Below, piece after piece: positions 1-34,224 of a stretch of DNA of 34,224 bases. The stretch is taken from the NCBI GenBank assembly GCA_025544715.1, contig GCA_025544715.1_4109.4. One strand, 5' to 3'. The notes beneath the pieces were generated by a model, which was not told where the DNA came from, made no database searches, and worked only from the letters and a program-made list of their open reading frames with translations. How positions within the stretch are numbered: position 1 is the first letter of the stretch; the number at the start of each line of letters is the position of its first letter. The stretch is from Escherichia coli (GTDB lineage Bacteria > Pseudomonadota > Gammaproteobacteria > Enterobacterales > Enterobacteriaceae). Position numbers and translations under genes: made by a program.

Positions 1-151
1 GTGCCGAGATCCGTCCAAAATTCATAAAATTTAAAAAGGATACACTCCCGCACCTTAGCAGGTCATAGCACTTTCTCAGCACTGAATCATAGTATCATAG
101 TACGCCCCAGGATGGCAAGCAAATTAATTAAAACTTTTTGCTTTTAGGCTA

Positions 152-180
152 TTGCTTTTATAATTCAGTACTGCTATAAT
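152..180 (+). promoter_or_regulatory. sigma70-like promoter candidate TTGCTT-17 bp-TATAAT with CAGTACTG box in spacer
   Basis: TTGCTT 152-157, 17-nt spacer containing CAGTACTG (166-173), TATAAT 175-180. TTGCTT also resembles a T4 MotA-box core, so class is ambiguous. Confidence 0.4.
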
Positions 181-402
181 TATTTCATCAAGTCGAGAAA
201 GACTATAGCCCACCGGGTGCATAGTTACGCCTAAAATTCAGTACTAGATTATTTTTAAAAATATTCATCCAGGCGGTTGACATTACCCCCAGTTTATTAG
301 ATAATGATTCCAGATTCAGAAAAATCTAACTCCAGATACTGCGGGGAAACCATCCCCACGCGGTAGGGGAACTATTGGAAAAAACAGAATAAAAATTTTG
401 AT

Positions 403-560
403 TTAGCCGTCTATACATCCAGACGTGTAACCATCTAGCCGTTTAGCCGTCCAAACGTCTAGCAGTACAGCCATCTAGAAATCTAGCCATCCAGCCGCCT
501 AGAGGGATAGCCATCTTTACTTCCAGCCATCTGGAGGTCTAGACATCTCTACGTCTAAAT
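403..560. repeat. iteron-like cluster of short degenerate direct repeats, CTAG-rich
   Basis: Recurring units TAGCCGTC / CCATCTAG / AGCCATC / ACGTCTA over about 160 bp; locally GC-richer than surroundings; at least 6 CTAG tetramers. Confidence 0.45.
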
Positions 561-1342
561 TTAACCTAGGGTTACTACGCCCAAAATCCGTCAGTACTAT
601 ACCATAGATCTATCTTTATGAAGAGAGTATTCAGTACTGCCATCATAGCCCTCACTATGTTACCTTGGGAGGATGAAGACTATCATGTAGTACTGAATAC
701 TGTTAGTGGATAATCCACCAGCACAAGCTGGTGGCATAATGCGTTAGATTAATATCAGTACTGCTACCATTCTGTTAATAACAGTACTGTTTATATTACG
801 AAAAAAGAGGTTGTCAAAGATGAACTGCCTCAAAGGAGGATTCAATCTAATCTGTACTGTCTCACGACAGGAGGTAGAGTGAATGAATTGTTTGCGGCAA
901 CTCATCTCTCTATGTAGAACATTATACAGTACTGAATCATAATGTCAATAGCTTTCTTTCATTTATTCAGTACTAAAATTGTATAATCTGTATCTCTACA
1001 AAACTCATTATATCCCACAAATCCTATATGTCCCAACGTAAATTTCAACTTTCGAAGATCGAACTTTTATTTCATAGGTACTCCAAAATTTTTACGATCC
1101 AGATTTAGGATGGAGTACTAACCAACTTTTTGCTGGAGCCTCAAGGGGTAATTGAAATTTTCCCCGAAGGGTAAAGAGGTAATTGAAATTAAGGTGAAAG
1201 TAATAATTCAGTACTAATCATTGCGTGATTACTTTTGATTACATTTGATGTAATTTGAAAAATGGAAAAGGAGCTTGGAAACTACAAAGTACGGCAGACT
1301 TCCTCTGCCTACTTAGTGGCATATCAGTACTGAATCCTTCCC

Positions 1343-1372
1343 GTGCATTCTTGTGCATTCTTGAGCATTCTT
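1343..1372. repeat. 3 x 10-bp tandem repeat (GTGCATTCTT, GTGCATTCTT, GAGCATTCTT)
   Basis: Direct read of three head-to-tail units. Confidence 0.6.
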
Positions 1373-1443
1373 GTCTATACTAATCAGTACTGAATCATAT
1401 ATAATCATTCTGTGATTCTACGGTGCTCATATAAATGTTTATA

Positions 1444-1472
1444 TATGATTACTTATGACTACCTATGATTAC
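1444..1472. repeat. 3 copies of TATGATTAC / TATGACTAC at 10-bp period
   Basis: Direct read; follows a TCAGTACTGAATC box. Confidence 0.5.
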
Positions 1473-1512
1473 GGGGTTTAGCCTGGGGAGAATCCTAGTG
1501 ATCGCATTTGTC

Positions 1513-1552
1513 CAGGCTGAATTTTAACATATGCAACATATGTTAAAGCCTG
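1513..1552. other. long imperfect inverted repeat (about 16 bp stem with 5-nt bulge, 3-nt loop) abutting a TATAAT
   Basis: CAGGCT-gaatt-TTAACATATG / caa / CATATGTTAAAGCCTG; TATAAT immediately follows at 1553-1558; no U-tract, so not a canonical terminator. Confidence 0.4.
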
Positions 1553-1597
1553 TATAATGCTTCCACTACGGAGCTTCCCCTGTCTATATGTGTTTAA

Positions 1598-1807
1598 TTA
1601 CTTCCTATATATAAGCATTAAGATATAGTAGTACTGATTGTACTGTACATTCTCTTTAATATTATAAGGGTCTATAGCAATCTCGGTACATTTATTAAAT
1701 TTATATCGAGTCATTAATAGAGGGATTAGAGCGTTAATCCACACTTGTTCATTCTCTTTGAGTTTACTTATATAGTACTCTTTATACTCTTTATACTCTT
1801 TATACAT
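1598..1807 (-). CDS. small tandem-paralog protein (KEYY family), 69 aa, N-terminal KEY x3 repeat
   Basis: ATG start; N-term MYKEYKEYKEYYISKL and C-term LMLIYRK fit the family; contains 3 perfect 9-bp repeats. Confidence 0.6.
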   Translation of the reverse strand: MYKEYKEYKEYYISKLKENEQVWINALIPLLMTRYKFNKCTEIAIDPYNIKENVQYNQYYYILMLIYRK

Positions 1808-1820
1808 AGTATTATCTCTA

Positions 1821-2003
1821 TTAATATGATAGTACTAGTGTTAGTACTGAGCACAATTGTTCTTTATAGTTCTTAGGGTGTATAGAATCTTTTATGCACT
1901 CATTAAAGTGCCATAGGTATAATCTTGGGTCGCATTCTTTATATATTCTTACGGGGACGAATGTTAGTTTTCGTATATAGAATTCTTTATGTTCTTTATT
2001 CAT
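1821..2003 (-). CDS. small tandem-paralog protein (KEYY family), 60 aa
   Basis: ATG start; N-term MNKEHKEFYIRKL; tandem with paralogs. Confidence 0.6.
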   Translation of the reverse strand: MNKEHKEFYIRKLTFVPVRIYKECDPRLYLWHFNECIKDSIHPKNYKEQLCSVLTLVLSY

Positions 2004-2008
2004 ATTAG

Positions 2009-2194
2009 TTAGTGTCTGTATATAAGTAATAGTAAGAATACGTACTGCACATCTTCATCTTTAGTATTGAGTACTGTACGTATTGCGTCATTAAACAAGA
2101 ATATAGTACTTGGGTCATGAAAATTTAAAGGGATTCTGGGTACGGCATGTTTGTAGTTCCCTTTAACAAATTGTGTGTAGTATTCTTTATGCAT
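2009..2194 (-). CDS. small tandem-paralog protein (KEYY family), 61 aa
   Basis: ATG start in conserved junction gtagtattctttatgcat; N-term MHKEYY, C-term LLLIYRH. Confidence 0.65.
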   Translation of the reverse strand: MHKEYYTQFVKGNYKHAVPRIPLNFHDPSTIFLFNDAIRTVLNTKDEDVQYVFLLLLIYRH

Positions 2195-2195
2195 G

Positions 2196-2381
2196 TTAGT
2201 ACCTATATATTAGTAAAAGGATGTGATACAGTACTCGATTATAGTCTTCAATATCTATCGAGGATTTAGTGCACTTAATGAAGTAGTCTTTTTCGTAGTC
2301 TTTTTCTATACCCAATGCAACGTTTGGTACAAGGTGTTGGAGATACATTGGGAGTTTCTCTATGTAGTATTCTTTATACAT
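2196..2381 (-). CDS. small tandem-paralog protein (KEYY family), 61 aa
   Basis: N-term MYKEYYIEKLP, C-term LLLIYRY; SD AAGGAT upstream. Confidence 0.65.
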   Translation of the reverse strand: MYKEYYIEKLPMYLQHLVPNVALGIEKDYEKDYFIKCTKSSIDIEDYNRVLYHILLLIYRY

Positions 2382-2390
2382 ATATTATCC

Positions 2391-2579
2391 TTAGTACTGG
2401 AACGCGAGATACAGGGTGTGGTACAGTTGTACTTGATAATTGTTTTCATTAAGTAATTGTTCAGTACATGTGCGGAAGTAATCAGCTTCGTATATACAGT
2501 TAATATCACGATGTTCATCTTCTAATAGATTGCCTTGTAGAAACTTTGGCAGGTCTTTAATGTAGAATTCTTTATGCAT
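2391..2579 (-). CDS. small tandem-paralog protein (KEYY family), 62 aa
   Basis: N-term MHKEFYIKDLP; family member. Confidence 0.65.
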   Translation of the reverse strand: MHKEFYIKDLPKFLQGNLLEDEHRDINCIYEADYFRTCTEQLLNENNYQVQLYHTLYLAFQY

Positions 2580-2588
2580 ATTATTTCC

Positions 2589-2783
2589 TTAGTACACGAA
2601 CGAGAGGTACAGAGTGTGGAATAGTACTCGATGATAGGTTGCATCTTCGTTTATGCATACGTTAGTACACATAATGAAGTACGCTTTATTGTTCACGGTG
2701 TTTAAGTCTCTAGGTTTATCTAGGAGATCTATTAGGTACTGTGGAAAATATTTTCTGTATAATTCTCTGTGTTCATTATTCAT
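2589..2783 (-). CDS. small tandem-paralog protein (KEYY family), 64 aa
   Basis: N-term MNNEHRELY; conserved Y-F-x-x-C-T core. Confidence 0.6.
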   Translation of the reverse strand: MNNEHRELYRKYFPQYLIDLLDKPRDLNTVNNKAYFIMCTNVCINEDATYHRVLFHTLYLSFVY

Positions 2784-2784
2784 A

Positions 2785-2973
2785 TTAGTACCTGTATATT
2801 AGATTTAGTACATTGTACAGGTTATACATATCATCATATTCTTCTTCTATTGTACGAAATATATGCGTGCGGTAGTATCTTGTGTTGCTCTTATCTTTAA
2901 AATTTACAGGTTCGCGGGTAATAAGCTTTTGGTAATTAATTGTAAGTTTACTTATGTAGTATTCTTTATACAT
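2785..2973 (-). CDS. small tandem-paralog protein (KEYY family), 62 aa
   Basis: N-term MYKEYYISKL, C-term LNLIYRY. Confidence 0.65.
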   Translation of the reverse strand: MYKEYYISKLTINYQKLITREPVNFKDKSNTRYYRTHIFRTIEEEYDDMYNLYNVLNLIYRY

Positions 2974-2975
2974 AA

Positions 2976-3158
2976 TTAGTACCTGTATATAAGTAGGATA
3001 ATGTTATATAGCTGGTCTAAACTGCTACTGTTTTCTATGCAGCGTTCTATACAATTTTCGAATCCAAGTACAGCCAAATCATTATCCAGTACTAATTTAT
3101 GTCGAGCGAAGTGTTCCATAATGCTGGGTAGTTTTTGTATGTAGTATTCTTTATGCAT
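2976..3158 (-). CDS. small tandem-paralog protein (KEYY family), 60 aa (start moved to internal ATG)
   Basis: Track ORF 2976..3221 begins at a non-family extension; the family start MHKEYYIQKL is the ATG at 3156-3158; C-term ILLIYRY. Confidence 0.6.
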   Translation of the reverse strand: MHKEYYIQKLPSIMEHFARHKLVLDNDLAVLGFENCIERCIENSSSLDQLYNIILLIYRY

Positions 3159-3822
3159 AGTTTGCAATATATGTAATGAGGTGATGCATTTTCTTATTAG
3201 TACTGATAAGTTCCTGTACATGTTTTGTAAGATTGTACGCGTTTTTGTACAACTCTGGATTATCGATTACAGTACTGTACATGAATAGTTCTTCTTCCTG
3301 TAGTTCTTTATGTTCTAGTTCTTTGAGGAATTCTACAATTGATTTAGTTTCTTCTGTACGTTGTGCTTGCCAGAAGTGCATATTCTCGTGTACTTTTTCT
3401 GCATCAGTAGAGTATATGCCACCCATTTGGAATTGTGCTGTATTGACATCGTGGGAGGTGTTACAATTCCCGAAGAAGTATGTATTCCCGAAGTATAGCA
3501 TTAAAGTGCACGGGGTATTATCCAACTGCATATTGATGATGAAGGATGCGTTCTTTAGTACCTTCGTGCTCGTATTAGTACTCAATACTTTTAAATCAGT
3601 ATTATAGATATTCATATAATGAACAGCTATATTATTTTTCTTCATGTACAATCCCAGGTTCTTTGATACGTTAACTCCATTTGTACTGTTTTTTTTACTT
3701 TTCTTTAGGTTCTTTAGTACATTAGGGTGATACGTATATGCAGATGTAACTGATTCTGCCTGAATACTGTTGAGATACTTAAAGTGCTTAAGGTATTGTT
3801 TGCTGTGTGCATTAAGTTTCAT
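3151..3822 (-). CDS. hypothetical protein, 223 aa, unrelated insert within the small-protein array
   Basis: ATG start with SD AAGGAA; no family termini; Asn/Lys-rich N-half, acidic helical C-half. Confidence 0.6.
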   Translation of the reverse strand: MKLNAHSKQYLKHFKYLNSIQAESVTSAYTYHPNVLKNLKKSKKNSTNGVNVSKNLGLYMKKNNIAVHYMNIYNTDLKVLSTNTSTKVLKNASFIINMQLDNTPCTLMLYFGNTYFFGNCNTSHDVNTAQFQMGGIYSTDAEKVHENMHFWQAQRTEETKSIVEFLKELEHKELQEEELFMYSTVIDNPELYKNAYNLTKHVQELISTNKKMHHLITYIANYA

Positions 3823-3832
3823 TTGGTTTCCT

Positions 3833-4012
3833 TTATATAGATGCCAAGGCGAGGATTTCCCTGTAGGGATTATCTTGTGTTAGTACAGCATAAATGCAGC
3901 TATTGAGATTAATATTTTTAGTACTTTTTGTTCCTAGGTTGTAGTAATCAACGAATGTGTCGTACATGAAACGGTCTTTTATGGTTATACGTTCTATATA
4001 GAATTGGTTCAT
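3833..4012 (-). CDS. small tandem-paralog protein, 59 aa (below track length cutoff)
   Basis: Hand-translated: MNQFYIERITIKDRFMYDTFVDYYNLGTKSTKNINLNSCIYAVLTQDNPYREILALASI; fills the gap between array members. Confidence 0.45.
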   Translation of the reverse strand: MNQFYIERITIKDRFMYDTFVDYYNLGTKSTKNINLNSCIYAVLTQDNPYREILALASI

Positions 4013-4020
4013 AGTATTCC

Positions 4021-4203
4021 TTATATAGAGATTAGTTTCATTACTTCTCTGTATGTGTACTTTTCGTTTTGTGCATCTCTTGTGACGACATATAGGAAGG
4101 TGTGTTTATCTTTTTTGTTCCCGCAATTGTAGAAAATATTGAACTTATTGAAGTTGAATCTTTCGGCGTGTTGTAGTTTAGTTAAATAGAATTCTATGTT
4201 CAT
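4021..4203 (-). CDS. small tandem-paralog protein, 60 aa
   Basis: ATG start; MNIEFYLTKLQ; similar to neighbour 4212..4397 (C-term TYREVMKLISI vs TYRAVLKLIEM). Confidence 0.6.
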   Translation of the reverse strand: MNIEFYLTKLQHAERFNFNKFNIFYNCGNKKDKHTFLYVVTRDAQNEKYTYREVMKLISI

Positions 4204-4211
4204 TTTCTTCC

Positions 4212-4397
4212 TTACATTTCAATAAGTTTCAGTACTGCTCGGTACGTGTACTTAGTTGTTAGTGCTTCTTTAATAGAAATGCAGAAGTAATGTTGTTTGT
4301 CTCTTATACTGCCGCGTTTGTAGTACCACACATGGGAGTTGTGACTGTACTTGTCTCTGTCGGATAGTTGTTGGTAGTAGTAGCTTATATGATTCAT
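4212..4397 (-). CDS. small tandem-paralog protein, 61 aa
   Basis: ATG start; paralog of 4021..4203. Confidence 0.6.
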   Translation of the reverse strand: MNHISYYYQQLSDRDKYSHNSHVWYYKRGSIRDKQHYFCISIKEALTTKYTYRAVLKLIEM

Positions 4398-4444
4398 TGT
4401 AATTAGCCTTACTATGTTAAAGTACTCGGTCCCTGGTGTACCTT

Positions 4445-4639
4445 TTAGAACTTAAAGATGAGGTTCAGGATAGAGCGGTACTTAGTTGCAGGGAACGTAT
4501 GTTCTATTGCATAACGTGTCACCATCCTGAAATCGTAATTATAATACAGATTATCCTTTCTCATAGGTGGTGCTAAAGAGAATGATAGCTGTTCTTGTTT
4601 GGGTAGTTTACTACAATAGAAATCTTTATGATTATTCAT
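4445..4639 (-). CDS. small tandem-paralog protein, 64 aa
   Basis: ATG start; N-term MNNHKDFYCSKLP, C-term LNLIFKF. Confidence 0.6.
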   Translation of the reverse strand: MNNHKDFYCSKLPKQEQLSFSLAPPMRKDNLYYNYDFRMVTRYAIEHTFPATKYRSILNLIFKF

Positions 4640-4841
4640 AGAAATATATTAGTCCTATTAAACCTGAGTACATAATATTTTTGTTATTACATTCGATTGC
4701 TTCTATAGTACTACGTATACAATTATTAAAGCAATCTCTGGCGTGTGGTGTATCTATACTTAAAGGTGATACACTCCTTAGAAACAATTGTTCTTCGTTG
4801 CTAAGGTATTTGGTGTAGAATTCTTTATGTTCAGTATTCAT
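4632..4841 (-). CDS. small tandem-paralog protein, 69 aa
   Basis: ATG start; N-term MNTEHKEFYTKYL; 8-nt overlap with downstream gene. Confidence 0.6.
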   Translation of the reverse strand: MNTEHKEFYTKYLSNEEQLFLRSVSPLSIDTPHARDCFNNCIRSTIEAIECNNKNIMYSGLIGLIYFYE

Positions 4842-4842
4842 A

Positions 4843-5052
4843 TTAGTACTCGATTAATAGTGTTAAGATGAAATAGTACTGCATAGACTCGTTACCTTCA
4901 AGGAAATTCCTTATGAGGTTATTTCTGACTGAGTTAAGCAGAAGTGCCGAACGTTTTGCATTTGCAAGTATAATTTGTTGATGCTCTATGCTATTCTGTT
5001 CACCTTTTGACAGAGCACATAGGTAGTACTGCATAATTTGTTCTTGGGTCAT
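4843..5052 (-). CDS. small protein, 69 aa, divergent array member
   Basis: ATG start overlapping upstream stop; weaker family resemblance. Confidence 0.5.
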   Translation of the reverse strand: MTQEQIMQYYLCALSKGEQNSIEHQQIILANAKRSALLLNSVRNNLIRNFLEGNESMQYYFILTLLIEY

Positions 5053-5294
5053 ATAGATGCCAGTACTAAAAGGTTAATGAATCGTTTACTTTCATCAGGG
5101 TTTTGAAGTCCCTCAAAGATGTCCTCTATAAAGCAATTCAACATAAGTGCACTTGTTGGGGTAGTACTTTTTTTGAGGGTATTGATTGCACAGAATTTTG
5201 AAAGGAAGAATGCGAAATCTTCTGCGTTCATGTAGCTCATATAGTTCTTAGTACTTTGGCTAAGTGCTTGGTAGTGATCTATTACATTGTTCAT
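5049..5294 (-). CDS. small protein, 81 aa, first gene of the minus-strand array
   Basis: ATG with SD AAGGAG 6 nt upstream; directly downstream of the consensus promoter at 5318-5346. Confidence 0.6.
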   Translation of the reverse strand: MNNVIDHYQALSQSTKNYMSYMNAEDFAFFLSKFCAINTLKKSTTPTSALMLNCFIEDIFEGLQNPDESKRFINLLVLASI

Positions 5295-5317
5295 GAAATT
5301 CTCCTTATATTTTTTAT

Positions 5318-5346
5318 ATTATAAATGAGTCCAGAAAGGATGTCAA
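5318..5346 (-). promoter_or_regulatory. consensus sigma70 promoter TTGACA-17-TATAAT for the small-protein array
   Basis: Minus-strand read: TTGACA (plus 5341-5346), 17-nt spacer, TATAAT (plus 5318-5323), then SD and ATG of 5049..5294. Confidence 0.65.
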
Positions 5347-5359
5347 GGGTTTTCTTTTT

Positions 5360-5395
5360 GTGGTAAATATGATATAACAAATAAAGGAGGGATTT
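5360..5395 (+). promoter_or_regulatory. conserved 5' cassette of leader-family gene 1 (-10-like TATAAC, SD AAGGAGG)
   Basis: AAATATGATATAACAAATAAAGGAGGGATTTATG aligns with the cassette upstream of the other family genes; -35 unclear. Confidence 0.35.
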
Positions 5396-6598
5396 ATGTT
5401 ACCTTTTGGAAGAATGATTAAGTACGCAAATATTGCACCAGGTCCAGAACCTGTAGAGTTCTCAGATGTTTTACAACAACATTATACAAACTGTATGTAT
5501 CTACATAACCCAACTAATACTTTATATGGTTATGGTAGTAATAACATGTATCAATTTGGTCTTGGGAATTCAGCAGCAGTTTCGTCATTTACAGTACTTG
5601 CAAGGAACTGTGCAGCCTTTTGGCTTGGTGTTCAAGGTTCATTGATGATTGATTTGGATAATAAAATATACTACACTGGGTCGGTTGGTGCATTTTCTGA
5701 TTATGGAGATGCAACACCTGTTAATGGTTATTTGACAACATGGACTGATGTTACTGTTGCATTTAATAAAATAGGTGTTATGGCTAATATGATCAAGAGT
5801 GTATATATAGGTGAAAGTACTAGAATATTATTAACCGATGGTAGAGTAATTGCGTGTGGAAGAAATACCAATGGTGAATGTGGCTCTGGTAATAAAAATT
5901 CCATCCCTACACTCACAGTTATGACTAATATGGGTGAAGTTACACATATGGCATGTTCATTACAAGGAACGCACTATATCAAATCAAATAAAGATGCATG
6001 GTTTTGTGGTAAGGATAACTTTGGTGAAAGTGGATGTGGTGGTAGTTCTGTTGTATATTTGAACAAATTCGTGATTAGTAATGTAGAACATATTAGTACT
6101 ACATACGATGTTACATGGTGGTTTACTACTGGTGGGCCTGTATATTATAGCGGGGCTAACAGTACTGGACAAGCGGGTAATGGTACGACTACATCGGTAA
6201 ATCAGCTAACACCAATTAGGAACACATCGGTCACGGTTGATGTAAGTAAGTACAGTACTTTTATTTGTCCAAGTAATATGGGAAATGCATCAATTGGTGC
6301 ACCTATGGCACAATACGCACCATATGTTAGAAGTAGTGGTGCTAACTCATATGGTCAAGAAGGTAATGGAACTAATACATTAGTTAGAACTTGGAATATT
6401 TTTAATCTTAGTGCAATAAGTGGTGGTTATGAAAATGTTCTTATGGCATCTAAAGATTGGAGCAGAACCATAATAATTACTAAAGATTATAAATTATATG
6501 CATGTGGTGGCTGGAATGGAAATGGTGGTAGATTGCCAGATGGCACTTATAGTATTACTACACTAACATTAATGCCAACGCAGTTATGGCAACAATAG
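5396..6598 (+). CDS. leader-tagged RCC1-like beta-propeller protein, 400 aa
   Basis: ATG after AAGGAGG; N-term MLPFGRMIKYAN; repeated GxNxxG(Q/E)xGxG motifs (NGECGSGN, GQAGNGT, GQEGNGT); S/T/N/G/Y-rich. Confidence 0.8.
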   Translation: MLPFGRMIKYANIAPGPEPVEFSDVLQQHYTNCMYLHNPTNTLYGYGSNNMYQFGLGNSAAVSSFTVLARNCAAFWLGVQGSLMIDLDNKIYYTGSVGAFSDYGDATPVNGYLTTWTDVTVAFNKIGVMANMIKSVYIGESTRILLTDGRVIACGRNTNGECGSGNKNSIPTLTVMTNMGEVTHMACSLQGTHYIKSNKDAWFCGKDNFGESGCGGSSVVYLNKFVISNVEHISTTYDVTWWFTTGGPVYYSGANSTGQAGNGTTTSVNQLTPIRNTSVTVDVSKYSTFICPSNMGNASIGAPMAQYAPYVRSSGANSYGQEGNGTNTLVRTWNIFNLSAISGGYENVLMASKDWSRTIIITKDYKLYACGGWNGNGGRLPDGTYSITTLTLMPTQLWQQ

Positions 6599-6606
6599 GA
6601 GGGAAT

Positions 6607-7716
6607 ATGTTACCTTTTGGAAGAATAATTAGGTATGGAAATATTGTCCCTGGTCCTAAAAAAATAATTAAAGTTGGTGCTTCTACCCAAGGCCAATTCT
6701 TATTGACTGATTCACATGATTTATATTACATAGGTAGAAATCAAGGTGGTGAATCTGGAAATGGTAATACCAACACGGTGTCTTCGTGGACATTAGTAAG
6801 TGCAGATGTTTCTAATTTTTTCGTGGGTGATCGTACACTTGTTATTATTAAAAATGATAATACGATATGGACATCAGGTCAAACGTACTGGTTCTCATCT
6901 TCTACAACTACTTCTTACAGTACTGTATTAGTTGAAAGAACTAATTGGTTTACCAATGCTATACCAGTAAGTGAAATTGCTAATATTGTATGTACAAATG
7001 GTTTAATATTTGTACTTAGCACTAATTCAGTACTCTATGGTGCAGGAGATAATGGATATCGTGGTTCTTTGGGTATTGGTTCATCATCAATTTACACATT
7101 AACTCAATGTGCTACGAACGTTCGTAAAGTAATGACCAATGCGAATGATAGTATGTATCTTACATTAGATAATAAGCTATATAGTTCTGGATGGAATAGT
7201 AGTGGGCAGCATGGTACGGGGAACCAAACACAAATTAACACTTGGGGATTGCGTAGTTCTGGTGTAATCGATGCAGCCATTGGTGGTAATGCATTAAATT
7301 ACTATAATGGTACATCATATTTCGTATGTGGTCAAACTCCAAACTTTCTTAGTTCAGGTACGACTACATTCCGTGCAGTTCCTTTAAGTACTTTGCCTAA
7401 TAGTTCTCCGTTGTTTATGACGAATTCACCTGCCTTAAATACTGCTACACAAATGGTAATTACCAGTACATATCAGAAGGGTGTTGGGGCGAACCGTGGT
7501 TTGGGATTAAACAATTCTCAAACTGGTGCTATATATAGTGCTACCAATTTACAATTACCCGTTGAAGTTAGTGAGATTAGGGATGTTCTTTTTAGTGATG
7601 GTTTGACATCGATATTAACCAAAAATGGAGATGTGTATAGTACTGGATCGTATTACGCCATTCCAGGTGCAATCGAGGATGTTGCAGTCTTTACTAAAAT
7701 TGATTTACCAAAATAA
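6607..7716 (+). CDS. leader-tagged RCC1-like beta-propeller protein, 369 aa
   Basis: Track ORF starts upstream; family start MLPFGRIIRYGN is ATG 6607 with SD AGGAGGG overlapping upstream stop; motifs GGESGNGN, GQHGTGN. Confidence 0.8.
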   Translation: MLPFGRIIRYGNIVPGPKKIIKVGASTQGQFLLTDSHDLYYIGRNQGGESGNGNTNTVSSWTLVSADVSNFFVGDRTLVIIKNDNTIWTSGQTYWFSSSTTTSYSTVLVERTNWFTNAIPVSEIANIVCTNGLIFVLSTNSVLYGAGDNGYRGSLGIGSSSIYTLTQCATNVRKVMTNANDSMYLTLDNKLYSSGWNSSGQHGTGNQTQINTWGLRSSGVIDAAIGGNALNYYNGTSYFVCGQTPNFLSSGTTTFRAVPLSTLPNSSPLFMTNSPALNTATQMVITSTYQKGVGANRGLGLNNSQTGAIYSATNLQLPVEVSEIRDVLFSDGLTSILTKNGDVYSTGSYYAIPGAIEDVAVFTKIDLPK

Positions 7717-7722
7717 CATAAT

Positions 7723-7747
7723 GCCAGTACAGAGTACTGGCTTTCTT
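7723..7747 (+). terminator. intrinsic terminator (GCCAGTAC-aga-GTACTGGC plus T-tract)
   Basis: Perfect 8-bp stem, 3-nt loop, followed by TTTCTTATTT; just after the stop at 7714-7716. Confidence 0.65.
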
Positions 7748-7787
7748 ATTTGTATTAAATATAGTATAATGAATAAAGGAGGAATTT
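7748..7787 (+). promoter_or_regulatory. conserved 5' cassette (TATAAT -10-like element, SD AAAGGAGG)
   Basis: TTGTATTAAATATAGTATAATGAATAAAGGAGG repeated almost identically upstream of four other family genes; -35 poorly matched. Confidence 0.4.
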
Positions 7788-16808: not shown

Positions 16809-17143
16809 TAGTACCTCGCATCAGGAACTTTAGCACGTAACTTATGAACGACTGGGAACAACAACAAACTTACATATGCAATAGTTGAACCCCAATAGAA
16901 TACTAATACAATTGGTTCACCATTAGAACGGAAACCTCTACTAATCATTGAGTAGTGAATAATAGGCATAATCATCGCCATACCAAACCATGCGTGTAAT
17001 TTTAATTGCAGCATGTTATCAGCGATGAATACTGAAATTGGTCGTTTAAAGAACCACATCAGAAAGTAGAATCCAGCACTAATAATATAGTACATGGTAC
17101 TAACTTTCATATACCACGGCAGTAAATCAATAAAGTACTCCAT
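16808..17143 (-). CDS. paralogous small membrane protein (tandem array), about 111 aa
   Basis: Second ATG preferred by SD GGAGGA spacing; C-term RAKVPDARY. Confidence 0.65.
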   Translation of the reverse strand: MEYFIDLLPWYMKVSTMYYIISAGFYFLMWFFKRPISVFIADNMLQLKLHAWFGMAMIMPIIHYSMISRGFRSNGEPIVLVFYWGSTIAYVSLLLFPVVHKLRAKVPDARY

Positions 17144-17490
17144 CATTCCTCCGGTATCTTGTTTCGAAGGTCAATCATAACACAACAAAGTTTAATGATC
17201 AAGTGAAAAAATACACATATCATACCAATTGTTCCATAAACGACTGAAAAAGCAGGTAGTGCTTTTCCGGCTAGAACAGCCACAATACATGCAATCAATG
17301 TTGATGCAAACAACGATTGATTAATGAAAGAATTCATAAAATCTTTACCATTACGCTTATAGAATTGTCGTTTAAAATACCATCCTAGAAACATAACCAC
17401 CCAAAATGTTACATAACCTGTTAGAATAATCCCTGCAAGTGAATGTGCAACTGGACTACTCCTTAAAAACTCAATATAAGCTTCAAACAT
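17143..17490 (-). CDS. paralogous small membrane protein (tandem array), 115 aa
   Basis: ATG; C-term DLRNKIPEE. Confidence 0.65.
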   Translation of the reverse strand: MFEAYIEFLRSSPVAHSLAGIILTGYVTFWVVMFLGWYFKRQFYKRNGKDFMNSFINQSLFASTLIACIVAVLAGKALPAFSVVYGTIGMICVFFHLIIKLCCVMIDLRNKIPEE

Positions 17491-17828
17491 TAGAAGTCTC
17501 CGCGAATTTTATCTCTACCATGAATAATGAGATGGATTAAGTATACACCTAACCAAATGAACAACCCAAAGAATACAATATATTGCGAGATTGAGTTCAA
17601 GTGAGGATTAGCACAATAAATTAAGTGTGCCATAAGACCAACAATTGCAAACAAACCTTGAACAAGTGTGTAAAGAACTAGTGATGAATTCCTCACTGGA
17701 TACAGTTTAAAAACAATTTTCTTTTTAAAATACCACAGTACTACAACCAGTGCATGATAAAAGAAAAAACCAAAAAGATAAATCAAAGTAATACTAAGCA
17801 TTGTATCTGACTTAAAGAATGTTAACAT
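17490..17828 (-). CDS. paralogous small membrane protein (tandem array), 112 aa
   Basis: N-term MLTFFKSDTMLSITLIYLF; near-duplicate of 17828..18169. Confidence 0.7.
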   Translation of the reverse strand: MLTFFKSDTMLSITLIYLFGFFFYHALVVVLWYFKKKIVFKLYPVRNSSLVLYTLVQGLFAIVGLMAHLIYCANPHLNSISQYIVFFGLFIWLGVYLIHLIIHGRDKIRGDF

Positions 17829-18169
17829 TAGAATTCCCCTTTAATTCTATCACGAGCTTTAATAATAAAGTACATGCTACACACCAACAACCACACGATT
17901 AGACCTGAAAAAACAAGATATTGTGTAATGTGTGGTGTATTATCAATTTGTAACATGTAAATCGCATATATCATCACACCAAATAAAATAAACCCACCTT
18001 GGATAATACTATATAAAACTAAGACTACATTATCATACGAATACAATTTAAAAACAATTTTCCTTTTAAAATACCACAGACTAATTACAATTGAATGATA
18101 ACACAAAAATACAAACATGTAAATTAGCGTGATACCAAGCATTGTATCTGAATTAAAAAACTCAAGCAT
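17828..18169 (-). CDS. paralogous small membrane protein (tandem array), 113 aa
   Basis: N-term MLEFFNSDTMLGITLIYMF; C-term KARDRIKGEF; SD GGAGA. Confidence 0.7.
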   Translation of the reverse strand: MLEFFNSDTMLGITLIYMFVFLCYHSIVISLWYFKRKIVFKLYSYDNVVLVLYSIIQGGFILFGVMIYAIYMLQIDNTPHITQYLVFSGLIVWLLVCSMYFIIKARDRIKGEF

Positions 18170-18198
18170 ATCGTATCTCCGGTGGTGAATATTAAGTT

Positions 18199-18227
18199 AT
18201 AGTACTACACTATGGTAGTACTGTCAA
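18199..18227 (-). promoter_or_regulatory. sigma70-like promoter TTGACA-17-TACTAT with inverted repeat GTAGTACT/AGTACTAC in the spacer
   Basis: Minus-strand read: TTGACA (plus 18222-18227), 17-nt spacer, TACTAT (plus 18199-18204); upstream of the membrane-protein array. Confidence 0.5.
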
Positions 18228-18234
18228 TATTGAA

Positions 18235-19005
18235 TTAAATTTTTTCAAGGAACAAGTTTTCGCACTGTTCTTCCCAATCGTATGGGTTGTTGTTATATAC
18301 TGCCGAAATCAACAGTGGCATACGCAGTGAAGGCGAACGAAGAGAATCTTCGTGCTTCAACATCCAATTCAGAATTGCTTTACTACCATTACGGTTAATA
18401 CCCTTAGATTCTAAAATGTTAGTCTGATTCATCACGTTCTCAATGTGAATCATGATATCGCTTTTGGTCTGAATCTGTAAGTCAACGTATACAGAACGAG
18501 ACATAAGAGCAGCATAGTGAGCAGACATTTTAGTTTTAGCTTTAGAATCTAATGCTAAATCTTTGTTAGTGATGAATACGATACGACCGTTGAAATCAAA
18601 GCTGTTAGGGATACCGTTGGTGCTCAGGTACTTAGAGCTAGTCATATAAGACACGGTACGCTTACCACTATCCAGTACTGCTTTGAGCAGGTTCATACCG
18701 TCTTCAGAATCAAAGATGCTGTCCATATCGTCCAGTACTAACACGTTGGTTCTATGACGATTCTTGTACAGAACTTCGTACAGAGCCAGAGTAGTCATTT
18801 TACCACTGATGGTAGCTACGTTCCATTCTGCTGCGTCATGAGCTTTCTGGAGGCGTTGTGACAGGGTGTAAGTCTTACCAACACCAGGTGCACCGCTGAC
18901 AACCATACTTTTTACAGTACTGCTATCGTCGAGCAAACACTCAAGAGCAACCATCATGGAGTTGAAGTTTTTCTGGATTTGAATGCTACGTGCTTCTCTG
19001 GTCAT
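18235..19005 (-). CDS. P-loop NTPase (Walker A GAPGVGKT, Walker B VLVLDD), 256 aa
   Basis: ATG with SD GAGGAT; Walker motifs read directly; single-gene unit between a cassette and the next promoter. Confidence 0.75.
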   Translation of the reverse strand: MTREARSIQIQKNFNSMMVALECLLDDSSTVKSMVVSGAPGVGKTYTLSQRLQKAHDAAEWNVATISGKMTTLALYEVLYKNRHRTNVLVLDDMDSIFDSEDGMNLLKAVLDSGKRTVSYMTSSKYLSTNGIPNSFDFNGRIVFITNKDLALDSKAKTKMSAHYAALMSRSVYVDLQIQTKSDIMIHIENVMNQTNILESKGINRNGSKAILNWMLKHEDSLRSPSLRMPLLISAVYNNNPYDWEEQCENLFLEKI

Positions 19006-19033
19006 TTCGTTATCCTCATCAGTTGATGAAATA

Positions 19034-19066
19034 ATTATAGCAAAAAGGGCCGACCGAAGTCAACCC
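19034..19066 (-). terminator. bifunctional cassette: UUCG-tetraloop terminator hairpin containing -35 TTGACT, 18-bp spacer, -10 TATAAT
   Basis: Minus RNA GGGUUGAC-UUCG-GUCGGCCC then UUUUU; TTGACT within hairpin, TATAAT 18 nt downstream; folds only in minus sense (G.U pairs). Confidence 0.7.
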
Positions 19067-19081
19067 TTTTTATAAACATAT

Positions 19082-19408
19082 TTAATACACACAATTACCC
19101 ATATCAATATTTTTACCATTATAGGTAATAATATATTTTATCTTATTAGGTTTAATAACAAAAACTTTTAATTTTTGATTCAATTTATCATTTGAAAAAA
19201 TAGTATACGAACCACTTCCATCTTTAAATACTTCTTGACTTTCAAACATAAACTTCTTTCCATCTATTTTTGCTGTTTGTGTTGTTACATCCAAATACAA
19301 ATTGTAGATAGTGTCAGTTTTTGTGGATTTACATGTTGTTGATGCTTCAGTTTTTGCATTCACTGTTGTTGATAAACACATTAACATAACTAACATTAAC
19401 TTTTTCAT
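19082..19408 (-). CDS. small secreted protein (signal peptide), 108 aa
   Basis: ATG with SD GAGG; N-term MKKLMLVMLMCLSTTVNA. Confidence 0.65.
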   Translation of the reverse strand: MKKLMLVMLMCLSTTVNAKTEASTTCKSTKTDTIYNLYLDVTTQTAKIDGKKFMFESQEVFKDGSGSYTIFSNDKLNQKLKVFVIKPNKIKYIITYNGKNIDMGNCVY

Positions 19409-19428
19409 TTTAATTAACCTCTTTTGTT

Positions 19429-20568
19429 TTACAAAATTACTTCACCAAAAATACCATTGATATCACGTTCAATGATGTATTCACCTTCATGTTCAGCTAA
19501 GAACTTTTTAATGGCTTCGTTAACTTTAGGACGATGAATGTTGTTGAATGTTTCAGTGCAACCATCTCCCTTTTCATAATAACCTTTATTATATAGTTTA
19601 CCACATAACGCAATTGTATGTATTATTATTTCCAATTCTCTAGCAAGTTTCCCACCCACATTCTTATGAAATAAAATGGAAATTTCATTACTCCAAAAAT
19701 TATCTACTTTATATATTTTTTTATAAGATAAGTTTTGTGGACTTAATCTTGCTTTAATAGTTTTGTTTGTAATACCAGCTTTATCCGAATTTTTTGCATA
19801 ATCATTGTGAATATAAAATCTTCCAGGCTTGGAAGTTTTAAATCCTGTTACTGCACACGTGGGACAACCAGAACCAGACAGATGTGAATTTGGTGTTTGT
19901 TGAAATTCACCATGTTCTTTGCATATTATAATAGAGGTTACTTGGTTGTTAATGTAGTCATATAAAGAATAATCATACTTATTTCCGTGTATAAGATGTG
20001 ATTTTTTTATAAATTCACCTAAAGTTTGTTTTAAAGTTTGTTTCGTGCATTCTTGACAACCAATTTTACCAGTAGCTAAGTCAGTAATTGTGGGTTTTTT
20101 TATATCACCACAATCATTACATACTACTTCAATTTTAGTTCTACTAGGAAGTGTAGAGTTAAACGAAGTTATTCCACTATAAGTAAATTTATCATAACCA
20201 TATTTTTTGTTGATGACACTAATATGATTAATAGTGTAATATGGAATATTAATAATATTGTAAAAAATCTTACCATTAAATCCCTGCCTAATAAAATTCG
20301 TGCAGGTGGCTCCAATAACTAACATACCATCGTTATTCACTACAAGTTTGGTTTTTGATTTAGATATATAATCTTGTGATCTATTGATATAGAATCCAAG
20401 AACTCTTGGATCATTTATTTCACCCATAATACTAATAGGATCTTGAGCAATGTTGGATTTTTTTACAAAATTTATATCTTCGGCTTTCATCCACTCAAAA
20501 AGCATTCCATGCTCTTCATAAAAATAAACTTTTTCACCATCTTCATTAAAATAGTACTGTTCAAACAT
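19429..20568 (-). CDS. putative nuclease/homing-endonuclease-like protein (zinc-ribbon CxxC pairs plus GIY-YIG-like T5orf172-type segment), 379 aa
   Basis: ATG with SD AAGGAG; CNDCG...CQEC and HGEF...GSGCPTC motifs; FYIHNDYAKNSDKAGITNKTIKARL resembles T5orf172 signature (from memory, not searched). Confidence 0.45.
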   Translation of the reverse strand: MFEQYYFNEDGEKVYFYEEHGMLFEWMKAEDINFVKKSNIAQDPISIMGEINDPRVLGFYINRSQDYISKSKTKLVVNNDGMLVIGATCTNFIRQGFNGKIFYNIINIPYYTINHISVINKKYGYDKFTYSGITSFNSTLPSRTKIEVVCNDCGDIKKPTITDLATGKIGCQECTKQTLKQTLGEFIKKSHLIHGNKYDYSLYDYINNQVTSIIICKEHGEFQQTPNSHLSGSGCPTCAVTGFKTSKPGRFYIHNDYAKNSDKAGITNKTIKARLSPQNLSYKKIYKVDNFWSNEISILFHKNVGGKLARELEIIIHTIALCGKLYNKGYYEKGDGCTETFNNIHRPKVNEAIKKFLAEHEGEYIIERDINGIFGEVIL

Positions 20569-20797
20569 TACTTAAAACTCCTTTCCAGTACTGAACCCGT
20601 CCAGCACCATTAATCTTAGCTTTAATCTTATCTTTTTCGACAAGACCTTCTTTGAAATCGATGGAAGTATTATCGCACTGAATTACATCTAAGTCAAGTA
20701 CTTCTTGTGTACTTAATGAAGTATTATCTGCAATTTGTTGTAAAGTAATTACATCAGTACCGAAGAATTCAGCTAATCGTATAAAAGATAGTTTCAT
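20561..20797 (-). CDS. hypothetical protein, 78 aa
   Basis: ATG with SD AAGGTAA, directly downstream of cassette 20824-20856. Confidence 0.6.
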   Translation of the reverse strand: MKLSFIRLAEFFGTDVITLQQIADNTSLSTQEVLDLDVIQCDNTSIDFKEGLVEKDKIKAKINGAGRVQYWKGVLSNV

Positions 20798-20823
20798 GTA
20801 TTACCTTATATGTTGATGAAATA

Positions 20824-20856
20824 ATTATAGCAAAAAGGGCTGACCGAAGTCAACCC
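20824..20856 (-). terminator. bifunctional terminator/promoter cassette (copy 2)
   Basis: GATGAAATAATTATAGCAAAAAGGGCTGACCGAAGTCAACCCTTT; same architecture as 19034-19066. Confidence 0.7.
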
Positions 20857-20862
20857 TTTATG

Positions 20863-21222
20863 TTATTCTAATTCACTCATAGTACTAATAGTTAATCCCA
20901 TTTCTTCTGCAATGTTGCATAACATACCAACTGCATTACGAAGAATATCAGTGTTGTCCACCGATAATGATGAGTTTTCATTTACAGTTGAAGACTCAAT
21001 GTAGTACTCAAAATAACGAGAAGTTGAACGCACAACTTTAACACCTTCATACTTCTGTAGTTCAGAGTTGATACGCTCGATTAGTGAATCTTCCAGTGCT
21101 CGATAGTCACCATTCATTCCACGTTTCCATCCATCAGCAGGACGGAAATAAAAAGTTTTTGTACGTTGAATTGTTGAGATTGTTAGTGGGTTGTATTCTG
21201 CGATTTCACTTAAAGATGCCAT
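20863..21222 (-). CDS. hypothetical protein, 119 aa
   Basis: ATG with SD GAGGA. Confidence 0.6.
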   Translation of the reverse strand: MASLSEIAEYNPLTISTIQRTKTFYFRPADGWKRGMNGDYRALEDSLIERINSELQKYEGVKVVRSTSRYFEYYIESSTVNENSSLSVDNTDILRNAVGMLCNIAEEMGLTISTMSELE

Positions 21223-21328
21223 GTTGTATTCCTCATTTGGTGATGTACATAATACAGAAAGATAGAACAGGTGTCCATGTTTATATCTAAAATATCCAAA
21301 TACTTTGGTGTAGCAAATACTACATCAA

Positions 21329-21523
21329 CTAATCCTCGCTGAAGACAACAATAAGGAATGACACGAACAATGCCGCATAACAAGGAGCTATCTTCATGTA
21401 CCACGGAACTTCATAATACCATGTACCCAATTCATCCCACGAAAAGATTATACTCACACCGAAGCCGATTAGCGAAAGTACAATGAAAGAAATCCAGAAA
21501 CGCTTTGAATATACTAATAACAT
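21329..21523 (-). CDS. small membrane protein, 64 aa
   Basis: ATG with SD AAGGA; two hydrophobic segments. Confidence 0.5.
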   Translation of the reverse strand: MLLVYSKRFWISFIVLSLIGFGVSIIFSWDELGTWYYEVPWYMKIAPCYAALFVSFLIVVFSED

Positions 21524-21530
21524 GTTATGT

Positions 21531-21560
21531 TCCTTTATGTGACCGAAGTCAATCCTTTCC
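21531..21560 (-). terminator. degenerate partial copy of the terminator/promoter cassette
   Basis: GTGACCGAAGTCAATCC retains the loop and 3' arm only; lies just past the denV stop. Confidence 0.3.
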
Positions 21561-21561
21561 T

Positions 21562-22077
21562 TTAATAATTATTCATTTCATCTTTGATTTGTTCTTCAAT
21601 TTCGTCGAACATATCAGTACTAGATTCGTTCTTACTACTTACGTTCTGCATATCTTTAACGTACTGTGGACATTCAACATCAGTAAACTTATACCACTTA
21701 GGCTTCATCTGGAGCTTCTCAATCAAACGATCACGAGACATTTTAATCTCTGACTCCGATGGTACGTAGTCATTACAAAACTCAGCAGGGAATCCGCTAA
21801 TGTCGTTTACTTCAGTGTTTTGAATCTTCATACCACGACGCAAACATTCGTTAACAATATCAATATGACGCTTCTGTAAGTACAATAACTTGTTGTAGAA
21901 GAATGTTACATGACCTGAACCCAACAGGTAAGTACTGTTAATTTTGAAATCACGTACACGCTTACGTGCTTGAACGTGTTTTTGTACAGCACCAAATACA
22001 CGTGGGAGTTCACGATATTCAGCCATCAGATGTTGGTCAGCAAGTTCTTTAACGTGTACTAAGTTAATGCGTGTCAT
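21562..22077 (-). CDS. denV: endonuclease V (pyrimidine-dimer DNA glycosylase/AP lyase) homolog with about 33-aa acidic C-terminal extension
   Basis: N-term [31 protein letters not shown]...KRVRDFKI...[10 protein letters not shown] matches T4 endonuclease V as recalled; ATG with SD GAGGATG; preceded by cassette. Confidence 0.9.
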
Positions 22078-22105
22078 GTATTCATCCTCTCGTTTCGATG
22101 AAATG

Positions 22106-22138
22106 ATTATAGCAAAAAGGGCCGACTGAAGTCAACCC
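22106..22138 (-). terminator. bifunctional terminator/promoter cassette (copy 3, loop variant CUUC/CTGA)
   Basis: GATGAAATGATTATAGCAAAAAGGGCCGACTGAAGTCAACCC; drives denV. Confidence 0.65.
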
Positions 22139-22144
22139 TTTTCT

Positions 22145-22414
22145 TTATTCAATGATCCCCAACTTAACAATCTCATACCCATCCAAATATCCATATGAAC
22201 ACTCAGGCGTTTCATAGGATGAACCATCATGAATGCCCTGGCATTGACTTTTAGAACGCTCAAGCAATCGTTGCAGTACTGATACGTCCTCAAGAACGTA
22301 ACACAAGGATACATCTGGGTCTTCCACGATACAGTACTCCAATATATCAAAGGTATTAATGAAAATTACAATCTTAGCGAATTGTTTCTTTTCTTTATTA
22401 TACAGTGCGTACAT
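22145..22414 (-). CDS. hypothetical protein, about 89 aa (start moved to internal ATG)
   Basis: Track start is non-ATG; ATG giving MYALYNKEKK has SD GGAGA and abuts the upstream stop at 22416. Confidence 0.5.
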   Translation of the reverse strand: MYALYNKEKKQFAKIVIFINTFDILEYCIVEDPDVSLCYVLEDVSVLQRLLERSKSQCQGIHDGSSYETPECSYGYLDGYEIVKLGIIE

Positions 22415-22415
22415 A

Positions 22416-22787
22416 TTAATCTCCATAATCAAGTTTAACTAACTTACCACCCAGATACCCAAAGTTTTCTGGCTTCGCATCTGAATAGAAGAAGTCAGTA
22501 CTCAACTCTGATTTTGATGCCAACGTACACAACTCCACCCAAAATAAACCCCTATGTTGCACTGGCTTACAACGTTTCTGTACTGTTATTAAACCAGTGC
22601 ATGATGACCACAAAGTAGGGCAGATACCACTATCACCACGATTGGAGTACTGCATCCATGAACGTTCATTGAGGTTAGCTATCATTCCAGTTAGGAATAA
22701 CTTCCAGCTTTTGAAGGTTGGAATCTTAATAGCGTATTCCCCAATGAGGATAACAGTTCGGGTTGCACCTTTCAAATCTATATTCAT
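22416..22787 (-). CDS. mini protein-kinase-like protein, about 123 aa (start moved to internal ATG)
   Basis: Track start is GTG overlapping upstream gene; ATG 22785-22787 lies 8 nt after upstream stop; motifs GEYAIKIP, DAKPEN, KLDYGD at kinase-typical spacing. Confidence 0.5.
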   Translation of the reverse strand: MNIDLKGATRTVILIGEYAIKIPTFKSWKLFLTGMIANLNERSWMQYSNRGDSGICPTLWSSCTGLITVQKRCKPVQHRGLFWVELCTLASKSELSTDFFYSDAKPENFGYLGGKLVKLDYGD

Positions 22788-22795
22788 ATTTTTAA

Positions 22796-23047
22796 TTAGA
22801 AGAACACAAACCAAGTCCAGAATAAATTCCACACTACAAATAAAGACATAGTAATTTTATGTACAATATCAGCAGTACTGGTCCATCCTCCCCCGTGTCC
22901 TATCCCATTTATGAATAGAACTAAGAACAATATACCATTTACTACAATAGTACATACTAAGTACACAAACACATTCCATGCAAGTTCAGGGGATACTAAA
23001 GTAAATGGTAAAACAATTAGTAGTATTAGAAATAATAAAATTTTCAT
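22796..23047 (-). CDS. small membrane protein, 83 aa
   Basis: ATG with SD GAGGCG; hydrophobic throughout. Confidence 0.6.
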   Translation of the reverse strand: MKILLFLILLIVLPFTLVSPELAWNVFVYLVCTIVVNGILFLVLFINGIGHGGGWTSTADIVHKITMSLFVVWNLFWTWFVFF

Positions 23048-23086
23048 TTATCGCCTCACTTAATTAACGTGACATATCACGTAATA

Positions 23087-23263
23087 TTAGTACGAATCAG
23101 ATTCCCAGTACTCGATTGCTTCTTTCAGCAATTCTTTAGCACGTTGTTTTGCAATGCGAGCGGGAAACTGATATGTGTACATTAACTGACGCTTCACTTC
23201 ATTCAGTGAAAGCTGTTCATGGTACAGTGCATCCATCAGTCGATTACGAGTACGTAGTTTCAT
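23087..23263 (-). CDS. hypothetical small protein, 58 aa (below track cutoff)
   Basis: Hand-translated: MKLRTRNRLMDALYHEQLSLNEVKRQLMYTYQFPARIAKQRAKELLKEAIEYWESDSY; fills gap between neighbours. Confidence 0.4.
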   Translation of the reverse strand: MKLRTRNRLMDALYHEQLSLNEVKRQLMYTYQFPARIAKQRAKELLKEAIEYWESDSY

Positions 23264-23274
23264 ATAAGTTATCC

Positions 23275-23829
23275 TTATTTCAAAGAATCATAGTAAGCAG
23301 TGTCAAAGATTGGAGTCATAATAACATAGTCAATACGGTCAATGTAAGTTGAACTCCACATTTCAGGTTTATCATATAAATGACGTTCACGTTCATTAAT
23401 AATAGTTAATACTTCTTCCAATTTACTACGTGAAGCCATCAAAGTATCACGGGAGCCATAAGTGAAGTACTCAGTCCATTGATATTCATATGCAGTATAG
23501 ATAGATTGAATAGTACCATCTTTGAAATGAGCTAAAGCATAACCTTTCTCTACAAAGTTATCAGGTGGAAGAACACCATCTGGATTAGTTTTCAATGCTT
23601 GTGCTAACTTTTCTTTAATTTCAGTTAACGTGCATACTGAACGAATGTTCTTCAGGTTTGATACTTGAAAATCACTGTACTTTCCAAAGAAAAAGACACG
23701 CCAATCTTTAGGTTCATTATCAGATACGGTAACATCAGGGTGATGGGCGAGTAAACGAAGAAGTCCAGCTTTGTGACCGTTAATGTAGATTTCATGGATG
23801 TGGTTAGCAGTTTTCTTAAAAGTAATCAT
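23275..23829 (-). CDS. hypothetical protein, 184 aa
   Basis: ATG with SD GAGGAA; first gene after promoter 23877-23904. Confidence 0.65.
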   Translation of the reverse strand: MITFKKTANHIHEIYINGHKAGLLRLLAHHPDVTVSDNEPKDWRVFFFGKYSDFQVSNLKNIRSVCTLTEIKEKLAQALKTNPDGVLPPDNFVEKGYALAHFKDGTIQSIYTAYEYQWTEYFTYGSRDTLMASRSKLEEVLTIINERERHLYDKPEMWSSTYIDRIDYVIMTPIFDTAYYDSLK

Positions 23830-23876
23830 GGTAGTTCCTCGATTGTAGGGATGAGAAGTTCATCCCCTTGATAAGC

Positions 23877-23904
23877 ATTATACAGTACTGAATGTGTTTG
23901 TCAA
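23877..23904 (-). promoter_or_regulatory. sigma70-like promoter TTGACA-16-TATAAT with CAGTACTG box abutting the -10
   Basis: Minus-strand read: TTGACA (plus 23899-23904), 16-nt spacer ending in CAGTACTG, TATAAT (plus 23877-23882); hairpin GGGATGA..TCATCCC follows at about 23848-23868. Confidence 0.55.
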
Positions 23905-23905
23905 T

Positions 23906-24286
23906 TCAAAATAAATTCATTTCATGTGCGTATTGTGGTTCAAGATAAGATAAGTTTTTGAAACTGTCTTTCAATTCCGCATCATCTACGTACACAGTAC
24001 CAGGTATATTCCCCATAGTGAAGCCAACCCAAACAGTCATGTTTCCAGTTCCTAAGCGGGGCATTGATAGCGTCCCATCAGGTGAAACATCAAACGCTAC
24101 ACTAAAGTCATCCGTTACAACTTCCGAACCATTTTCCAGAATAATACAACCACGTTCTTTAAGCTTCTGAATGTGGATAGCAGCCTCTACAGCACGTTTA
24201 AAGTTATAGTAAGACTCTTTATCCTCAAACATAGATTGTTTAACCAAACGCTTGTTTAGCTCGGTTACTTTGTACATTTGTCGCAT
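23906..24286 (-). CDS. hypothetical protein, about 126 aa (start moved to internal ATG)
   Basis: ATG 24284-24286 shares one base with upstream stop (TAATG); track start would overlap upstream gene by 16 nt. Confidence 0.55.
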   Translation of the reverse strand: MRQMYKVTELNKRLVKQSMFEDKESYYNFKRAVEAAIHIQKLKERGCIILENGSEVVTDDFSVAFDVSPDGTLSMPRLGTGNMTVWVGFTMGNIPGTVYVDDAELKDSFKNLSYLEPQYAHEMNLF

Positions 24287-24540
24287 TATTTCAACACCCA
24301 TAGTGGTAGGATTTCATAAGAACCTGGAGGTGCTGGATTGATAATCTCAGGGTATTCAGTACTGTTAGGATTACCACCAGCATTGAACTCAGCAAGTAAT
24401 AATTCGAGTTCATTCCTATCATGAACAACAAACACGCAATATCCAGTTCCTTCTTCAAGAACTGTAGTTGAACCCGCACAATCCCATACGGTATCAATAC
24501 ATAATAATTCTTTAGTGTCTTTATTACGCAATGCAAACAT
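24286..24540 (-). CDS. hypothetical protein, 84 aa
   Basis: ATG with SD AGGAGA. Confidence 0.6.
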   Translation of the reverse strand: MFALRNKDTKELLCIDTVWDCAGSTTVLEEGTGYCVFVVHDRNELELLLAEFNAGGNPNSTEYPEIINPAPPGSYEILPLWVLK

Positions 24541-24549
24541 ATATGTCTC

Positions 24550-24894
24550 CTATCGATTCGGCATATTCTTACGTAGTCGCAAGAGAAATTCAACTACTGA
24601 CCATGTTGTAATGAAGGCAATATAAGTTGCAAGGAATCCGGTAAGAATAAATGCAACCAGCGTACTACCATTTGGTGCATCAGTTTTAATGCCGATGACA
24701 CCATCGGCTACAGTGAAACATGTAGCCATTAATGTGTAACCTACGTACAACACAAAGAAAAACTCATTCTCCATTGAAGGATAGAAACGGTTAAACACTT
24801 TATAAAATTTAAAGTACAGTAGGATTATACCAACAAAGGCATAGAATGTAAACAGTGTTGTTATAATATATGAGATTAGGTTCAAATTATACAT
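24550..24894 (-). CDS. paralogous small membrane protein (second array), about 114 aa (start moved to internal ATG)
   Basis: Track start GTG; ATG 24892-24894 with SD GGAG just after upstream stop; C-term RLRKNMPNR. Confidence 0.6.
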   Translation of the reverse strand: MYNLNLISYIITTLFTFYAFVGIILLYFKFYKVFNRFYPSMENEFFFVLYVGYTLMATCFTVADGVIGIKTDAPNGSTLVAFILTGFLATYIAFITTWSVVEFLLRLRKNMPNR

Positions 24895-24895
24895 A

Positions 24896-25237
24896 TCAAC
24901 GCTCCGGTAGATTATCACGTAATGTTTTAATTCGATTATACATTTTCATACCAATATTACCAAAGATACCATATCCAAGTACTAAAATGTATGCAATAAG
25001 CATAGTAATAATTACTATAGTACCAAAACTATAATGTACACTACTGATACCCATTGTAGTTTCAACGATTATTTGAGAAACTGAAAGAATCAAAAGTACA
25101 ACTACAATTGGATGATTTGGGTACATTCGGTTGAACAACGTTTTGTACTTAAAGAAGCACAGTACTCCACCGAATAAGAAGTAAACAATGTAAATGCAAG
25201 CAACAGCATAGGCAAACATGTTAGTGTAATAAATCAT
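24896..25237 (-). CDS. paralogous small membrane protein (second array), about 113 aa (start moved to internal ATG)
   Basis: Track start TTG; ATG two codons in with SD AAGGA; C-term TLRDNLPER. Confidence 0.6.
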   Translation of the reverse strand: MIYYTNMFAYAVACIYIVYFLFGGVLCFFKYKTLFNRMYPNHPIVVVLLILSVSQIIVETTMGISSVHYSFGTIVIITMLIAYILVLGYGIFGNIGMKMYNRIKTLRDNLPER

Positions 25238-25246
25238 TACCAATCC

Positions 25247-25585
25247 TTACTTTTCAGGGATATTAGAACGCCATATATCAATGCGATGAACTAGTCCAAA
25301 GAACAACCATACTGGAACGGCAGCTATCATAACAACAAATGAAAACCCAGTCAAGACCGATACCAGATTTAATTCATCAGTACTATACCCACATATCAGT
25401 ACTTCTAATATTCCCCACGTACATGCACAAAACATCAAGAATGAAATGGGGGCATCATAGTAGATACGTTCATATAAAGTAGTGTATCGGAAGAATGCAA
25501 TAATGTAGCAAAACATATAATACACCCAAACCAAAGATACTACATAAAATGATACTTTGTTTATTAATTCAAAATATTGTTCCAT
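25247..25585 (-). CDS. paralogous small membrane protein (second array), 112 aa
   Basis: ATG; C-term IWRSNIPEK. Confidence 0.65.
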   Translation of the reverse strand: MEQYFELINKVSFYVVSLVWVYYMFCYIIAFFRYTTLYERIYYDAPISFLMFCACTWGILEVLICGYSTDELNLVSVLTGFSFVVMIAAVPVWLFFGLVHRIDIWRSNIPEK

Positions 25586-25587
25586 TG

Positions 25588-25869
25588 TTACCCCAATATA
25601 TATTCAGAGAGTAATGTATTAGCTTCATCTTTGTTCTTAAGGTAATACATGTAATATAGATTCGGTTCACCATCTTTAGCACTCAAATCGAAGTACTTTA
25701 AACTATGTACTTTCATAGTAAAAACAAATAATGACTTAAAACCAATCTCACCGTACTTAACAAACAGTTCATCCAAATGAATGTAACTTTTTGATTTGAA
25801 TAATTCTTTAACGTCTGCATCAATTTCAGATAAAAGATGCTTACCTATTAAGTTTTCAAATGAACGCAT
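25588..25869 (-). CDS. hypothetical protein, 93 aa
   Basis: ATG with SD AAGGAT. Confidence 0.6.
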   Translation of the reverse strand: MRSFENLIGKHLLSEIDADVKELFKSKSYIHLDELFVKYGEIGFKSLFVFTMKVHSLKYFDLSAKDGEPNLYYMYYLKNKDEANTLLSEYILG

Positions 25870-25873
25870 GATT

Positions 25874-26287
25874 TTATCCTTTTACACAATTTGACATAAT
25901 GTAAACACGTTTAATAAAAGAACTTTCATACACGTACTTCAACTTGCCATTCTCACGTAAGCGGTGGAAAACATCACCTTTGTTGGTACTCCACGTGGAA
26001 CCAGTACTGACATCTACATTAGCCATTGACCCACTGGTTACATTAATACCATACTTAAAACTAAAAGTTTCTCCGTCTTCAACTAATGTCACAGGCGTGC
26101 TACGTTCATATTCAAATACAAGTTTAGAACCAATCATCTCATATGATTTCAATTTACACTTCATTACACCCATTTCATCTTGAGTGGGTAGATTTCTTTC
26201 AAATATATCAGAAACTTCGTTTGCAGAAGCAAATGAACTCATGGTCATTAATACAATACCAGTTACAATTAAAATAATATTTTTCAT
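25874..26287 (-). CDS. secreted protein (signal peptide), 137 aa; paralog of 27056..27475
   Basis: N-term MKNIILIVTGIVLMTMSSFASA; shared motifs FSFKYG, LKYVYES, C-terminal NC(V)K. Confidence 0.65.
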   Translation of the reverse strand: MKNIILIVTGIVLMTMSSFASANEVSDIFERNLPTQDEMGVMKCKLKSYEMIGSKLVFEYERSTPVTLVEDGETFSFKYGINVTSGSMANVDVSTGSTWSTNKGDVFHRLRENGKLKYVYESSFIKRVYIMSNCVKG

Positions 26288-26344
26288 GATAGGTTTATCT
26301 CTTTGTTTACGGTTTATTAAGAATACATCAGAACATCAGTTCTG

Positions 26345-26986
26345 TCAATAAAAAACTGGATCTTCTTCAGTAATTGGTATTTCTCTACGCACATCACACG
26401 AAAGAGGATCAGTAATGAATACATTCCCATCTTTATCCATCATTACATTACTTGAATGAATGTCTGGTACAAATCGCCCGTGAAACTCTTTCATGATGTT
26501 AGCTGCGACCGTTGCAATTGCAATCTCTTCAGAATTTCCACGCATATCATTCACTGAAGTTGCGTACTGACCAGCATGTGCATACGAATACAAATCACCA
26601 ATTTTAGTACTAACAAAGTCATCATAATTATTTTTTTGTTTAATTATAGGATAGTACTTGTCCATCTCATACCATCCAAAGTTTCCTTGTTCGTTGGCAC
26701 TGTAGATCACTGGAAGAAACTTGGTTCCTGCGTTTTCAATGCAGTACTTTGCATAAGCACGAAAACCATCCCAGCGGGAAGTGGTTACTTTAAATGCACG
26801 TCCAGGATAGTTTTTATGTTCAACTACTACAGAGTACATCCCCATTCCAAGCAAAGTAAGTCCAGCAGCTTTAACTTGTGGAAAGATTACGCGTTCAGCA
26901 TAAGGAATATCAAACTCCATCGCACAACGAGTTTTTGATGGACGCAAAATGTCAATTAAAGTTTTGAATATTTCTTGCTTAGTCAT
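26345..26986 (-). CDS. protein-kinase-like protein, about 213 aa (start moved to internal ATG)
   Basis: Track start ATGATG lies inside the promoter -10; ATG 26984-26986 has SD AGAGGAT; motifs LLGMGMYSVV, AFKV, PDIHSSNVMMDKDGNVFITDP. Confidence 0.55.
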   Translation of the reverse strand: MTKQEIFKTLIDILRPSKTRCAMEFDIPYAERVIFPQVKAAGLTLLGMGMYSVVVEHKNYPGRAFKVTTSRWDGFRAYAKYCIENAGTKFLPVIYSANEQGNFGWYEMDKYYPIIKQKNNYDDFVSTKIGDLYSYAHAGQYATSVNDMRGNSEEIAIATVAANIMKEFHGRFVPDIHSSNVMMDKDGNVFITDPLSCDVRREIPITEEDPVFY

Positions 26987-27014
26987 TACTTTATCCTCTG
27001 TAGTTAATATCAAC

Positions 27015-27047
27015 ATCATAACAAAAAAGGCTGACCGAAGTCAACCC
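27015..27047 (-). terminator. bifunctional terminator/promoter cassette (copy 4; -10 TATGAT)
   Basis: AAAAAAGGCTGACCGAAGTCAACCCTTTT; TTGACT in hairpin, TATGAT about 18 nt downstream. Confidence 0.65.
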
Positions 27048-27055
27048 TTTTATTA

Positions 27056-27475
27056 TCATTTACAGTTTTCTATAACTATTGCACGTTTTAGTATTTTACT
27101 TTCATAAACATACTTAAGATGACCTTCTTCACGAATACGATTGAACACATATCCTAGTTTATCTTTTAGTACTGAAGCCGTATCAATGTCAAGATTAACT
27201 TCAACCCCTCCTGTTAATTTAACTTTATATGTAAAGCTAAAAGCATCCCCAGATTCAACCAATGGGACTACTTGTTCATACGTATTCAACATAACTCGTT
27301 CATCATTAACTAAATTATATATTACAATATCACAAGTTTTTACCCCAATTTCCTCTAAGGTAGGAGCATTGTCTACTATAACATCTTTTACTGTATTAGC
27401 AACCTGTTTAGCATCTGCTGCATATACATTAAAACTAAAAAGTACTAAAATAATACTTAAAAAAATCTTTTTCAT
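27056..27475 (-). CDS. secreted protein (signal peptide), 139 aa; paralog of 25874..26287
   Basis: N-term MKKIFLSIILVLFSFNVYA; SD AAGGAT. Confidence 0.65.
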   Translation of the reverse strand: MKKIFLSIILVLFSFNVYAADAKQVANTVKDVIVDNAPTLEEIGVKTCDIVIYNLVNDERVMLNTYEQVVPLVESGDAFSFTYKVKLTGGVEVNLDIDTASVLKDKLGYVFNRIREEGHLKYVYESKILKRAIVIENCK

Positions 27476-27484
27476 TTTATATCC

Positions 27485-27802
27485 TTATTTTATTTTACAC
27501 GTCATATCCGGTTGTGCTGGTTTATTATTTTTAAAAGGATTAGGTTTTTTATCTTTCCTTTTATCTTTTAATGGTTTTTTGTCTTCTTTTTTATCTTTGT
27601 CTTTTTTATTGGTATCAGGTTCAGTTGGAGTATTACATTGTGCTGGTGATGGGTTTGTTGGGTTACAGCTATTGTCTGGTGGGAGTTTTACTTCTTTACA
27701 ATTGTAAAATAGTAAACTTTTATTTGTGGTTAAATTATGAAAACGATAATTTATTTCATTATTATAATAAATTGTTTTAGTACTTTCAATGTCATTACAC
27801 AT
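27485..27802 (-). CDS. hypothetical Cys-containing protein with Lys/Asp-rich C-terminal tail, about 105 aa
   Basis: Track start GTG; first ATG two codons in; no clear SD (possible translational coupling). Confidence 0.4.
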   Translation of the reverse strand: MCNDIESTKTIYYNNEINYRFHNLTTNKSLLFYNCKEVKLPPDNSCNPTNPSPAQCNTPTEPDTNKKDKDKKEDKKPLKDKRKDKKPNPFKNNKPAQPDMTCKIK

Positions 27803-27812
27803 TGCCACGGAA

Positions 27813-28064
27813 TCACCGAAACTCTTTTTCTATTCCGAGTACATCTGTCTTACGCTCAGATAGTATACCTGAAGTATATGAATCTTTGTTGTCAAACGCA
27901 TTAAATCCAATAGATCTGTCGGTGTCGTGTATTATTCCTTTTGTGTATGAGGTAGTATAGAACTCCCCATTTCTGAAATCCTGCCTTGCTACGGAGCAAT
28001 GATAATCTGCACCATAAGCAGTACTGGAAAATAATACAATTCCAAATATAATATATTTTTTCAT
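27813..28064 (-). CDS. small secreted protein (signal peptide), 83 aa
   Basis: N-term MKKYIIFGIVLFSSTAYGA; downstream of cassette copy 5. Confidence 0.6.
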   Translation of the reverse strand: MKKYIIFGIVLFSSTAYGADYHCSVARQDFRNGEFYTTSYTKGIIHDTDRSIGFNAFDNKDSYTSGILSERKTDVLGIEKEFR

Positions 28065-28105
28065 TGTAATCCTCTTCTTAATTCCTCTTTTGTATTTACA
28101 AAAAA

Positions 28106-28125
28106 AGGCTGACCGAAGTCAACCT
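28106..28125 (-). terminator. terminator/promoter cassette (copy 5), hairpin core
   Basis: AGGCTGACCGAAGTCAACCTT; the downstream -10 is less clear (TAAATA-like). Confidence 0.55.
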
Positions 28126-28134
28126 TTAGTTTTA

Positions 28135-29412
28135 TCATTTACCGTATTTGCTCATGATGTCTTTTTCCCAGGTAGTTACATTTCCATTTTCGTAATCACG
28201 GAAAGAGTCATCAAGTGTAGTCAATGCATAATCATATGCCTCACCGGATTCAACATCAATATCAACAGCACCATTCACTACATCAGTCCACGCTTTTTGT
28301 AGTTTACGAGCGTTGTTACCAACTTTATCTTTAATCCAACTAAGATTTCGGTTTATACTCTTCTTATCAGCACCAGCTTTTTCACCAACATCTGCAACCC
28401 ACTGCATTAATTTCTGTAGTTCGTTATGGGATTTTTCAGTCATTTGGCGGTCTTGTGACAGTTCAGCTTCCATGTCATCAATTTCTTCGTCTGAATGAAC
28501 ATCGTTCTGTTCTACTGCACCTTCTTCATCATCACGCATCAGATAACCATCTCGTGTAACCTTCTCACCGTGATCAGCTTCATACTTTTTCATAGTATTG
28601 AATGCAGCATCCATTGCAGTTACAAAACGACTCTTTTCACCTTGTACATAAGATTTAAGTGCATCGTTAACTGCATCAGATACTAATTTAATCTTATCGT
28701 CTTTACCTTCCAGACGGTTTTCTAACTTAGCTAGTACATTCTTAACTTGTTGAGCATTAGCACGGTCTTCTTTACCAATACTATCAAATGTTTTAAGTAC
28801 TCTTTCAAGACTTACTTCCTCTTGTGCAGGCACATCACCTGGTGGCGTACCTTCAAGTGCACGCATTATAGTACTGAATACTTCAGTTGGTTCAGTACTG
28901 GTATTTCCACTCATTGCATCAAGTACAGCTTGTGCTTTGACTTTTAATTCTTCTTTAGGTACAGATTGTAATTCTTTCACAATACCTTGGATAAGTTGTG
29001 GTTTATTAGCAAAAATCTTACCTAACTTATCAGACAATTCTTTGACAGGGTTAACCGCCTTTGGTGCTTCTTGTTTTGGTTCTTCTTTCGCAGGAGAAGA
29101 CTTTTCTTTTTCTTCACGTTCCATATCAGCTAGACGTTGTTTTTGTGTAGCATTAAGAAGTCCCAATGAATTAACGTAACGTAGTTTTTCTAGCTCAGTC
29201 ATGTTCTCAGTACTCTTAACTTCACCTGCTTCTGCGTTTGCTTTACCAGCTAGACCAGTTCCTTGGTTACGTGATCCACGTGAACCTTGACCTGCTTGAT
29301 AACTATTTGGTCGGCGGTTGCGTTCACTCCATTTATCCGAGTGACCAGCCATGTTACCACCATTTTTATCAGTAAAATTACTTGGCATTTGATTTCTCTC
29401 CATAGATTTCAT
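28135..29412 (-). CDS. hypothetical charged protein, 425 aa; shares N-terminal domain with 29658..30041
   Basis: ATG verified; shared motifs YVNSLGLL and KELQSVPKEELKVKA. Confidence 0.7.
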   Translation of the reverse strand: MKSMERNQMPSNFTDKNGGNMAGHSDKWSERNRRPNSYQAGQGSRGSRNQGTGLAGKANAEAGEVKSTENMTELEKLRYVNSLGLLNATQKQRLADMEREEKEKSSPAKEEPKQEAPKAVNPVKELSDKLGKIFANKPQLIQGIVKELQSVPKEELKVKAQAVLDAMSGNTSTEPTEVFSTIMRALEGTPPGDVPAQEEVSLERVLKTFDSIGKEDRANAQQVKNVLAKLENRLEGKDDKIKLVSDAVNDALKSYVQGEKSRFVTAMDAAFNTMKKYEADHGEKVTRDGYLMRDDEEGAVEQNDVHSDEEIDDMEAELSQDRQMTEKSHNELQKLMQWVADVGEKAGADKKSINRNLSWIKDKVGNNARKLQKAWTDVVNGAVDIDVESGEAYDYALTTLDDSFRDYENGNVTTWEKDIMSKYGK

Positions 29413-29435
29413 TTTTTCTCTATGTCTATATTTAT

Positions 29436-29469
29436 AGTATAAAGAAAAGGCTGACCGAAGTCAACCTTA
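29436..29469 (-). terminator. bifunctional terminator/promoter cassette (copy 6; -10 TATACT)
   Basis: AAGGCTGACCGAAGTCAACCTT; TTGACT-17-TATACT. Confidence 0.6.
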
Positions 29470-29474
29470 TTTTG

Positions 29475-29588
29475 TTACTTAGATTGTTCTAGTGCAGGTG
29501 GATTTACTTTTTGATCCACTACATAGAATACACCACCAACCAGTACTGCGGCGATGAGTGCAGCAACTACAAATTTCAAACCTTGCAT
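29475..29588 (-). CDS. 37-aa single-helix membrane micro-protein, own transcription unit
   Basis: Hand-translated MQGLKFVVAALIAAVLVGGVFYVVDQKVNPPALEQSK; bracketed by cassette copies 6 and 7. Confidence 0.4.
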   Translation of the reverse strand: MQGLKFVVAALIAAVLVGGVFYVVDQKVNPPALEQSK

Positions 29589-29617
29589 ATATGATACCTC
29601 AGATATATTGAGAAGTT

Positions 29618-29650
29618 ATGATACAACAAAGGGCTGACCTTAGTCAACCC
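29618..29650 (-). terminator. bifunctional terminator/promoter cassette (copy 7, loop UAAG; -10 TATCAT)
   Basis: GGGCTGACCTTAGTCAACCC immediately after the stop of 29658..30041; TTGACT-18-TATCAT. Confidence 0.6.
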
Positions 29651-29657
29651 CTTTTTA

Positions 29658-30041
29658 TTACTTCTTGAACTTATGTTTTTCACTTTCGATTGCATTCACG
29701 ATTTCATCATGAATTTTACGAAGATTGTGAGTTTTCTTGAGAGAATCATGCAATGCACGGAATGCAGAGTGTACTGTTGCTTTAAAGTGCTCTTTAGGAG
29801 TTACTTTAAGTTTCTCGATAATATCACGTACATAGATTGGGTGATCCTCAAACACACGATTAAGCTCATGACCTAGTGATTCTAGGCTAAATGCTTTTTC
29901 ACGGGATGGACGATCATGTGCAAGACTTTGGTCTGGTTTTAGAAGACCTAGTGAATCTAGATACTTGTGCTTATGTGCATTGTCTAGACCAGAAATATCA
30001 ACATCATGGGATGGATCTTTCTTATTCCATTTATCAACCAT
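29658..30041 (-). CDS. hypothetical protein, 127 aa; shares domain with 28135..29412
   Basis: ATG with SD GGAG; motifs YLDSLGLL and EKLKVTPKEHFKA; TATAAATA-like sequence about 35 nt upstream. Confidence 0.65.
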   Translation of the reverse strand: MVDKWNKKDPSHDVDISGLDNAHKHKYLDSLGLLKPDQSLAHDRPSREKAFSLESLGHELNRVFEDHPIYVRDIIEKLKVTPKEHFKATVHSAFRALHDSLKKTHNLRKIHDEIVNAIESEKHKFKK

Positions 30042-30157
30042 TTTTATAACTCCTATAAGAGATAAATTTTTACTATAATATTTATAGTTCCTTTGTCATT
30101 TATATCGAATGACATAAAACATTATATCATAATAAGAATGGTTGTCCCAAAGTTAAA

Positions 30158-30601
30158 TTAGTACTGGTCAAGCTCAGATGTAAAAATGAATGCATCCATG
30201 TCTTCCAACGTGAGTTTTAAGTCTGGTACGTACTTAAGAATAACACACTCTGGCTTCTTAATAGCAGCTTGATAAGCAGCAATGGCAAGGGATTCCAATT
30301 GCTGTGCTGTATAATTTTTACGTTCTGCATTAAAAACTTTGTTTTTGATATCACCACCTGGGAGTTTTTCAAACTCACGCATTACAGCAGCAAGAACATC
30401 GTCAGCAGTGTTACTATATACCCATTGGGGTAATTGCATTACATTATAAATCACACCACTATCATCCATCAAAGAGATCCATTTGTACCCATCACTAGCA
30501 CTGAACAAACGCCCTTTTAGTACTGTATTATTGGTTAAATTTACAAATGCAAAAATATCTTGTTCGTTAAGTTCAATACTATTAACATTTACCCAACTCA
30601 T
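30158..30601 (-). CDS. hypothetical protein, about 147 aa (start moved to internal ATG)
   Basis: Track start TTG; ATG giving MSWVNVNSIEL lies after upstream stop. Confidence 0.55.
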   Translation of the reverse strand: MSWVNVNSIELNEQDIFAFVNLTNNTVLKGRLFSASDGYKWISLMDDSGVIYNVMQLPQWVYSNTADDVLAAVMREFEKLPGGDIKNKVFNAERKNYTAQQLESLAIAAYQAAIKKPECVILKYVPDLKLTLEDMDAFIFTSELDQY

Positions 30602-30614
30602 TACGATTCCCCAT

Positions 30615-31187
30615 TCATAAATCACGAACAATATTCATTAAACACAATTTAGGCTTTATAGCATTCAAAACCCATATGCACTCTTTGTAAGTAGCTATTA
30701 TATCATCTAAATGCTCAGTCACAATACTTTCTTGGAAATATTCTTCATCATTGAGCTTTGCTAATTTAGTAACATCACATGTAGGTACTATAGGTCTGGA
30801 TTGTACACCCATGCCATTATTAATATTAGTAAAATGTACAAAATTGTATTTCACTACACCTTTATCTAGATTCACTATACATGACAAGTTTTCCAACTCA
30901 GTTAGTTCTTTACTACAAGTAACATTAATGAAACCAGCATTATAGGCTCTATAATCATCTACTGATATCTCAAAATCATTACGCTGAAATATAAGTGAAA
31001 TGAGTTGGTCCAGTGGTTTGACATTCATATATTTTAATGAATTTACGTATGATACTTCAATCTTAGATGAAATTATCTTTTTACTAAGTGCAGTCAATTC
31101 TTTATTAGATTTAACTGTTAATACTATAGGTTTAAACCTAGAACTCTTATTTTTCTTTGATACTTTAAAACGACCTTTACGATTCAT
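30615..31187 (-). CDS. hypothetical protein, about 190 aa (start moved to internal ATG)
   Basis: Track start GTG; ATG giving MNRKGRFKVSKK has SD GAGGAA; basic N-terminus. Confidence 0.55.
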   Translation of the reverse strand: MNRKGRFKVSKKNKSSRFKPIVLTVKSNKELTALSKKIISSKIEVSYVNSLKYMNVKPLDQLISLIFQRNDFEISVDDYRAYNAGFINVTCSKELTELENLSCIVNLDKGVVKYNFVHFTNINNGMGVQSRPIVPTCDVTKLAKLNDEEYFQESIVTEHLDDIIATYKECIWVLNAIKPKLCLMNIVRDL

Positions 31188-31194
31188 ATTTTCC

Positions 31195-31416
31195 TCAATT
31201 AATAATTTCACATTTGATGCGTGGCTTATATAACATAATTAACCCATTTTTAAGTACAATGATTGTTCCTCTGTCAGTAATAGAAACGTTTTTAATTATA
31301 CTTTTTTTATATGTTTCAACATATTTCTCTTCGTAATTTATACATTTAACATATTCTTTTTGTTTAGCACTTACAACAGTACTGAATAATATCAGTACAA
31401 GTACTATATATTTCAT
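31195..31416 (-). CDS. small secreted protein (signal peptide), 73 aa
   Basis: N-term MKYIVLVLILFSTVVSA; SD AAGGTA. Confidence 0.6.
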   Translation of the reverse strand: MKYIVLVLILFSTVVSAKQKEYVKCINYEEKYVETYKKSIIKNVSITDRGTIIVLKNGLIMLYKPRIKCEIIN

Positions 31417-31468
31417 TACAATACCTTATAAACAAAAAGGAATTCATTTAAGAATTCCTATTTTACAA

Positions 31469-31762
31469 TCATTTATCTAACATACCATTGTGTAAACGTT
31501 CATATACTTCAGTTCGACGTAAATTAACAATATCTTCTGCGTATTTTAATGTAAATGCCCATGCTTTTGGATGTACGTTAAGCTTCATACGAATTCGATT
31601 TTTCATCAACTCTCCACTTAAACGAATAAATTCGTGTACACCACGACTACCGTATTCAGTAATTAAATCATTAATGTACATATTACGAAGAGTTTCATCT
31701 GCACATTCTTTAACCATTTCTACGTCAGCGACGATGCTTTCATTAACTGAAGTACTGATCAT
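31469..31762 (-). CDS. hypothetical protein, 97 aa
   Basis: ATG with SD AAGGTA. Confidence 0.6.
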   Translation of the reverse strand: MISTSVNESIVADVEMVKECADETLRNMYINDLITEYGSRGVHEFIRLSGELMKNRIRMKLNVHPKAWAFTLKYAEDIVNLRRTEVYERLHNGMLDK

Positions 31763-31773
31763 TTTAATTTACC

Positions 31774-32040
31774 TTATTTAAATTCGACTGTAATTTTATC
31801 ACCTTCAACTACGAACTTACAGTTGTAGCGACGTGCCATATCCATATACATATGCTCAGAGTACCAGGGAACATCAATAATCGGATGCTCTGCGTATTGT
31901 AGAACTTCACGGTCGCCAACTGTAGTGATGACGAAAGGAATGTTCATCTCTCGTAAAAACAATTCAGCACCAGGAGAACGATTAATAAATTCAGTATCAT
32001 TACGTAAAGTAAATCCATTATATTGTAATTTAAGCTTCAT
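31774..32040 (-). CDS. hypothetical protein, 88 aa
   Basis: ATG verified. Confidence 0.6.
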   Translation of the reverse strand: MKLKLQYNGFTLRNDTEFINRSPGAELFLREMNIPFVITTVGDREVLQYAEHPIIDVPWYSEHMYMDMARRYNCKFVVEGDKITVEFK

Positions 32041-32054
32041 ATGTTATCCTCTAT

Positions 32055-32399
32055 TCAATACCATTCTTTAAAACCATTAAGTTCGGCTATGTGAGTAATT
32101 ATAACACATATAACATTCAGGTCAAGTATAATTTGATCATAATTTAATTTTATACGATCATCATTATATGCCCTAAAGACTACATCGTAATCAAAGAAAT
32201 TTGCGTTTTCATCATTCATTGAAACGATTCGGTATCTACGTCTTCCATCTGTATTGAATATTGTTAAACACTGTTGAAACTTTCTTATTAACTGTTTAGA
32301 TAGGATATTATAATATTCAATATCTTTTTGTGAATTACGTGGGTCATCAGGAAGATAGAATGAAACAAATTTCTTTAATTCTATTTGAGTTTTATCCAT
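32055..32399 (-). CDS. hypothetical protein, 114 aa
   Basis: ATG verified; 8-nt overlap with upstream gene. Confidence 0.6.
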   Translation of the reverse strand: MDKTQIELKKFVSFYLPDDPRNSQKDIEYYNILSKQLIRKFQQCLTIFNTDGRRRYRIVSMNDENANFFDYDVVFRAYNDDRIKLNYDQIILDLNVICVIITHIAELNGFKEWY

Positions 32400-32832
32400 A
32401 TATTACCTCATGTGTTTGTCTTTTACTTTGTCGGAACTCATCCTTTGCTTCCTTAACTGACATGATACGAACTAATTTAGCACTACCGCAATAGTACTGA
32501 ACCTGATTACGACCAATGTCTACATGGTTGTCTGGAACTTCATATACAGATATAGCAAACCCAGCACGATGCAATTTACCCAAGTCCATAGTGAAGAATC
32601 TGAACAAATCTTTCAAACTTTGACAGCCAAATACCCATCCTCTTTTGATTGAATAGATCCCATCCTCAGTTGGTTCAGGTTGGAATTGAGAAGGTGTAGT
32701 CATGAGCAAACGGTCAAATCCATTTTTAGTACTGTATCTGGATGAATACCGTGCAAACGGGCCAACAGTTAGGGCTGGTTTTAAGTCAGGTTCGATATAA
32801 CTAAATTTAAGTTCAAAACGATATACAAACAT
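32392..32832 (-). CDS. hypothetical protein, 146 aa
   Basis: ATG with SD AGAGGA; first gene after cassette copy 8. Confidence 0.65.
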   Translation of the reverse strand: MFVYRFELKFSYIEPDLKPALTVGPFARYSSRYSTKNGFDRLLMTTPSQFQPEPTEDGIYSIKRGWVFGCQSLKDLFRFFTMDLGKLHRAGFAISVYEVPDNHVDIGRNQVQYYCGSAKLVRIMSVKEAKDEFRQSKRQTHEVIYG

Positions 32833-32860
32833 AATTAAAATCCTCTAATGTATTAATAGA

Positions 32861-32894
32861 ATTATAACAAAAAAGGCTGACCGAAGTCAACCTT
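32861..32894 (-). terminator. bifunctional terminator/promoter cassette (copy 8; -10 TATAAT)
   Basis: AAAAAAGGCTGACCGAAGTCAACCTTTG; stop codon of the upstream gene lies inside the 3' arm. Confidence 0.65.
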
Positions 32895-33078
32895 TGTTTT
32901 GAAGTTCTTGAACCAATTGTCGTACTTCGTTAATATTTTTACACTGCTTTACAGTGAAGTAATCATACTTACGACCATAGGTTCTTGGGTCATCACCTTC
33001 CATATACTGCTGCACATCAAAGATTTGTAAGTAGGGATGCTGCATAACACGAATATTATCACTTTGATAAATCAACAT
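32887..33078 (-). CDS. hypothetical small protein, about 63 aa (start moved to internal ATG)
   Basis: ATG giving MLIYQSDNIRV has SD AAGGAT after upstream stop 33083; track start would overlap by 50 nt. Confidence 0.5.
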   Translation of the reverse strand: MLIYQSDNIRVMQHPYLQIFDVQQYMEGDDPRTYGRKYDYFTVKQCKNINEVRQLVQELQNKG

Positions 33079-33082
33079 AATA

Positions 33083-33433
33083 TCAATCCTTATATTTACA
33101 CAAGCCACCAAAACTAGTTTCTTTAGCACCACGACGCATCATAACTAATTTAGCATATTGTGTGCCATTACTATCTTCATATACATCTACTTCAATAAAC
33201 GCTAAGAAGTTAGGGTCTGTATCGTTGGAAAACTCAGTGAAGCTAATGTCGCCTACAGTATGCTCTTTAACAAACGTATATGATTGCCCATCAATGTATA
33301 CAATATCTCTATCATCACTATCACCTTGATAGATATGTTTAATATTACCATCTGTACAAACTAAACCTTCTAATGGTTCAGCATATGACAACCCACACAT
33401 TAACATACATACAAAAAATAAAATAGTTTTCAT
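33083..33433 (-). CDS. secreted protein (signal peptide), 116 aa
   Basis: N-term MKTILFFVCMLMCGLSYA. Confidence 0.6.
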   Translation of the reverse strand: MKTILFFVCMLMCGLSYAEPLEGLVCTDGNIKHIYQGDSDDRDIVYIDGQSYTFVKEHTVGDISFTEFSNDTDPNFLAFIEVDVYEDSNGTQYAKLVMMRRGAKETSFGGLCKYKD

Positions 33434-33435
33434 GA

Positions 33436-33813
33436 TTATTTTCCTCCAACGTTAAGTGATTTCTTGTACTGATATTCTTTATAAGTACTATACCATATAT
33501 CACCAACGTAAATCAAGTACCACGTAGCAGGATAAAGAGCCAATCCAGTACTGATGTATACGAACTTTTGGTCAAGGACATCAAATACATGCAGAAGGAA
33601 AGTTACTCCCATAATGCAAGAACAAATTAACCATAAGTTATAAGCAATTGAATCGCAAGCAAAAATAGAATCAAGCTTAGAAATTAGGACATATTTGTTT
33701 GTTAAAATAAAATGAATTACTGCAACTAAACAATATCCTGCCATAAAAATAGAAATTAAAAAAGACAGAATAATTGGAATATTCAACAACAAAAGTAAAA
33801 TAGTGTTTACCAT
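33436..33813 (-). CDS. small membrane protein, 125 aa
   Basis: Several hydrophobic segments. Confidence 0.6.
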   Translation of the reverse strand: MVNTILLLLLNIPIILSFLISIFMAGYCLVAVIHFILTNKYVLISKLDSIFACDSIAYNLWLICSCIMGVTFLLHVFDVLDQKFVYISTGLALYPATWYLIYVGDIWYSTYKEYQYKKSLNVGGK

Positions 33814-33823
33814 TTTTTAAGTC

Positions 33824-34183
33824 CTATATTTCACAGTGTAAGTTCAATTTATCTATATCTAGGTCACGGCGTACCGATGAGTCCAAGTAAATTACTATAT
33901 AGATATCACCATTACCAGTTCTTGGGTCTACAATTAATATTACGTTTGCTAATGTACCAGAATCATCTCTATAAGTCGAGATTTTTTTATTACCAATAAT
34001 ACTTTCAGCCATAAATCTATAAACAATATCATCTATAACTATATTTTTACCATTTCTAGGGTCGTTAGTCAATACATGCCACGTTCCCTTAGTACTACGA
34101 CAATATGTTTCTGCTGCTGCACCATAACTAAAACATGAAAATAATGCACACACAAGTGCTATTAATTTTATATAACTTTTCAT
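33824..34183 (-). CDS. secreted protein (signal peptide), 119 aa
   Basis: N-term MKSYIKLIALVCALFSCFSYGAAA. Confidence 0.6.
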   Translation of the reverse strand: MKSYIKLIALVCALFSCFSYGAAAETYCRSTKGTWHVLTNDPRNGKNIVIDDIVYRFMAESIIGNKKISTYRDDSGTLANVILIVDPRTGNGDIYIVIYLDSSVRRDLDIDKLNLHCEI

Positions 34184-34224
34184 AACAAACCTCTAACGAG
34201 AAATACTTCTGTACTATATATATG

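Follow-up and report, generated by a model that had tools for sequence, protein, structure and literature searches.

A highly iterated AGTACT palindrome in RaK2-like jumbo phages of Enterobacterales: a candidate genome tag that recurs in early promoters

The palindromic hexamer AGTACT occurs 122 times in a 34,224-bp stretch of DNA from an Escherichia coli assembly (the window), where 11.38 copies are expected (s.d. 3.63, maximum 22, from 100 dinucleotide-preserving shuffles), and 891 times in the complete genome of the jumbo coliphage PBECO4, against approximately 100–118 expected. On the genome comparisons presented here, this excess is a positively selected clade trait of the enterobacterial RaK2-like jumbo phages. 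The explanation that we favour, tentatively and at somewhat less than even likelihood, is that AGTACT is a selected genome tag read by a putative sequence-specific factor and is also an operator at immediate-early promoters. Some 900 copies per genome in at least six phage lineages would imply a sequence-specific system not described before, in a clade in which more than 80% of genes have no known function.

Source of the window and position of the genome end

The first 12 kb of the window are approximately 95% identical to PBECO4 and similar Asteriusvirus jumbo coliphages, and by this similarity the source is an Asteriusvirus, a PBECO4/121Q-like jumbo coliphage. Phages of this genus have direct terminal repeats of approximately 21 kb (PMC13070987). 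The left termini of fEgEco12 and vB_Ec-M-J are identical (5'-AGTAGGCAGAGGAAGTCTGCC) and align to window position 1313 on the minus strand; the AGTACT-rich leader at 80–1410 is therefore a concatemer junction. Genome base 1 corresponds to position 1313, minus strand, with a hairpin (GGCAGA-GGAAG-TCTGCC) just inside it. Positions 1–1313 are the first 1.3 kb of the terminal repeat, reversed, and unique DNA runs from 1314 on, with its final non-coding part at 1314–1597. No convincing gene was found between 1 and 1597. The main features are collected in table 1.

Table 1. AGTACT sites, promoters, terminators and the genome end in the window.
Feature	Position	Strand	Remarks
All 122 AGTACT sites	1..34224		approximately 1 per 280 bp
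13 leader AGTACT sites	167..1391		many with the longer half-site ATTCAGT
Promoter-like TTGCTT-N17-TATAAT	152..180	+	sequence reading; AGTACT at 167-172
Perfect sigma70 consensus TTGACA-N16-TATAAT	921..948	-	12/12 match
Physical left end of the virion genome, start of the ~21-kb direct terminal repeat	1293..1314	-	from fEgEco12/vB_Ec-M-J termini
Terminator GCCAGTAC-aga-GTACTGGC, then T tract	7723..7741	+	after RCC1-like paralogue; AGTACT in stem
Terminator GCCAGTACTCTGTACTGGC, then TTTTCTT	8983..9001	+	second copy of the 7723 family; AGTACT in stem
Terminator ATCCAGTACT-taat-AGTACTGGAT, then TTTTT	15360..15383	+	two AGTACT copies build the stem
Promoter-like with two boxes, TTGACA-17-TACTAT	18199..18227	-	10/12 match
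Perfect sigma70 consensus TTGACA-N16-TATAAT	23877..23904	-	12/12 match

AGTACT is over-represented throughout the genome

An initial sequence-only reading of the window had placed the enrichment at 80–1410, counting about 17 AGTACT in the first 1.9 kb. All 17 are present, and the leader itself has 13 sites where 0.46 are expected (Poisson p ~4e-15), starting at 167, 240, 593, 633, 689, 757, 783, 928, 969, 1114, 1210, 1326 and 1386. The same reading overcounted an extended form, said to recur at least 12 times in the leader: TCAGTACTG occurs only five times in 80–1410, TCAGTACT nine times and CAGTACT 11 times. Its span also proved too small, as the whole window and the PBECO4 genome are enriched. 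The exact k-mer count against shuffled controls that it had proposed gave a strong excess in the window and genome-wide in PBECO4, and since the genome-wide count is far from expectation, the finding stands.

Every 2-kb bin of the window is enriched, with 3–17 copies each, and AGTACT is the only palindromic hexamer to exceed 2.3-fold there; in PBECO4 it is the top over-represented hexamer, with a mean spacing of 390 bp. The longer CAGTACTG is found 27 times in the window (0.34 expected) and 191 times in PBECO4 (3.4 expected). The window sites divide into 100 coding (phases 53/22/25) and 22 non-coding. An exact short palindrome that is many-fold over-represented genome-wide, as seen in both the window and PBECO4, is one mark of a highly iterated palindrome (HIP). 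AGTACT is densest in the terminal repeat and early region (45–67 per 10 kb in PBECO4, 29–40 per 5 kb in the related genome JNE01) and sparsest in structural and replication genes, where it is still at least 4-fold over expectation. Taken together, the evidence points to AGTACT being read as symmetric duplex DNA and to an advantage of many copies, greatest in the terminal repeat.

A strict and symmetric signal in duplex DNA

The simplest explanation would be a local one, in which a promoter spacer element, terminator stems and Ser-Thr codon pairs (AGT-ACT) add up to the excess, or a neutral mutational bias produces it. In its favour, early promoters and one family of terminators do contain the box, and phase 0, which encodes Ser-Thr, is the largest coding class. 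However, 730 of the 891 PBECO4 sites (82%) lie inside genes, and all three phases are 3–4-fold over synonymous-codon shuffles (353/140/237 observed for phases 0/1/2, against 113/36/61), so that the earlier attribution of part of the coding excess to Ser-Thr pairs does not hold. Synonymous-codon and codon-order shuffles together ruled out a codon-pair origin. As in HIP-type systems, sites are found both within and between ORFs, and neither codons nor peptides explain them. A mutational bias fares no better: the exact hexamer is 8.9-fold enriched and its 18 one-mismatch neighbours, at 1.5-fold on average, are not depleted. The genome-wide and codon-phase tests contradict the local explanation, to which we assign next to no likelihood.

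Outside the early region, coding and non-coding densities in PBECO4 are equal (2.25 and 2.57 per kb, respectively), and sites are uniform along the length of genes. The consensus is a strict hexamer. At −1, C is favoured (45%) and G disfavoured (8%), with purines depleted, and +1 has the mirror preference; beyond ±1 the flanks hold almost no information genome-wide, and flank preferences are broadly mirror-symmetric, with smaller strand differences. Because all codon phases are enriched, coding and non-coding densities match, the profile along genes is flat and the flanks are symmetric, AGTACT is best described, at the level of sequence, as a strict symmetric signal in duplex DNA and not as a codon, peptide or RNA motif. 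An RNA motif was rejected on the broadly symmetric flanks and on the Rfam covariance models, none of which matched at gathering score in the whole window. VSP-like biased repair was likewise rejected, as the one-mismatch neighbours are not depleted even where they are deamination products (AGTATT and AATACT). Flanks that are uninformative beyond ±1 are seen with restriction-modification-type enzymes more often than with helix-turn-helix operators, which counts against a factor-read tag. Leader sites, by contrast, lengthen toward an operator-like palindrome of 12–14 bp, ATTCAGTACTGAAT.

Sites are evenly spread and unclustered except for an excess at 20–22 bp spacing, so cooperative binding is not indicated. 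An even, unclustered distribution at equal coding and non-coding density would also suit a replication or recombination coverage site, meaning a T4-type primase start or the site of another such enzyme, enriched so that both strands have frequent sites. In the primase form of this model, the site would comprise one cryptic base and a five-base primer, and both strands would carry it every few hundred bases. A palindrome serves both strands, a hexamer needs approximately 10-fold enrichment for its spacing to fall below the length of an Okazaki fragment (the observed mean in PBECO4 is 390 bp), and PBECO4 encodes a primase and helicase pair. On the other hand, we know of no primase that needs six bases, and T4 gp61 uses GTT or GCT. 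The model also leaves unexplained the 2–3-fold higher density in the terminal repeat and the fixed positions in promoters, and the related phage PA5oct has no AGTACT in the 15 kb sampled. We regard a coverage site as quite improbable.

Early promoters and terminators

The early region is a string of cassettes, each with a sigma70 promoter, a 5' hairpin and a small ORF, and its intergenic AGTACT density is 11.6 per kb. AGTACT accompanies 51 of 106 strong promoters. With the first base of the −10 hexamer as reference, the offsets at which AGTACT begins in Asteriusvirus are −7/−8 (the AGTACTGTATAAT form), −17/−18 (the TTGACAGTACT form) and −27 (the AGTACTTGCA form); in GAP32 they are −7/−8 and −29. 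The box thus takes discrete positions at early sigma70 promoters, at about −19 to −14, −29 to −24 and −39 to −34, approximately one helical turn apart. These fixed positions may partly stem from common descent of a few duplicated promoter-cassette families. At offset −8 (16 cases), a G directly after the box places TG at −15/−14, as at window position 167, while the commoner offset −7 (27 cases) places it at −14/−13. The box is missing from another class of promoter in the window, TTGACT-N18 with TGn.

Both box-carrying promoters that the sequence-only reading had named, at 152–180 and, on the minus strand, at 23877–23904, are borne out by the sequence. In the former, the box followed by GC supplies T at −15 and G at −14, giving a possible extended −10; it was absent from the promoter scan because its −35 matches at only three of six positions. 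In the latter, AGTACT (23884–23889) lies one base upstream of the −10, and the same arrangement is found in the perfect promoter running from 948 to 921 (AGTACT 928–933), which points into the terminal repeat. The promoter-like element at 18199–18227 has one box, at 18217, overlapping its −35 (TTGACAGTACT) and another, at 18201, supplying its −10 (AGTACTAT). The suggestion that AGTACT is a promoter-class element therefore applies only to a minority, those placed at set points within early sigma70 promoters, and fails for the large majority that lie inside genes in PBECO4.

A similar qualification applies to terminators, for which AGTACT stems had been claimed on the plus strand. Six members of a Rho-independent terminator family are found in the window, and the claim is correct for three, at 7723, 8983 and 15360, whereas those at 9791, 12211 and 13487 have CCAGTA/TACTGG-type stems without the exact hexamer. 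PBECO4 has nine CAGTAC-N-GTACTG terminator-type hairpins among its 891 sites, so the terminator stem is a minor use of AGTACT. A hairpin or terminator origin of the excess was rejected on this count, and because close site pairs are not in excess.

Conservation and distribution among phages

When compared with JNE01 (87% identity), 73% of AGTACT sites are intact, against 51% of control hexamers of the same composition (p=0.0035), with a balance of 14 losses and 10 gains. In an alignment of the leader from five Asteriusviruses, AGTACT columns are 91% invariant, compared with 72% for the remaining leader. Conservation over background, seen in both comparisons, is a further property of HIP-type palindromes, and it is not predicted by the local explanation discussed above; nor is a trait common to genera whose proteins are only approximately 53% identical. 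Between PBECO4 and RaK2 orthologues, which show that level of identity, only six of 31–35 sites are at the same position. With so few positions common to the genera, selection mainly keeps up density and not single sites.

Enrichment was found in samples of RaK2 (8.8-fold), GAP32 (18.6-fold, the highest density), fHe-Yen9-04 (8-fold), Munch (6.4-fold) and CBB (10.7-fold). Together with the window's own genus, the AGTACT-rich lineages take in Asterius-, Alcyoneus-, Mimas- and Eneladusvirus and a Munch-like group. Samples of the non-enterobacterial relatives PA5oct, XacN1 and Atu_ph07 showed no enrichment, with 0, 0 and 1 AGTACT, respectively. T4 and T5 are likewise not enriched, the phi92-like phage ECGD1 has none against 8.3 expected, and one 50-kb sample of E. 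coli has three against 11.6 expected (approximately 1 per 17 kb). Pooled, these seven outgroups have 16 AGTACT where 53.3 are expected. Outside the clade, AGTACT thus tends to be avoided, which makes the excess within it the more striking.

Avoidance of AGTACT by the host and by other coliphages suggests restriction pressure on the site, from which a phage with 900 copies must escape somehow. This bears on the main rival to a factor-read tag, a HIP-like role in methylation, which we judge unlikely. Here an orphan DNA methyltransferase of the phage would act on AGTACT, whose abundance would be created or kept up for a methylation-dependent function such as self-marking, early-promoter timing or protection from ScaI-type restriction, as proposed for HIP1 and the alternative HIPs of cyanobacteria. 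A strict six-base palindrome with almost no flank information resembles restriction-modification-type recognition. Two methyltransferases are encoded by the phage, one a Dam-family PF05869 enzyme and the other a C5 enzyme, the latter conserved in Asterius-, Mimas- and Alcyoneusvirus. These were the only two methyltransferases found in PBECO4, and its only amino-methyltransferase is the former; characterised PF05869 Dam-family members methylate GATC. The C5 enzyme has a 51%-identical homologue in ECGD1, where AGTACT is missing altogether. There is a precedent in cyanobacteria, where every such palindrome is accompanied by a methyltransferase of matching specificity (PMC4390886), but cytosine methylation in RaK2 was reported at CpG, a dinucleotide absent from AGTACT (PMC3622015). 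The indirect evidence thus favours other targets for the phage enzymes. Ten neighbouring ORFs gave no matches. The pattern is not that of a Type II restriction-modification system either: AGTACT is enriched and not avoided, no N4-type methyltransferase and a single ORF with an NPPY motif were found, and the window's 'endonuclease' is a member of a homing/HNH-type family. The undepleted deamination neighbours leave biased repair unsupported, and methylation alone does not explain why extra sites would be selected.

The confinement of the trait to phages of Enterobacterales could also point to a host factor, in which case an Enterobacterales DNA-binding protein, SlmA or another, would bind AGTACT and be used by the phage to stop cell division, turn on early promoters or protect its incoming DNA. 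Such a factor would already be present when phage gene expression begins, in keeping with the terminal-repeat peak. We know of no other E. coli regulator with an AGTACT site, and T4, T5 and the phi92-like coliphage, which lack the enrichment, speak against a host factor; we consider it very improbable. AGTACT is the core of the SlmA site GTGAGTACTCAC, likewise palindromic and from the same host group, in which G1, T2 and a purine at position 3 are needed (PMC3020112). In the phage, however, G is the rarest base at −1 and purines are depleted there, while GAGTACTC occurs 0–1 times per sample. SlmA itself was rejected, since the flanks that it requires are missing or disfavoured around the core and PBECO4 has no SlmA homologue. 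SlmA sites number approximately 50 per E. coli chromosome, compared with approximately 900 AGTACT per phage genome.

A putative reader of the tag

The sequence-only reading had offered both a factor-binding site and a site tied to DNA modification; both are viable, and a factor site is the best explanation. The results show that AGTACT sites are enriched, under selection, characteristic of one clade, symmetric and set at particular promoter positions; from this we infer that a two-fold-symmetric, sequence-specific protein would read AGTACT on double-stranded DNA. This protein would most likely be encoded by the phage, and either made early or carried in the virion. One site per 280–390 bp, against the much lower density in the E. 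coli sample, could give selective occupancy of phage DNA, and a factor bound at the operator-like early-promoter positions could regulate immediate-early transcription, with shut-off as the simplest mode. A repressor role alone does not explain the hundreds of AGTACT inside late genes.

A search for the reader among approximately 40 window proteins in Pfam returned no DNA-binding domain, and neither did the comparison of ten larger window proteins with PHROGs. Across Pfam (those approximately 40 proteins), PHROGs and PDB (subsets), the matches were limited to an HNH-type endonuclease, an AAA ATPase, a T4 endonuclease V-like glycosylase, a kinase and RCC1 repeats. RCC1 copy number was rejected as a correlate: GAP32 has one RCC1-like gene and yet the highest AGTACT density.

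The factor-read tag could be extended to self-DNA recognition, a more doubtful reading in our view. AGTACT would then be an address label on which the factor, expressed early or delivered with the virion, loads every few hundred bases, beginning with the terminal repeat, so as to shield or mark the DNA and silence immediate-early promoters. The shield would act against host nucleases, including the ScaI-type enzymes that other coliphages evade by site avoidance. If this is true, a sequence tag would play in this clade the part that falls to base hypermodification or a phage nucleus in other large phages.

Comparison with known systems

Several oligomers are over-represented in genomes and mark or orient the organism's own DNA, namely Chi, the Neisseria DUS, the Haemophilus USS and KOPS, with RecBCD, ComP and FtsK among their readers. 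In these systems, as for AGTACT, site density counts and not individual positions. They are asymmetric, mostly orientation-biased and have known readers, whereas AGTACT is palindromic and several-fold denser; its palindromic form and broadly symmetric flanks set it apart from a Chi-like hotspot in particular. A ScaI-type target is the same exact hexamer with the same all-or-none specificity. Such targets are normally avoided, as in the outgroups, whereas in the clade AGTACT is enriched and no matching enzyme pair was found.

Two phage systems resemble the early region. T4-type phages reportedly have PeSL (promoter-early stem-loop) cassettes, credited to Arbiol et al. in 2010, which share with it the repeated sigma70 promoter, 5' hairpin and small ORF; PeSLs are not defined by a palindromic box. 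TF1 of phage SPO1 is a phage protein with preferred sites in early promoters, although it recognises hmU-containing DNA and not a hexamer. A phage protein made in abundance, with a preference for phage DNA and a damping effect on early promoters, would be its functional counterpart; the analysis identified no TF1-like gene.

The closest likeness is to HIP1 (GCGATCGC) and the alternative cyanobacterial palindromes, which are also short, exact and hyper-abundant genome-wide, occur both within genes and between them, show an above-background conservation that implies selection, have no gene-level function and are a lineage trait (PMC5861425, PMC4390886). AGTACT differs in belonging to a virus and not a cell, in being an A+T-rich hexamer and not a G+C-rich octamer, in its strong terminal-repeat peak and fixed early-promoter positions, and in occurring in a phage without an evident cognate methyltransferase; a 10–90-kb periodicity has been reported for HIP1. 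We therefore describe AGTACT as a highly iterated palindrome of a viral, A+T-rich kind that is also linked to early promoters; we found no prior report of it. The motif goes unmentioned in the full-text literature covered, including the CBB, Sharanji, fEgEco12, RaK2, phAPEC6 and PA5oct papers.

The HIP1 problem, unsolved in cyanobacteria, is thereby extended to viruses, in which infection timing makes function testable. A ScaI digest or a methylation call would separate the main hypotheses, and a 12-bp duplex probe of the form TTCAGTACTGAA could fish out the putative reader protein. An immediate-early promoter class with a built-in operator-like box is useful for engineering therapeutic-candidate phages, and the AGTACT excess is a cheap signature of RaK2-like contigs in metagenomes.

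Site avoidance outside and inside the clade

The AGTACT palindrome, enriched genome-wide in this clade of RaK2-like enterobacterial jumbo phages, is scarce in the outgroups. It is absent from the phi92-like coliphage ECGD1 (L026; 8.3 sites expected) and from PA5oct (L009; 5.0 expected), while E. coli K-12 (L012) has three sites against 11.6 expected. This scarcity beyond the clade suggests restriction pressure on the site within this ecosystem. In the whole window, neither GGTACC nor CGTACG occurs (3.2 expected for each), so that a GTAC core flanked by G or C is avoided while AGTACT is enriched. GATC and GGCC are depleted to 0.33-fold and 0.30-fold, respectively, across the whole window, despite phage-encoded Dam-family and C5 methyltransferases.

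Promoters, early cassettes and terminators

A second class of promoter in the window has the form TTGACT-N18-TGnTATAAT, with an extended −10 and no AGTACT box (see table). These promoters may constitute a temporal class distinct from the promoters of the terminal repeat. The terminal repeat of the relative JNE01 (L014 1-20000) carries approximately 50 early cassettes, in each of which a small ORF and its ribosome-binding site are preceded by a consensus sigma70 promoter and a 5' hairpin (GGGGAGAAnnnnTTCTCCCC). The arrangement is similar to that of the PeSL cassettes known from T4-type phages. Where the spacers are longer, they also hold a terminator (GGGATTGACTCCGGTCAGTCCC) as well as a conserved ~26 nt box (AGCCCAYMGGGTGCRNRNGTGTAWCT), and this box is present in the window's non-coding leader too.

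Downstream of most of the tandem RCC1-like paralogues lies a member of the GCCAGTAC-N3-GTACTGGC terminator family. The phAPEC6 paper speculated that RCC1-like proteins organize DNA in the capsid. RCC1-like copy number was considered as a correlate of AGTACT density and rejected: AGTACT is densest in GAP32, a relative with a single copy.

Coordinates of features in the window
Feature	Position	Strand	Remarks
Conserved ~26 nt box	205-232		leader
8-bp-period array	402-545		~18 units T(C/T)TAGCC(G/A); ~800 bp from genome end
Inverted Chi pair CCACCAGCacaaGCTGGTGG	715-734		leader; ~590 bp inward of physical genome end
Short tandem direct repeats, 10-bp periods	1226-1259, 1338-1377, 1436-1469		around genome end
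Physical genome end and terminal-repeat start	1293-1314		
RCC1-like beta-propeller paralogues, tandem	5396-14704		
TTGACT-N18-TGnTATAAT promoters	19034-19063, 20824-20853, 22106-22135	minus	

Architecture of the genome end

The sequence of the genome end is identical between fEgEco12 and vB_Ec-M-J, and bases 5-21 of the virion DNA form the hairpin GGCAGA-GGAAG-TCTGCC. Around the genome end lie 10-bp-period repeats of the TGATTAC type together with three copies of TTCTTGTGCA; one block falls within the terminal repeat, approximately 60-90 bp from its start, and two in the adjoining unique DNA. The 8-bp-period array may serve for packaging or for recognition by the terminase. Its half-site is similar to the KorB operator half TTTAGCC.

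Chi (GCTGGTGG) is the RecBCD hotspot. It is approximately 15-fold enriched across the PBECO4 genome (L004-L006 and L015-L018; 22 copies against 1.5 expected), ranking first among 168 8-mers of the same composition. Eight minus-strand Chi sites at 133.8-152.8 kb in PBECO4 are expected to fall within the terminal repeat. In that case, and presuming a repeat of approximately 21 kb by comparison with relatives, their orientation would be suited to halting RecBCD arriving from the opposite end.

Follow-up and report, generated by a model that had tools for sequence, protein, structure and literature searches.

Tandem met-box-like units in the terminal repeat of Asteriusvirus jumbo phages: a predicted array of MetJ operators near the genome end

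MetJ is the ribbon-helix-helix methionine repressor, with SAM as its co-repressor, and it is a host regulator known to bind direct 8-bp tandem units. TrpR also binds tandemly with an 8-bp period, at CTAG-based sites with the half-site ACTAG. The MetJ operators of E. coli (metF, metB/metJ and others) contain 2–5 tandem boxes with the consensus AGACGTCT. MetJ is confined to five gammaproteobacterial orders, to which the Xanthomonadales do not belong, and E. coli K-12 carries metJ as b3938. One dimer is bound per 8-bp box and repression needs at least two adjacent boxes (PMC3228920).

Arrays of short repeats are also known from other systems. In ribbon-helix-helix plasmid centromeres (the omega heptads of pSM19035, the ParG sites of TP228), contiguous units of 7–8 bp are each bound by one dimer and a cooperative filament is formed. 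Iterons are spaced units of about 17–22 bp, found together with DnaA boxes, an A/T-rich element for unwinding and the gene of an initiator next to them. At the T7-like concatemer junction, arrays of short repeats lie beside the terminal repeat together with an RNA-polymerase pause site; the T7 repeats are not known to be tandem 8-bp units or to resemble met boxes, and it is by a signal in the nucleic acid that the phage polymerase is made to pause. In lambda cosB, a single IHF bend adjoins the R sites of terminase, and the nick is no more than about 200 bp away. The injection stop signal of T5 (iss, Repeat Region 3) is non-coding and repeat-rich and is located in the long terminal repeat near its inner boundary. 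It harbours conserved paired DnaA boxes, and binding of host DnaA has been proposed, itself as a hypothesis (Davison, bioRxiv 10.1101/866236).

The window analysed here is a stretch of 34,224 nucleotides deposited as Escherichia coli (GenBank assembly GCA_025544715.1, contig GCA_025544715.1_4109.4). It belongs to an Asteriusvirus, that is, a 121Q/PBECO4-like jumbo coliphage, and is approximately 90% identical to 121Q, PBECO4 and phAPEC6; the genomes of these phages are roughly 350 kb long. At positions 405–556 the window contains 19 head-to-tail units of 8 bp, 152 bp in total, in one register and with zero indels. The consensus unit is AGCCATCT. The array and its immediate surroundings are as follows, lower case marking the units under the published threshold of a MetJ matrix described below.

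375..404, plus strand: A/T-rich segment GGAAAAAACAGAATAAAAATTTTGATTT, 30 bp, abutting the array
From 405, 5′ to 3′: units 1–7, AGCCGTCT ATACATCC AGACGTGT AACCATCT AGCCGTTT AGCCGTCC AAACGTCT
Continuing: units 8–13, agcagtac AGCCATCT AGAAATCT AGCCATCC AGCCGCCT agagggat
Continuing to 556: units 14–19, AGCCATCT ttacttcc AGCCATCT GGAGGTCT AGACATCT CTACGTCT
557..564: 20th unit AAATTTAA, decayed and weak, closing the array, MetJ-matrix score −0.71 bits

The initial annotation of this region had listed the motifs TAGCCGTC, CCATCTAG, AGCCATC and ACGTCTA as short degenerate direct repeats. All four were found again at 403–560 and proved to be one unit read in shifted registers; the repeats are thus real, but instead of being loosely scattered they are the 19 contiguous units listed above. 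Since these units are only about 60–70% alike, Tandem Repeats Finder returned the array in fragments only, with periods of 8, 16 and 32 and scores of 30–77. The self-match at lags of 8, 16 and 24 bp peaked at 0.60–0.66 in the array region, and when all lags between 4 and 24 were compared over the first 3 kb, lags 16, 24 and 8 gave the three highest peaks. The lag match, the shuffles and the conservation described below exclude a chance origin of the periodicity. Two successive units meet as CT|AG, which accounts for the CTAG-rich look of the region; CTAG is rare in the window overall (62 sites versus 88 expected), yet 7 sites lie in 435–569. The local GC enrichment that had been pointed out was also recovered, with a GC content of 0.44–0.465 in windows over the array against 0.29–0.39 in most others of 1–3000. 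Because the junctions read CTAG, a TAG stop occurs about every 8 bp on both strands, and the only two mechanical ORFs in 1–1597 are short (42 and 53 aa) and lie outside the array. A coding role was rejected on these grounds. Occasional units are the reverse complement of a common unit (AGATGGAT complements ATCCATCT), as expected of a two-fold symmetric binder. The array has the anatomy of a run of protein-binding sites, in agreement with the likeness to binding-site arrays noted earlier.

The units were scored with the half-met-box weight matrix of Augustus and Spicer (PMC3228920, Table 3), using the thresholds of that study: at least 3.145 bits for a box, which is a quarter of the consensus score, and at least 12.58 bits for a site, which equals the consensus score. 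Sixteen of the 19 units reached the box threshold, with scores of 3.2–11.2 bits for the passing boxes and a sum of 116.2 bits. Three qualifying runs were detected, all within the array, and they were the only ones in the 34-kb window:

405–460: 7 boxes, 55.8 bits
469–500: 4 boxes, 25.9 bits
525–556: 4 boxes, 25.7 bits

When the window was shuffled 200 times with its composition preserved, runs had at most three qualifying boxes. As a positive control, the same script gave scores of 4.5–10.4 bits for the metF and metBJ boxes of E. coli K-12, four boxes per operator, and in 5.5 kb of K-12 sequence it returned these two operators and nothing else. The window consensus AGCCATCT scores 8.09 bits and AGACGTCT is the top box of the matrix. 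Only 42 of the 65,536 possible 8-mers reach 8 bits, and with the eight registers allowed for, an arbitrary repeat of 8 bp is estimated to come as close to a met box in about 0.5% of cases.

By pooling 14 arrays from three phage groups, 211 units were obtained, of which 71 were distinct. The logarithms of their base frequencies correlated with the MetJ matrix over all 32 cells (Pearson r = 0.89), compared to r ≤ 0.40 in the other registers. With the non-consensus bases alone, the Spearman correlation was 0.82, a value reached by none of 20,000 within-column permutations. The deviations tolerated in the arrays thus mirror the tolerance of MetJ, and this pooled comparison is the strongest evidence for the MetJ reading. 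The right half of the pooled unit, (G/A)TCT, is near-ideal, with T at position 6 in 90%, C at position 7 in 81% and T at position 8 in 75% of the units. The left half reads AG(A/C)C, with A in 49% and C in 50% at position 3, where genuine met boxes have C in just 10% (PMC3228920). T was found at position 4 in 4% of the units and A at its symmetry mate, position 5, in 37%. Relative to the two-fold symmetric AGAC|GTCT, the pooled jumbo-phage consensus AGACGTCT is symmetric and the window consensus AGCCATCT is asymmetric. The asymmetry could reflect a different protein or descent from an AGCC founder unit.

Compared to the operators of metF and metB/metJ, the array shares the 8-bp period without spacer, the register, the range of scores per box and the consensus, and its tolerated variants follow the published matrix. 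It differs in having 16–19 boxes as opposed to four per scored K-12 operator, in its location in a phage terminal repeat, in an about five-fold enrichment of C at position 3 and in its strand asymmetry; binding of MetJ to it is predicted. The binding unit is thus that of a known operator family, and what is new is a number of boxes several times that of metF or metBJ and the location in the terminal repeat of a phage. The earlier view that no function can be assigned from sequence was in this respect too pessimistic, as the units match the met box in period, register, consensus and spectrum of variants. TrpR was rejected as the binder on its half-site: the array has T before CTAG, as seen from position 6 above, and contains no ACTAG.

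No phage-encoded homologue was found when E. coli MetJ was compared by tblastn with 50,697 phage records. The three matches obtained were all 99% identical to the E. coli protein, two of them in Salmonella genome contigs and one in a 1.4-kb fragment, and a MetJ encoded by the phages was rejected. A scan of bacterial genomes with the loose pattern (AGMCNTCY)x4 gave, among the matches listed, mostly monotonous 8-bp repeats such as (AGCCGTCC)n in taxa without MetJ. The pattern is therefore unspecific and does not serve as a taxonomic test. Unlike the heterogeneous phage arrays, these bacterial repeats are near-perfect copies of one unit and mostly lack the CT|AG junction. The same pattern detected few additional heterogeneous arrays in a viral collection.

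The position of the array within the phage genome was determined by comparison with vB_Ec-M-J, whose record annotates a direct terminal repeat (DTR) at 1–21525, approximately 21 kb. The first 1.3 kb of this DTR correspond to window 1–1313 on the minus strand, and the right end of the unique region follows from 1314 onward. The array consequently lies 757–908 bp inside the DTR, measured from the boundary at 1313. In the close relative fEgEco12 the termini have been established by PhageTerm and restriction digests. The following elements surround the array.

277..305, plus strand: sigma-70-like promoter TTGACA-N17-GATAAT, 11 of 12 matches, pointing at the array
715..734, between the minus-strand promoter and the array: hairpin CCACCAGC-ACAA-GCTGGTGG, a putative terminator of that strand in the G17 record
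921..948, minus strand: sigma-70-like promoter TTGACA-N16-TATAAT, 12 of 12 matches (perfect consensus), pointing inward to the array
1226–1258 and 1343–1374: 10-bp tandem repeats, nearer to the cut site than the array
1293..1309, minus strand: stem-loop GGCAGA-GGAAG-TCTGCC, directly inside the terminus
1313: DTR boundary and physical genome end, where base 1 of vB_Ec-M-J aligns on the minus strand

From the plus-strand promoter, transcription is predicted to start near 312, so that the array begins at about +93. This promoter was kept in 10 of 10 Asteriusvirus genomes examined, with its −35 element 126–128 bp ahead of the array. The minus-strand promoter is located 365–392 bp from the DTR boundary and the array begins approximately 350 bp downstream of its start; in all the Asteriusvirus genomes examined it was kept 387–409 bp from the edge of the array with 11 or 12 of 12 matches. 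An inward-pointing counterpart was found at +346 to +404 in phages of Serratia, Erwinia and Cronobacter. Starts at about +93 and +350 place the array further downstream than expected of a classical operator. No met gene is found near it, the site being a phage terminal repeat between two sigma-70-like promoters; since no promoter of a met gene is involved, the array shares the binding unit of the met operators but does not count as a canonical operator of that kind. A terminator function of the hairpin at 715..734 is doubtful, since no T-run follows it. An Rfam scan of 1–4000 with E-values up to 1 gave a chance miRNA match only and no known RNA family.

The closeness of the array to the physical genome end makes a terminus-related role plausible; the proposed replication origin of the iteron type is unsupported and is dealt with below. 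The comparison with related genomes that had been recommended was informative, as the array was kept in more than 35 related phage genomes. Within Asteriusvirus, arrays of 12, 16, 17, 18, 19 or 24 units were detected, differing by whole units with the phase kept. Orthologous arrays were found in Eneladusvirus (phages of Serratia, Erwinia and Yersinia) and Mimasvirus (Pectobacterium, Cronobacter and ‘Xanthomonas’), and a similar A/T-rich segment lies ahead of the array in all three genera. The blastn matches of the other genera start at window 358–359, which is base 29–30 of the query. The order of the individual units, weak units included, is recognisably kept across the three genera at approximately 70–76% identity. 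The array consensus in the Serratia, Erwinia and Yersinia relatives equals AGACGTCT.

In records starting at the terminus (vB_Ec-M-J, CBB, BF and XbC2), the array is found approximately 650–700 bp from the start. In the other Rak2-like genera it is located approximately 650–850 bp from the start in 5 records which appear to start at the terminus, as judged by their common opening terminal sequence. XbC2 was isolated on Xanthomonas vesicatoria and keeps the array; its GC content of 37.5%, compared to approximately 65% in the host, suggests an ancestry among enterobacterial phages. The more distant relative XaC1, from the same host, lacked the array over the first 4 kb on record, and none was present in the first 3 kb of the DTR of the Klebsiella jumbo phage fENko-Kae01. 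A pattern of the array flank, TTTGATTTAGCCGTCT, searched in IMG/VR matched 121Q as the sole relative, and the remaining matches were due to chance.

In-phase arrays of 8–28 boxes were further detected in the DTRs of phages unrelated to the jumbo phages. Three groups carry them: the jumbo Asterius-, Eneladus- and Mimasvirus, T5-like phages (Demerecviridae) of Vibrio, Aeromonas and Providencia, and the E. coli podophages PGT2 and phiKT. The longest array, up to 28 boxes, belongs to Aeromonas phage AhSzq-1. In PR1, with a DTR at 1–10461, the array is at about 9620–9691, approximately 770 bp from the DTR boundary. PGT2 harbours a 9-box array at 38–109, inside an exact 260-bp DTR and 38 bp from the boundary. 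Wherever the boundary was annotated or determinable, the array was within the DTR and near one boundary. On the maps of the T5-like phages it stands where T5 has its injection stop signal, and it is enclosed by convergent gene blocks in those records that cover both flanks. The opening units AGCCGTCT AAACGTCT are common to PGT2 and the jumbo phages, which hints at a transfer of the array between phages. No met-box array was present in T5 itself over the first 12 kb, a stretch that includes the left terminal repeat.

An all-against-all blastp of the ORFs around the arrays of the three groups gave no matches, and the presence of the same kind of array in groups without detectable common ORFs near it favours a host factor over a phage-specific one. 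A co-transferred binding protein was rejected on the same result and on a Pfam search of ten neighbouring small ORFs, which gave DUF7249 only and no DNA-binding or Rep domain. The listed host genera of the array-bearing phages fall in three MetJ-bearing orders, with Xanthomonas (XbC2) as the exception. This host association is weak evidence for MetJ, since hosts with MetJ are almost by definition what the three phage groups infect. The array is dispensable or replaceable, because relatives on MetJ-positive hosts lack it, namely T5 on E. coli and fENko-Kae01 on Klebsiella.

Based on these observations we give a probability of about one half to the reading that the array is a run of 16–19 phased met boxes bound by host MetJ and acting chiefly in cis, as a barrier or landmark. 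The predicted binding of MetJ to the array, judged from its sequence, has even to slightly better odds; any single downstream role is held with lower confidence than the binding. The proposed course of events may be depicted as follows: in infected E. coli, MetJ dimers carrying SAM would occupy the array, one dimer per box, and neighbouring dimers would contact each other cooperatively as they do on met operators of 2–5 boxes. A continuous repressor filament would then coat approximately 150 bp of the terminal repeat, 0.76–0.91 kb from the genome end. Its primary role would be that of a barrier or landmark between two convergent promoters at the unit boundary of replicative concatemers, which would prevent RNA polymerase from reading through the repeat boundary and the terminase cut site. 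As a second, unavoidable effect, each replicated genome would withdraw approximately 16–19 MetJ dimers from the host pool. A role chiefly in cis is proposed because every array lies within the DTR and close to one of its boundaries, because convergent promoters or gene blocks enclose it in all cases where the two flanks are readable, and because relatives without it carry other operator-like repeats equally far from the end. It is from position that the barrier role is proposed. Anatomy, conservation, location in the DTR and agreement with the MetJ matrix are the observed part of this reading, and binding in vivo and its effect are the predicted part.

The described phage systems offer partial parallels to this arrangement. 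Short repeats are found at the terminal repeat in both T7 and the jumbo phages, and a halt of transcription at the boundary of the genome unit is the parallel idea; T7, however, lacks a host-repressor roadblock. With lambda the array would share a host DNA-binding protein as an architectural element near the terminase cut, predicted on the side of the array, but it is 150 bp long, lies approximately 760 bp from the cut and has other repeats closer to the cut. Like the iss region of T5, the array is part of a non-coding, repeat-rich segment of a long terminal repeat near its inner boundary, and for both an action through a host DNA-binding protein is proposed. The IRD′-spacer-IRC′ element of T5 has paired DnaA boxes, whereas positions 1–1700 of the window contain none, in spite of the analogous position, and a two-step injection as in T5 is not known for Asteriusvirus. 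The array was consequently rejected as an injection stop signal of the T5 type, T5 itself having no met-box array. Davison's comparison of the iss regions of T5-like phages makes no mention of MetJ (bioRxiv 10.1101/866236), and in the full-text literature searched there was no description of met boxes in phage genomes and no relevant report of a MetJ decoy.

A serious rival, or an additional purpose beside the role in cis, is that replicating genomes titrate MetJ, by its predicted binding, off the host operators and thereby derepress methionine and SAM synthesis (metA/B/C/E/F/K, metNIQ). The purpose would be the supply of phage protein synthesis and of SAM-dependent DNA methyltransferases, several of which are encoded by Sharanji. 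The 16–19 boxes are about four times the four boxes scored in metF or metBJ, the location in the DTR gives two copies per packaged genome, and approximately 96 genome equivalents would by arithmetic present about 1,700 or more boxes. A single infecting genome, however, brings approximately 32–38 boxes only and no early effect is expected from it. Titration would also be useful only while host genes can be transcribed, and T5 degrades the host DNA early according to the annotation of A1. Nor would a sink have to lie as close as 40–800 bp to a DTR boundary, as the arrays do in three phage families. As the main purpose of the array, titration is unlikely, though far from negligible.

About equally improbable is that the array is bound by another protein, of phage or host (a terminase small subunit, a ribbon-helix-helix protein or an injection-stop factor), at a pac-like or injection-stop site, the likeness to met boxes being coincidental or convergent. 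The consistent location in the DTR near a boundary would suit such a protein, as would the position of the T5-like arrays where T5 has its injection stop signal and the opening units common to PGT2 and the jumbo phages. For MetJ the strand asymmetry of the unit is unexpected, and XbC2 keeps its array although MetJ is absent from the host. On the other hand, coincidence would not predict minor variants that track the MetJ matrix cell by cell. No common ORF was found near the arrays of the three groups, whose packaging proteins are presumably unrelated, and Pfam recognised no DNA-binding domain in the small ORFs tested nearby. A terminase site has better candidates nearer to the cut, as the 10-bp repeats and the terminal stem-loop are within 90 bp of the DTR boundary. 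A centromere as on plasmids was rejected: no partition ATPase or ribbon-helix-helix gene lies beside the array, no par genes were found in its flanks, and blastn matched it to none of 72,556 plasmids. A chromosomal counterpart was rejected as well, since blastn against 5,426 E. coli genomes also found nothing.

That the array is a neutral tandem repeat (VNTR) driven by slippage, without any binding function, is very improbable. Copy numbers do vary by whole units, from 12 to 24, among close relatives, and monotonous 8-bp repeats of similar units are present in many bacteria. Neutral decay would nevertheless blur all eight positions alike, whereas among the pooled units, with their 71 distinct forms, some positions are far tighter than others; neither does it fit with the unit order kept across three genera or the DTR position kept in three phage families.

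Least probable of all is the iteron replication origin of the initial annotation, for although the array adjoins the A/T-rich segment of 30 bp, ORFs are scarce over about 1.6 kb around it and the GC skew changes sign nearby, its 8-bp units abut instead of being spaced, DnaA boxes are lacking in 1–1700, as is an adjacent initiator gene, no plasmid counterpart was found, the skew change coincides with the switch of gene orientation at the genome end, an element of the terminal repeat would be present in two copies per genome, and the origins of T5 are near the genome centre (Davison, bioRxiv 10.1101/866236).

The preferred reading, a cis-acting array bound by MetJ, may be extended to other phages, at a lower level of confidence. 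Tentatively, several unrelated families of DTR phages, at least three, recruit a host repressor through operator arrays as a structural part of the genome end, possibly including Fur-like boxes at the same map position in the Klebsiella jumbo phage and T5, and the DnaA boxes of T5. The recruited protein could be a transcription insulator or roadblock at the concatemer junction, a landmark for injection or packaging, or a sink that reprograms methionine and SAM metabolism. In practical terms, the array could serve as a natural high-capacity MetJ decoy, as predicted, and be used to derepress methionine and SAM synthesis.

If MetJ binds, the arrays would represent operators of a host transcription factor in the terminal repeats of several unrelated phage families. 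A phage would then sense or drain a host metabolic regulator, and with it the methionine/SAM status of the cell, by DNA sites alone, and this would be a general and so far undescribed use of host transcription factors by lytic phages without a protein of their own. It would also give a handle on the role of conserved non-coding repeats at the ends of DTR phages, including the injection-stop region of T5, and on the organisation of the 20-kb terminal repeats in the Rak2/121Q jumbo phages.

The motif CAGTACT occurs 110 times in the window, counting both strands, against 5.25 expected, and is frequently found in the palindromic form (TT)CAGTACTG(AA). Approximately 14 of its sites are clustered in the ORF-free stretch 1-1650, and one lies 12 bp beyond the boundary of the direct terminal repeat (DTR), on its outer side. 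TATAAT-like hexamers were found downstream of several sites. In fENko-Kae01, XbC2 and XaC1, AGTACT motifs are also dense where the DTR begins. CAGTACT may be a promoter or operator element specific to the phage; alternatively, it may be a site of modification or nuclease action. Example sites are given here together with the other features of the window.

Features of the window outside the met-box array
166-173, 632-639, 756-763, 927-934, 1325-1332, 1385-1392: example CAGTACT sites
1226-1258: 10-bp tandem repeat, unit TGATTACATT
within 1293-1313: stem-loop
1343-1374: 10-bp tandem repeat, unit GTGCATTCTT
1444-1472: 10-bp tandem repeat, unit TATGATTACC
1598-3221, minus strand: about 8 small paralogous ORFs in tandem, 60-81 aa
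5396-14704, plus strand: paralogous genes in series, about 250-400 aa

The DTR boundary at 1313 is flanked by the three 10-bp tandem repeats and the stem-loop. In BF, an Erwinia phage, XbC2, CBB and fENko-Kae01, the record opens with TATC(T/C)(T/G)(T/C)TC..., which in the first four is followed by CCTGAAGTC; the Asteriusvirus counterpart at that place reads ...GGAAGTCTGCCGTACTT. The boundary repeats, the stem-loop and the shared opening sequence are likely signals for terminase cutting.

The small ORFs are located at the right end of the unique region, and the majority start with M(Y/H/N)KE(Y/F/H)... and finish with ...LLIYR(Y/H/K); the one member tested had no Pfam match. All four genes tested from the plus-strand series matched RCC1-like repeat domains in Pfam (PF25390, PF00415, PF13540).

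Among the matches listed, contigs of bacteria without MetJ carried 8-bp units repeated in tandem almost without change, for example (AGCCGTCC)n, (AGCCATCC)n and (AGCCTTCC)n; these bacteria included Streptomyces, and some Gemmatimonadales, Anaerolineae and Schleiferiaceae MAGs held several per genome. The longest run among the collection-scan matches examined, 36 successive boxes of AGACATCT or GGACATCT scoring 356 bits with the MetJ matrix, was found at 7257-7544 of the uncultivated viral contig IMGVR_UViG_3300031658_004036, close to the end of the retrieved stretch.

In PGT2, a second short-repeat tract, ATCT-rich and including AGCTATCT, ATCTATCT, ATCTATCC and AGCTATCC, lies at about 261-345, directly beyond the 260-bp DTR, and by hand calculation scores under the met-box site threshold. 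In phage CMSTMSU (an UNVERIFIED record), one base is missing after 7 units, at about 846-860, leaving the remaining array out of phase; this is the sole out-of-phase array seen, and the shift may be a sequencing error.

At the position of the Asteriusvirus array, met boxes are absent from the Klebsiella phage fENko-Kae01. Its positions 711-800 and 2342-2360 hold 19-mers in which 16-17 of the 19 bases agree with the consensus of the Fur box, GATAATGATAATCATTATC, and 3 kb contained 7 matches of at least 14/19, compared to 0.26 in shuffles. Matches of 15-16/19 were also found in the injection-stop region of T5 (9653-9718). The Fur matches suggest that the same DTR position may hold sites of differing host repressors, and are taken as a lead only. 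The met-box array is likewise absent from the related Xanthomonas phage XaC1, where a palindromic element, AAT(C/T)ATTAGCATCCTAAT(C/G)AT, occurs in two copies at about 790-880, approximately 0.8 kb from the record start, which is the relative position of the met-box array elsewhere.

What the first reader, a model, noticed from the sequence alone, without database searches (positions are those of the whole stretch)
1598..5294. Tandem array of about 15 paralogous small proteins with conserved termini and variable cores
Fifteen back-to-back minus-strand genes of 59-81 aa share an N-terminus (M-x-KE-Y/F-Y-I-x-KL), a central Y-F-x-x-C-T/I motif and a C-terminus (L-L-I-Y-R-Y/H/K), with divergent sequence between. 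Gene junctions are near-identical (gtagtattctttatacat) and often overlap (ATGA / 8-nt overlaps), suggesting translational coupling. The array is driven by a perfect TTGACA-17-TATAAT promoter, so it is probably very early. Diversified small early proteins are typical of host-takeover or anti-defence functions, but no function can be read from the sequence.
Basis: partly seen in the sequence, partly recalled or inferred. Interest (0 to 1): 0.75.

Follow-up and report, generated by a model that had tools for sequence, protein, structure and literature searches.

The report
Tandem small-protein gene family, jumbo coliphage
A giant E. coli phage carries one operon of about fifteen related genes for 60-residue helical proteins with a shared buried core and variable surfaces; the family is real and confined to this phage genus, but its suspected role in host takeover or anti-defence is untested.

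Summary
The window is part of an Asteriusvirus jumbo coliphage (PBECO4/121Q/phAPEC6 group). Ten ORFs form a robust core family (phrog_11711, function unknown). Four more join it by profile-profile comparison. The first ORF, m01, is unproven. The genes are real coding genes: orthologues in 9 phages stay open, with pN/pS 0.36. AlphaFold gives a confident four-helix mini-domain (pLDDT 92.7). It has no meaningful match in PDB, BFVD, Pfam or PADLOC. An exhaustive profile search of 1.84 billion proteins found only 29 clusters, all look-alikes. A consensus sigma-70 promoter precedes the array, genes are 8 nt overlapped to 13 nt apart (one 47-nt gap), and no internal terminator was found. The array ends about 285 bp before the boundary of the 21-kb terminal repeat. 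Copy number (14-21) and gene order differ among relatives, and breakpoints fall at the gene junctions. The best reading is an early operon of diversified small binders for host takeover or anti-defence. Timing and function are inferred, not shown. It is a new member of a known kind and moderately interesting.

The parts
5318..5346 (-). Sigma-70-type promoter TTGACA-17-TATAAT in front of the array
   Evidence: 12/12 consensus match. The -35 TTGACA and its position are conserved in all 9 relatives. Their -10 is TACTAT, TACAAT or TAGAAT, and six of them carry CAGTACTG in the spacer, which the window lacks.
5295..5317 (-). Short leader with AAGGAG Shine-Dalgarno
   Evidence: Sequence read directly.
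5049..5294 (-). m01, 81 aa; first gene; uncertain or very divergent member
   Evidence: Not significant against family profiles. Weak N-terminal (DHYQAL) and C-terminal (LLVLASI) resemblance to m02 and m07. Orthologues only in JNE01 and Turkey5.
4843..5052 (-). m02, 69 aa; B/T/V subfamily; ATGA overlap with m01
   Evidence: 14.5 bits against the core HMM with 0/500 shuffles as good. Subfamily profile against core: hhalign 89.5%, E 2e-6.
4632..4841 (-). m03, 69 aa; core family
   Evidence: Leave-one-out HMM 38.4 bits; phrog_11711 E 7e-14.
4445..4639 (-). m04, 64 aa; core family; 8-nt overlap with m03
   Evidence: Leave-one-out HMM 35.5 bits; phrog_11711 E 1.4e-25.
4212..4397 (-). m05, 61 aa; basic E/F/G subfamily
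   Evidence: phmmer E 1e-10 to m06. Subfamily profile against core: hhalign 91.5%, E 8.5e-7, full-length collinear.
4021..4203 (-). m06, 60 aa; E/F/G subfamily
3833..4012 (-). m07, 59 aa; E/F/G subfamily
3151..3822 (-). m08, 223 aa; unrelated conserved gene embedded in the array (phrog_29152, function unknown)
   Evidence: No match to the family HMM. phrog_29152 E 1e-147. Homologues at 65% identity or more only in Asteriusvirus-like contigs. AlphaFold model poor, pLDDT 44.6. An annotated gene of about 220 aa sits at the same place in the arrays of the relatives.
2976..3158 (-). m09, 60 aa; core family; 8-nt overlap with m08. The longer ORF from 3221 is probably not used.
   Evidence: Leave-one-out HMM 41.6 bits. 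Three of five distinct orthologue sequences are 180 nt.
2785..2973 (-). m10, 62 aa; core family
   Evidence: Leave-one-out HMM 34.8 bits.
2589..2783 (-). m11, 64 aa; core family
   Evidence: phmmer E 1e-11 to m12.
2391..2579 (-). m12, 62 aa; core family
   Evidence: Leave-one-out HMM 46.0 bits; phrog_11711 E 3e-24.
2196..2381 (-). m13, 61 aa; core family; the member modelled by AlphaFold
   Evidence: Leave-one-out HMM 55.3 bits. AlphaFold pLDDT 92.7, pTM 0.77, helices 3-8, 12-15, 28-43, 47-60.
2009..2194 (-). m14, 61 aa; core family
   Evidence: Leave-one-out HMM 40.5 bits.
1821..2003 (-). m15, 60 aa; core family
   Evidence: Leave-one-out HMM 30.9 bits.
1598..1807 (-). m16, 69 aa; core family; N-terminal KEY triplication; last gene
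   Evidence: Leave-one-out HMM 20.8 bits.
1313..1597 (-). Gene-free, strongly structured tail between the last gene and the terminal-repeat boundary; contains a near-invariant block of about 100 bp (1433-1529)
   Evidence: RNA fold z = -5.4 for 1280-1600. Block nearly invariant in 9 phages, with little covariation.
1293..1313 (-). Position equivalent to the physical genome end (start of the direct terminal repeat), with hairpin GGCAGAGGAAGTCTGCC
   Evidence: Base 1 of fEgEco12 (termini set by PhageTerm and restriction digests, PMC13070987) aligns to window 1313. The only terminator-like hairpins in 1-6000 are here.

Best explanation
The region is a single operon of a jumbo coliphage. It encodes a genus-restricted multigene family of four-helix proteins of about 60 residues.

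Shown:
- The genes are real and under purifying selection.
- Fourteen of the fifteen small ORFs share one scaffold. Its conserved residues are almost all hydrophobic or aromatic and lie on one face of the helices. The long loop and the remaining helix positions are hypervariable.
- A consensus host-type promoter precedes the array, genes are packed tightly, and no internal terminator was found.
- The array sits at the end of the unique genome segment, about 285 bp from the terminal repeat.
- Copy number and order change between close relatives, and breakpoints fall at the gene junctions.

Inferred:
- Host RNA polymerase transcribes the array as one early polycistronic mRNA soon after DNA entry.
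- Translation is coupled from gene to gene. Shine-Dalgarno sequences lie right after the stop codon (TAAGGA) or inside the penultimate AGG Arg codon of the upstream gene.
- Each paralogue uses its own variable surface to bind a different host, host-defence or competitor target, that is, host takeover or counter-defence.
- The array expands, contracts and reshuffles by homologous recombination between the similar 3'/5' gene ends.
For: Family and coding status:
- Leave-one-out HMMs score 16-55 bits against shuffle maxima of 6-20.
- Profile-profile links between subfamilies: 91.5% and 89.5%.
- Orthologues in 9 genomes stay open, with pN/pS 0.36 overall and 0.27 / 0.44 / 0.29 for N-terminus / core / C-terminus.

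Scaffold:
- AlphaFold pLDDT 92.7.
- Column entropy is below 2 bits at positions 4-6, 10, 34, 38, 42, 51, 54, 55, 57, 58 and 61. All but E4 and T/I38 are at least 80% hydrophobic. C37 (2.6 bits, Cys in 53%) completes the central motif. Entropy is 3-3.8 bits at most positions in 12-33, 35-36, 39-40 and 43-50.
- Paralogue pI ranges from 4.9 to 9.6.

Operon:
- Promoter is a 12/12 match and its -35 is conserved in 9 relatives.
- Junction gaps run from -8 to +13 nt, with SD-like AAGGA or AGGT.
- No terminator-like site lies inside the array.

Timing and non-structural role (indirect):
- Ten further promoters matching 11-12 of 12, all on the gene strand, populate the neighbouring 20 kb.
- In the related phage CBB, RpoD-like promoters and short hypothetical ORFs upstream of the terminal repeat were proposed as the early host-takeover region (PMC5259590).
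- PA5oct needs host RNA polymerase and transcribes small terminal-repeat genes early (PMC7318152).
- None of phAPEC6 gp540c-548c is among its 62 virion proteins found by mass spectrometry (PMC7247149).

Dynamics:
- Nine genomes hold 14-21 HMM-detected members, in different orders.
- Synteny blocks end within about 45 nt of gene starts and overlap at the junctions.
- One clear chimera exists: P0002 has an m13-type body and an m11/m12-type tail, switching at RVLYH.
Against: - No transcript, protein or phenotype data exist for any member.
- Orthologue pN/pS is below 1 even in the variable core (0.44). There is no signal of ongoing diversifying selection, as an arms-race target might show.
- The perfect -10 is peculiar to this window; relatives have weaker -10 boxes.
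- The array lies outside the terminal repeat, and it is not known which genome end enters first.
- Breakpoints at gene boundaries could also reflect selection for intact genes rather than junction-mediated recombination.
Confidence: 0.5

Rival explanations
1. The proteins act in conflicts between phages, or in superinfection exclusion, rather than against the host's own machinery or defences. Early small proteins would block entry or development of competing phages.
For: The same evidence that supports an early, non-structural, diversified family. Nothing discriminates between the two target classes.
Against: No membrane-spanning segment or signal peptide is evident: GRAVY is -0.9 to 0.0 and the proteins are about 60 aa and all-helical. 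Many exclusion proteins are membrane-associated (own knowledge).
Confidence: 0.12
2. The proteins serve the phage's own programme. They would be small regulators or DNA/RNA-binding adaptors, for example acting on the hyper-abundant AGTACT sites or on the transcription apparatus, with paralogues tuned to different sites.
For: AGTACT is about 10-fold over-represented in the window and lies in the spacers of consensus promoters, including the array promoter of six relatives. Some paralogues are basic, pI 9.4-9.6.
Confidence: 0.1
3. The family is a largely dispensable product of tandem amplification: a hyperplastic region with little individual function per copy.
For: Copy number and order vary among close relatives. 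The region is mosaic, with only 48-77% covered by megablast in the relatives listed. The family is restricted to one genus.
Against: Each orthologue group is kept open and under purifying selection across phages (pN/pS 0.36). Paralogues are old, at 10-40% identity, rather than recent copies. Several groups (B, D, E, F, G, J, M, O) are present in all seven PBECO4/121Q-type genomes compared.
Confidence: 0.1
4. They are capsid-targeted internal proteins, injected with the DNA like T4 IPI-III. The conserved N-terminus would be the capsid-targeting sequence.
For: A conserved short N-terminus with a variable body in a hypervariable locus recalls the T4 ip genes (own knowledge). The neighbouring RCC1-like proteins are virion-associated in phAPEC6.
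Against: None of gp540c-548c is among the 62 virion proteins of phAPEC6, although a 4.7-kDa protein was detected. There is no conserved (L/I)-x-E protease site after the N-terminal motif. The N-terminal helix is part of the predicted fold. The promoter is the host sigma-70 type, not the late type.
Confidence: 0.05
5. The ORFs are spurious, and the conserved 'termini' are a repeated non-coding DNA or RNA element.
For: Five junctions share an 18-mer within 2 mismatches. Several GenBank records leave most of these ORFs unannotated.
Against: All ORFs stay open in 9 genomes, with pN/pS 0.36 and synonymous changes at the termini as frequent as elsewhere. The AlphaFold model is confident. The hydrophobic periodicity fits a protein core.
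Confidence: 0.02

Closest known systems
phrog_11711 (PHROGs v4 family of unknown function); GenBank 'hypothetical proteins' such as 121Q gp250-265 and phAPEC6 gp540c-547c
   Same: Same proteins. m03, m04, m12 and m13 match the 62-position profile end to end (E 7e-14 to 1e-25). The same array is annotated gene by gene in 121Q, E9.1, A4 and fEgEco12.
   Different: The PHROG covers only the core subfamily: m01, m02 and m06 do not match it. No function, structure or description of the array was found in the literature searched.
Early host-takeover gene clusters next to or inside terminal repeats of large virulent phages (Bacillus phage SPO1 gp37-60 module and T5 pre-early genes, from own knowledge; proposed early regions of CBB and PA5oct)
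   Same: Many small proteins of unknown function behind strong host-type promoters, next to a long direct terminal repeat.
   Different: Those clusters are mostly unrelated genes, not one paralogous family. This array lies just outside the repeat (only one match per fEgEco12 record). Early timing is untested here.
PeSL-mediated modular shuffling in hyperplastic regions of T4-type phages (PMC2839356, PMC4122927)
   Same: Gain, loss and reordering of small early ORFs between close relatives by recombination at short repeated sequences that flank each ORF. PeSL-like hairpin-promoter motifs occur elsewhere in the window.
   Different: No promoter-terminator stem-loops lie between the array genes. 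The repeated sequence is the coding 3' and 5' ends of the paralogues themselves.
Lineage-specific expansions of small proteins in jumbo phages (for example about 35 zinc-ribbon copies in Bacillus phage G; PMC7824862) and poxvirus gene 'accordions' (own knowledge)
   Same: Many copies of one small domain within one viral genome; copy number varies.
   Different: There is no zinc-binding or other recognisable domain, and the fold has no significant structural neighbour. Paralogues are ancient (10-40% identity), not recent amplifications.

Membership tests
phrog_11711 | Significant full-length match to the family profile HMM | tested here: met
   m03, m04, m12 and m13 match at E 7e-14 to 1e-25 over positions 1-62 of 62. 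m01, m02 and m06 have no hit at E <= 1. The other members were not scanned against PHROGs but match the core HMM.
Single superfamily comprising all 15 small ORFs | Each ORF significantly related to a profile built without it and its close relatives | tested here: inconclusive
   Met for 14 ORFs. Not met for m01: 4.9-6.6 bits, 13-35 of 1000 shuffles as good, hhalign probability below 3%.
Early host-takeover cluster (SPO1 / T5 / CBB type) | Strong host sigma-70-type promoter(s) driving the cluster | tested here: met
   TTGACA-17-TATAAT at 5346..5318. The -35 is conserved in 9 relatives.
Early host-takeover cluster (SPO1 / T5 / CBB type) | Location in or beside the terminal redundancy | tested here: met
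   The last stop codon is at 1598 and the fEgEco12 terminus maps to 1313. The array is adjacent to the repeat but outside it.
Early host-takeover cluster (SPO1 / T5 / CBB type) | Expression in the first minutes of infection and shut-off or redirection of host functions | not testable with these tools
   No Asteriusvirus transcriptome or functional screen was found.
PeSL cassette shuffling (T4-type) | Composite early-promoter/terminator stem-loop flanking each mobile ORF | tested here: not met
   No terminator-like hairpin and no strong promoter lie inside 1598-5294. Breakpoints do fall at junctions, so the resemblance is in mechanism only.
T4-type internal proteins (IPI-III) | Presence in the virion | tested here: not met
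   Absent from the phAPEC6 virion mass-spectrometry list, which includes gp549, gp551 and a 4.7-kDa protein (PMC7247149). This is indirect, because it comes from another phage of the genus.
T4-type internal proteins (IPI-III) | N-terminal capsid-targeting sequence ending in a conserved (L/I)-x-E prohead-protease site | tested here: not met
   No conserved Glu two residues after a Leu/Ile follows the KE(Y/F)Y motif: positions 7-9 have entropy 2.7-3.1 bits.
Known anti-phage defence components or known structural families | HMM or fold match | tested here: not met
Known anti-defence proteins (Acr, Ocr/Ard-type mimics and others) | Homology to a characterised inhibitor, or demonstrated inhibition of a defence system | not testable with these tools
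   No anti-defence HMM library is available here, and no experimental data exist.

The most novel reading that the evidence does not exclude
The array is an evolvable library of mini-binders. A fixed four-helix scaffold presents a hypervariable loop and surface. The conserved gene ends serve at once as structural core, as ribosome-binding or coupling signal for the next gene, and as homology for cassette-style recombination. Asteriusviruses could thereby reshuffle, duplicate and hybridise inhibitors of different host defence systems. This would be a coding-sequence-embedded analogue of PeSL or integron cassette exchange, built on a fold with no known relative.
Probability: 0.15. Interest if true: 0.7.

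Novelty: new member of a known kind. Interest (0 to 1): 0.42.

Why it matters
If these proteins are early inhibitors, one operon supplies 14-21 ready-made small binders on a new, confidently predicted scaffold. Each is a candidate probe or inhibitor of an E. coli process or defence system, in phages already being considered for therapy. The array also offers a tractable natural case of how a phage gene family grows and reshuffles through homology built into the genes themselves. On present evidence, however, it is an uncharacterised genus-specific family of the sort common in jumbo phages. It is already deposited as 'hypothetical proteins' and clustered as a PHROG.

Tried and rejected
- Pfam, PHROGs, PADLOC and a PDB-sequence profile search gave no functional lead.
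- The word-indexed search of 5.8 billion proteins and the exhaustive profile search of 1.84 billion representatives found only look-alikes of 44-90 aa, so no distant annotated relative exists.
- A structure prediction of the embedded 223-aa protein was tried as guilt by association, but the model was too poor to use (pLDDT 44.6).
- Diversifying selection in the variable core was tested and not found (pN/pS 0.44).
- A systematic screen for mosaic members found nothing at strict thresholds. A relaxed screen gave one clear chimera, P0002.
- tRNA and Rfam scans of the window were negative.
- The consensus fold of the conserved tail downstream of the array showed almost no covariation, so an RNA structure is not established.
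- The idea that GTAC enrichment was a junction-specific signal was rejected. AGTACT is enriched across the genome, and the array's TAC/CTA/GTA codon bias reflects an A+C-rich coding strand.
- Literature searches found no description of the array, no Asteriusvirus transcriptome and no functional screen.


Full report
**Context.** Megablast of window 1400-5500 finds 36 phage records. All are jumbo coliphages or Salmonella phages of the PBECO4/121Q/phAPEC6 group (genus Asteriusvirus). The best rows are 94-97% identical, but the 30 listed rows cover only 48-77% of the query, so the region is mosaic among close relatives. The rest of the window fits this picture. Eight RCC1-like paralogues lie on the plus strand (5396-14704), and many small minus-strand genes follow.

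**Check of the observation.** The minus strand from 5294 to 1598 is filled by 16 ORFs.
- Fifteen are small (59-81 aa).
Orthologues of this member are mostly 180 nt long, so the likely start is the ATG at 3158 (MHKEYYIQKL).
- The perfect TTGACA-17-TATAAT is confirmed at 5346..5318.
- Junctions are tight but less uniform than described. There is one ATGA overlap and two 8-nt overlaps. Eleven gaps are 1-13 nt and one is 47 nt.
- The 18-mer ATGTATAAAGAATACTAC occurs within two mismatches at 5 of 15 gene starts, against 0.2 matches expected by chance.

**Is it one family?**
- Within the window alone, ten ORFs (m03, m04, m09-m16) are robustly related. Leave-one-out HMM scores are 16-55 bits against shuffle maxima of 6-20. 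The four tested match phrog_11711 end to end.
- m05-m07 form a tight trio. m02 is weakly linked, and m01 is not linked.
- I then collected 151 members from the window and eight related genomes by iterated HMM search. With these, profile-profile comparison joins the m05-07 subfamily to the core (hhalign probability 91.5%, E 8.5e-7, collinear over 53 columns). It also joins the m02 subfamily to the core (89.5%, E 2e-6).
- m01 remains unsupported, with 13-35 of 1000 shuffles scoring as well. It does show N- and C-terminal resemblance to m02 and m07.
- In total, 14 of 15 small ORFs belong to one superfamily and one is undecided.

**Are they genes?**
- Every member has intact orthologues in other phages. 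Pooled pairwise Nei-Gojobori counts give pS 0.136 and pN 0.049, a ratio of 0.36.
- Split by region, pN/pS is 0.27 for the first 12 codons, 0.44 for the middle and 0.29 for the last 14 codons. Synonymous divergence at the termini (0.22 and 0.12) is not lower than in the middle (0.125).
- The conserved termini are therefore conserved as protein, not as a DNA element.

**Protein.**
- AlphaFold2 on m13, with a 69-sequence alignment, gives pLDDT 92.7 and pTM 0.77, with helices at 3-8, 12-15, 28-43 and 47-60.
- In 118 non-redundant members, the low-entropy columns are E4, Y/F5, Y6 (invariant), L10, F34, T/I38, L/I42, Y/L51, I54, L55, L57 (95%), I58 and Y61. C37 (Cys in 53%) completes the central motif. 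All but E4 and T/I38 are at least 80% hydrophobic or aromatic, and they are spaced as one face of each helix.
- Most positions in 12-33, 35-36, 39-40 and 43-50, plus 53, 56 and 60, carry 3-3.8 bits of entropy.
- Paralogue pI spans 4.9-9.6. This is the pattern of a fixed scaffold with a variable surface.

**Relatives.**
- Pfam, PADLOC and a PDB sequence-profile search return nothing meaningful.
- tblastn with m13 hits only the 36 Asteriusvirus records.
- A word-indexed search of 5.8 billion proteins gives 58 hits. An exhaustive HMMER profile search of 1.84 billion representatives gives 29. All hits are 44-90 aa proteins with the same motifs.
- A weak hit traced to its contig lies in the same kind of array, followed by the same gap of about 2 kb without called genes.
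- The family is therefore confined to this phage lineage.

**Operon anatomy.**
- The promoter lies 23 nt upstream of m01, whose leader carries AAGGAG.
- No terminator-like hairpin and no strong promoter lie inside the array. The only terminator-like hairpins in 1-6000 are at 1312..1293.
- Where the gap is 8-10 nt, the stop codon is followed by AAGGA. Where it is 1-2 nt, the upstream gene ends ...AGG-TAC-TAA, which places AGGT 8-11 nt before the next ATG. Part of the C-terminal 'RY' conservation may thus double as a ribosome-binding site. Coupling is inferred from spacing only.
- In nine relatives the -35 TTGACA and its position are invariant. The -10 is TACTAT, TACAAT or TAGAAT, and six of the nine carry CAGTACTG in the spacer, which the window lacks.

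**Position in the genome.**
- The termini of fEgEco12 were determined by PhageTerm and restriction digests, giving a 20,993-bp direct terminal repeat (PMC13070987).
- Its base 1, which equals the start of the right repeat at 353,741, aligns to window 1313. The figure from vB_Ec-M-J agrees within about 10 bp.
- The array is therefore the last coding block of the unique genome segment. It is transcribed toward the repeat and ends 285 bp before it.
- The neighbouring 20 kb carries ten further promoters matching 11-12 of 12 positions, all on the gene strand.
- In the related phage CBB, RpoD-like promoters and short hypothetical ORFs just upstream of the terminal repeat were proposed as the early host-takeover region (PMC5259590).
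- PA5oct needs host RNA polymerase and transcribes its small repeat-region genes early (PMC7318152).
- In phAPEC6, the RCC1-like gp549 and gp551 are virion proteins, but none of the array proteins gp540c-548c is (PMC7247149).
- Together these points make an early, non-structural role likely, but they do not demonstrate it.

**Dynamics.**
- HMM-detected members number 14-21 in nine genomes. At 60% identity they fall into 41 groups.
- The upstream half (B C D E F G, then the 223-aa gene) is fairly stable. The downstream half is reordered and differs in content. For example, the window has H I J K L M N O where PBECO4 has K L H J P M R S N O. E9.1 and BF17 have extra F-type copies.
- Megablast blocks between the window and its relatives mostly end within about 45 nt of gene starts, and adjacent blocks overlap at the junctions.
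- One database protein (P0002) has an m13-type body and an m11/m12-type tail, switching at the conserved RVLYH.
- This fits unequal homologous recombination between the similar gene ends. Selection for intact genes could produce the same boundary pattern.

**Mechanism and rivals.** The best-supported account is an early polycistronic operon. It makes a set of small scaffolded binders, each kept by purifying selection for its own target and acting in host takeover or counter-defence. The genetics and the structure are shown; the timing and the target class are inferred. Rivals, in decreasing order of plausibility:
- inter-phage exclusion, which cannot be distinguished from the main account;
- phage-internal regulators, perhaps tied to the abundant AGTACT motif, although no nucleic-acid-binding fold was found;
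- a largely dispensable amplified family, which purifying selection and the age of the paralogues argue against;
- injected internal proteins, which the virion mass spectrometry, the lack of a protease site and the promoter type argue against;
- spurious ORFs, which are refuted.

**Comparison and novelty.** The proteins are already in databases as hypothetical proteins and as phrog_11711. I found no paper describing the array. In kind it resembles early small-gene clusters beside terminal repeats (SPO1, T5, CBB) and lineage-specific expansions in jumbo phages (PMC7824862). Its turnover works like PeSL-mediated shuffling (PMC2839356), but without PeSL elements. I rate it a new member of a known kind. 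Its noteworthy particulars are a fold without neighbours, gene ends that may serve three purposes, and a position abutting the genome terminus.

Noticed in passing
whole window; densest at 1-1400; also L001-L012: The palindrome AGTACT, usually as (C)AGTACTG or ATTCAGTACTGAAT, is hugely over-represented. AGTACTG occurs 110 times against 5.3 +/- 2.5 expected, and AGTACT 122 times against about 12 expected. It is found in all three reading frames within genes. It is enriched 15-27-fold in the related loci around the array and about 6-fold in a distant structural region of 121Q. It sits in the spacer of perfect sigma-70 promoters (948..921 and 23904..23877) and in the array promoter of six relatives. 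No explanation was found (operator, nucleoid-protein site or modification target?).
   Followed up: partly
window 790-948 (minus strand): An orphan perfect promoter, TTGACA-16-TATAAT, has no ORF downstream. It is conserved, with its downstream sequence, in all relatives examined. The predicted transcript forms a long hairpin of about 95 nt (z = -3.5) followed by a U-run. It is a candidate highly expressed small RNA at the start of the terminal repeat. A convergent conserved promoter lies on the other strand in relatives. Rfam has no match.
   Followed up: partly
window 1293-1400: The physical genome end of fEgEco12 maps to about 1313, three bases before the hairpin GGCAGAGGAAGTCTGCC. Just inside the unique side are three 10-bp direct repeats (AAGAATGCNC, 1338-1377) bracketed by two ATTCAGTACTGAT motifs. 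This is a plausible terminase recognition or cutting region.
   Followed up: partly
window 1433-1529: A block of about 100 bp between the array and the terminal-repeat boundary is nearly invariant in nine phages whose flanking array genes differ greatly. The surrounding 320 nt fold strongly (z = -5.4), but there is almost no covariation. It could be a protein-binding or packaging signal rather than an RNA.
   Followed up: partly
window 402-545: A run of at least 12 degenerate 8-bp units (TCTAGCCG / TCCAGCCA type) lies in the gene-free start of the terminal repeat.
   Followed up: no
window 32872-32895, 29447-29468, 28104-28127 (minus strand): Three copies of a hairpin, AAAGGTTGACTTCGGTCAGCCTTT, are each followed by a T-run. 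In the first two copies the scan pairs the TTGACT in the stem with a -10 box (TATAAT, TATACT). These are composite terminator-promoter motifs like the PeSLs of T4-type phages.
   Followed up: no
window 5396-14704 (plus strand): Eight tandem RCC1-like paralogues are transcribed divergently from the small-protein array. Two homologues are virion proteins in phAPEC6. Other paralogue pairs lie at 17490-18169, 24896-25585, 25874-27475 and 28135-30041.
   Followed up: partly
window 1598-5294: Codon usage in the array differs from other genes of the window. Tyr TAC:TAT is 72:44 against 75:187 elsewhere, Leu CTA is 31% against 9%, and Val GTA is 64% against 42%. This reflects an A+C-rich coding strand, and GC skew and AT skew shift in this region.
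   Followed up: partly
L002 (PBECO4), L003 (phAPEC6), L005 (BF17): Several GenBank records annotate only a minority of the array genes. For example, PBECO4 has 5 small genes annotated where the HMM finds 16. Gene counts for this genus are therefore underestimates.
   Followed up: no
P0081, P0083, P0092; P0017: Proteins of this region are recorded by NCBI under 'Escherichia coli' on contigs of 354-359 kb. Whole Asteriusvirus genomes are evidently present in some E. coli assemblies (carrier state or contamination).
   Followed up: no

Follow-up and report, generated by a model that had tools for sequence, protein, structure and literature searches.

Probable PeSL-type promoter-coupled terminators in the early gene block of an Asteriusvirus jumbo phage

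The canonical transcription signals of Escherichia coli include intrinsic terminators with G+C-rich stems and extended -10 sigma-70 promoters. Elements in which a promoter and a stem-loop go together are known from T4-type phages as promoter-early stem-loops (PeSLs), described in RB49 and phi1 (Arbiol et al. 2010, PMC2839356) and also in T4/PST and KVP40/nt-1 (Comeau et al. 2014, PMC4122927). In RB49/phi1, lacZ fusions revealed both promoter and terminator activity, and a stem-loop overlapping the -35 constitutes one of five PeSL subclasses (PMC2839356). For bacteria, an August 2026 preprint (Fletcher, ..., Grainger, bioRxiv 10.64898/2026.08.19.745784) describes promoter-coupled terminators, in which the termination site lies at most 35 bp, and mostly about 10 bp, upstream of a start on the same strand. 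Mutation in vitro and in vivo shows their dual function, and the coupled promoter boosts termination efficiency through proximity; such elements make up about 11% of the mapped A. baumannii terminators, and the preprint makes no mention of phages or PeSLs (bioRxiv 10.64898/2026.08.19.745784). Morons of lambdoid phages, finally, are genes flanked by their own promoter and terminator (PMC2839356, PMC1524935). The first-pass annotation of the DNA studied here implied that its repeated terminator-promoter layout was new. The design itself is not new, being that of the PeSLs of T4-type phages and of the promoter-coupled terminators of bacteria; what may be new is the phage group. For the Asteriusvirus clade we found no description of PeSLs in the literature: searches on 121Q/PBECO4/RaK2-like phages turned up only MEME and ARNold predictions made separately from each other (CBB, PA5oct) and no composite element, neither Nolan 2006 nor the rV5 paper describes a -35 inside a stem, and a full-text literature search for TTGACTTCGGTC returned unrelated primer sequences only.

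The window, that is, the whole stretch of 34,224 nucleotides that we analysed, is DNA of an Asteriusvirus, a 121Q/PBECO4-like jumbo coliphage. Asteriusvirus phages are jumbo myoviruses of about 350 kb. The phages closest to the window are assigned to this genus, with no family and outside Straboviridae, and any one relative covers at most 82% of the stretch. By portal and capsid trees, the clade is a distant relative of T4-like phages (CBB paper, PMC5259590).

Judging by its sequence, the element repeated in the window is probably a PeSL-type promoter-coupled intrinsic terminator serving an early hyperplastic gene block. The window contains nine copies, all in minus-strand (coding) sense, eight of them full and one truncated. 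They are intergenic, 45–60 bp long and situated in the early-gene region, confined to a minus-strand block at 19-33 kb in which most ORFs are small and have no Pfam hit. In dinucleotide-preserving shuffles the cassette matches averaged 0.00-0.08 and never reached the observed count. Each of the eight full copies sits in A/T-rich DNA after the stop codon of one gene and before the Shine–Dalgarno sequence (SD) and ATG of the next gene, the latter as the first-pass annotation had stated. That annotation had also reported a nine-fold repeat: the repeat is real, but its ninth member, a partial copy placed near 21535 and found at 21537-21552, is truncated and nonfolding, reduced to the 5' arm with loop and GTCA, with no 3' clamp, T-tract or -10 left. 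Since the copy at 28106 lacks a -10 as well, seven copies and not nine have the full terminator-promoter layout. The gene denV (21562-22077; Pyr_excise Pfam match, E = 4e-15) had been proposed to form its own short unit and does have the cassette at 22119 on one side and the truncated copy on the other. The features are:

19027-19071, minus strand: cassette 1, the focal copy; hairpin 19047-19066, reading GGGTTGAC-TTCG-GTCGGCCC
Promoter of cassette 1, minus strand: -35 TTGACT at 19058-19063, T-tract and TG, -10 TATAAT at 19034-19039, predicted start about 19027
Downstream of cassette 1, minus strand: SD, then the ATG of an AAA-ATPase-like gene, 18235-19005
19070-20859, minus strand: module between cassettes 1 and 2, 1,790 bp, with three ORFs (19082-19408, 19429-20568 and 20561-20797)
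20817-20859, minus strand: cassette 2; hairpin 20837-20856, -35 at 20848-20853, -10 TATAAT at 20824-20829 with TG, predicted start about 20817
21537-21552, minus strand: truncated copy TTGACTTCGGTCACAT, between denV and the next small ORF
22099-22143, minus strand: cassette 3, upstream of denV; hairpin 22119-22138 with loop TTCA
Promoter of cassette 3, minus strand: -35 at 22130-22135, -10 TATAAT at 22106-22111 with TG, predicted start about 22099
27008-27051, minus strand: cassette 4, upstream of a protein-kinase-like gene whose true start codon is probably at 26986 rather than 27019; hairpin 27028-27047
Promoter of cassette 4, minus strand: -35 at 27039-27044, -10 TATGAT at 27015-27020 with TG
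28099-28128, minus strand: cassette 5, with the look of a terminator only; hairpin 28106-28125 and a run of seven T, TAnnnT absent at 17-18 nt
29429-29469, minus strand: cassette 6; hairpin 29448-29467, -35 at 29459-29464, 17-nt spacer, -10 TATACT at 29436-29441
29429-29436: a TATAAATA motif, overlapped by cassette 6
29611-29655, minus strand: cassette 7; hairpin 29631-29650 with loop TAAG, -35 at 29642-29647, -10 TATCAT at 29618-29623; the sole gene it is predicted to serve is a 37-aa ORF at 29475-29588
32854-32896, minus strand: cassette 8; hairpin 32874-32893, -35 at 32885-32890, -10 TATAAT at 32861-32866 with TG, predicted start about 32854

An intrinsic terminator calls for a G+C-rich stem of at least 5 bp, a short loop and an immediate U-rich tract; in every copy the stem measures 8 bp and includes 4-6 G-C pairs, the loop measures 4 nt, and 6-7 of the 8 nt that follow the stem are T. 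Folded with flanks in the minus sense, the eight full copies were stable (-12.4 to -18.7 kcal/mol, z = -4.5 to -6.6), but the truncated copy did not fold (-3.2 kcal/mol, z = -0.6). The idea that the element folds in the minus sense only is overstated, as the plus sense folds too (-7.7 to -16.8 kcal/mol with flanks); for the core hairpin alone, stability in the coding sense is about twice that in the opposite sense, with -11.0 to -12.8 versus -5.1 to -7.5 kcal/mol. The depositors of G17 annotated ARNOLD terminators at the counterparts of cassettes 1, 2 and 3. A consensus terminator scan listed three of the eight copies; we believe the omission of the other five to be a scanning artefact and no argument against termination, because the tool runs the stem through the A/T pairs and counts T only beyond them. 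With the window and six related loci as input, a gathering search of Rfam hit zero families, and the cassette is therefore not a known structured RNA.

The promoter signals largely follow what had been read from the sequence at first pass. TTGACT is inside the 5' stem arm in all eight full copies, and a TAnnnT hexamer follows in seven of them (TATAAT in four, and TATGAT, TATACT and TATCAT), after 18 nt except for 17 nt at 29448; the spacer consists of the 3' arm and the T-tract, and at 18 bp it is 1 bp above the optimum. The exception is the copy at 28106, where the hexamer is TAAATA and no acceptable -10 is found; the hairpin can therefore occur as a terminator alone. TG is present at -15/-14 in five of the seven promoter-bearing copies and absent from two. 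In a consensus promoter scan, the cassette promoters had 10-11 of 12 matches, with TG.

The cassette extends well beyond the window. In 121Q, seven of eight pattern matches fall within 98.7-112.7 kb of the 348.5-kb genome, and the counterpart of the copy at 28106 is a perfect palindrome and likewise without a -10. The same cassette is found in other phage families, among them the undoubted T4-type phages KVP40, which carries AAAAAGGGTTGACTACGGTCAGCCCTTTCTTGTATTAT, and Aeromonas phage 65, as well as Cronobacter CR3 and Brochothrix A9. Among viral loci, 44 had the wobble form of the hairpin and 5 the perfect palindrome.

We propose the following course of events. A polymerase arriving from the upstream gene would transcribe GGGUUGAC-UUCG-GUCAGCCC and then UUUUUGCU, and the 8-bp stem closed by C(UUCG)G would, together with the U-tract, act as an intrinsic terminator with release expected about 7-9 nt past the stem. 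The same duplex DNA would be a sigma-70-type promoter, for which the comparative support is strong: the 5' arm and the first loop base would provide the -35 TTGACT, the 3' arm and T-tract the 17-18 bp spacer, and TG an extended -10 leading into TATAAT, with the start predicted 7 nt past the -10 and about 11-13 bp beyond the termination point. A leader of 20-30 nt with GAGG would then precede the ATG. By analogy with the experiments in bacteria, a polymerase at the coupled promoter probably obstructs the one coming in and so makes termination more efficient, and the T-tract may aid the promoter. As a consequence, genes, singly or in small groups, would be insulated from those next to them. Through the conserved U·G wobble the coding strand retains the T of its -35, while on the opposite strand the hairpin is weaker and TTGAC becomes CTGAC, so that the element is presumably directional.

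Comparison with relatives places several mosaic boundaries at the cassettes. Homology to four relatives stops at 19069/19070, in cassette 1, and the slot adjoining this cassette holds different genes in other relatives. SP27 has no 1,790-bp module between cassettes 1 and 2 and carries a single hybrid cassette there; its homology picks up again at 20812, next to cassette 2, and the alignment puts the crossover inside the two cassettes. The segment 21283-21673, which spans the truncated copy, is replaced in SHEFM2K and phAPEC6. Three relatives have breakpoints at 22144-22153, next to cassette 3, where UB has an inserted HNH endonuclease gene, and UB homology picks up again at 29621, in cassette 7. 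The cassette footprint, 2.9% of the DNA, holds 4 of the 21 breakpoint clusters (binomial P = 0.003 under a uniform null, though breakpoints favour intergenic DNA generally), and we therefore take this modest statistic as supportive only. Neighbouring copies have up to 47 identical bases and therefore serve as crossover points; between two of them, a clean deletion or insertion of 1,790 bp separates SP27 from the window.

The simplest alternative is that the element is only a terminator and that TTGACT and the TATAAT-like hexamers arise by chance because the intergenic DNA is AT-rich. The copy at 28106 and its 121Q counterpart fit this, as does the labelling of the sites solely as terminators in database records, and sigma-70-like sites in the region are no commoner than in shuffles (85 vs 85.9). 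The same 18-mer, moreover, occurs about 21 times as a plain terminator in bacterial genomes (Acinetobacter, Vibrio, Exiguobacterium and Bacteroidetes), and only 2 copies there have a phased -10. The phage data speak against it. In loci retrieved with the TTGAC hairpin as seed, by which the -35 is fixed by design, a -10 stood at offset 23/24 (17/18-nt spacer) in 105 of 130 phage contexts and at any other offset in at most 9. A -10 was found beside 90 of 104 TTGAC-bearing hairpins but only 36 of 124 (29%) other terminator-like hairpins at the same loci (odds ratio 15.7, Fisher p = 3e-19), and about 80-87% of the hairpins are coupled to a -10 in phage DNA against about 10% in bacteria. The TG at -15/-14, useless to a terminator, is present in 84 of 106 phage copies (79%), and the predicted start site has a conserved A. 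Another possibility is a DNA operator, with a dimeric phage or host protein binding the palindrome to shut off early promoters and the RNA hairpin incidental. A palindrome over the -35 is indeed a classic repressor layout, but 89% of copies have the U·G wobble, an imperfection relevant to RNA only, and the loop is the RNA-stabilising UUCG in 66 of 106 phage copies (62%). The outer stem pairs covary instead of keeping a fixed sequence (GGG/CCC 77, AGG/CCT 13, TGG/CCA 2 and GGA/TCC 2 among the 106 phage copies), a T-tract always follows the hairpin, and the element is common to phages with unrelated proteomes and to bacteria. On phasing, TG, wobble and covariation we rejected both readings, considering the terminator alone very improbable and the operator extremely so. 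The compact element for termination and re-initiation envisaged at first pass, on the other hand, is supported by all sequence-level tests run (phasing, TG, covariation, the association of a -10 with TTGAC-bearing hairpins, the rarity of a phased -10 in bacteria, the G17 terminators and the position of denV).

The promoters could also be real but read by a phage RpoD-like sigma or a phage-modified polymerase instead of unmodified host sigma-70, in which case the cassettes would mark a delayed gene class rather than an immediate-early one. UB, SHEFM2K, SP27 and phAPEC6 do have an RpoD-family sigma factor about 6-7 kb past the right end of the window on the same strand, and CBB has the same gene inside its putative early region (PMC5259590). 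We nevertheless regard this as unlikely, given hexamers so close to the host consensus, the presence of the cassette in other families, from KVP40 and Aeromonas phage 65 to Cronobacter CR3 and Brochothrix A9, and the activity of RB49/phi1 PeSL promoters in uninfected E. coli (PMC2839356). That the cassettes are recombination or mobility sites first, akin to integron attC sites or MITEs, with active and possibly site-specific exchange and only secondary regulatory signals, would account for the SP27 crossover, the enrichment of breakpoints, the different gene beside cassette 1 in each relative and the near-identical cassettes in several phage families, and PeSL mini-circles, which form when neighbouring copies recombine, have been detected in RB49/phi1 (Arbiol 2010, PMC2839356). 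Most variable segments, however, touch a cassette on one side only; a single one of those examined is cassette-bounded on both sides, and the others have one end in or near ordinary genes. Many of the variable genes are homing-endonuclease-like with a mobility of their own, which explains their movement without the cassette, the 47-bp identity suffices for ordinary homologous recombination, and the conservation of the -35, TG, -10, stem covariation and T-tract is what transcription signals require. A primary role in mobility thus seems quite unlikely, and a MITE-like element was rejected because the copies always occupy the same intergenic functional slot, with no target duplications or independent insertions. 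A broader idea is that the cassette is a horizontally exchanged universal adaptor moving accessory-gene modules among unrelated large virulent phages, and not the product of convergence on an optimal design. A near-identical core of about 45 bp, AAAGGGTTGAC-UUCG-GTCAGCCC-TTTT-TGn-TAnnAT, is common to phages of unrelated families: Asteriusvirus and other RaK2-like jumbo phages, Straboviridae (KVP40-like phages and Aeromonas phage 65), Vequintavirinae (CR3) and Herelleviridae (Brochothrix A9, which has a Gram-positive host). We find the adaptor idea rather unlikely; were it true, it would amount to a pan-phage system of gene-cassette exchange, and the conserved U·G wobble, besides serving directionality, would be inherited evidence of common descent.

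Read as PeSL-type promoter-coupled terminators, the cassettes would be cheap and specific marks of early transcription units in Asteriusvirus and related jumbo phages and would also flag likely recombination joints, at sites where database records show terminators only, or nothing. The SP27 junction offers a clean example of module gain or loss via a regulatory repeat. The findings would extend the PeSL idea past the T4 family and leave current understanding standing. Phages appear to have standardised the promoter-coupled terminator, and the difference in coupling between phage and bacterial DNA makes phage infection a convenient setting for testing polymerase-reinforced termination. The cassette could also be a natural 45-bp insulator part for synthetic biology.

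The closest match among known systems is with PeSLs. Both combine a sigma-70-like promoter with a terminator or attenuator stem-loop, both concentrate among small genes of undescribed function in hyperplastic regions, and at the sites of both, close relatives differ by insertions, deletions and replacements; promoter spacing, the stem-loop at the -35 and the placement from stop codon to SD agree as well. The cassette also fits the nt-1/KVP40 PeSL stem consensus, A3-4 G3-loop-C3 T3-4, and the truncated copy resembles the "half PeSL" remnants of Comeau 2014 (PMC4122927). Unlike PeSLs, the cassettes have a host phage outside Straboviridae and one dominant sub-architecture, whereas RB49/phi1 have several stem positions and G-run/C-run stems; a genome carries about 7-10 of them, clustered within about 14 kb, where RB49 or phi1 has about 50, and the reporter and mini-circle data are those of RB49/phi1. 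With the bacterial promoter-coupled terminators, which often have an upstream A-tract, the cassettes share a -35 made of stem-loop DNA, a T-tract just upstream of the -10 and a setting among tandem genes, and the distance from termination to start, about 10 bp in bacteria, is predicted to be about 11-13 bp here. The bacterial cases are individual, diverse sequences, whereas ours form one repeated family that also marks recombination boundaries. As in morons, accessory genes form self-contained transcription units, but the signals around morons do not form conserved repeats and are not regarded as mediators of exchange (PMC2839356), and here one shared cassette would terminate one unit and supply the promoter for the unit after it. 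The parts themselves are those of canonical signals, an 8-bp G+C-rich stem with a 4-nt loop and U-rich tract, and TTGACT-17-18 bp-TGnTATAAT. What sets the cassette apart is that the hairpin is the same in many unrelated phages and that terminator and promoter overlap completely, so that two constraints bear on each base from the stem through the -10.

By megablast, the window belongs to Asteriusvirus (121Q/PBECO4/G17/UB-like jumbo coliphages of ~350 kb), with 93-97% identity to its relatives. The best coverage of the stretch by any of these is 82%, and the region is thus mosaic. Pattern searches permitting mismatches identified eight full copies of the cassette and a ninth, truncated one. The cassette, an intergenic terminator hairpin with a sigma-70-type -35 inside its stem, reads AAAGGGTTGACTTCGGTCAGCCCTTTTTGCTATAAT in minus sense; essentially no matches were found in dinucleotide-preserving shuffles. 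The full copies are named by the start of their hairpin cores:

19047-19066, minus strand, full copy
20837-20856, minus strand, full copy
21537-21552, minus strand, truncated copy
22119-22138, minus strand, full copy
27028-27047, minus strand, full copy
28106-28125, minus strand, full copy
29448-29467, minus strand, full copy
29631-29650, minus strand, full copy
32874-32893, minus strand, full copy

All copies are oriented in the sense of the minus-strand genes occupying 14.7-34.2 kb, and every one is positioned after a stop codon and before the next SD and ATG. In every full copy TTGACT lies in the 5' arm and reaches the first base of the loop. A TAnnnT hexamer follows 18 nt downstream (17 nt at 29448) in seven, five of which have TG at -15/-14. 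Copy 28106 has TAAATA at the -10 position and no usable -10, and the truncated copy is without the 3' arm, T-tract and -10 and fails to fold. The ninefold repeat originally proposed thus amounts to eight full copies and an unfolded ninth, and the TATAAT-like hexamer placed 17-18 nt after the TTGACT of the hairpin holds for seven of the full copies. Copies 19047, 20837 and 22119 are mutually 78-86% identical over 63 nt, in comparison with 51-70% against the other copies; the greater likeness of neighboring copies fits local exchange. At cassette 27028, the ATG of the longest ORF of a protein-kinase-like gene (27019) falls within the -10 hexamer TATGAT. Translation more probably begins at the ATG at 26986, which is preceded by GAGG and agrees with the 642-bp gene annotated in relatives.

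With flanks included, folding energies are -12.4 to -18.7 kcal/mol for the minus-sense RNA (z = -4.5 to -6.6) and -7.7 to -16.8 kcal/mol for the plus-sense RNA, while the 20-nt core alone gives -11.0 to -12.8 and -5.1 to -7.5 kcal/mol, respectively. The coding-sense hairpin owes its roughly twofold greater stability to the C(UUCG)G loop and to its U·G pairs, of which there are one or two. The antisense strand folds too, with T-rich sequence after the hairpin, and the claim of folding in the minus sense only was therefore overstated. Of the first 8 bases past the stem, 6-7 are T, and the G17 record carries three features ("putative transcriptional terminator, -17.0, ARNOLD") that map exactly onto hairpins 19047, 20837 and 22119, an independent terminator call. 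The wobble form GGTTGACTTCGGTCRGCC was found in 44 IMG/VR loci and the perfect palindrome GGTTGACTTCGGTCAACC in 5; among composite copies, those combining the hairpin with a phased -10, the 3' arm has AG in 85, AA in 12 and GG in 9. With the wobble, the coding strand retains the -35 T, while on the other strand TTGAC becomes CTGAC and the hairpin is weaker. From this pattern we infer that the wobble may reflect selection for a one-way element. Copy 28106, the sole promoter-less one, is a perfect palindrome in 121Q, an anecdote that agrees with this reading.

For the promoter half, we collected every TTGACnnnnGTCRR in the window and 54 fetched phage loci, giving 130 distinct contexts. In 105 of these, TAnnnT started 23 or 24 nt past the initial T of TTGAC; other offsets reached at most 9 each. 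Among 106 composite copies, 58 had a spacer of 18 nt and 48 one of 17 nt, the loop was UUCG in 66, TG preceded the -10 in 84 and the predicted start site was enriched in A. Covariation was seen in the outer stem pairs (GGG/CCC 77, AGG/CCT 13, TGG/CCA 2, GGA/TCC 2). As TG has no role in termination and the covariation none in the promoter, both functions are marked in the sequence. A sequence-blind scan of the same phage DNA for terminator-like hairpins found a -10-like hexamer downstream in 90 of 104 cases where the 5' arm of the hairpin carries TTGAC and in only 36 of 124 where it does not (odds ratio 15.7, p = 3e-19). A search of 596 Gb of bacterial genomes gave 50 occurrences of the exact 18-mer, about half of these being chance matches within G+C-rich genes; ~21 sites were plain A-tract/hairpin/T-tract terminators (Acinetobacter, Vibrio, Exiguobacterium, Bacteroidetes), of which just 2 had a phased -10. 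On these four tests, promoter coupling is no automatic by-product of the hairpin or of AT-rich flanks, and it is characteristic of the phage copies. Separately, the identical hairpin GGTTGACTTCGGTCAGCC recurs between A- and T-tracts, apparently as a plain intrinsic terminator, in Acinetobacter (eight species-level genomes, seemingly at one conserved locus), Vibrio, Exiguobacterium, Neobacillus and Bacteroidetes (bacterial loci L059, L061, L062, L076, L078, L081-L083, L087, L089, L090, L092, L095, L098, L099, L102 and L104).

A BLAST search with the 52-nt cassette matched 179 phage records, the largest groups being from Vibrio (48), Escherichia (35), Aeromonas (23), Klebsiella (13), Pectobacterium (10) and Cronobacter (10). 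The matches include:

KVP40, Straboviridae, with the cassette AAAAAGGGTTGACTACGGTCAGCCCTTTCTTGTATTAT
Aeromonas phage 65, Straboviridae
Cronobacter CR3, Vequintavirinae
K64-1, CBB, GAP32 and fHe-Yen9-04, RaK2-like jumbo phages
Brochothrix A9, Herelleviridae, with two exact copies followed by TGTTATTAT and a Gram-positive-type SD

The -35, UUCG loop, GGG/CCC clamp and T-tract leave scant sequence freedom, so convergence is a sufficient explanation of the spread across families, though horizontal spread among phages may also have taken place. Asteriusvirus genomes carry ~6-10 copies each, and in 121Q, with a genome of 348.5 kb, seven of eight pattern matches lie inside a 14-kb span. Elsewhere in jumbo phages, what comes after the cassette, or after a different sigma-70-like promoter, is no SD and ATG but a conserved stretch, approximately CATTGGCAGATA..CTAACCCAYAGGGTGCGGAG..TATCTAT and then AGTACT-rich sequence (27 distinct instances, some in convergent pairs; phage loci L006, L015 in 121Q at ~143-153 kb, L019 and L041 in CBB, L023, L024, L032, L038 and L047). 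The stretch, which has no Rfam match and no instance in the window, resembles a small RNA gene in multiple copies.

When the window was compared with five relatives by local BLAST, 4 of the 21 breakpoint clusters in the minus-strand block fell within the cassette footprint, which makes up 2.9% of the DNA (binomial P = 0.003, uniform null). The clearest case of exchange at a cassette is SP27, whose lone cassette can be aligned with 19022-19069 as well as with 20812-20859 of the window: upstream it is flanked as 20837 is and downstream as 19047 is, the alignment placing the crossover within the shared 47 nt. Accordingly, SP27 lacks the 1,790-bp module that these two cassettes enclose in the window. 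The slot beside cassette 19047 differs by relative:

G17, RaK2_00499-like gene
SHEFM2K, homing endonuclease
phAPEC6, UvrC-like gene
SP27, nothing
window, 379-aa protein with a weak treble-clef zinc-finger match

Breakpoints at 22144-22153 adjoin cassette 22119, where UB carries an HNH endonuclease gene, and in UB 29399-29620 is replaced by a 774-bp gene with a cassette on the upstream side only. Other breakpoints lie away from cassettes (20471-20580, 21282/21674, 25892/26306 and others), so cassettes are one contributor to the mosaicism and not its sole cause. A clean 413-bp insertion at 25893-26305, carrying ORF 25874-26287 (137 aa, no Pfam match), is present in the window and SHEFM2K and absent from G17, UB, SP27, phAPEC6 and 121Q; neither border has a cassette, so not every indel in the block is cassette-linked.

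The gene at 21562-22077, denV, is confirmed as encoding a pyrimidine-dimer glycosylase (Pfam Pyr_excise, E = 4e-15). In keeping with the short transcription units proposed earlier, it makes up a unit by itself, with cassette 22119 on one side and the truncated copy on the other. The sole coding sequence between cassettes 29631 and 29448 is a 37-aa hydrophobic ORF, MQGLKFVVAALIAAVLVGGVFYVVDQKVNPPALEQSK (29475-29588, minus), which is thus a unit of one gene, probably for a small membrane peptide; the 774-bp gene of UB stands in its place. Only two instances of the T4-type late-promoter motif TATAAATA are present in the window, where shuffles predict 8.3:

29429-29436, minus strand, intergenic, coding strand, directly upstream of 28135-29412
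30079-30086, minus strand, intergenic, coding strand, directly upstream of 29658-30041

Both downstream genes are annotated as virion structural in relatives. The first site adjoins the -10 of cassette 29448, which suggests early and late promoters together there; UB has ATATAAATA at the equivalent site and no cassette. Promoter/stem-loop composites of unrelated sequence lie at 18170-18234 and 23830-23905 (minus), one with a perfect TTGACA-16-TATAAT and then, in the leader, a hairpin GGGGATGA...TCATCCC. On the plus strand, 5396-14704 is taken up by some eight paralogous genes in tandem, each of ~400 aa, annotated in relatives as RCC1-like "regulator of chromosome condensation" or "putative DNA condensation" and varying in copy number among them. 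All four fetched relatives (L002-L005) have an RpoD-family sigma factor gene ~6-7 kb past the window's right end, on the strand of the cassette-bearing block.

The proposal of a bifunctional terminator-promoter has strong though indirect comparative backing in the phasing, TG, covariation and hairpin contrast, which support a cassette predicted to terminate and re-initiate transcription. Comparable elements, promoter-early stem-loops (PeSLs), were defined in RB49/phi1 as repeated cassettes of a near-consensus sigma-70 promoter and a stem-loop in hyperplastic regions, with promoter and terminator activity by lacZ fusions, five subclasses (among them stem-loops overlapping the -35) and a demonstrated part in the shuffling of modules and the formation of mini-circles (Arbiol et al. 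2010, PMC2839356). They were extended to T4/PST and KVP40/nt-1, with an nt-1 stem consensus of A3-4 G3-loop-C3 T3-4 and degraded "half" PeSLs (Comeau et al. 2014, PMC4122927); our cassette matches this stem description, and its sequence is found in KVP40. For A. baumannii, E. coli and B. subtilis, an August 2026 preprint that does not mention phages describes promoter-coupled terminators in which the -35 and the stem-loop share the same DNA and the T-tract, positioned immediately before the -10, aids the promoter; termination occurs ~10 bp upstream of the start site, and the coupled promoter increases termination efficiency via proximity (bioRxiv 10.64898/2026.08.19.745784). Our literature search on the RaK2-like/Asteriusvirus clade found separate promoter and terminator predictions and no combined element. 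As judged from sequence comparison, the cassette is a PeSL-type promoter-coupled terminator in a phage group for which we found no such description, and it adds to these systems a clean example of recombination and a numerical comparison showing how copies of one hairpin differ between phages and bacteria.

What the first reader, a model, noticed from the sequence alone, without database searches (positions are those of the whole stretch)
19429..20568. Zinc-ribbon plus GIY-YIG-like nuclease candidate, possibly a mobile or homing-type gene
The protein has two CxxC-type pairs (CNDCG...CQEC; HGEF...GSGCPTC) and a segment FYIHNDYAKNSDKAGITNKTIKARL that resembles the T5orf172/GIY-YIG-like signature. 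T4-like hyperplastic regions often hold homing endonucleases. Its start overlaps the upstream gene by 8 nt.
Basis: inference. Interest (0 to 1): 0.45.

Follow-up and report, generated by a model that had tools for sequence, protein, structure and literature searches.

The report
Zinc-finger T5orf172-like homing nuclease gene
This gene of a jumbo E. coli phage encodes a two-zinc-finger DNA-binding protein fused to a divergent GIY-YIG/T5orf172-type nuclease domain, and it sits at a site where related phages carry other nuclease genes or nothing, so it is most likely an ordinary free-standing homing endonuclease of an already described class.

Summary
The ORF is real: 19429-20568, minus strand, 379 aa, overlapping the upstream 78-aa gene by 8 nt. 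It has two zinc-ribbon units. One is diverged (C150/C153/C171/C174) and one is a canonical DUF723/DUF4379 unit (C216/H219/C235/C238).

Pfam models do not detect the C-terminal 140 aa. Three results identify it as a divergent T5orf172-like GIY-YIG domain:
- Profile-profile comparison with Pfam-positive T5orf172 domains gives E 4e-6 to 6e-8.
- Foldseek gives 89 matches (E <= 0.001) to viral proteins; the named ones are mostly CapR- or T5orf172-annotated phage proteins.

The window is an Asteriusvirus-type jumbo phage. Only PBECO4 carries this gene (99.7% identity). At the same site, relatives carry at least six other nuclease-type genes or gene sets, a decayed copy (WPEC5), or nothing (SP27).

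The three-gene cassette is flanked by 56-nt direct repeats that combine a promoter and a terminator stem-loop, like T4 PeSL elements.

This is a new member of a known kind (T5orf172 homing endonucleases with zinc-finger DNA-binding modules; Barth et al. 2023). Cleavage and homing were not tested.

The parts
19429..20568 (-). Complete ORF (379 aa plus stop) of the zinc-ribbon / T5orf172-like endonuclease. It is 99.7% identical to PBECO4 gp306, which is annotated 'endonuclease'.
20242..20568 (-). N-terminal module (residues 1-109) of unknown fold. The first ~90 aa are shared (42% identity) with the otherwise different DUF559/Vsr-like nuclease gene that occupies the same site in phage G17. The first ~33 codons are ~95% identical to G17 at DNA level.
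   Evidence: the AF2 full-length model has low confidence here
20047..20241 (-). Diverged zinc-ribbon unit 1 (residues 110-174), with ligands C150, C153, C171, C174.
   Evidence: hhalign against DUF723 units: Prob 44%, E 2.3e-4; cysteine positions
19855..20043 (-). Canonical DUF723/DUF4379 (CapR-like treble-clef) zinc-ribbon unit 2 (residues 176-238), with ligands C216, H219, C235, C238. It is the presumed DNA-binding module.
   Evidence: hhalign Prob 99.8%, E 8.6e-28; weak direct Pfam hits to DUF4379 and DUF723; PF05265 precomputed for the identical protein
19432..19836 (-). C-terminal T5orf172-like GIY-YIG-fold nuclease domain (residues 245-379). Y252, G265, R274, E313, E339 and T340 are invariant in the 9-member family; H317 is conserved in 8 of 9 (Q in one).
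20561..20797 (-). Upstream 78-aa gene (phrog_34150, function unknown). It overlaps or abuts the nuclease gene. It is present in 31 phage records and always lies just upstream of whichever nuclease occupies the site. It is absent from the empty-site phage SP27.
19082..19408 (-). Downstream 108-aa gene with a signal-peptide-like N-terminus and no family hit. It is part of the same repeat-bounded cassette. It is also present in UB, frameshifted in PBECO4, and absent in G17 and SP27.
20804..20859 (-). Left copy of the 56-nt direct repeat. It combines a stem-loop terminator (-18.3 kcal/mol) with a sigma70-like promoter (TTGACT-18-TATAAT with TG) that would drive the 78-aa gene, the nuclease gene and the 108-aa gene.
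19014..19069 (-). Right copy of the 56-nt direct repeat (93% identical). It is the terminator of the cassette and the promoter of the next gene. SP27 has a single copy where the window has copy, 1.7-kb cassette, copy.

Best explanation
The gene encodes a free-standing homing-type endonuclease of the T5orf172 branch of the GIY-YIG superfamily.

Proposed mechanism, step by step:
- Two zinc-ribbon units of the DUF723/DUF4379/CapR type, perhaps helped by the N-terminal ~100 aa, bind a specific DNA sequence (inferred).
- The C-terminal GIY-YIG-fold domain cuts nearby DNA. The candidate catalytic residues are Y252, R274, E313 and possibly E339 (fold shown; residue roles inferred).
- When the phage co-infects a cell with a relative that lacks the gene, the cut in the relative is repaired from the nuclease-carrying genome. 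This copies the nuclease gene and its neighbours into the relative (inferred from distribution only).

The gene is transcribed as one unit with the 78-aa and 108-aa genes, from a promoter/terminator stem-loop element that is repeated on both sides of the cassette. These repeats give recombination a ready-made homology. That accounts for the whole-cassette gain or loss seen in SP27, and may help explain the replacement of the nuclease by others in related phages.
For: Architecture:
- The canonical DUF723 unit matches at E 8.6e-28 and a second diverged unit at E 2.3e-4.
- phrog_681 'endonuclease' matches at E 1.5e-48 over residues 60-377.
- The homologous phage proteins VSt472 gp56 and Vibrio K459_0040 have the same layout, and their C-termini pass Pfam's T5orf172/MUG113 cut-offs.

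C-terminal domain:
- hhalign against Pfam-positive T5orf172 domains gives Prob 94.7%, E 6e-8 with the linker included.
- Without the zinc ribbon and linker, against 27 reference domains, it gives Prob 87.3%, E 3.8e-6.
- The AF2 model has pLDDT 85.6 and pTM 0.82, with a beta-beta-alpha-beta-alpha topology.
- Foldseek gives 89 BFVD hits at E <= 1e-3; the named ones are mostly CapR- or T5orf172-annotated phage proteins.
- The motif residues are invariant across the 9-member family.
- dN/dS is about 0.15-0.2 in all three parts of the protein.

Mobility:
- Only PBECO4 shares the gene, with 3 differences in 1140 nt against more diverged flanks.
- The same site holds a CapR plus same-C-domain gene (UB, 121Q), a DUF559/Vsr-like nuclease gene (G17, Sharanji, JP4, vB_Ec-M-J, TH47), a 628-aa phrog_681 gene (phAPEC6, slurp01), other occupants (SHEFM2K, Ecwhy_1, Turkey3), a fragmented copy (WPEC5), or nothing (SP27).
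- A 63%-identical homolog lies in an unrelated genomic context.
- Gene GC is 29% against 34% for the window.

Literature:
- T5orf172 homing endonuclease genes carry CapR/DUF723/DUF4379 zinc-finger domains in 87% of cases and shuffle domains (PMC10448857).
- The T5orf172 nuclease Odn cuts DNA in vitro, and the E180A mutation abolishes cutting (PMC8263062).
Against: - No Pfam, NCBIfam or PDB sequence model detects a nuclease domain in this protein or in any of its 8 family relatives, even at E <= 10.
- With only small stand-alone T5orf172 proteins as reference, hhalign is weak (Prob 13%, E 2e-3, N-terminal half only).
- The mapping of catalytic residues rests on alignment and topology, not on a residue-level superposition.
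- No cleavage site is known.
- The only empty-site genome (SP27) also lacks the two neighbouring genes and keeps one copy of the 56-nt repeat. Plain repeat-mediated deletion or insertion therefore explains it without any nuclease.
- The site survey covers about 15 genomes, not all 77 matching records.
Confidence: 0.7

Rival explanations
1. It is a domesticated nuclease or DNA-binding regulator rather than a selfish homing gene. It has the same domains, but the phage uses it for its own benefit. It could be an Odn-like sequence-specific weapon against satellites or competing phages, or a CapR-like repressor.
For: - In ICP1/PLE, T5orf172 and CapR modules have been co-opted in exactly these ways (PMC8263062, PMC8096241, PMC10448857).
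- The protein is under purifying selection in all three parts.
- It sits in an early-type operon with two small genes of unknown function.
Against: - A beneficial function would be expected to be conserved, yet only 1 of about 35 Escherichia phages of this group carries the gene. Other genomes have unrelated nucleases, a decayed copy or nothing at the site.
- There is no significant PADLOC hit.
- No satellite is known for these phages; this was not searched.
Confidence: 0.15
2. It is passive cargo. The cassette moves only by homologous recombination between the repeated promoter/terminator stem-loops, as with T4 PeSL elements. The nuclease plays no part in its own spread; it might, for example, degrade host or foreign DNA non-specifically.
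For: - A 56-nt direct repeat (93% identical) brackets the 1.7-kb cassette, and SP27 has one copy with no cassette.
- G17's cassette is bracketed by the same annotated terminators.
- A third copy of the element coincides with another nuclease-polymorphic site.
- PeSL-mediated shuffling is documented in T4-type phages (PMC2839356, PMC4122927).
Against: - The occupants of this one site are overwhelmingly nuclease genes of at least two unrelated folds. Random cargo shuffling would not be expected to produce this.
- Breakpoints with G17 and UB lie inside the nuclease ORF, not at the repeats.
- The zinc-finger-plus-nuclease architecture is typical of site-specific homing enzymes (PMC10448857).
- The two mechanisms are not mutually exclusive.
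Confidence: 0.1
3. It is not an active nuclease. It is a zinc-ribbon DNA-binding protein whose C-terminal domain keeps a GIY-YIG-like fold but has lost catalysis.
For: - The Pfam T5orf172, MUG113 and GIY-YIG models all fail on this protein.
- The family is small and divergent, with 7 genuine clusters among 1.84 billion representatives.
- The 'YIG' tyrosine is replaced by K/N, as in other T5orf172 domains.
Against: - Tyr, Arg and Glu at the motif positions are invariant in all 9 family members.
- The C-terminal domain's dN/dS is about 0.15-0.19.
- Odn, which also lacks some canonical residues, is active (PMC8263062).
Confidence: 0.05

Closest known systems
T5orf172-family phage homing endonuclease genes with CapR/DUF723/DUF4379 zinc-finger DNA-binding modules (ICP1 gp165 and gp174, VpaJT-like and T5-like phages; Barth, Dunham & Seed 2023, PMC10448857)
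   Same: - N-terminal zinc-finger repeat(s) followed by a C-terminal T5orf172-type domain.
- Free-standing gene with sporadic distribution.
- Domain shuffling between alleles: UB has CapR plus the same C-domain, and other family members have Cys-less repeats plus the same C-domain.
- Same PHROG (phrog_681) as Pfam-positive members.
   Different: - The C-terminal domain is too diverged for the Pfam T5orf172/MUG113 HMMs.
- It carries a longer insert between the E..H helix and the 'TETF' motif, plus a ~40-aa C-terminal extension.
- There is an extra ~100-aa N-terminal module.
- The host lineage (Asteriusvirus jumbo phages) is not covered in that paper.
Odn (ICP1 gp88), the T5orf172 nuclease shown to cleave DNA (PMC8263062)
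   Same: A T5orf172-type catalytic domain fused to a sequence-specific DNA-binding domain. The arginine and glutamate are conserved.
   Different: Odn uses a RepA_N DNA-binding domain and is a domesticated anti-satellite weapon. Here the binding modules are zinc ribbons and no target is known.
Canonical GIY-YIG homing endonucleases of T4 (I-TevI, Seg proteins) and SLX1/UvrC
   Different: - The domain order is reversed: the nuclease is C-terminal here and N-terminal in I-TevI and the Seg proteins.
- The YIG tyrosine is replaced.
- There is no detectable sequence similarity by HMMER.
PeSL promoter-early stem-loop cassettes of T4-type phages (PMC2839356, PMC4122927)
   Same: A composite sigma70-like promoter plus a terminator stem-loop, repeated at the boundaries of indels between close relatives.
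   Different: Here it is found in an Asteriusvirus jumbo phage. Recombination at these repeats is inferred from one empty-site genome only.

Membership tests
GIY-YIG nuclease superfamily | Core beta-beta-alpha-beta-alpha fold | tested here: met
GIY-YIG nuclease superfamily | Conserved Tyr (beta1), Arg (alpha1) and Glu (helix after beta3) at the active site | tested here: inconclusive
   Y252, R274 and E313 are invariant in the 9-member family and lie in the expected secondary-structure elements. No residue-level superposition was available. E339 ('TETF') is an alternative or additional acidic residue.
GIY-YIG nuclease superfamily | Metal-dependent DNA cleavage | not testable with these tools
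   This needs biochemistry.
Pfam T5orf172 (PF10544) / MUG113 (PF13455) | Score above the Pfam gathering threshold | tested here: not met
   There is no hit at E <= 10 for the domain alone, the whole protein, or any of the 9 family members.
Pfam T5orf172 (PF10544) / MUG113 (PF13455) | Profile-level homology to domains that do pass the threshold, covering the motifs Y.Y / K.G.T / R / E..lH / TE(W)F | tested here: met
   hhalign gives Prob 94.7%, E 6e-8. With the linker removed and 27 references it gives Prob 87.3%, E 3.8e-6 over 79 columns. It is weaker with 4 references (Prob 52%, E 1.4e-4) and with stand-alone members only (Prob 13%, E 2e-3).
T5orf172 homing endonuclease class (Barth et al. 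2023) | N-terminal CapR/DUF723/DUF4379 zinc-finger module(s) plus a C-terminal nuclease domain | tested here: met
Homing endonuclease gene (functional class) | Sporadic presence at one locus among close relatives, including an empty site and decayed copies | tested here: met
   Only PBECO4 has the gene. SP27 has an empty site, WPEC5 has a fragmented copy, and at least 6 alternative nuclease occupants or occupant sets were found.
Homing endonuclease gene (functional class) | Cleavage of the nuclease-less allele, and super-Mendelian inheritance with co-conversion of flanking markers | not testable with these tools
   This needs in vitro cleavage assays and phage crosses.
DUF723 (PF05265) / DUF4379 (PF14311) zinc ribbon | Pfam gathering threshold | tested here: not met
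   DUF4379 scores 19.6 bits against a cut-off of 24.5, and DUF723 scores 11.8 against 20.9. However, PF05265 is in the precomputed annotation of the identical protein.
DUF723 (PF05265) / DUF4379 (PF14311) zinc ribbon | Unit of ~59 aa: helix, YDYS, beta-hairpin, with C-x2-H ... C-x2-C ligands | tested here: met
   Residues 176-238 match 20 reference units at Prob 99.8%, E 8.6e-28. The ligands are C216, H219, C235 and C238.
HNH endonuclease | HNH/beta-beta-alpha-metal motif, or a Pfam HNH model hit | tested here: not met
   There is no HNH model hit. The phrog_559 'HNH endonuclease' label covers residues 111-368, but there is no independent sign of an HNH motif; the match probably reflects the shared zinc-ribbon and nuclease modules.
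PeSL-type regulatory cassette | A strong sigma70-like promoter overlapping a terminator stem-loop, repeated at indel boundaries | tested here: met
   TTGACT-18-TATAAT with TG (11/12 match) occurs at three copies. The stem-loops fold at -17 to -19 kcal/mol, z -4.3 to -5.4. The 56-nt repeat brackets the cassette, and SP27 has a single copy. Promoter and terminator activity were not tested.

The most novel reading that the evidence does not exclude
The position just downstream of the 78-aa gene may be a dedicated nuclease 'landing pad' in Asteriusvirus jumbo phages. Nucleases with unrelated catalytic folds (T5orf172-like GIY-YIG here; DUF559/Vsr-like PD-(D/E)XK in G17 and TH47) are swapped onto a shared ~90-aa N-terminal module. 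They are expressed in an operon with the same small protein.

Under this reading, the shared N-terminal module and/or the 78-aa protein would specify the common target or regulate the nuclease, for example as a targeting or immunity partner. The PeSL-like repeats would provide the exchange mechanism. That would make this a two-component, fold-interchangeable homing system rather than a set of independent homing endonuclease genes.
Probability: 0.12. Interest if true: 0.55.

Novelty: new member of a known kind. Interest (0 to 1): 0.25.

Why it matters
The result gives a correct, evidence-based annotation to a gene that databases call 'hypothetical protein' or just 'endonuclease'. It also shows that a small, divergent branch of the T5orf172/GIY-YIG nucleases escapes the current Pfam models.

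The locus is a compact natural example of homing-nuclease turnover in jumbo coliphages: several nuclease types, a decayed copy and an empty site all occur at one position, bracketed by promoter/terminator repeats. This is useful for people comparing or engineering these phages for therapy. It does not change what is known about how such genes work.

Tried and rejected
- Direct Pfam, NCBIfam and PDB sequence searches of the whole protein, the isolated N- and C-terminal parts, and all 9 family members found no nuclease family.
- A word-indexed search with the C-domain alone found one relative.
- An exhaustive HMMER search of 1.84 billion representatives found only 7 genuine clusters plus one TPR false positive.
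- The full-length AF2 model from 4 sequences was too poor to use (pLDDT 53).
- The afdb50 fold library was unavailable.
- An HNH identity, suggested by PHROG and GenBank labels on relatives, was rejected because no HNH model or motif is present.
- A defence-system role found no support in PADLOC.
- The gene is not present in complete E. coli genomes.
- There is no paralog in the window, and no internal repeat significant by BLAST.
- The 260-aa neighbour of homolog P0003 has no match in the phage collection. That context is therefore only known to be different, not identified.
- The N-terminal 109 aa remain unassigned.

Full report
**Observation.** The ORF is exactly as described: 19429..20568 on the minus strand, ATG start, 379 aa. 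The upstream 78-aa ORF ends at 20561, so the two overlap by 8 nt (ATGTTTGA). The two metal-binding pairs are C150-x2-C153 / C171-x2-C174 and C216-x2-H219 / C235-x2-C238. The quoted 'FYIHNDY...KAGIT...ARL' segment is residues 251-275.

**Source of the window.** The window is not T4-like in the strict sense. It is an Asteriusvirus-type jumbo coliphage, about 96-97% identical over 70-80% of its length to UB, SHEFM2K, SP27 and phAPEC6. The identical protein is on record only as an 'Escherichia coli' hypothetical protein on this 34,224-bp contig. It has no match in complete E. coli genomes.

**Direct family searches.**
- Pfam gives only sub-threshold zinc-ribbon hits (DUF4379 E 1e-3; DUF723 E 0.24) and no nuclease model.
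- NCBIfam and PDB sequence searches find nothing.
- The isolated N- and C-terminal parts find nothing at E <= 10.
- PHROGs places residues 60-377 in phrog_681 'endonuclease' at E 1.5e-48.

**Zinc-ribbon region.** I compared the family alignment with an alignment of 20 DUF723/DUF4379 units taken from Pfam-positive proteins. Residues 176-238 are a canonical unit (Prob 99.8%, E 8.6e-28). Residues 110-174 are a diverged unit in which the C-x2-H is replaced by C-x2-C (Prob 44%, E 2.3e-4). Residues 1-109 match nothing recognisable.

**C-terminal domain: sequence evidence.**
- An exhaustive HMMER search of 1.84 billion representative proteins with a 4-sequence profile found only 7 genuine clusters.
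- In those clusters the same ~140-aa domain follows different N-terminal modules: CapR domains, Cys-less DUF723-like repeats, and other repeats. This is the pattern expected of a catalytic module that is shuffled among DNA-binding modules.
- None of the 9 aligned members hits any Pfam nuclease family.
- More distant phage homologs with the same layout do pass Pfam's T5orf172/MUG113 cut-offs: Salmonella VSt472 gp56 and Vibrio K459_0040. Both lie on the opposite strand to the tail genes around them. RaK2 gp440, next to the major head gene, has the same layout but scores below the cut-offs.
- Profile-profile comparison of my family with the T5orf172 domains of Pfam-positive proteins gives the following results:

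| Reference set | Prob | E-value |
|---|---|---|
| 4 domains, linker included | 94.7% | 6e-8 |
| 4 domains, zinc ribbon and linker removed | 52% | 1.4e-4 |
| 27 domains, zinc ribbon and linker removed | 87.3% | 3.8e-6 |
| Small stand-alone T5orf172 proteins only | 13% | 2e-3 |

- The alignment pairs YIH with Y.Y, KAGIT with KIG.T, the invariant Arg with the Arg, LA..LE...H with E..lH, and GDGCTETF with DGCTEWF.

**C-terminal domain: structural evidence.**
- An AlphaFold model built from the 9-sequence alignment is confident (pLDDT 85.6, pTM 0.82) and has a beta-beta-alpha-beta-alpha core.
- Foldseek against predicted viral structures gives 89 hits at E <= 1e-3. The named ones are mostly 'CapR homology domain-containing', 'T5 Orf172' or 'homing endonuclease' phage proteins.
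- I conclude that the domain is a divergent T5orf172-like member of the GIY-YIG superfamily.
- Y252, G265, R274, E313, E339 and T340 are invariant in the family, and H317 is conserved in 8 of 9 members. By position in the secondary structure, Y252, R274 and E313 correspond to the GIY tyrosine, the Arg of helix 1 and the catalytic Glu of the helix after strand 3. This residue mapping is an inference.
- All three parts of the protein evolve under purifying selection: dN/dS is 0.14-0.23 against two metagenomic homologs, with dS near saturation.

**Distribution.** Among 50,697 phage records, only PBECO4 (GenBank and RefSeq copies; gp306 'endonuclease') has the gene, at 99.7% protein identity. There are 3 differences in the 1140-nt gene, against denser differences in the flanks. 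The position between the conserved 256-aa P-loop gene and the 78-aa gene is occupied as follows:

| Phage(s) | Occupant |
|---|---|
| UB, 121Q | 487-aa CapR plus same-C-domain gene |
| G17, Sharanji, JP4, vB_Ec-M-J; TH47 | 371/372-aa gene; 382-aa gene |
| phAPEC6, slurp01 | 628-aa phrog_681 gene |
| SHEFM2K, Ecwhy_1, Turkey3 | Other occupants |
| WPEC5 | Copy fragmented into at least 5 ORFs |
| SP27 | Nothing |

The C-terminus of the G17-type gene matches a DUF559/Vsr-like region (E 2e-7), and the gene falls in phrog_9084 'homing endonuclease'.

Two more observations bear on mobility. A 69%-identical metagenomic homolog again follows denV and a truncated 78-aa homolog. A 63%-identical homolog sits in an unrelated context next to another Cys-less repeat gene. 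The gene's GC content is 29.1% against 34.3% for the window. This is the pattern of gain, replacement, decay and loss expected of free-standing homing endonuclease genes.

**Cassette structure.**
- SP27 lacks the whole of 19070-20811, which holds the 78-aa gene, the nuclease gene and the 108-aa gene.
- In the window this segment is bracketed by a 56-nt direct repeat (19014-19069 and 20804-20859; 93% identical).
- On the coding strand, the repeat is an 11-14-bp stem-loop followed by a run of U (-18 kcal/mol, z -5.4). It overlaps a sigma70-like promoter, TTGACT-18-TATAAT with an extended TG.
- A third copy at 22103-22141 lies where UB, JP4 and vB_Ec-M-J carry an extra HNH endonuclease gene.
- These elements look like the PeSL cassettes that mediate modular shuffling in T4-type phages (PMC2839356). 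Repeat-mediated recombination is therefore a sufficient alternative for the SP27 difference.
- The breakpoints with G17 (inside the first ~33 codons) and with UB (inside the last ~93 codons) lie within the nuclease ORF. The first ~90 aa are shared with G17's otherwise unrelated nuclease (42% identity, E 4e-17). This shows domain-level recombination as well.

**Comparison with what is known.** Barth, Dunham and Seed (PMC10448857) describe exactly this class. T5orf172 homing endonuclease genes carry CapR, DUF723 or DUF4379 zinc-finger DNA-binding modules in 87% of cases, have a repetitive modular architecture, and swap domains. The Asteriusvirus group is not mentioned in that paper. Nuclease activity of a T5orf172 domain, and its dependence on a conserved Glu, was shown for ICP1 Odn (PMC8263062).

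The present gene therefore works like, and by profile and fold belongs with, this class. It fails Pfam's own T5orf172 threshold and represents a small divergent sub-branch.

**Verdict.**
- Novelty: a new member of a known kind.
- What is shown: the domain architecture, the fold, the sporadic distribution and the repeat-bounded cassette.
- What is inferred: DNA cleavage, target specificity and homing.
- Interest is low to moderate (0.25).
- The only unusual aspect is that nucleases of two different folds alternate at one site, behind a shared N-terminal module and the same small upstream gene.

Noticed in passing
window 22103-22141 (and denV at 21562-22077): A third copy of the promoter/terminator stem-loop lies just past the T4 endonuclease V (denV) homolog. 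UB, JP4 and vB_Ec-M-J carry an extra 'HNH endonuclease' gene at exactly this position, and the window does not. This is a second nuclease-polymorphic site.
   Followed up: partly
window 20295-20568 versus L002 (phage G17) 3078-4193: The first ~90 aa of the window nuclease are homologous (42% identity, E 4e-17; ~95% DNA identity over the first 98 nt) to the N-terminus of G17's nuclease. G17's catalytic domain is DUF559/Vsr-like, a different fold. So a shared N-terminal module sits on two unrelated nuclease types at the same site.
   Followed up: partly
window 20561-20797: The 78-aa gene (phrog_34150, unknown function) lies immediately upstream of whichever nuclease occupies the site in every relative examined, and often overlaps it by 4-11 nt. 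Its 3' end varies between genomes (53-88 aa). It is missing only from the empty-site phage SP27. It may hold the target, or it may be a functional partner.
   Followed up: partly
L017 (phage WPEC5) 2013-3512: The occupant gene here has Cys-less DUF723-like repeats plus the same C-terminal domain. It is broken into at least five short ORFs. This is either a decaying homing endonuclease gene or the result of sequencing errors.
   Followed up: partly
window 19082-19408; L001 (PBECO4) 4841-5023: The 108-aa gene has a signal-peptide-like N-terminus and no family hit. It is intact in the window and in UB but frameshifted in PBECO4 (indels at window positions 19177 and 19195).
   Followed up: partly
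window 17490-17828 and 17828-18169: These are tandem paralogous ORFs of 112/113 aa that look membrane-like. They are part of a longer run of similar small genes in related phages (PBECO4 gp299-303). One copy differs in number or identity between relatives.
   Followed up: no
window 18235-19005: This 256-aa P-loop/AAA-like NTPase (phrog_1250; only sub-threshold or borderline Pfam AAA hits) is conserved next to the variable site. Related phage records annotate it inconsistently, as 'clamp loader', 'FleQ' or 'ATP-binding protein'.
   Followed up: no
P0121, P0122 and the window protein, last ~45 residues: The C-terminal ~45 aa (TETFNNIHRPKVNEAIKKFLAEHEGEYIIERDINGIFGEVIL) are identical in proteins whose upstream parts are only 60-70% identical to the window protein. 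This suggests recent recombination within the nuclease domain itself.
   Followed up: no

Follow-up and report, generated by a model that had tools for sequence, protein, structure and literature searches.

The closest described relatives of the proteins considered here, which are encoded by eight array genes (A1 to A8) and three genes at a second locus (B1 to B3), are found in the PHROGs collection, where 121Q-, PBECO4- and RaK2-type proteins are clustered at close range only. The same proteins form seven groups annotated as 'unknown function': PHROG 19285 (B1 and B2, with B3 matching weakly), 19454 (A1), 19046 (A3), 27396 (A4), 33258 (A5), 26405 (A6) and 27618 (A8); A2 was left out of the PHROG scan. 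PHROGs does not connect the two loci, and the link described here is at the superfamily level. A second described set, GAP32 gp522-527, annotated as 'membrane protein, 3 transmembrane domains', comes from a different genus (Mimasvirus) and agrees in size, number of transmembrane (TM) segments and position immediately behind an NrdC.10-like gene; our family HMM matches four of these six proteins at E-values of 2e-10 to 9e-6, with the others at E=0.011 and 0.12.

Two further kinds of phage protein invite comparison. Class I holins are proteins of about 100 aa with three TM segments, an N-out/C-in topology and a charged C-terminus, and the family resembles them in size, TM count, predicted topology and charged cytoplasmic C-terminus, but differs in having no sequence match, no endolysin adjacency, eleven copies and early-type operons. 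T4 Imm and other small phage exclusion proteins are small early inner-membrane proteins, although T4 Imm is shorter, has fewer TM segments and is single-copy. The likeness to Imm-type proteins is a functional analogy only, and it lies behind the hypothesis that we prefer; Pfam Imm_superinfect gave no match at E<=1 in any of the ten members scanned.

The two loci in a jumbo coliphage

The DNA analysed, hereafter the window, is a stretch of 34,224 nucleotides from an Escherichia coli assembly (GCA_025544715.1, contig GCA_025544715.1_4109.4), and its source is a 121Q/PBECO4-like jumbo coliphage (Asteriusvirus). The features of both loci are collected in Table 1. The separation, given as about 7 kb in the sequence-only reading, is 6.4 kb from the A1 start at 18169 to the B3 end at 24550.

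Table 1. Genes and other features at and around the two membrane-protein loci (positions in the window).
Feature	Position	Strand	Remarks
A8, last gene of array, 123 aa	15389..15760	minus	tail SIHNSIHNKRMS; B-seeded HMM E=3.9e-4, iteration 2
A7, 120 aa	15762..16124	minus	tail IHQRLGMRK; B-seeded HMM E=1.1e-6, iteration 3
A6, 122 aa	16126..16494	minus	tail MHSTIKKRKRG; B-seeded HMM E=2e-6, iteration 3
A5, 104 aa	16494..16808	minus	basic tail FRRNQKRKRGM; B-seeded HMM E=1.7e-5, iteration 3
A4, 112 aa	16808..17146	minus	ends LRAKVPDARY; C-terminal motif; hhalign A3-A4 E=2.2e-10
A3, 115 aa	17143..17490	minus	ends LRNKIPEE; B-seeded HMM E=1.2e-6, iteration 2
A2, 112 aa	17490..17828	minus	ends RDKIRGDF; B-seeded HMM E=7.3e-6, iteration 2
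A1, first gene of array, 113 aa	17828..18169	minus	ends RDRIKGEF; B-seeded HMM E=6e-4, iteration 2
Sigma-70-like promoter match, TTGACA-17-TACTAT	18199..18227	minus	between ATPase gene and A1; consensus match only
NrdC.10-type P-loop ATPase, 256 aa	18235..19005	minus	Pfam AAA and STAND-type matches; phrog_1250 E=2e-103
B3, three-TM protein, 114 aa	24550..24894	minus	ends RLRKNMPNR; phrog_19285 match only E=2.4e-4
B2, three-TM protein, 113 aa	24896..25237	minus	ends TLRDNLPER; phrog_19285 match E=2.8e-57
B1, three-TM protein, 112 aa	25247..25585	minus	ends IWRSNIPEK; phrog_19285 match E=3.9e-59
Two small ORFs, 137 aa (secreted-type) and 93 aa	25588..26287	minus	directly upstream of B1
T7 gp0.7-like protein kinase (host-takeover type)	26345..27019	minus	phrog_15752 E=1.2e-98; 121Q and SHEFM2K annotations

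The three genes that had been placed at 24550-25585 are indeed there: B1, B2 and B3 are consecutive minus-strand ORFs that fill this span exactly, and their translations carry the C-terminal endings that had been reported for them. Their coordinates follow the ATG starts annotated in 121Q and SHEFM2K; mechanical calling from TTG would extend B2 to 24896-25243, and from GTG would extend B3 to 24550-24918. Each gene has a Shine-Dalgarno sequence of its own, the intergenic gaps are 1-9 nt, and the matches to the phrog_19285 profile are full length in all three (HMM scan). B3 is the most diverged, although the three are plainly alike in profile comparisons with hhalign (B1-B2, E=3.3e-16; B1-B3, 2.2e-12; B2-B3, 3.2e-12). 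With dN/dS values of 0.20 for B1 (against WPEC5), 0.16 for B2 and 0.27 for B3, and a range of 0.11-0.39 among the family genes, these genes are under purifying selection, and B1, B2 and B3 are real genes. An AF2 model of B1 has three helices (residues 2-38, 46-67 and 74-107) at moderate confidence (pLDDT 69, pTM 0.38), and a Foldseek search of BFVD with it returned no match better than E=0.95; since a three-helix bundle is an unspecific shape, further fold searches would be of little use.

Within the array, A1 and A2 are 53% identical (BLASTP E=3e-38), A3 is the member nearest to the B genes, and A4 has homologues in Klebsiella RaK2-like phages at 37% identity. The sequence WYFKKKIVFKLYP is common to A2 and to loop 1 of B2 and B3. 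For A7 we used the ATG start at MNGIEL, the mechanical ORF running to 16187.

All members are approximately 105-130 aa long and have three hydrophobic segments by hydropathy analysis, with Lys and Arg abundant in loop 1 and in the C-terminal tail throughout; the first two segments of A4 fall below the hydropathy threshold, yet in the alignment they coincide with TM1 and TM2 of the other members. This distribution of Lys and Arg predicts that the N-terminus and loop 2 are periplasmic and that loop 1 and the C-terminal tail are cytoplasmic (N-out/C-in), and the TMHMM/Phobius annotation of the GAP32 homologues independently supports membrane-protein status. Two positions are conserved across the family: a Phe where TM1 reaches the cytoplasm (78 of 79 sequences) and an Arg or His within the C-terminal segment L-x3-L-x2-L-[RH]-x-[KN]-[IL] (79 of 79), B1-B3 being included in both cases. 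Both positions are predicted to lie on the cytoplasmic face, and the C-terminal segment is amphipathic, with Leu/Ile at i, i+4, i+7 and i+11.

Homology between the loci

Is the resemblance between the two loci one of descent? In pairwise BLASTP of the B genes against the array the best pair, A8-B1, reaches only E=0.002 in a database of 13 candidate TM ORFs, and because these pairwise scores are marginal, profile methods are needed to show homology. We therefore compared, with hhalign, profiles built from orthologue groups of five genomes, the B genes being merged into one profile. The merged B profile aligns to A3 at E=3.9e-10 over 104 columns and to A1/2 at E=8.9e-10 over 98 columns, both alignments running collinearly over almost the whole protein. 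The remaining array genes are joined through A3 (to A4 as given in Table 1; to A5, E=5.9e-6 over 94 columns; to A7, 3e-5) and through A6 (to A7, 2e-6; to A8, 1.1e-6). Reversed-profile controls never did better than E=0.003, and unrelated three-TM ORFs used as hhalign controls never better than E=0.12.

The same grouping is reached by iterative search. An HMM seeded with B1-B3 alone converges on 82 of the 655 six-frame ORFs searched; its members within the window are exactly 11, namely B1-B3 and all eight array genes, those outside the window are array or B-locus ORFs, and the search leaves out 43 further multi-TM ORFs of comparable size. Two small multi-TM ORFs at 33436-33813 and 22796-23047 were considered as further members and rejected (family HMM E>10; hhalign E>=0.12). 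A family scan of the complete genome of TH47, a relative, gave 10 matches at E<=4e-14, all of them in the two loci, and the next ORF, at E=0.2, lies 13 orders of magnitude below the family.

The C-terminal resemblance from which the sequence-only reading had argued also stands up against chance. When all six-frame stop-to-stop ORFs of 60 aa or more in the window (136 in number) are considered, the motif R-x-[NK]-[ILMV]-P-[EDN] occurs five times, each time 7-9 residues from a C-terminus (B1, B2, B3, A3 and A4). In 2000 residue shuffles, by comparison, the mean was 0.004 C-terminal matches and no shuffle gave more than 1. The proposed match to the first array extends to A3 and A4, which have Lys rather than Asn at motif position 3, but the other six of the eight array genes lack the exact form: A1 and A2 end in degenerate versions, and in A5-A8 only the Arg/His and Ile/Leu positions survive, ahead of a tail rich in Lys and Arg. 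With its exact form in five of eleven genes, the motif marks a sub-family and not the whole family. A joint tree (neighbour-joining, 200 bootstraps), which had been suggested as a check, recovers orthologue groups A1/2, A4, A5, A6 and A8 with bootstrap values of 70-100% (A8, 100%) but not the deep branching order; the B clade has 10%, and because the deep nodes are saturated the tree gives neither the order of duplication nor whether a single-copy B locus is ancestral.

An alternative is that the loci are unrelated and that their similarity arises by chance or convergence from TM composition together with a short basic tail. The weak cross-locus BLAST score in so small a database, the assignment of the two loci to separate PHROGs families and the poorly supported deep nodes of the tree are all in its favor. 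It is nonetheless hard to reconcile with control E-values of 0.003 or greater as against 4e-10 to 9e-10 for the real profile comparisons, with the 43 multi-TM ORFs left out of the iterative search, with the whole-genome gap between family and non-family ORFs, with two positionally fixed motifs common to both loci, and with the main array of MG17, which itself holds proteins with B-like ...LPER tails. We regard it as effectively refuted by the controls, and as extremely improbable. The claim that one membrane-protein family occupies two loci is thus upheld through profile methods, and on these comparisons B1-B3 are diverged paralogues of the same putative small three-pass inner-membrane superfamily as the array at 15389-18169.

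Neighboring genes and candidate functions

Both loci are tightly packed operons without late-promoter motifs, the T4-type late promoter TATAAATA being absent near each. B1 and the two small ORFs upstream of it are closely packed into one transcription unit, which has a promoter-like site at 26348-26320; the 93-aa ORF stops 2 nt ahead of the B1 ATG. The gene run to which the B locus belongs is headed by the kinase gene, a metagenomic homologue of which has a Phage_T7_kinase Pfam match. Intergenic gaps on the minus strand hold strong sigma-70-like matches, and the one upstream of A1 is followed by a GGAG ribosome-binding site. As a class, such promoter-like sites are no more common than in shuffled sequence (74 vs 72.6), and early-type expression of the two loci is therefore only suggested. 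In the promoter scan, only where the best matches lie, and on which strand, is suggestive.

The array follows a gene for an NrdC.10-type ATPase, approximately 40% identical to the T-even NrdC.10, in five lineages (the window, RaK2, MG12, MG17 and GAP32) with differing flanking genes; in RaK2 one unrelated 104-aa ORF intervenes. NrdC.10 is present in more than 1,300 T4-like phage records, and our literature searches found no function described for it. The N-terminal extension of the T-even protein was considered as a membrane anchor and rejected, as it is soluble. In RB14, the one T-even phage examined, the downstream genes nrdC.9, nrdC.8 and nrdC.7 are not members of the family.

Searches for function by similarity gave little. 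Scans of Pfam (ten family members, E<=1), NCBIfam and PADLOC returned nothing above noise; the best sub-threshold matches (DUF350, E=0.054; TRAP-gamma, 0.027; SUR7, 0.0076) are all far below curated cut-offs, the PADLOC anti-phage defence HMMs gave no match at E<=0.1, and the PHROG matches offer nothing more specific than the generic label 'membrane protein'. Literature searches turned up no account of the family.

The account we prefer is that these are real paralogous genes of a two-locus family constituting an early envelope-takeover or exclusion battery, which as a whole falls only a little short of an even chance. The genes would be transcribed early by the host RNA polymerase, along with takeover genes, and their products would insert into the inner membrane, where their conserved cytoplasmic face might serve a common purpose, such as insertion, oligomerisation or contact with a shared partner, while the variable TM and periplasmic parts might give each paralogue a separate target, so that the paralogues would jointly act as an envelope-takeover, superinfection-exclusion or anti-defence battery functionally analogous to T4 Imm. 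Considered by itself, the mechanism, in which the products are early inner-membrane factors for envelope takeover, superinfection exclusion or anti-defence, is drawn by analogy and is tentative, with perhaps one chance in three. The dN/dS values give no sign of positive selection, which counts against it. Conservation on the cytoplasmic side is no less compatible with a shared cytoplasmic partner or a part in assembly than with exclusion directed at the periplasm.

Two other roles need to be weighed against an exclusion battery. The members could be membrane adaptors or subunits of the adjacent NrdC.10-type ATPase, with the cytoplasmic Phe and the Arg/His tail docking the ATPase or one another to give a membrane-bound, possibly hetero-oligomeric machine. 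The ATPase-then-array order in all five lineages despite their differing flanks speaks for this, as do the predicted cytoplasmic location of both family-wide conserved positions, the spacing of Leu/Ile in the tail, which suits helix-helix contacts, and the retention of every paralogue as a distinct orthologue. On the other hand, the unrelated genes downstream of NrdC.10 in RB14 indicate that the ATPase can do without the family, the B locus is 6.4 kb distant, within the kinase-headed run, an array size varying from 6 to 12 argues against a complex of fixed stoichiometry, and the adjacency could be merely inherited gene order; we consider an adaptor role unlikely.

A role as holin, antiholin or pinholin-like lysis-timing proteins seems to us quite improbable, even though the predicted architecture matches that of class I holins, RaK2 is without T-holin and RI homologues (PMC3622015), and the endolysin of this phage group has a SAR-type N-terminal TM domain of the kind that normally needs a holin or pinholin, while the paper that describes it names no holin (PMC5259590). 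None of the members matches a Pfam holin family at E<=1 or a holin-annotated PHROG at E<=0.1, and the genes are remote from the endolysin, which in 121Q is gp532 (PMC5259590) as against gp207-209 for the B genes and gp225-227 for A3/A4. Moreover, no known lysis cassette resembles a set of eleven paralogues whose operons are early-type and have no late-promoter motifs, and functional holins expressed early would kill the host prematurely.

Distribution and significance of the family

Only RaK2-like jumbo phages carry the family. A word-indexed search of 5.8 billion proteins gave only 11 close clusters. When 1.84 billion proteins were searched exhaustively, no more than 17 representatives reached E<=0.001, and among these a protein of 1090 aa (E=6.8e-4) is probably spurious; both searches were useful mainly for finding distant lineages. 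Orthologues are present in RaK2, in GAP32 and in two metagenomic lineages. Copy number varies, with 0-3 genes at the B locus and 6-12 in the main arrays: there is one B gene in the phage named A4 and one in RaK2, where it is syntenic (ORF280), and there are three in the 121Q, WPEC5 and Turkey5 lineages. Each A paralogue is kept as its own orthologue group across genera. Within one array dS varies tenfold, from 0.12 to 1.31, a spread that points to recombinational mosaicism typical of conflict loci. This retention, the variable copy number and the spread in dS all speak for independent, specialised paralogues. The family presumably grew by tandem duplication within the RaK2-like jumbo phages, with the B locus as a satellite cluster; approximately 10% of jumbo phage genes belong to paralogue families of unknown role (PMC3622015). 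That a lineage-specific membrane-protein family should have a second locus is nothing unusual in the evolution of phage genomes, and the B genes are a solid but fairly ordinary gene-family expansion.

For annotators, seven 'hypothetical' PHROGs are merged into one superfamily with a single definition and a clear signature, which combines three TM segments with a Phe on the cytoplasmic side and an Arg/His tail. Its genes lie at exactly two loci, and conserved adjacency ties it to the uncharacterised NrdC.10 ATPase. Experimenters gain a small and well-delimited set of genes to delete, 11 in all from the two loci, for the study of superinfection exclusion, envelope takeover and the missing holin. 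It is conceivable, though doubtful, that the array and the B locus together constitute an undescribed RaK2-like inner-membrane system functionally coupled to the NrdC.10 ATPase, which might take the form of a hetero-oligomeric membrane complex or of an ATPase-serviced exclusion or anti-defence battery; if so, the family would provide the first functional handle on NrdC.10.

One family at two loci

The three ORFs of the B locus, with the positions and C-termini read earlier from the sequence alone, are all confirmed in the ORF list; a Shine-Dalgarno sequence precedes each, and only 1-9 nt separate neighboring genes. The motif R-x-[NK]-[ILMV]-P-[EDN] occurs five times among all 136 six-frame ORFs in the window that reach 60 aa, against 0.004 expected from shuffling; its carriers are B1, B2, B3 and the array genes A3 and A4, always 7-9 residues from the C-terminus, and this shared motif is real, beyond chance. 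The proposed match to the first array (eight genes, A1-A8) holds for A3 and A4 but not for the other six, as A1 and A2 have a degenerate form, R-D-[RK]-I-[KR]-G-[ED]-F, and A5-A8 keep just the Arg/His and Ile/Leu, followed by a Lys/Arg-rich tail.

Genes of the B locus and annotated genes of the same minus-strand run
Feature	Coordinates	Strand	Remarks
B1	25247-25585	-	112 aa; ATG start as annotated in 121Q and SHEFM2K; ends IWRSNIPEK
B2	24896-25237	-	113 aa; ATG start as annotated in 121Q and SHEFM2K; ends TLRDNLPER
B3	24550-24894	-	114 aa; ATG start as annotated in 121Q and SHEFM2K; ends RLRKNMPNR
T7 gp0.7-like kinase	26345-27019	-	in the same long gene run
P-loop ATPase (NrdC.10-type)	18235-19005	-	in the gene run, just upstream of the array
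Endonuclease V gene		-	in the gene run; annotation in WPEC5 and phage A4

Pairwise BLAST is decisive within the B locus (B1-B2, 2e-8; B2-B3, 1.5e-5) and for A1-A2 (3e-38), with a best E of 0.002 between the B locus and the array. PHROG assignment places B1 and B2 in phrog_19285, which B3 matches at 2.4e-4 only, and scatters the array genes over six other PHROGs. Because neither decided the relationship between the loci, orthologues were gathered from ever more distant genomes: WPEC5 (~80% protein identity), Turkey5 and phage A4 (35-41%), and Klebsiella phage RaK2, of a different genus. Four-genome profiles compared by hhalign gave 3e-16 for B1-B2, 2e-12 for B1-B3, 1.6e-6 for A3-B1 and 2.9e-5 for A1/2-B1, against a noise floor of ~0.01 set by reversed profiles together with two families of unrelated three-TM ORFs. 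With RaK2 added and the B profiles merged, B matched A3 at 3.9e-10 (104 columns) and A1/2 at 8.9e-10 (98 columns), and the links inside the array were A3-A4 2.2e-10, A3-A5 5.9e-6, A3-A7 3e-5, A6-A7 2e-6 and A6-A8 1.1e-6, all controls having E>=0.003.

An iterative HMM search seeded with only the three B proteins of the window was run against all 655 six-frame ORFs, 60 aa or longer, of ten loci. It reached convergence in six rounds with 82 ORFs, all of them in a B locus or an ATPase-adjacent array and on the coding strand. Its recruits in the window are precisely the 11 named ORFs, the next-best having E>=0.26; left out were 43 other multi-TM ORFs of 70-170 aa, the best-scoring of which (E=0.006) is an array-terminal ORF of the metagenomic relative MG12. 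Applied to the complete TH47 genome (1,952 six-frame ORFs), the final HMM gave ten matches at E<=4e-14, of which seven belong to the array and three to the B locus, with the next ORF at E=0.2. On these results the family is restricted to exactly two loci, and chance resemblance between them is effectively excluded. The sequence-only reading of a second locus, with three genes, for the same membrane-protein family is thus correct, borne out by the profile comparison, the B-seeded search and the TH47 scan; the family is lineage-specific and its members are three-pass proteins.

The family is very narrow in distribution: a word-indexed search of 5.8 billion proteins yielded 11 family clusters at 90% identity, and an exhaustive HMM search of 1.84 billion proteins yielded 17 representatives (50% identity) at E<=0.001. 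By tblastn, B1 has matches in no more than 36 phage records; for A4 the number is 45, including nine Klebsiella RaK2-like phages. Two further small multi-TM ORFs on the minus strand, 33436-33813 (125 aa) and 22796-23047 (83 aa), are non-members (family HMM E>10; hhalign E>=0.12); both are conserved in relatives.

Protein anatomy

Members are ~101-130 aa long with three hydrophobic segments, and the annotators of GAP32 also assigned three TM segments to its homologues (TMHMM, Phobius). In an alignment of 79 sequences, many loop-1 and C-tail columns are 30-70% Lys/Arg, and columns of the N-terminus and loop 2 mostly stay at ~10% or less, with single ones reaching ~20%; this distribution predicts an N-out/C-in topology. 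As judged from this alignment, two positions define the family: a Phe at the cytoplasmic end of TM1 (78 of 79 sequences; context [IL]-[LG]-[WK]-[FY]-F-[KC]) and a C-tail Arg (50) or His (29), present in all 79, which lies inside an amphipathic tail, L-x3-L-x2-L-[RH]-x-[KN]-[IL]-[PK]-x-[RK]-[RK]. One Gly in the predicted periplasmic loop is the sole further strongly conserved column, the loop being otherwise variable in sequence and length. An extra loop-1 motif is common to B2 and B3 (FFKYKTLFNRMYP and YFKFYKVFNRFYP) and to A1 and A2 (WYFKKKIVFKLYP). An AF2 model of B1, of moderate confidence (pLDDT 69, pTM 0.38), has three helices (residues 2-38, 46-67 and 74-107); the Arg lies toward the end of helix 3, and the NIPEK tail is non-helical.

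Phage neighborhood, copy number and retention

A 2.5-kb query around the B locus matched 35 phage records. Escherichia phage SHEFM2K is the closest, at 98.5% identity over the full length; 121Q, PBECO4, G17 and others come next, and all are jumbo coliphages of ~350 kb in the genus Asteriusvirus. The region is AT-rich (GC ~35%), and its small minus-strand genes form one long run from 34183 down to ~14685. The gp0.7-like kinase heads the gene run of B1, whose start lies 2 nt past the stop of an upstream 93-aa ORF.

Other paralogues occur nearby. Minus-strand ORFs at 25874-26287 (137 aa) and 27056-27475 (139 aa) resemble each other at the C-terminus (...LKYVYES...NC), and both begin with a signal-peptide-like segment; the former is a clean 414-bp indel, missing in 121Q and most relatives and kept in SHEFM2K and WPEC5. 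Small minus-strand ORFs of 108-119 aa (19082-19408, 33083-33433 and 33824-34183) combine a signal-peptide-like N-terminus with a Cys-containing segment after it (TTCKSTKTD and TYCRSTKGT, for example) and look like a further paralogous family, secreted or periplasmic. On the plus strand, eight or nine large paralogues (~250-400 aa) with an MLPFGRM-type N-terminus form a convergent array at 5396-14704. Their annotation in relatives is RCC1/ATS1-like 'chromosome condensation regulator'; the member at 9030-9785 is rich in glycine, and another is apparently split (13540-13776 and 13808-14704).

Three B genes are present in each of the window, WPEC5, TH47 and Turkey5; in Turkey5 an unrelated 117-aa ORF without a TM segment is inserted between B2 and B3 (locus L007, 1521-1874). 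Phage A4 and RaK2 have one B gene each, that of RaK2 being ORF280, in syntenic position. The metagenomic relative L014 has no B gene between its kinase and endonuclease V genes. At 1166-2272, where B genes sit elsewhere, L014 encodes three soluble paralogues of 125, 114 and 122 aa that have a C-terminal region in common (...FPWF/FPWY...), a small paralogue family distinct from the B type. The array has six genes in GAP32, seven in WPEC5, TH47 and phage A4, eight in the window, Turkey5 and RaK2, nine or more in MG12 and eleven in the metagenomic relative MG17, whose array genes 1-4 end ...RIPERD, ...SFPNR, ...RLPERR and ...KMPRRNN, so that B-like tails occur inside its main array. The window's A1/A2 pair (17490-18169; 53% identical) corresponds to a single gene in WPEC5 (an A2-like copy), TH47, Turkey5, phage A4 and RaK2. 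For the extra copy there are two readings: an old duplicate that the other genomes have lost, or a divergent allele that came to be stacked in tandem.

Between the window and WPEC5, dN/dS is 0.11-0.39 in all ten comparable genes, so selection maintains them. Array dS ranges from 0.12 for A3 and A4 to 1.31 for A8, and this tenfold spread among neighbors indicates recombinational mosaicism, or allele exchange, inside the array; in keeping with it, A3 shares 96.5% identity with SHEFM2K and 86% with 121Q, and the adjoining A4 is 100% identical to 121Q. A joint neighbor-joining tree, the check suggested by the sequence-only reading, recovered most array orthologue groups across genera (A8 100%, A4 99%, A6 98%, A5 76%, A1/2 70% and A3 48%) but not the A7 group (2%), and its deep nodes are saturated. 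The recovered paralogues are therefore old and individually retained. We note that Salmonella phages SD-1_S14, SD-2_S15 and SD-6_S16 have shorter genomes (310-326 kb), an internally deleted B3 (P0008, 101 aa) and a truncated or partly matching A3, which suggests either ongoing decay of the family in these phages or assembly problems.

Candidate functions

Curated libraries (PHROGs, Pfam, NCBIfam, PADLOC) assign the family no function, a fold search with the B1 model gave no informative match, and a literature search found no paper treating it. We tentatively infer a battery of inner-membrane proteins that would be made early and would work on the host envelope or shut out competitors, with a cytoplasmic face common to the paralogues and TM and periplasmic parts that may be paralogue-specific. 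This reading draws on takeover-type operons without late-promoter motifs and on paralogues that are individually retained, variable in copy number and mosaic in evolution. The T4 late-promoter motif TATAAATA is rarer in the region than expected (2 found versus 8.3), with none near the B locus or the array. A candidate sigma-70-like match, TTGACA-17-TACTAT, and a GGAG ribosome-binding site lie ahead of A1; the region's best such matches all fall on the minus strand, several just upstream of gene starts, although as a class they are not commoner than in shuffled sequence. According to the RaK2 paper, ~10% of RaK2 genes are paralogues.

That the proteins are instead adaptors for the NrdC.10 ATPase seems unlikely, even though a P-loop ATPase gene (254-260 aa) precedes the array in five lineages (the window, RaK2, GAP32, MG12 and MG17) despite differing flanking genes (window and loci L010, L012, L017 and L019), interrupted in RaK2 by one unrelated 104-aa ORF, and even though the conserved residues are predicted to lie on the cytoplasmic side. 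The B locus is separate, array size varies, and many NrdC.10 genes have no array: this ATPase (phrog_1250, orthologous to T4 NrdC.10 at ~40% identity) occurs in over 1,300 phage records (T4-like), and downstream of nrdC.10 the T-even phage RB14 has genes with no relation to the family. T-even NrdC.10 is longer by 76 residues at the N-terminus, and this extension is soluble. Holin-like lysis proteins would have the same architecture, and the phage group still lacks an identified holin, T-holin and RI being absent from RaK2 according to the RaK2 paper and the endolysin of the group bearing an N-terminal TM domain according to the CBB paper; location, copy number and promoter evidence all misfit, however, and we consider this role improbable.

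Our favored reading, of early proteins directed at the envelope or at competitors, is inferred. The second locus itself is well supported, if a fairly ordinary case of paralogues multiplying in a jumbo phage, and the analysis adds a unified family definition, proof of exactly two loci and a conserved link to NrdC.10.

Follow-up and report, generated by a model that had tools for sequence, protein, structure and literature searches.

The gene studied here lies on the minus strand at positions 26345-26986 of the window, by which we mean the whole stretch of 34,224 nucleotides of DNA that was analysed, and runs from an ATG at 26986-26984 to a TGA at 26347-26345. It codes for a protein of 213 amino acids that is assigned below to the T7 gp0.7 (T7K) family, contains the kinase domain only and corresponds to gp205 of phage 121Q, G17_00108 of G17, M2K_0292 of SHEFM2K and WNN14432.1 of Sharanji. 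Exactly these coordinates and this length had been given, with no mention of the strand, in the preliminary description. The longest alternative ORF starts at an ATG at 27019, codes for 224 amino acids, the length adopted in certain GenBank records (121Q, Sharanji). That ATG falls within the predicted -10 hexamer described below, a start of the type MTK..., MT or MK... is common to all 22 aligned homologues, and a Shine-Dalgarno sequence, GAGGA, can be read directly on the minus strand at 26994-26998, with 7 nt between it and the ATG at 26986. For these three reasons the 213-amino-acid form is preferred; the sequence makes it the credible start and the 224-amino-acid form is disfavoured. The RefSeq model in 121Q (gp205, L005 2632-3306, 675 nt) starts at the ATG inside the predicted -10 hexamer.

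A consensus scan of the upstream region found a sigma-70-type promoter-like site on the minus strand at 27015-27044, made up of TTGACT (-35), an 18-nt spacer and a TG-extended TATGAT (-10), with 10/12 matches and the TG, and located 22 nt before the Shine-Dalgarno sequence and ATG of the kinase gene. The -35 hexamer is held in the 5' arm of an intrinsic-terminator-like hairpin at 27023-27047 (minus strand), GGGTTGAC-TTCG-GTCAGCC followed by a T-run. This hairpin is part of an element of ~42-70 nt (repeat families D1/D2) that is present in 7-8 minus-strand copies in the window, 7 of them at no more than 3 mismatches compared to 0 expected by chance. The copies, which span 19028-32896, were located at 19042-19066, 20832-20856, 22114-22138, 27023-27047, 28101-28125, 29443-29467, 29612-29653 and 32869-32893. 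In this element the hairpin is followed by an extended -10, TGnTATAAT in most copies and TGTTATGAT in copy 4, and then by a Shine-Dalgarno sequence and a start codon; the spacer measures 18 nt in the element copies counted. The kinase gene had been called the first gene after the fourth copy of this cassette, and, counted along the window, copy number four (27009-27050) indeed adjoins it upstream. Equivalent hairpins are annotated as terminators in phage G17. From its sequence, the element looks like a combined terminator and host-type promoter punctuating the leftward gene array, and the promoter sequence alone suggests that the kinase gene is expressed early by the host RNA polymerase. Promoter-like sites in the region overall showed no excess, as 21 were found and 26.6 were expected in shuffles. 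The orthologue in phage Munch is part of a tight operon and has no such promoter unit of its own, and the linkage between promoter and kinase gene is therefore not treated as a family feature. Directly after the stop codon, the same kind of scan identified a short, weak terminator-like hairpin on the minus strand, CAGAAC-TGAT-GTTCTG, at 26329-26344; a -35-like hexamer, TTGACA, overlaps it.

The window comes from an Asteriusvirus, that is a 121Q/PBECO4/SP27-like myovirus of ~350 kb infecting E. coli, and its DNA is 98% identical to that of phage SHEFM2K and 97-98% identical to that of 121Q, PBECO4, SP27, G17, Sharanji, phAPEC6 and others. The kinase protein is 100% identical in at least nine phages (SP27, SHEFM2K, slurp01, PBECO4, 121Q, ECO103 4-12-1, EC22.5-2, UB and CRJP21), 60-62% identical in the Salmonella phages Munch, 7t3, SE_PL and PHA46 and the Klebsiella phage fENko-Kae01, 55% identical in EJP2 and 46% identical in the Erwinia phage Hallingskeid. 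It is flanked by two genes paralogous to each other, at 25874-26287 and 27056-27475, both on the minus strand, which code for proteins of 137 and 139 amino acids with 39% identity; the N-terminus of each resembles a signal peptide, and neither matches a PHROG or Pfam family. The 137-amino-acid gene downstream of the kinase gene is present in the window and in SHEFM2K; 121Q, G17 and the majority of relatives lack it, and this accounts for the 77% coverage in the DNA comparison between the window and its relatives.

Several other parts of the window contain repeated genes. A plus-strand array of eight tandem ORFs of ~250-400 amino acids extends from 5396 to 14704; seven of them are RCC1-repeat (beta-propeller) paralogues that have diverged from one another to 24-36% identity, and the ORF at 9030-9785 (plus strand) inside the array has no RCC1 match and matches a PHROG of no known function. 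The copy number and sizes of this array differ from those in Sharanji. Six head-to-tail ORFs of ~61-81 amino acids, mutually paralogous with 28-42% identity, lie on the minus strand at 2009-3221, and their Sharanji counterpart is a ~3.5-kb stretch with almost no annotated genes. Small tandem paralogues of 112-122 amino acids were found on the minus strand at two places: three adjacent ones at 24550-25585, which resemble hydrophobic membrane proteins and two of which are linked by BLAST at 24% identity, and a pair with 53% identity at 17490-18169, which is also visible as a 120-nt DNA repeat. The first 1600 nucleotides are poor in ORFs and of higher GC content (0.39), with no ORF of 60 amino acids or more, no tRNA and no Rfam match; short tandem repeats are located at 490-557, 1343-1374 and 1776-1805. 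The tRNA and Rfam scans of the whole window yielded nothing. An AAA ATPase (18235-19005), an HNH endonuclease (19429-20568) and a DenV-type glycosylase (21562-22077) were assigned, as was a minus-strand virion protein at 28135-29412 (annotated 'virion structural protein', phrog_20398). The last is 425 amino acids long compared to ~495-509 in 121Q, G17 and SHEFM2K, which suggests a length polymorphism in this low-complexity, acidic protein.

Family membership and catalytic residues

The ORF had been described as protein-kinase-like from its letters alone, with a profile search proposed as the check and a lack of kinase-superfamily similarity as the result that would count against it. The similarity was found, far beyond chance. 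The protein gave a full-length match to PHROG 15752 (E 4.7e-92) and a match to PHROG 2828, the T7 gp0.7 family (E 8.1e-17). By BLASTP it aligned with T7 gp0.7 at E 6e-9 and ~27% identity over 164 residues, in a register that pairs window residues 41-196 with T7K 68-216, and with JSS1_004 of Salmonella phage JSS1 at E 3e-14, and an HMM of the jumbophage clade matched T7K at E 1.7e-18. A newer Pfam accession, PF27024, is assigned in precomputed data to 27/27 close homologues, and an exhaustive profile search for the family recovered 1,470 representative clusters at E <= 1e-3. On this sequence evidence, the window protein is almost certainly a member of the T7 gp0.7 (T7K) kinase family.

The local Pfam scan of the kinase protein returned no family at E <= 10, PF00069 and PF07714 included, and the NCBIfam scan returned no kinase match. 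The Pfam result is uninformative for the kinase assignment, since T7K, used as the positive control, was also without a kinase match in the same copy of Pfam; for the same reason the check proposed beforehand would misfire if it were made with Pfam alone. Searches of PDB sequences with phmmer and with a profile gave sub-significant kinase matches (E about 0.3-1.2), which served for the alignment register alone. One such HMMER alignment, to PAK4, places PDIHSS...ITDP on RDIKSD...LSDF, in agreement with the motif assignment previously made by eye.

That assignment proved right in each of its elements. All the motifs quoted at the time are present, LLGMGMYSVV at residues 45-54, AFKV at 64-67 and PDIHSSNVMMDKDGNVFITDP at 174-194, and they contain the Gly loop G47-x-G49, the beta3 lysine K66, the catalytic loop D175-x-H-x-x-N180 and the DFG equivalent D193-P-L. 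The Gly loop, G47-M-G49-M-Y-S52, fits the family pattern G-x-G-x-[FY]-S; the codons of G47-M-G49-M occupy 26838-26849 on the minus strand. The codon of the ATP-anchoring K66 occupies 26789-26791, those of the catalytic loop D175-I-H177-S-S-N180 occupy 26447-26464, and those of D193-P194-L195-S196, the 'DPx' equivalent of DFG with the Ser that follows it, occupy 26399-26410, all on the same strand. In the alignments, G49 corresponds to T7K G76, K66 to K93 and D175, H177 and N180 to D195, H197 and N200 of the T7K loop D195-M-H-S-G-N200; the BLASTP register and the motif positions place D193-P-L-S196 on D213-P-V-S216. T7K (UniProt P00513, kinase domain residues 1-242; PHROG 2828, CDD PHA00451) thus shares with the window protein the Gly loop, the lysine and the motifs D-x-H-x-x-N-x-M and [IV]-T-D-P-x-S. 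It differs in having DPV where the window protein has DPL and a Gly where the latter has S179, and in coming from a 40-kb podovirus as opposed to a ~350-kb myovirus. Gly is found at position 179 in 96 of 175 relatives.

When the protein was aligned with T7K, JSS1_004 and a diverse set of 31 relatives, the columns G49, K66, D175, H177, N180, M182 and D193 were invariant, and K66, D175, H177, N180 and M182 were so in the alignment of the 22 homologues as well. In a broader hmmalign alignment of 175 members, among them the experimentally validated T7K and JSS1_004, these last five residues were kept in 160-172 members, with K66 in 172 and G49 in 173; D175, N180 and D193 were found in 163/163 aligned sequences and P194 in 160 of 161 aligned members. 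Published mutants bear on several of these positions. The T7K mutant G76F is catalytically dead (PMC13645617), and the attenuating mutations G200W, N201T and M203T of JSS1_004 map to the shared catalytic loop. The DPV motif and the inhibitory autophosphorylation site S216 have been described for T7K, together with jumbophage variants in which the third position of the DP motif differs from Val (PMC13645617), as is the case for the Leu of the window protein.

The S216 equivalent has been stated to be 'conserved in all variants' (PMC13645617). It is present in the window protein as S196. However, among the 27 closest relatives this column holds Ser in 2, Ala in 14 and Gly in 10 (Ala and Gly together in about 24-25), and in the hmmalign alignment of 175 members a Ser was found in 46 of 53 members with a long C-terminal tail as against 48 of 97 kinase-only members. 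These sequence counts are at odds with the published statement and indicate that it needs qualifying. Ala or Gly in place of the autoinhibitory Ser would leave most kinases of this clade unable to switch themselves off.

Domain architecture and search for a second kinase gene

The window protein is predicted to adopt a protein-kinase fold, the structural model having a bilobal core with a five-stranded N-lobe and alphaC together with the catalytic and Mg-binding loops. With residue 213 as its last, the chain stops 20 residues past D193, and in this part the model has a single short strand; the activation segment, the APE motif and the alphaF-alphaI C-lobe are absent from the window protein. 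In this it resembles T7K, also a truncated kinase that ends shortly after the DFG equivalent; the window gene is, like that of T7K, a candidate early gene, predicted to lie behind a host-type promoter. In the alignment there is no counterpart of the C-terminal SO domain of T7K (residues 243-359), which binds DNA, directs the enzyme preferentially to proteins that bind nucleic acids, postpones its autoinhibition and stops transcription in the host. The possibility of a 'split T7K' with a separately encoded SO-like protein was considered and rejected, as none was found in the whole window (phmmer E >= 0.64). A C-terminal basic SO/DNA-binding domain is typical of Autographiviridae members but does not define the kinase domain family itself, and a kinase-only architecture was seen in 97 of the 161 family members retrieved. 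It is shared by the jumbophage homologues, with 99.5-100% identity between the window protein and those of G17, Sharanji and 121Q and 62% for that of Munch. The model further shows a clade-specific N-terminal extension, predicted as three helices at residues 3-40, and a predicted insert at residues 125-165.

Compared to eukaryotic-like Ser/Thr kinases (PF00069; PknB, MAPK, PAK4), the window protein has DPL for DFG and a His for the catalytic-loop Lys at +2, lacks the activation loop, APE and alphaF-alphaI, and carries the family-specific N-terminal helical extension. In some metagenomic relatives, several T7K-like kinase domains follow one another in tandem, and as many as 8 stretches were matched: P0036 (1021 amino acids), P0037 (1343), P0039, P0040, P0042 (572) and P0054 (813). 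In P0042, two kinase domains are visibly complete, each bearing a separate set of G-loop, K, DxHxxN and TDP motifs. The structural neighbours of the kinase studied here include a 194-amino-acid protein of phage RaK2, H6X4G3 (TMq 0.51).

According to the preliminary description, one early region contained a pair of divergent kinase-like genes. This was not borne out, as no other kinase-like ORF was found in the window. All other ORFs of 170 amino acids or more on both strands were compared to PHROGs and Pfam, and the unassigned ones also to NCBIfam or PDB sequences, and none was kinase-like; the family HMM and a motif regular expression, applied to all window ORFs of 60 amino acids or more, detected no further kinase, and hhalign on the ORFs at 3151-3822 and 14685-15347 showed neither to be kinase-like. 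Sharanji gp063 (WNN14351.1) was considered as a candidate for the other kinase of the window and rejected, since its gene is ~46 kb away from the T7K homologue, beyond the limits of the window, and has no homologue in it. It codes for a protein of 194 amino acids (L006 2027-2611, minus strand) with the motifs GAGSSRIV, VIKV, RDIRKQN and LDYG and a weak match to Pfam Pkinase (E 0.0024, below the cut-off). Asteriusvirus genomes do carry a second minimal kinase-like gene, gp063, outside the window.

Proposed function and significance

The window protein is likely to be an active T7K-family protein kinase that acts on host proteins. Its gene would be transcribed soon after infection by the host sigma-70 RNA polymerase from TTGACT-18-TGTTATGAT in the upstream hairpin. 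The protein would bind Mg-ATP via the G47-x-G49 loop, K66 and D193, with DPL in place of DFG, and D175 and N180 would carry out phosphate transfer, as expected of a Ser/Thr(/Tyr) protein kinase. As there is no activation segment, P+1 loop or alphaF-alphaI, little selectivity for sequence motifs is expected, like in T7K, and many host (and phage) proteins would be phosphorylated. The protein would probably serve in taking over the host and, if T7K and JSS1_004 are a guide, in weakening anti-phage defence proteins, and S196 may permit a self-limiting autophosphorylation. Those members of the family that have been characterised were shown to phosphorylate host proteins (PMC13645617, PMC12345140), and a T7 phage without SO still phosphorylates ~31% as many peptides as the wild type (PMC13645617).

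JSS1_004 inactivates DndFGH, QatABCD, SIR2+HerA and DUF4297+HerA by phosphorylation, and its kinase-domain motifs are common to the window protein. However, it needs both its kinase and its shut-off domains to counter Dnd (PMC12345140), and an equivalent anti-Dnd role is not to be assumed for the window kinase, which has no shut-off domain. A specific anti-defence role, argued by analogy, is plausible and a little short of probable. As the SO domain is missing, neither DNA binding, nor a focus on nucleic-acid-binding proteins, nor a kinase-independent shut-off of host transcription is expected. The RefSeq product text of the 121Q and PBECO4 (NC_027364) proteins reads 'protein kinase; inhibitor of host transcription; positively regulates RNaseIII; negatively on RNaseE'; this text is copied wholesale from T7 gp0.7 and over-reaches, because the domain for kinase-independent shut-off of host transcription is absent.

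Several other explanations can be weighed against this reading. One is that the protein is no longer catalytic and, as a pseudokinase or ATP-binding scaffold, exerts its effect by attaching to a host factor. However, G47/G49, K66, D175, N180 and D193 are all retained and are invariant across the family, and T7K, with the same reduced layout, is hyperactive, which makes a loss of catalysis very unlikely. A kinase for a non-protein substrate, be it a small molecule, a lipid, a nucleotide or RNA, would have precedents in the aminoglycoside phosphotransferases and in the minimal archaeal RNA kinase Ark1, and is given as little credence.

Within the preferred reading of an active protein kinase, a kinase that, having lost the SO domain, is selective for one or a few host or phage targets, for instance RNA polymerase, RNase E or RNase III in line with the classical T7 model, and is no promiscuous anti-defence enzyme, represents a sub-case. 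The modelled N-terminal helices (residues 3-40) and the insert at 125-165 could form a docking surface for such targets. However, there is no activation segment or substrate-binding lobe to confer motif selectivity, and the 4/4 T7K homologues tested were hyperpromiscuous (PMC13645617), so that this sub-case appears unlikely. It is also conceivable, though less likely than not, that the jumbophage kinase, which lacks SO, departs from T7K in its mode of action, either as an untargeted, freely diffusing and hyperpromiscuous enzyme or as one re-specialised via the N-terminal helices and the 125-165 insert. An untargeted, hyperpromiscuous kinase would offer broad anti-defence cover to a 350-kb phage.

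The identification of the gene product as a kinase is correct and was already known. A 'protein kinase' annotation exists in 121Q, G17 (via CDD PHA00451), SHEFM2K, UB, phAPEC6, JP4 and others; the Sharanji paper (2025) regards the gene product as a homologue of the T7 kinase that may counter host defences, and also names a second kinase; and the G17 and Munch proteins are listed by Bartolec et al. (Nature 2026, PMC13645617) as diverged jumbophage homologues without the SO domain. The question of what an SO-less T7K does has likewise been raised in the literature (PMC13645617). The present analysis adds a residue map onto T7K, the 213-amino-acid start, the promoter-in-hairpin unit upstream and the finding that the window contains a single kinase gene.

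Recent work has revealed that T7-family kinases are hyperpromiscuous and disarm many bacterial defence systems, which makes each phage lineage that carries one relevant to the arms race with bacteria and to the choice of therapeutic phages, and Asteriusvirus phages have been proposed for therapy. The kinase-only variant described here represents a natural experiment on how the kinase domain acts without the DNA-binding domain.
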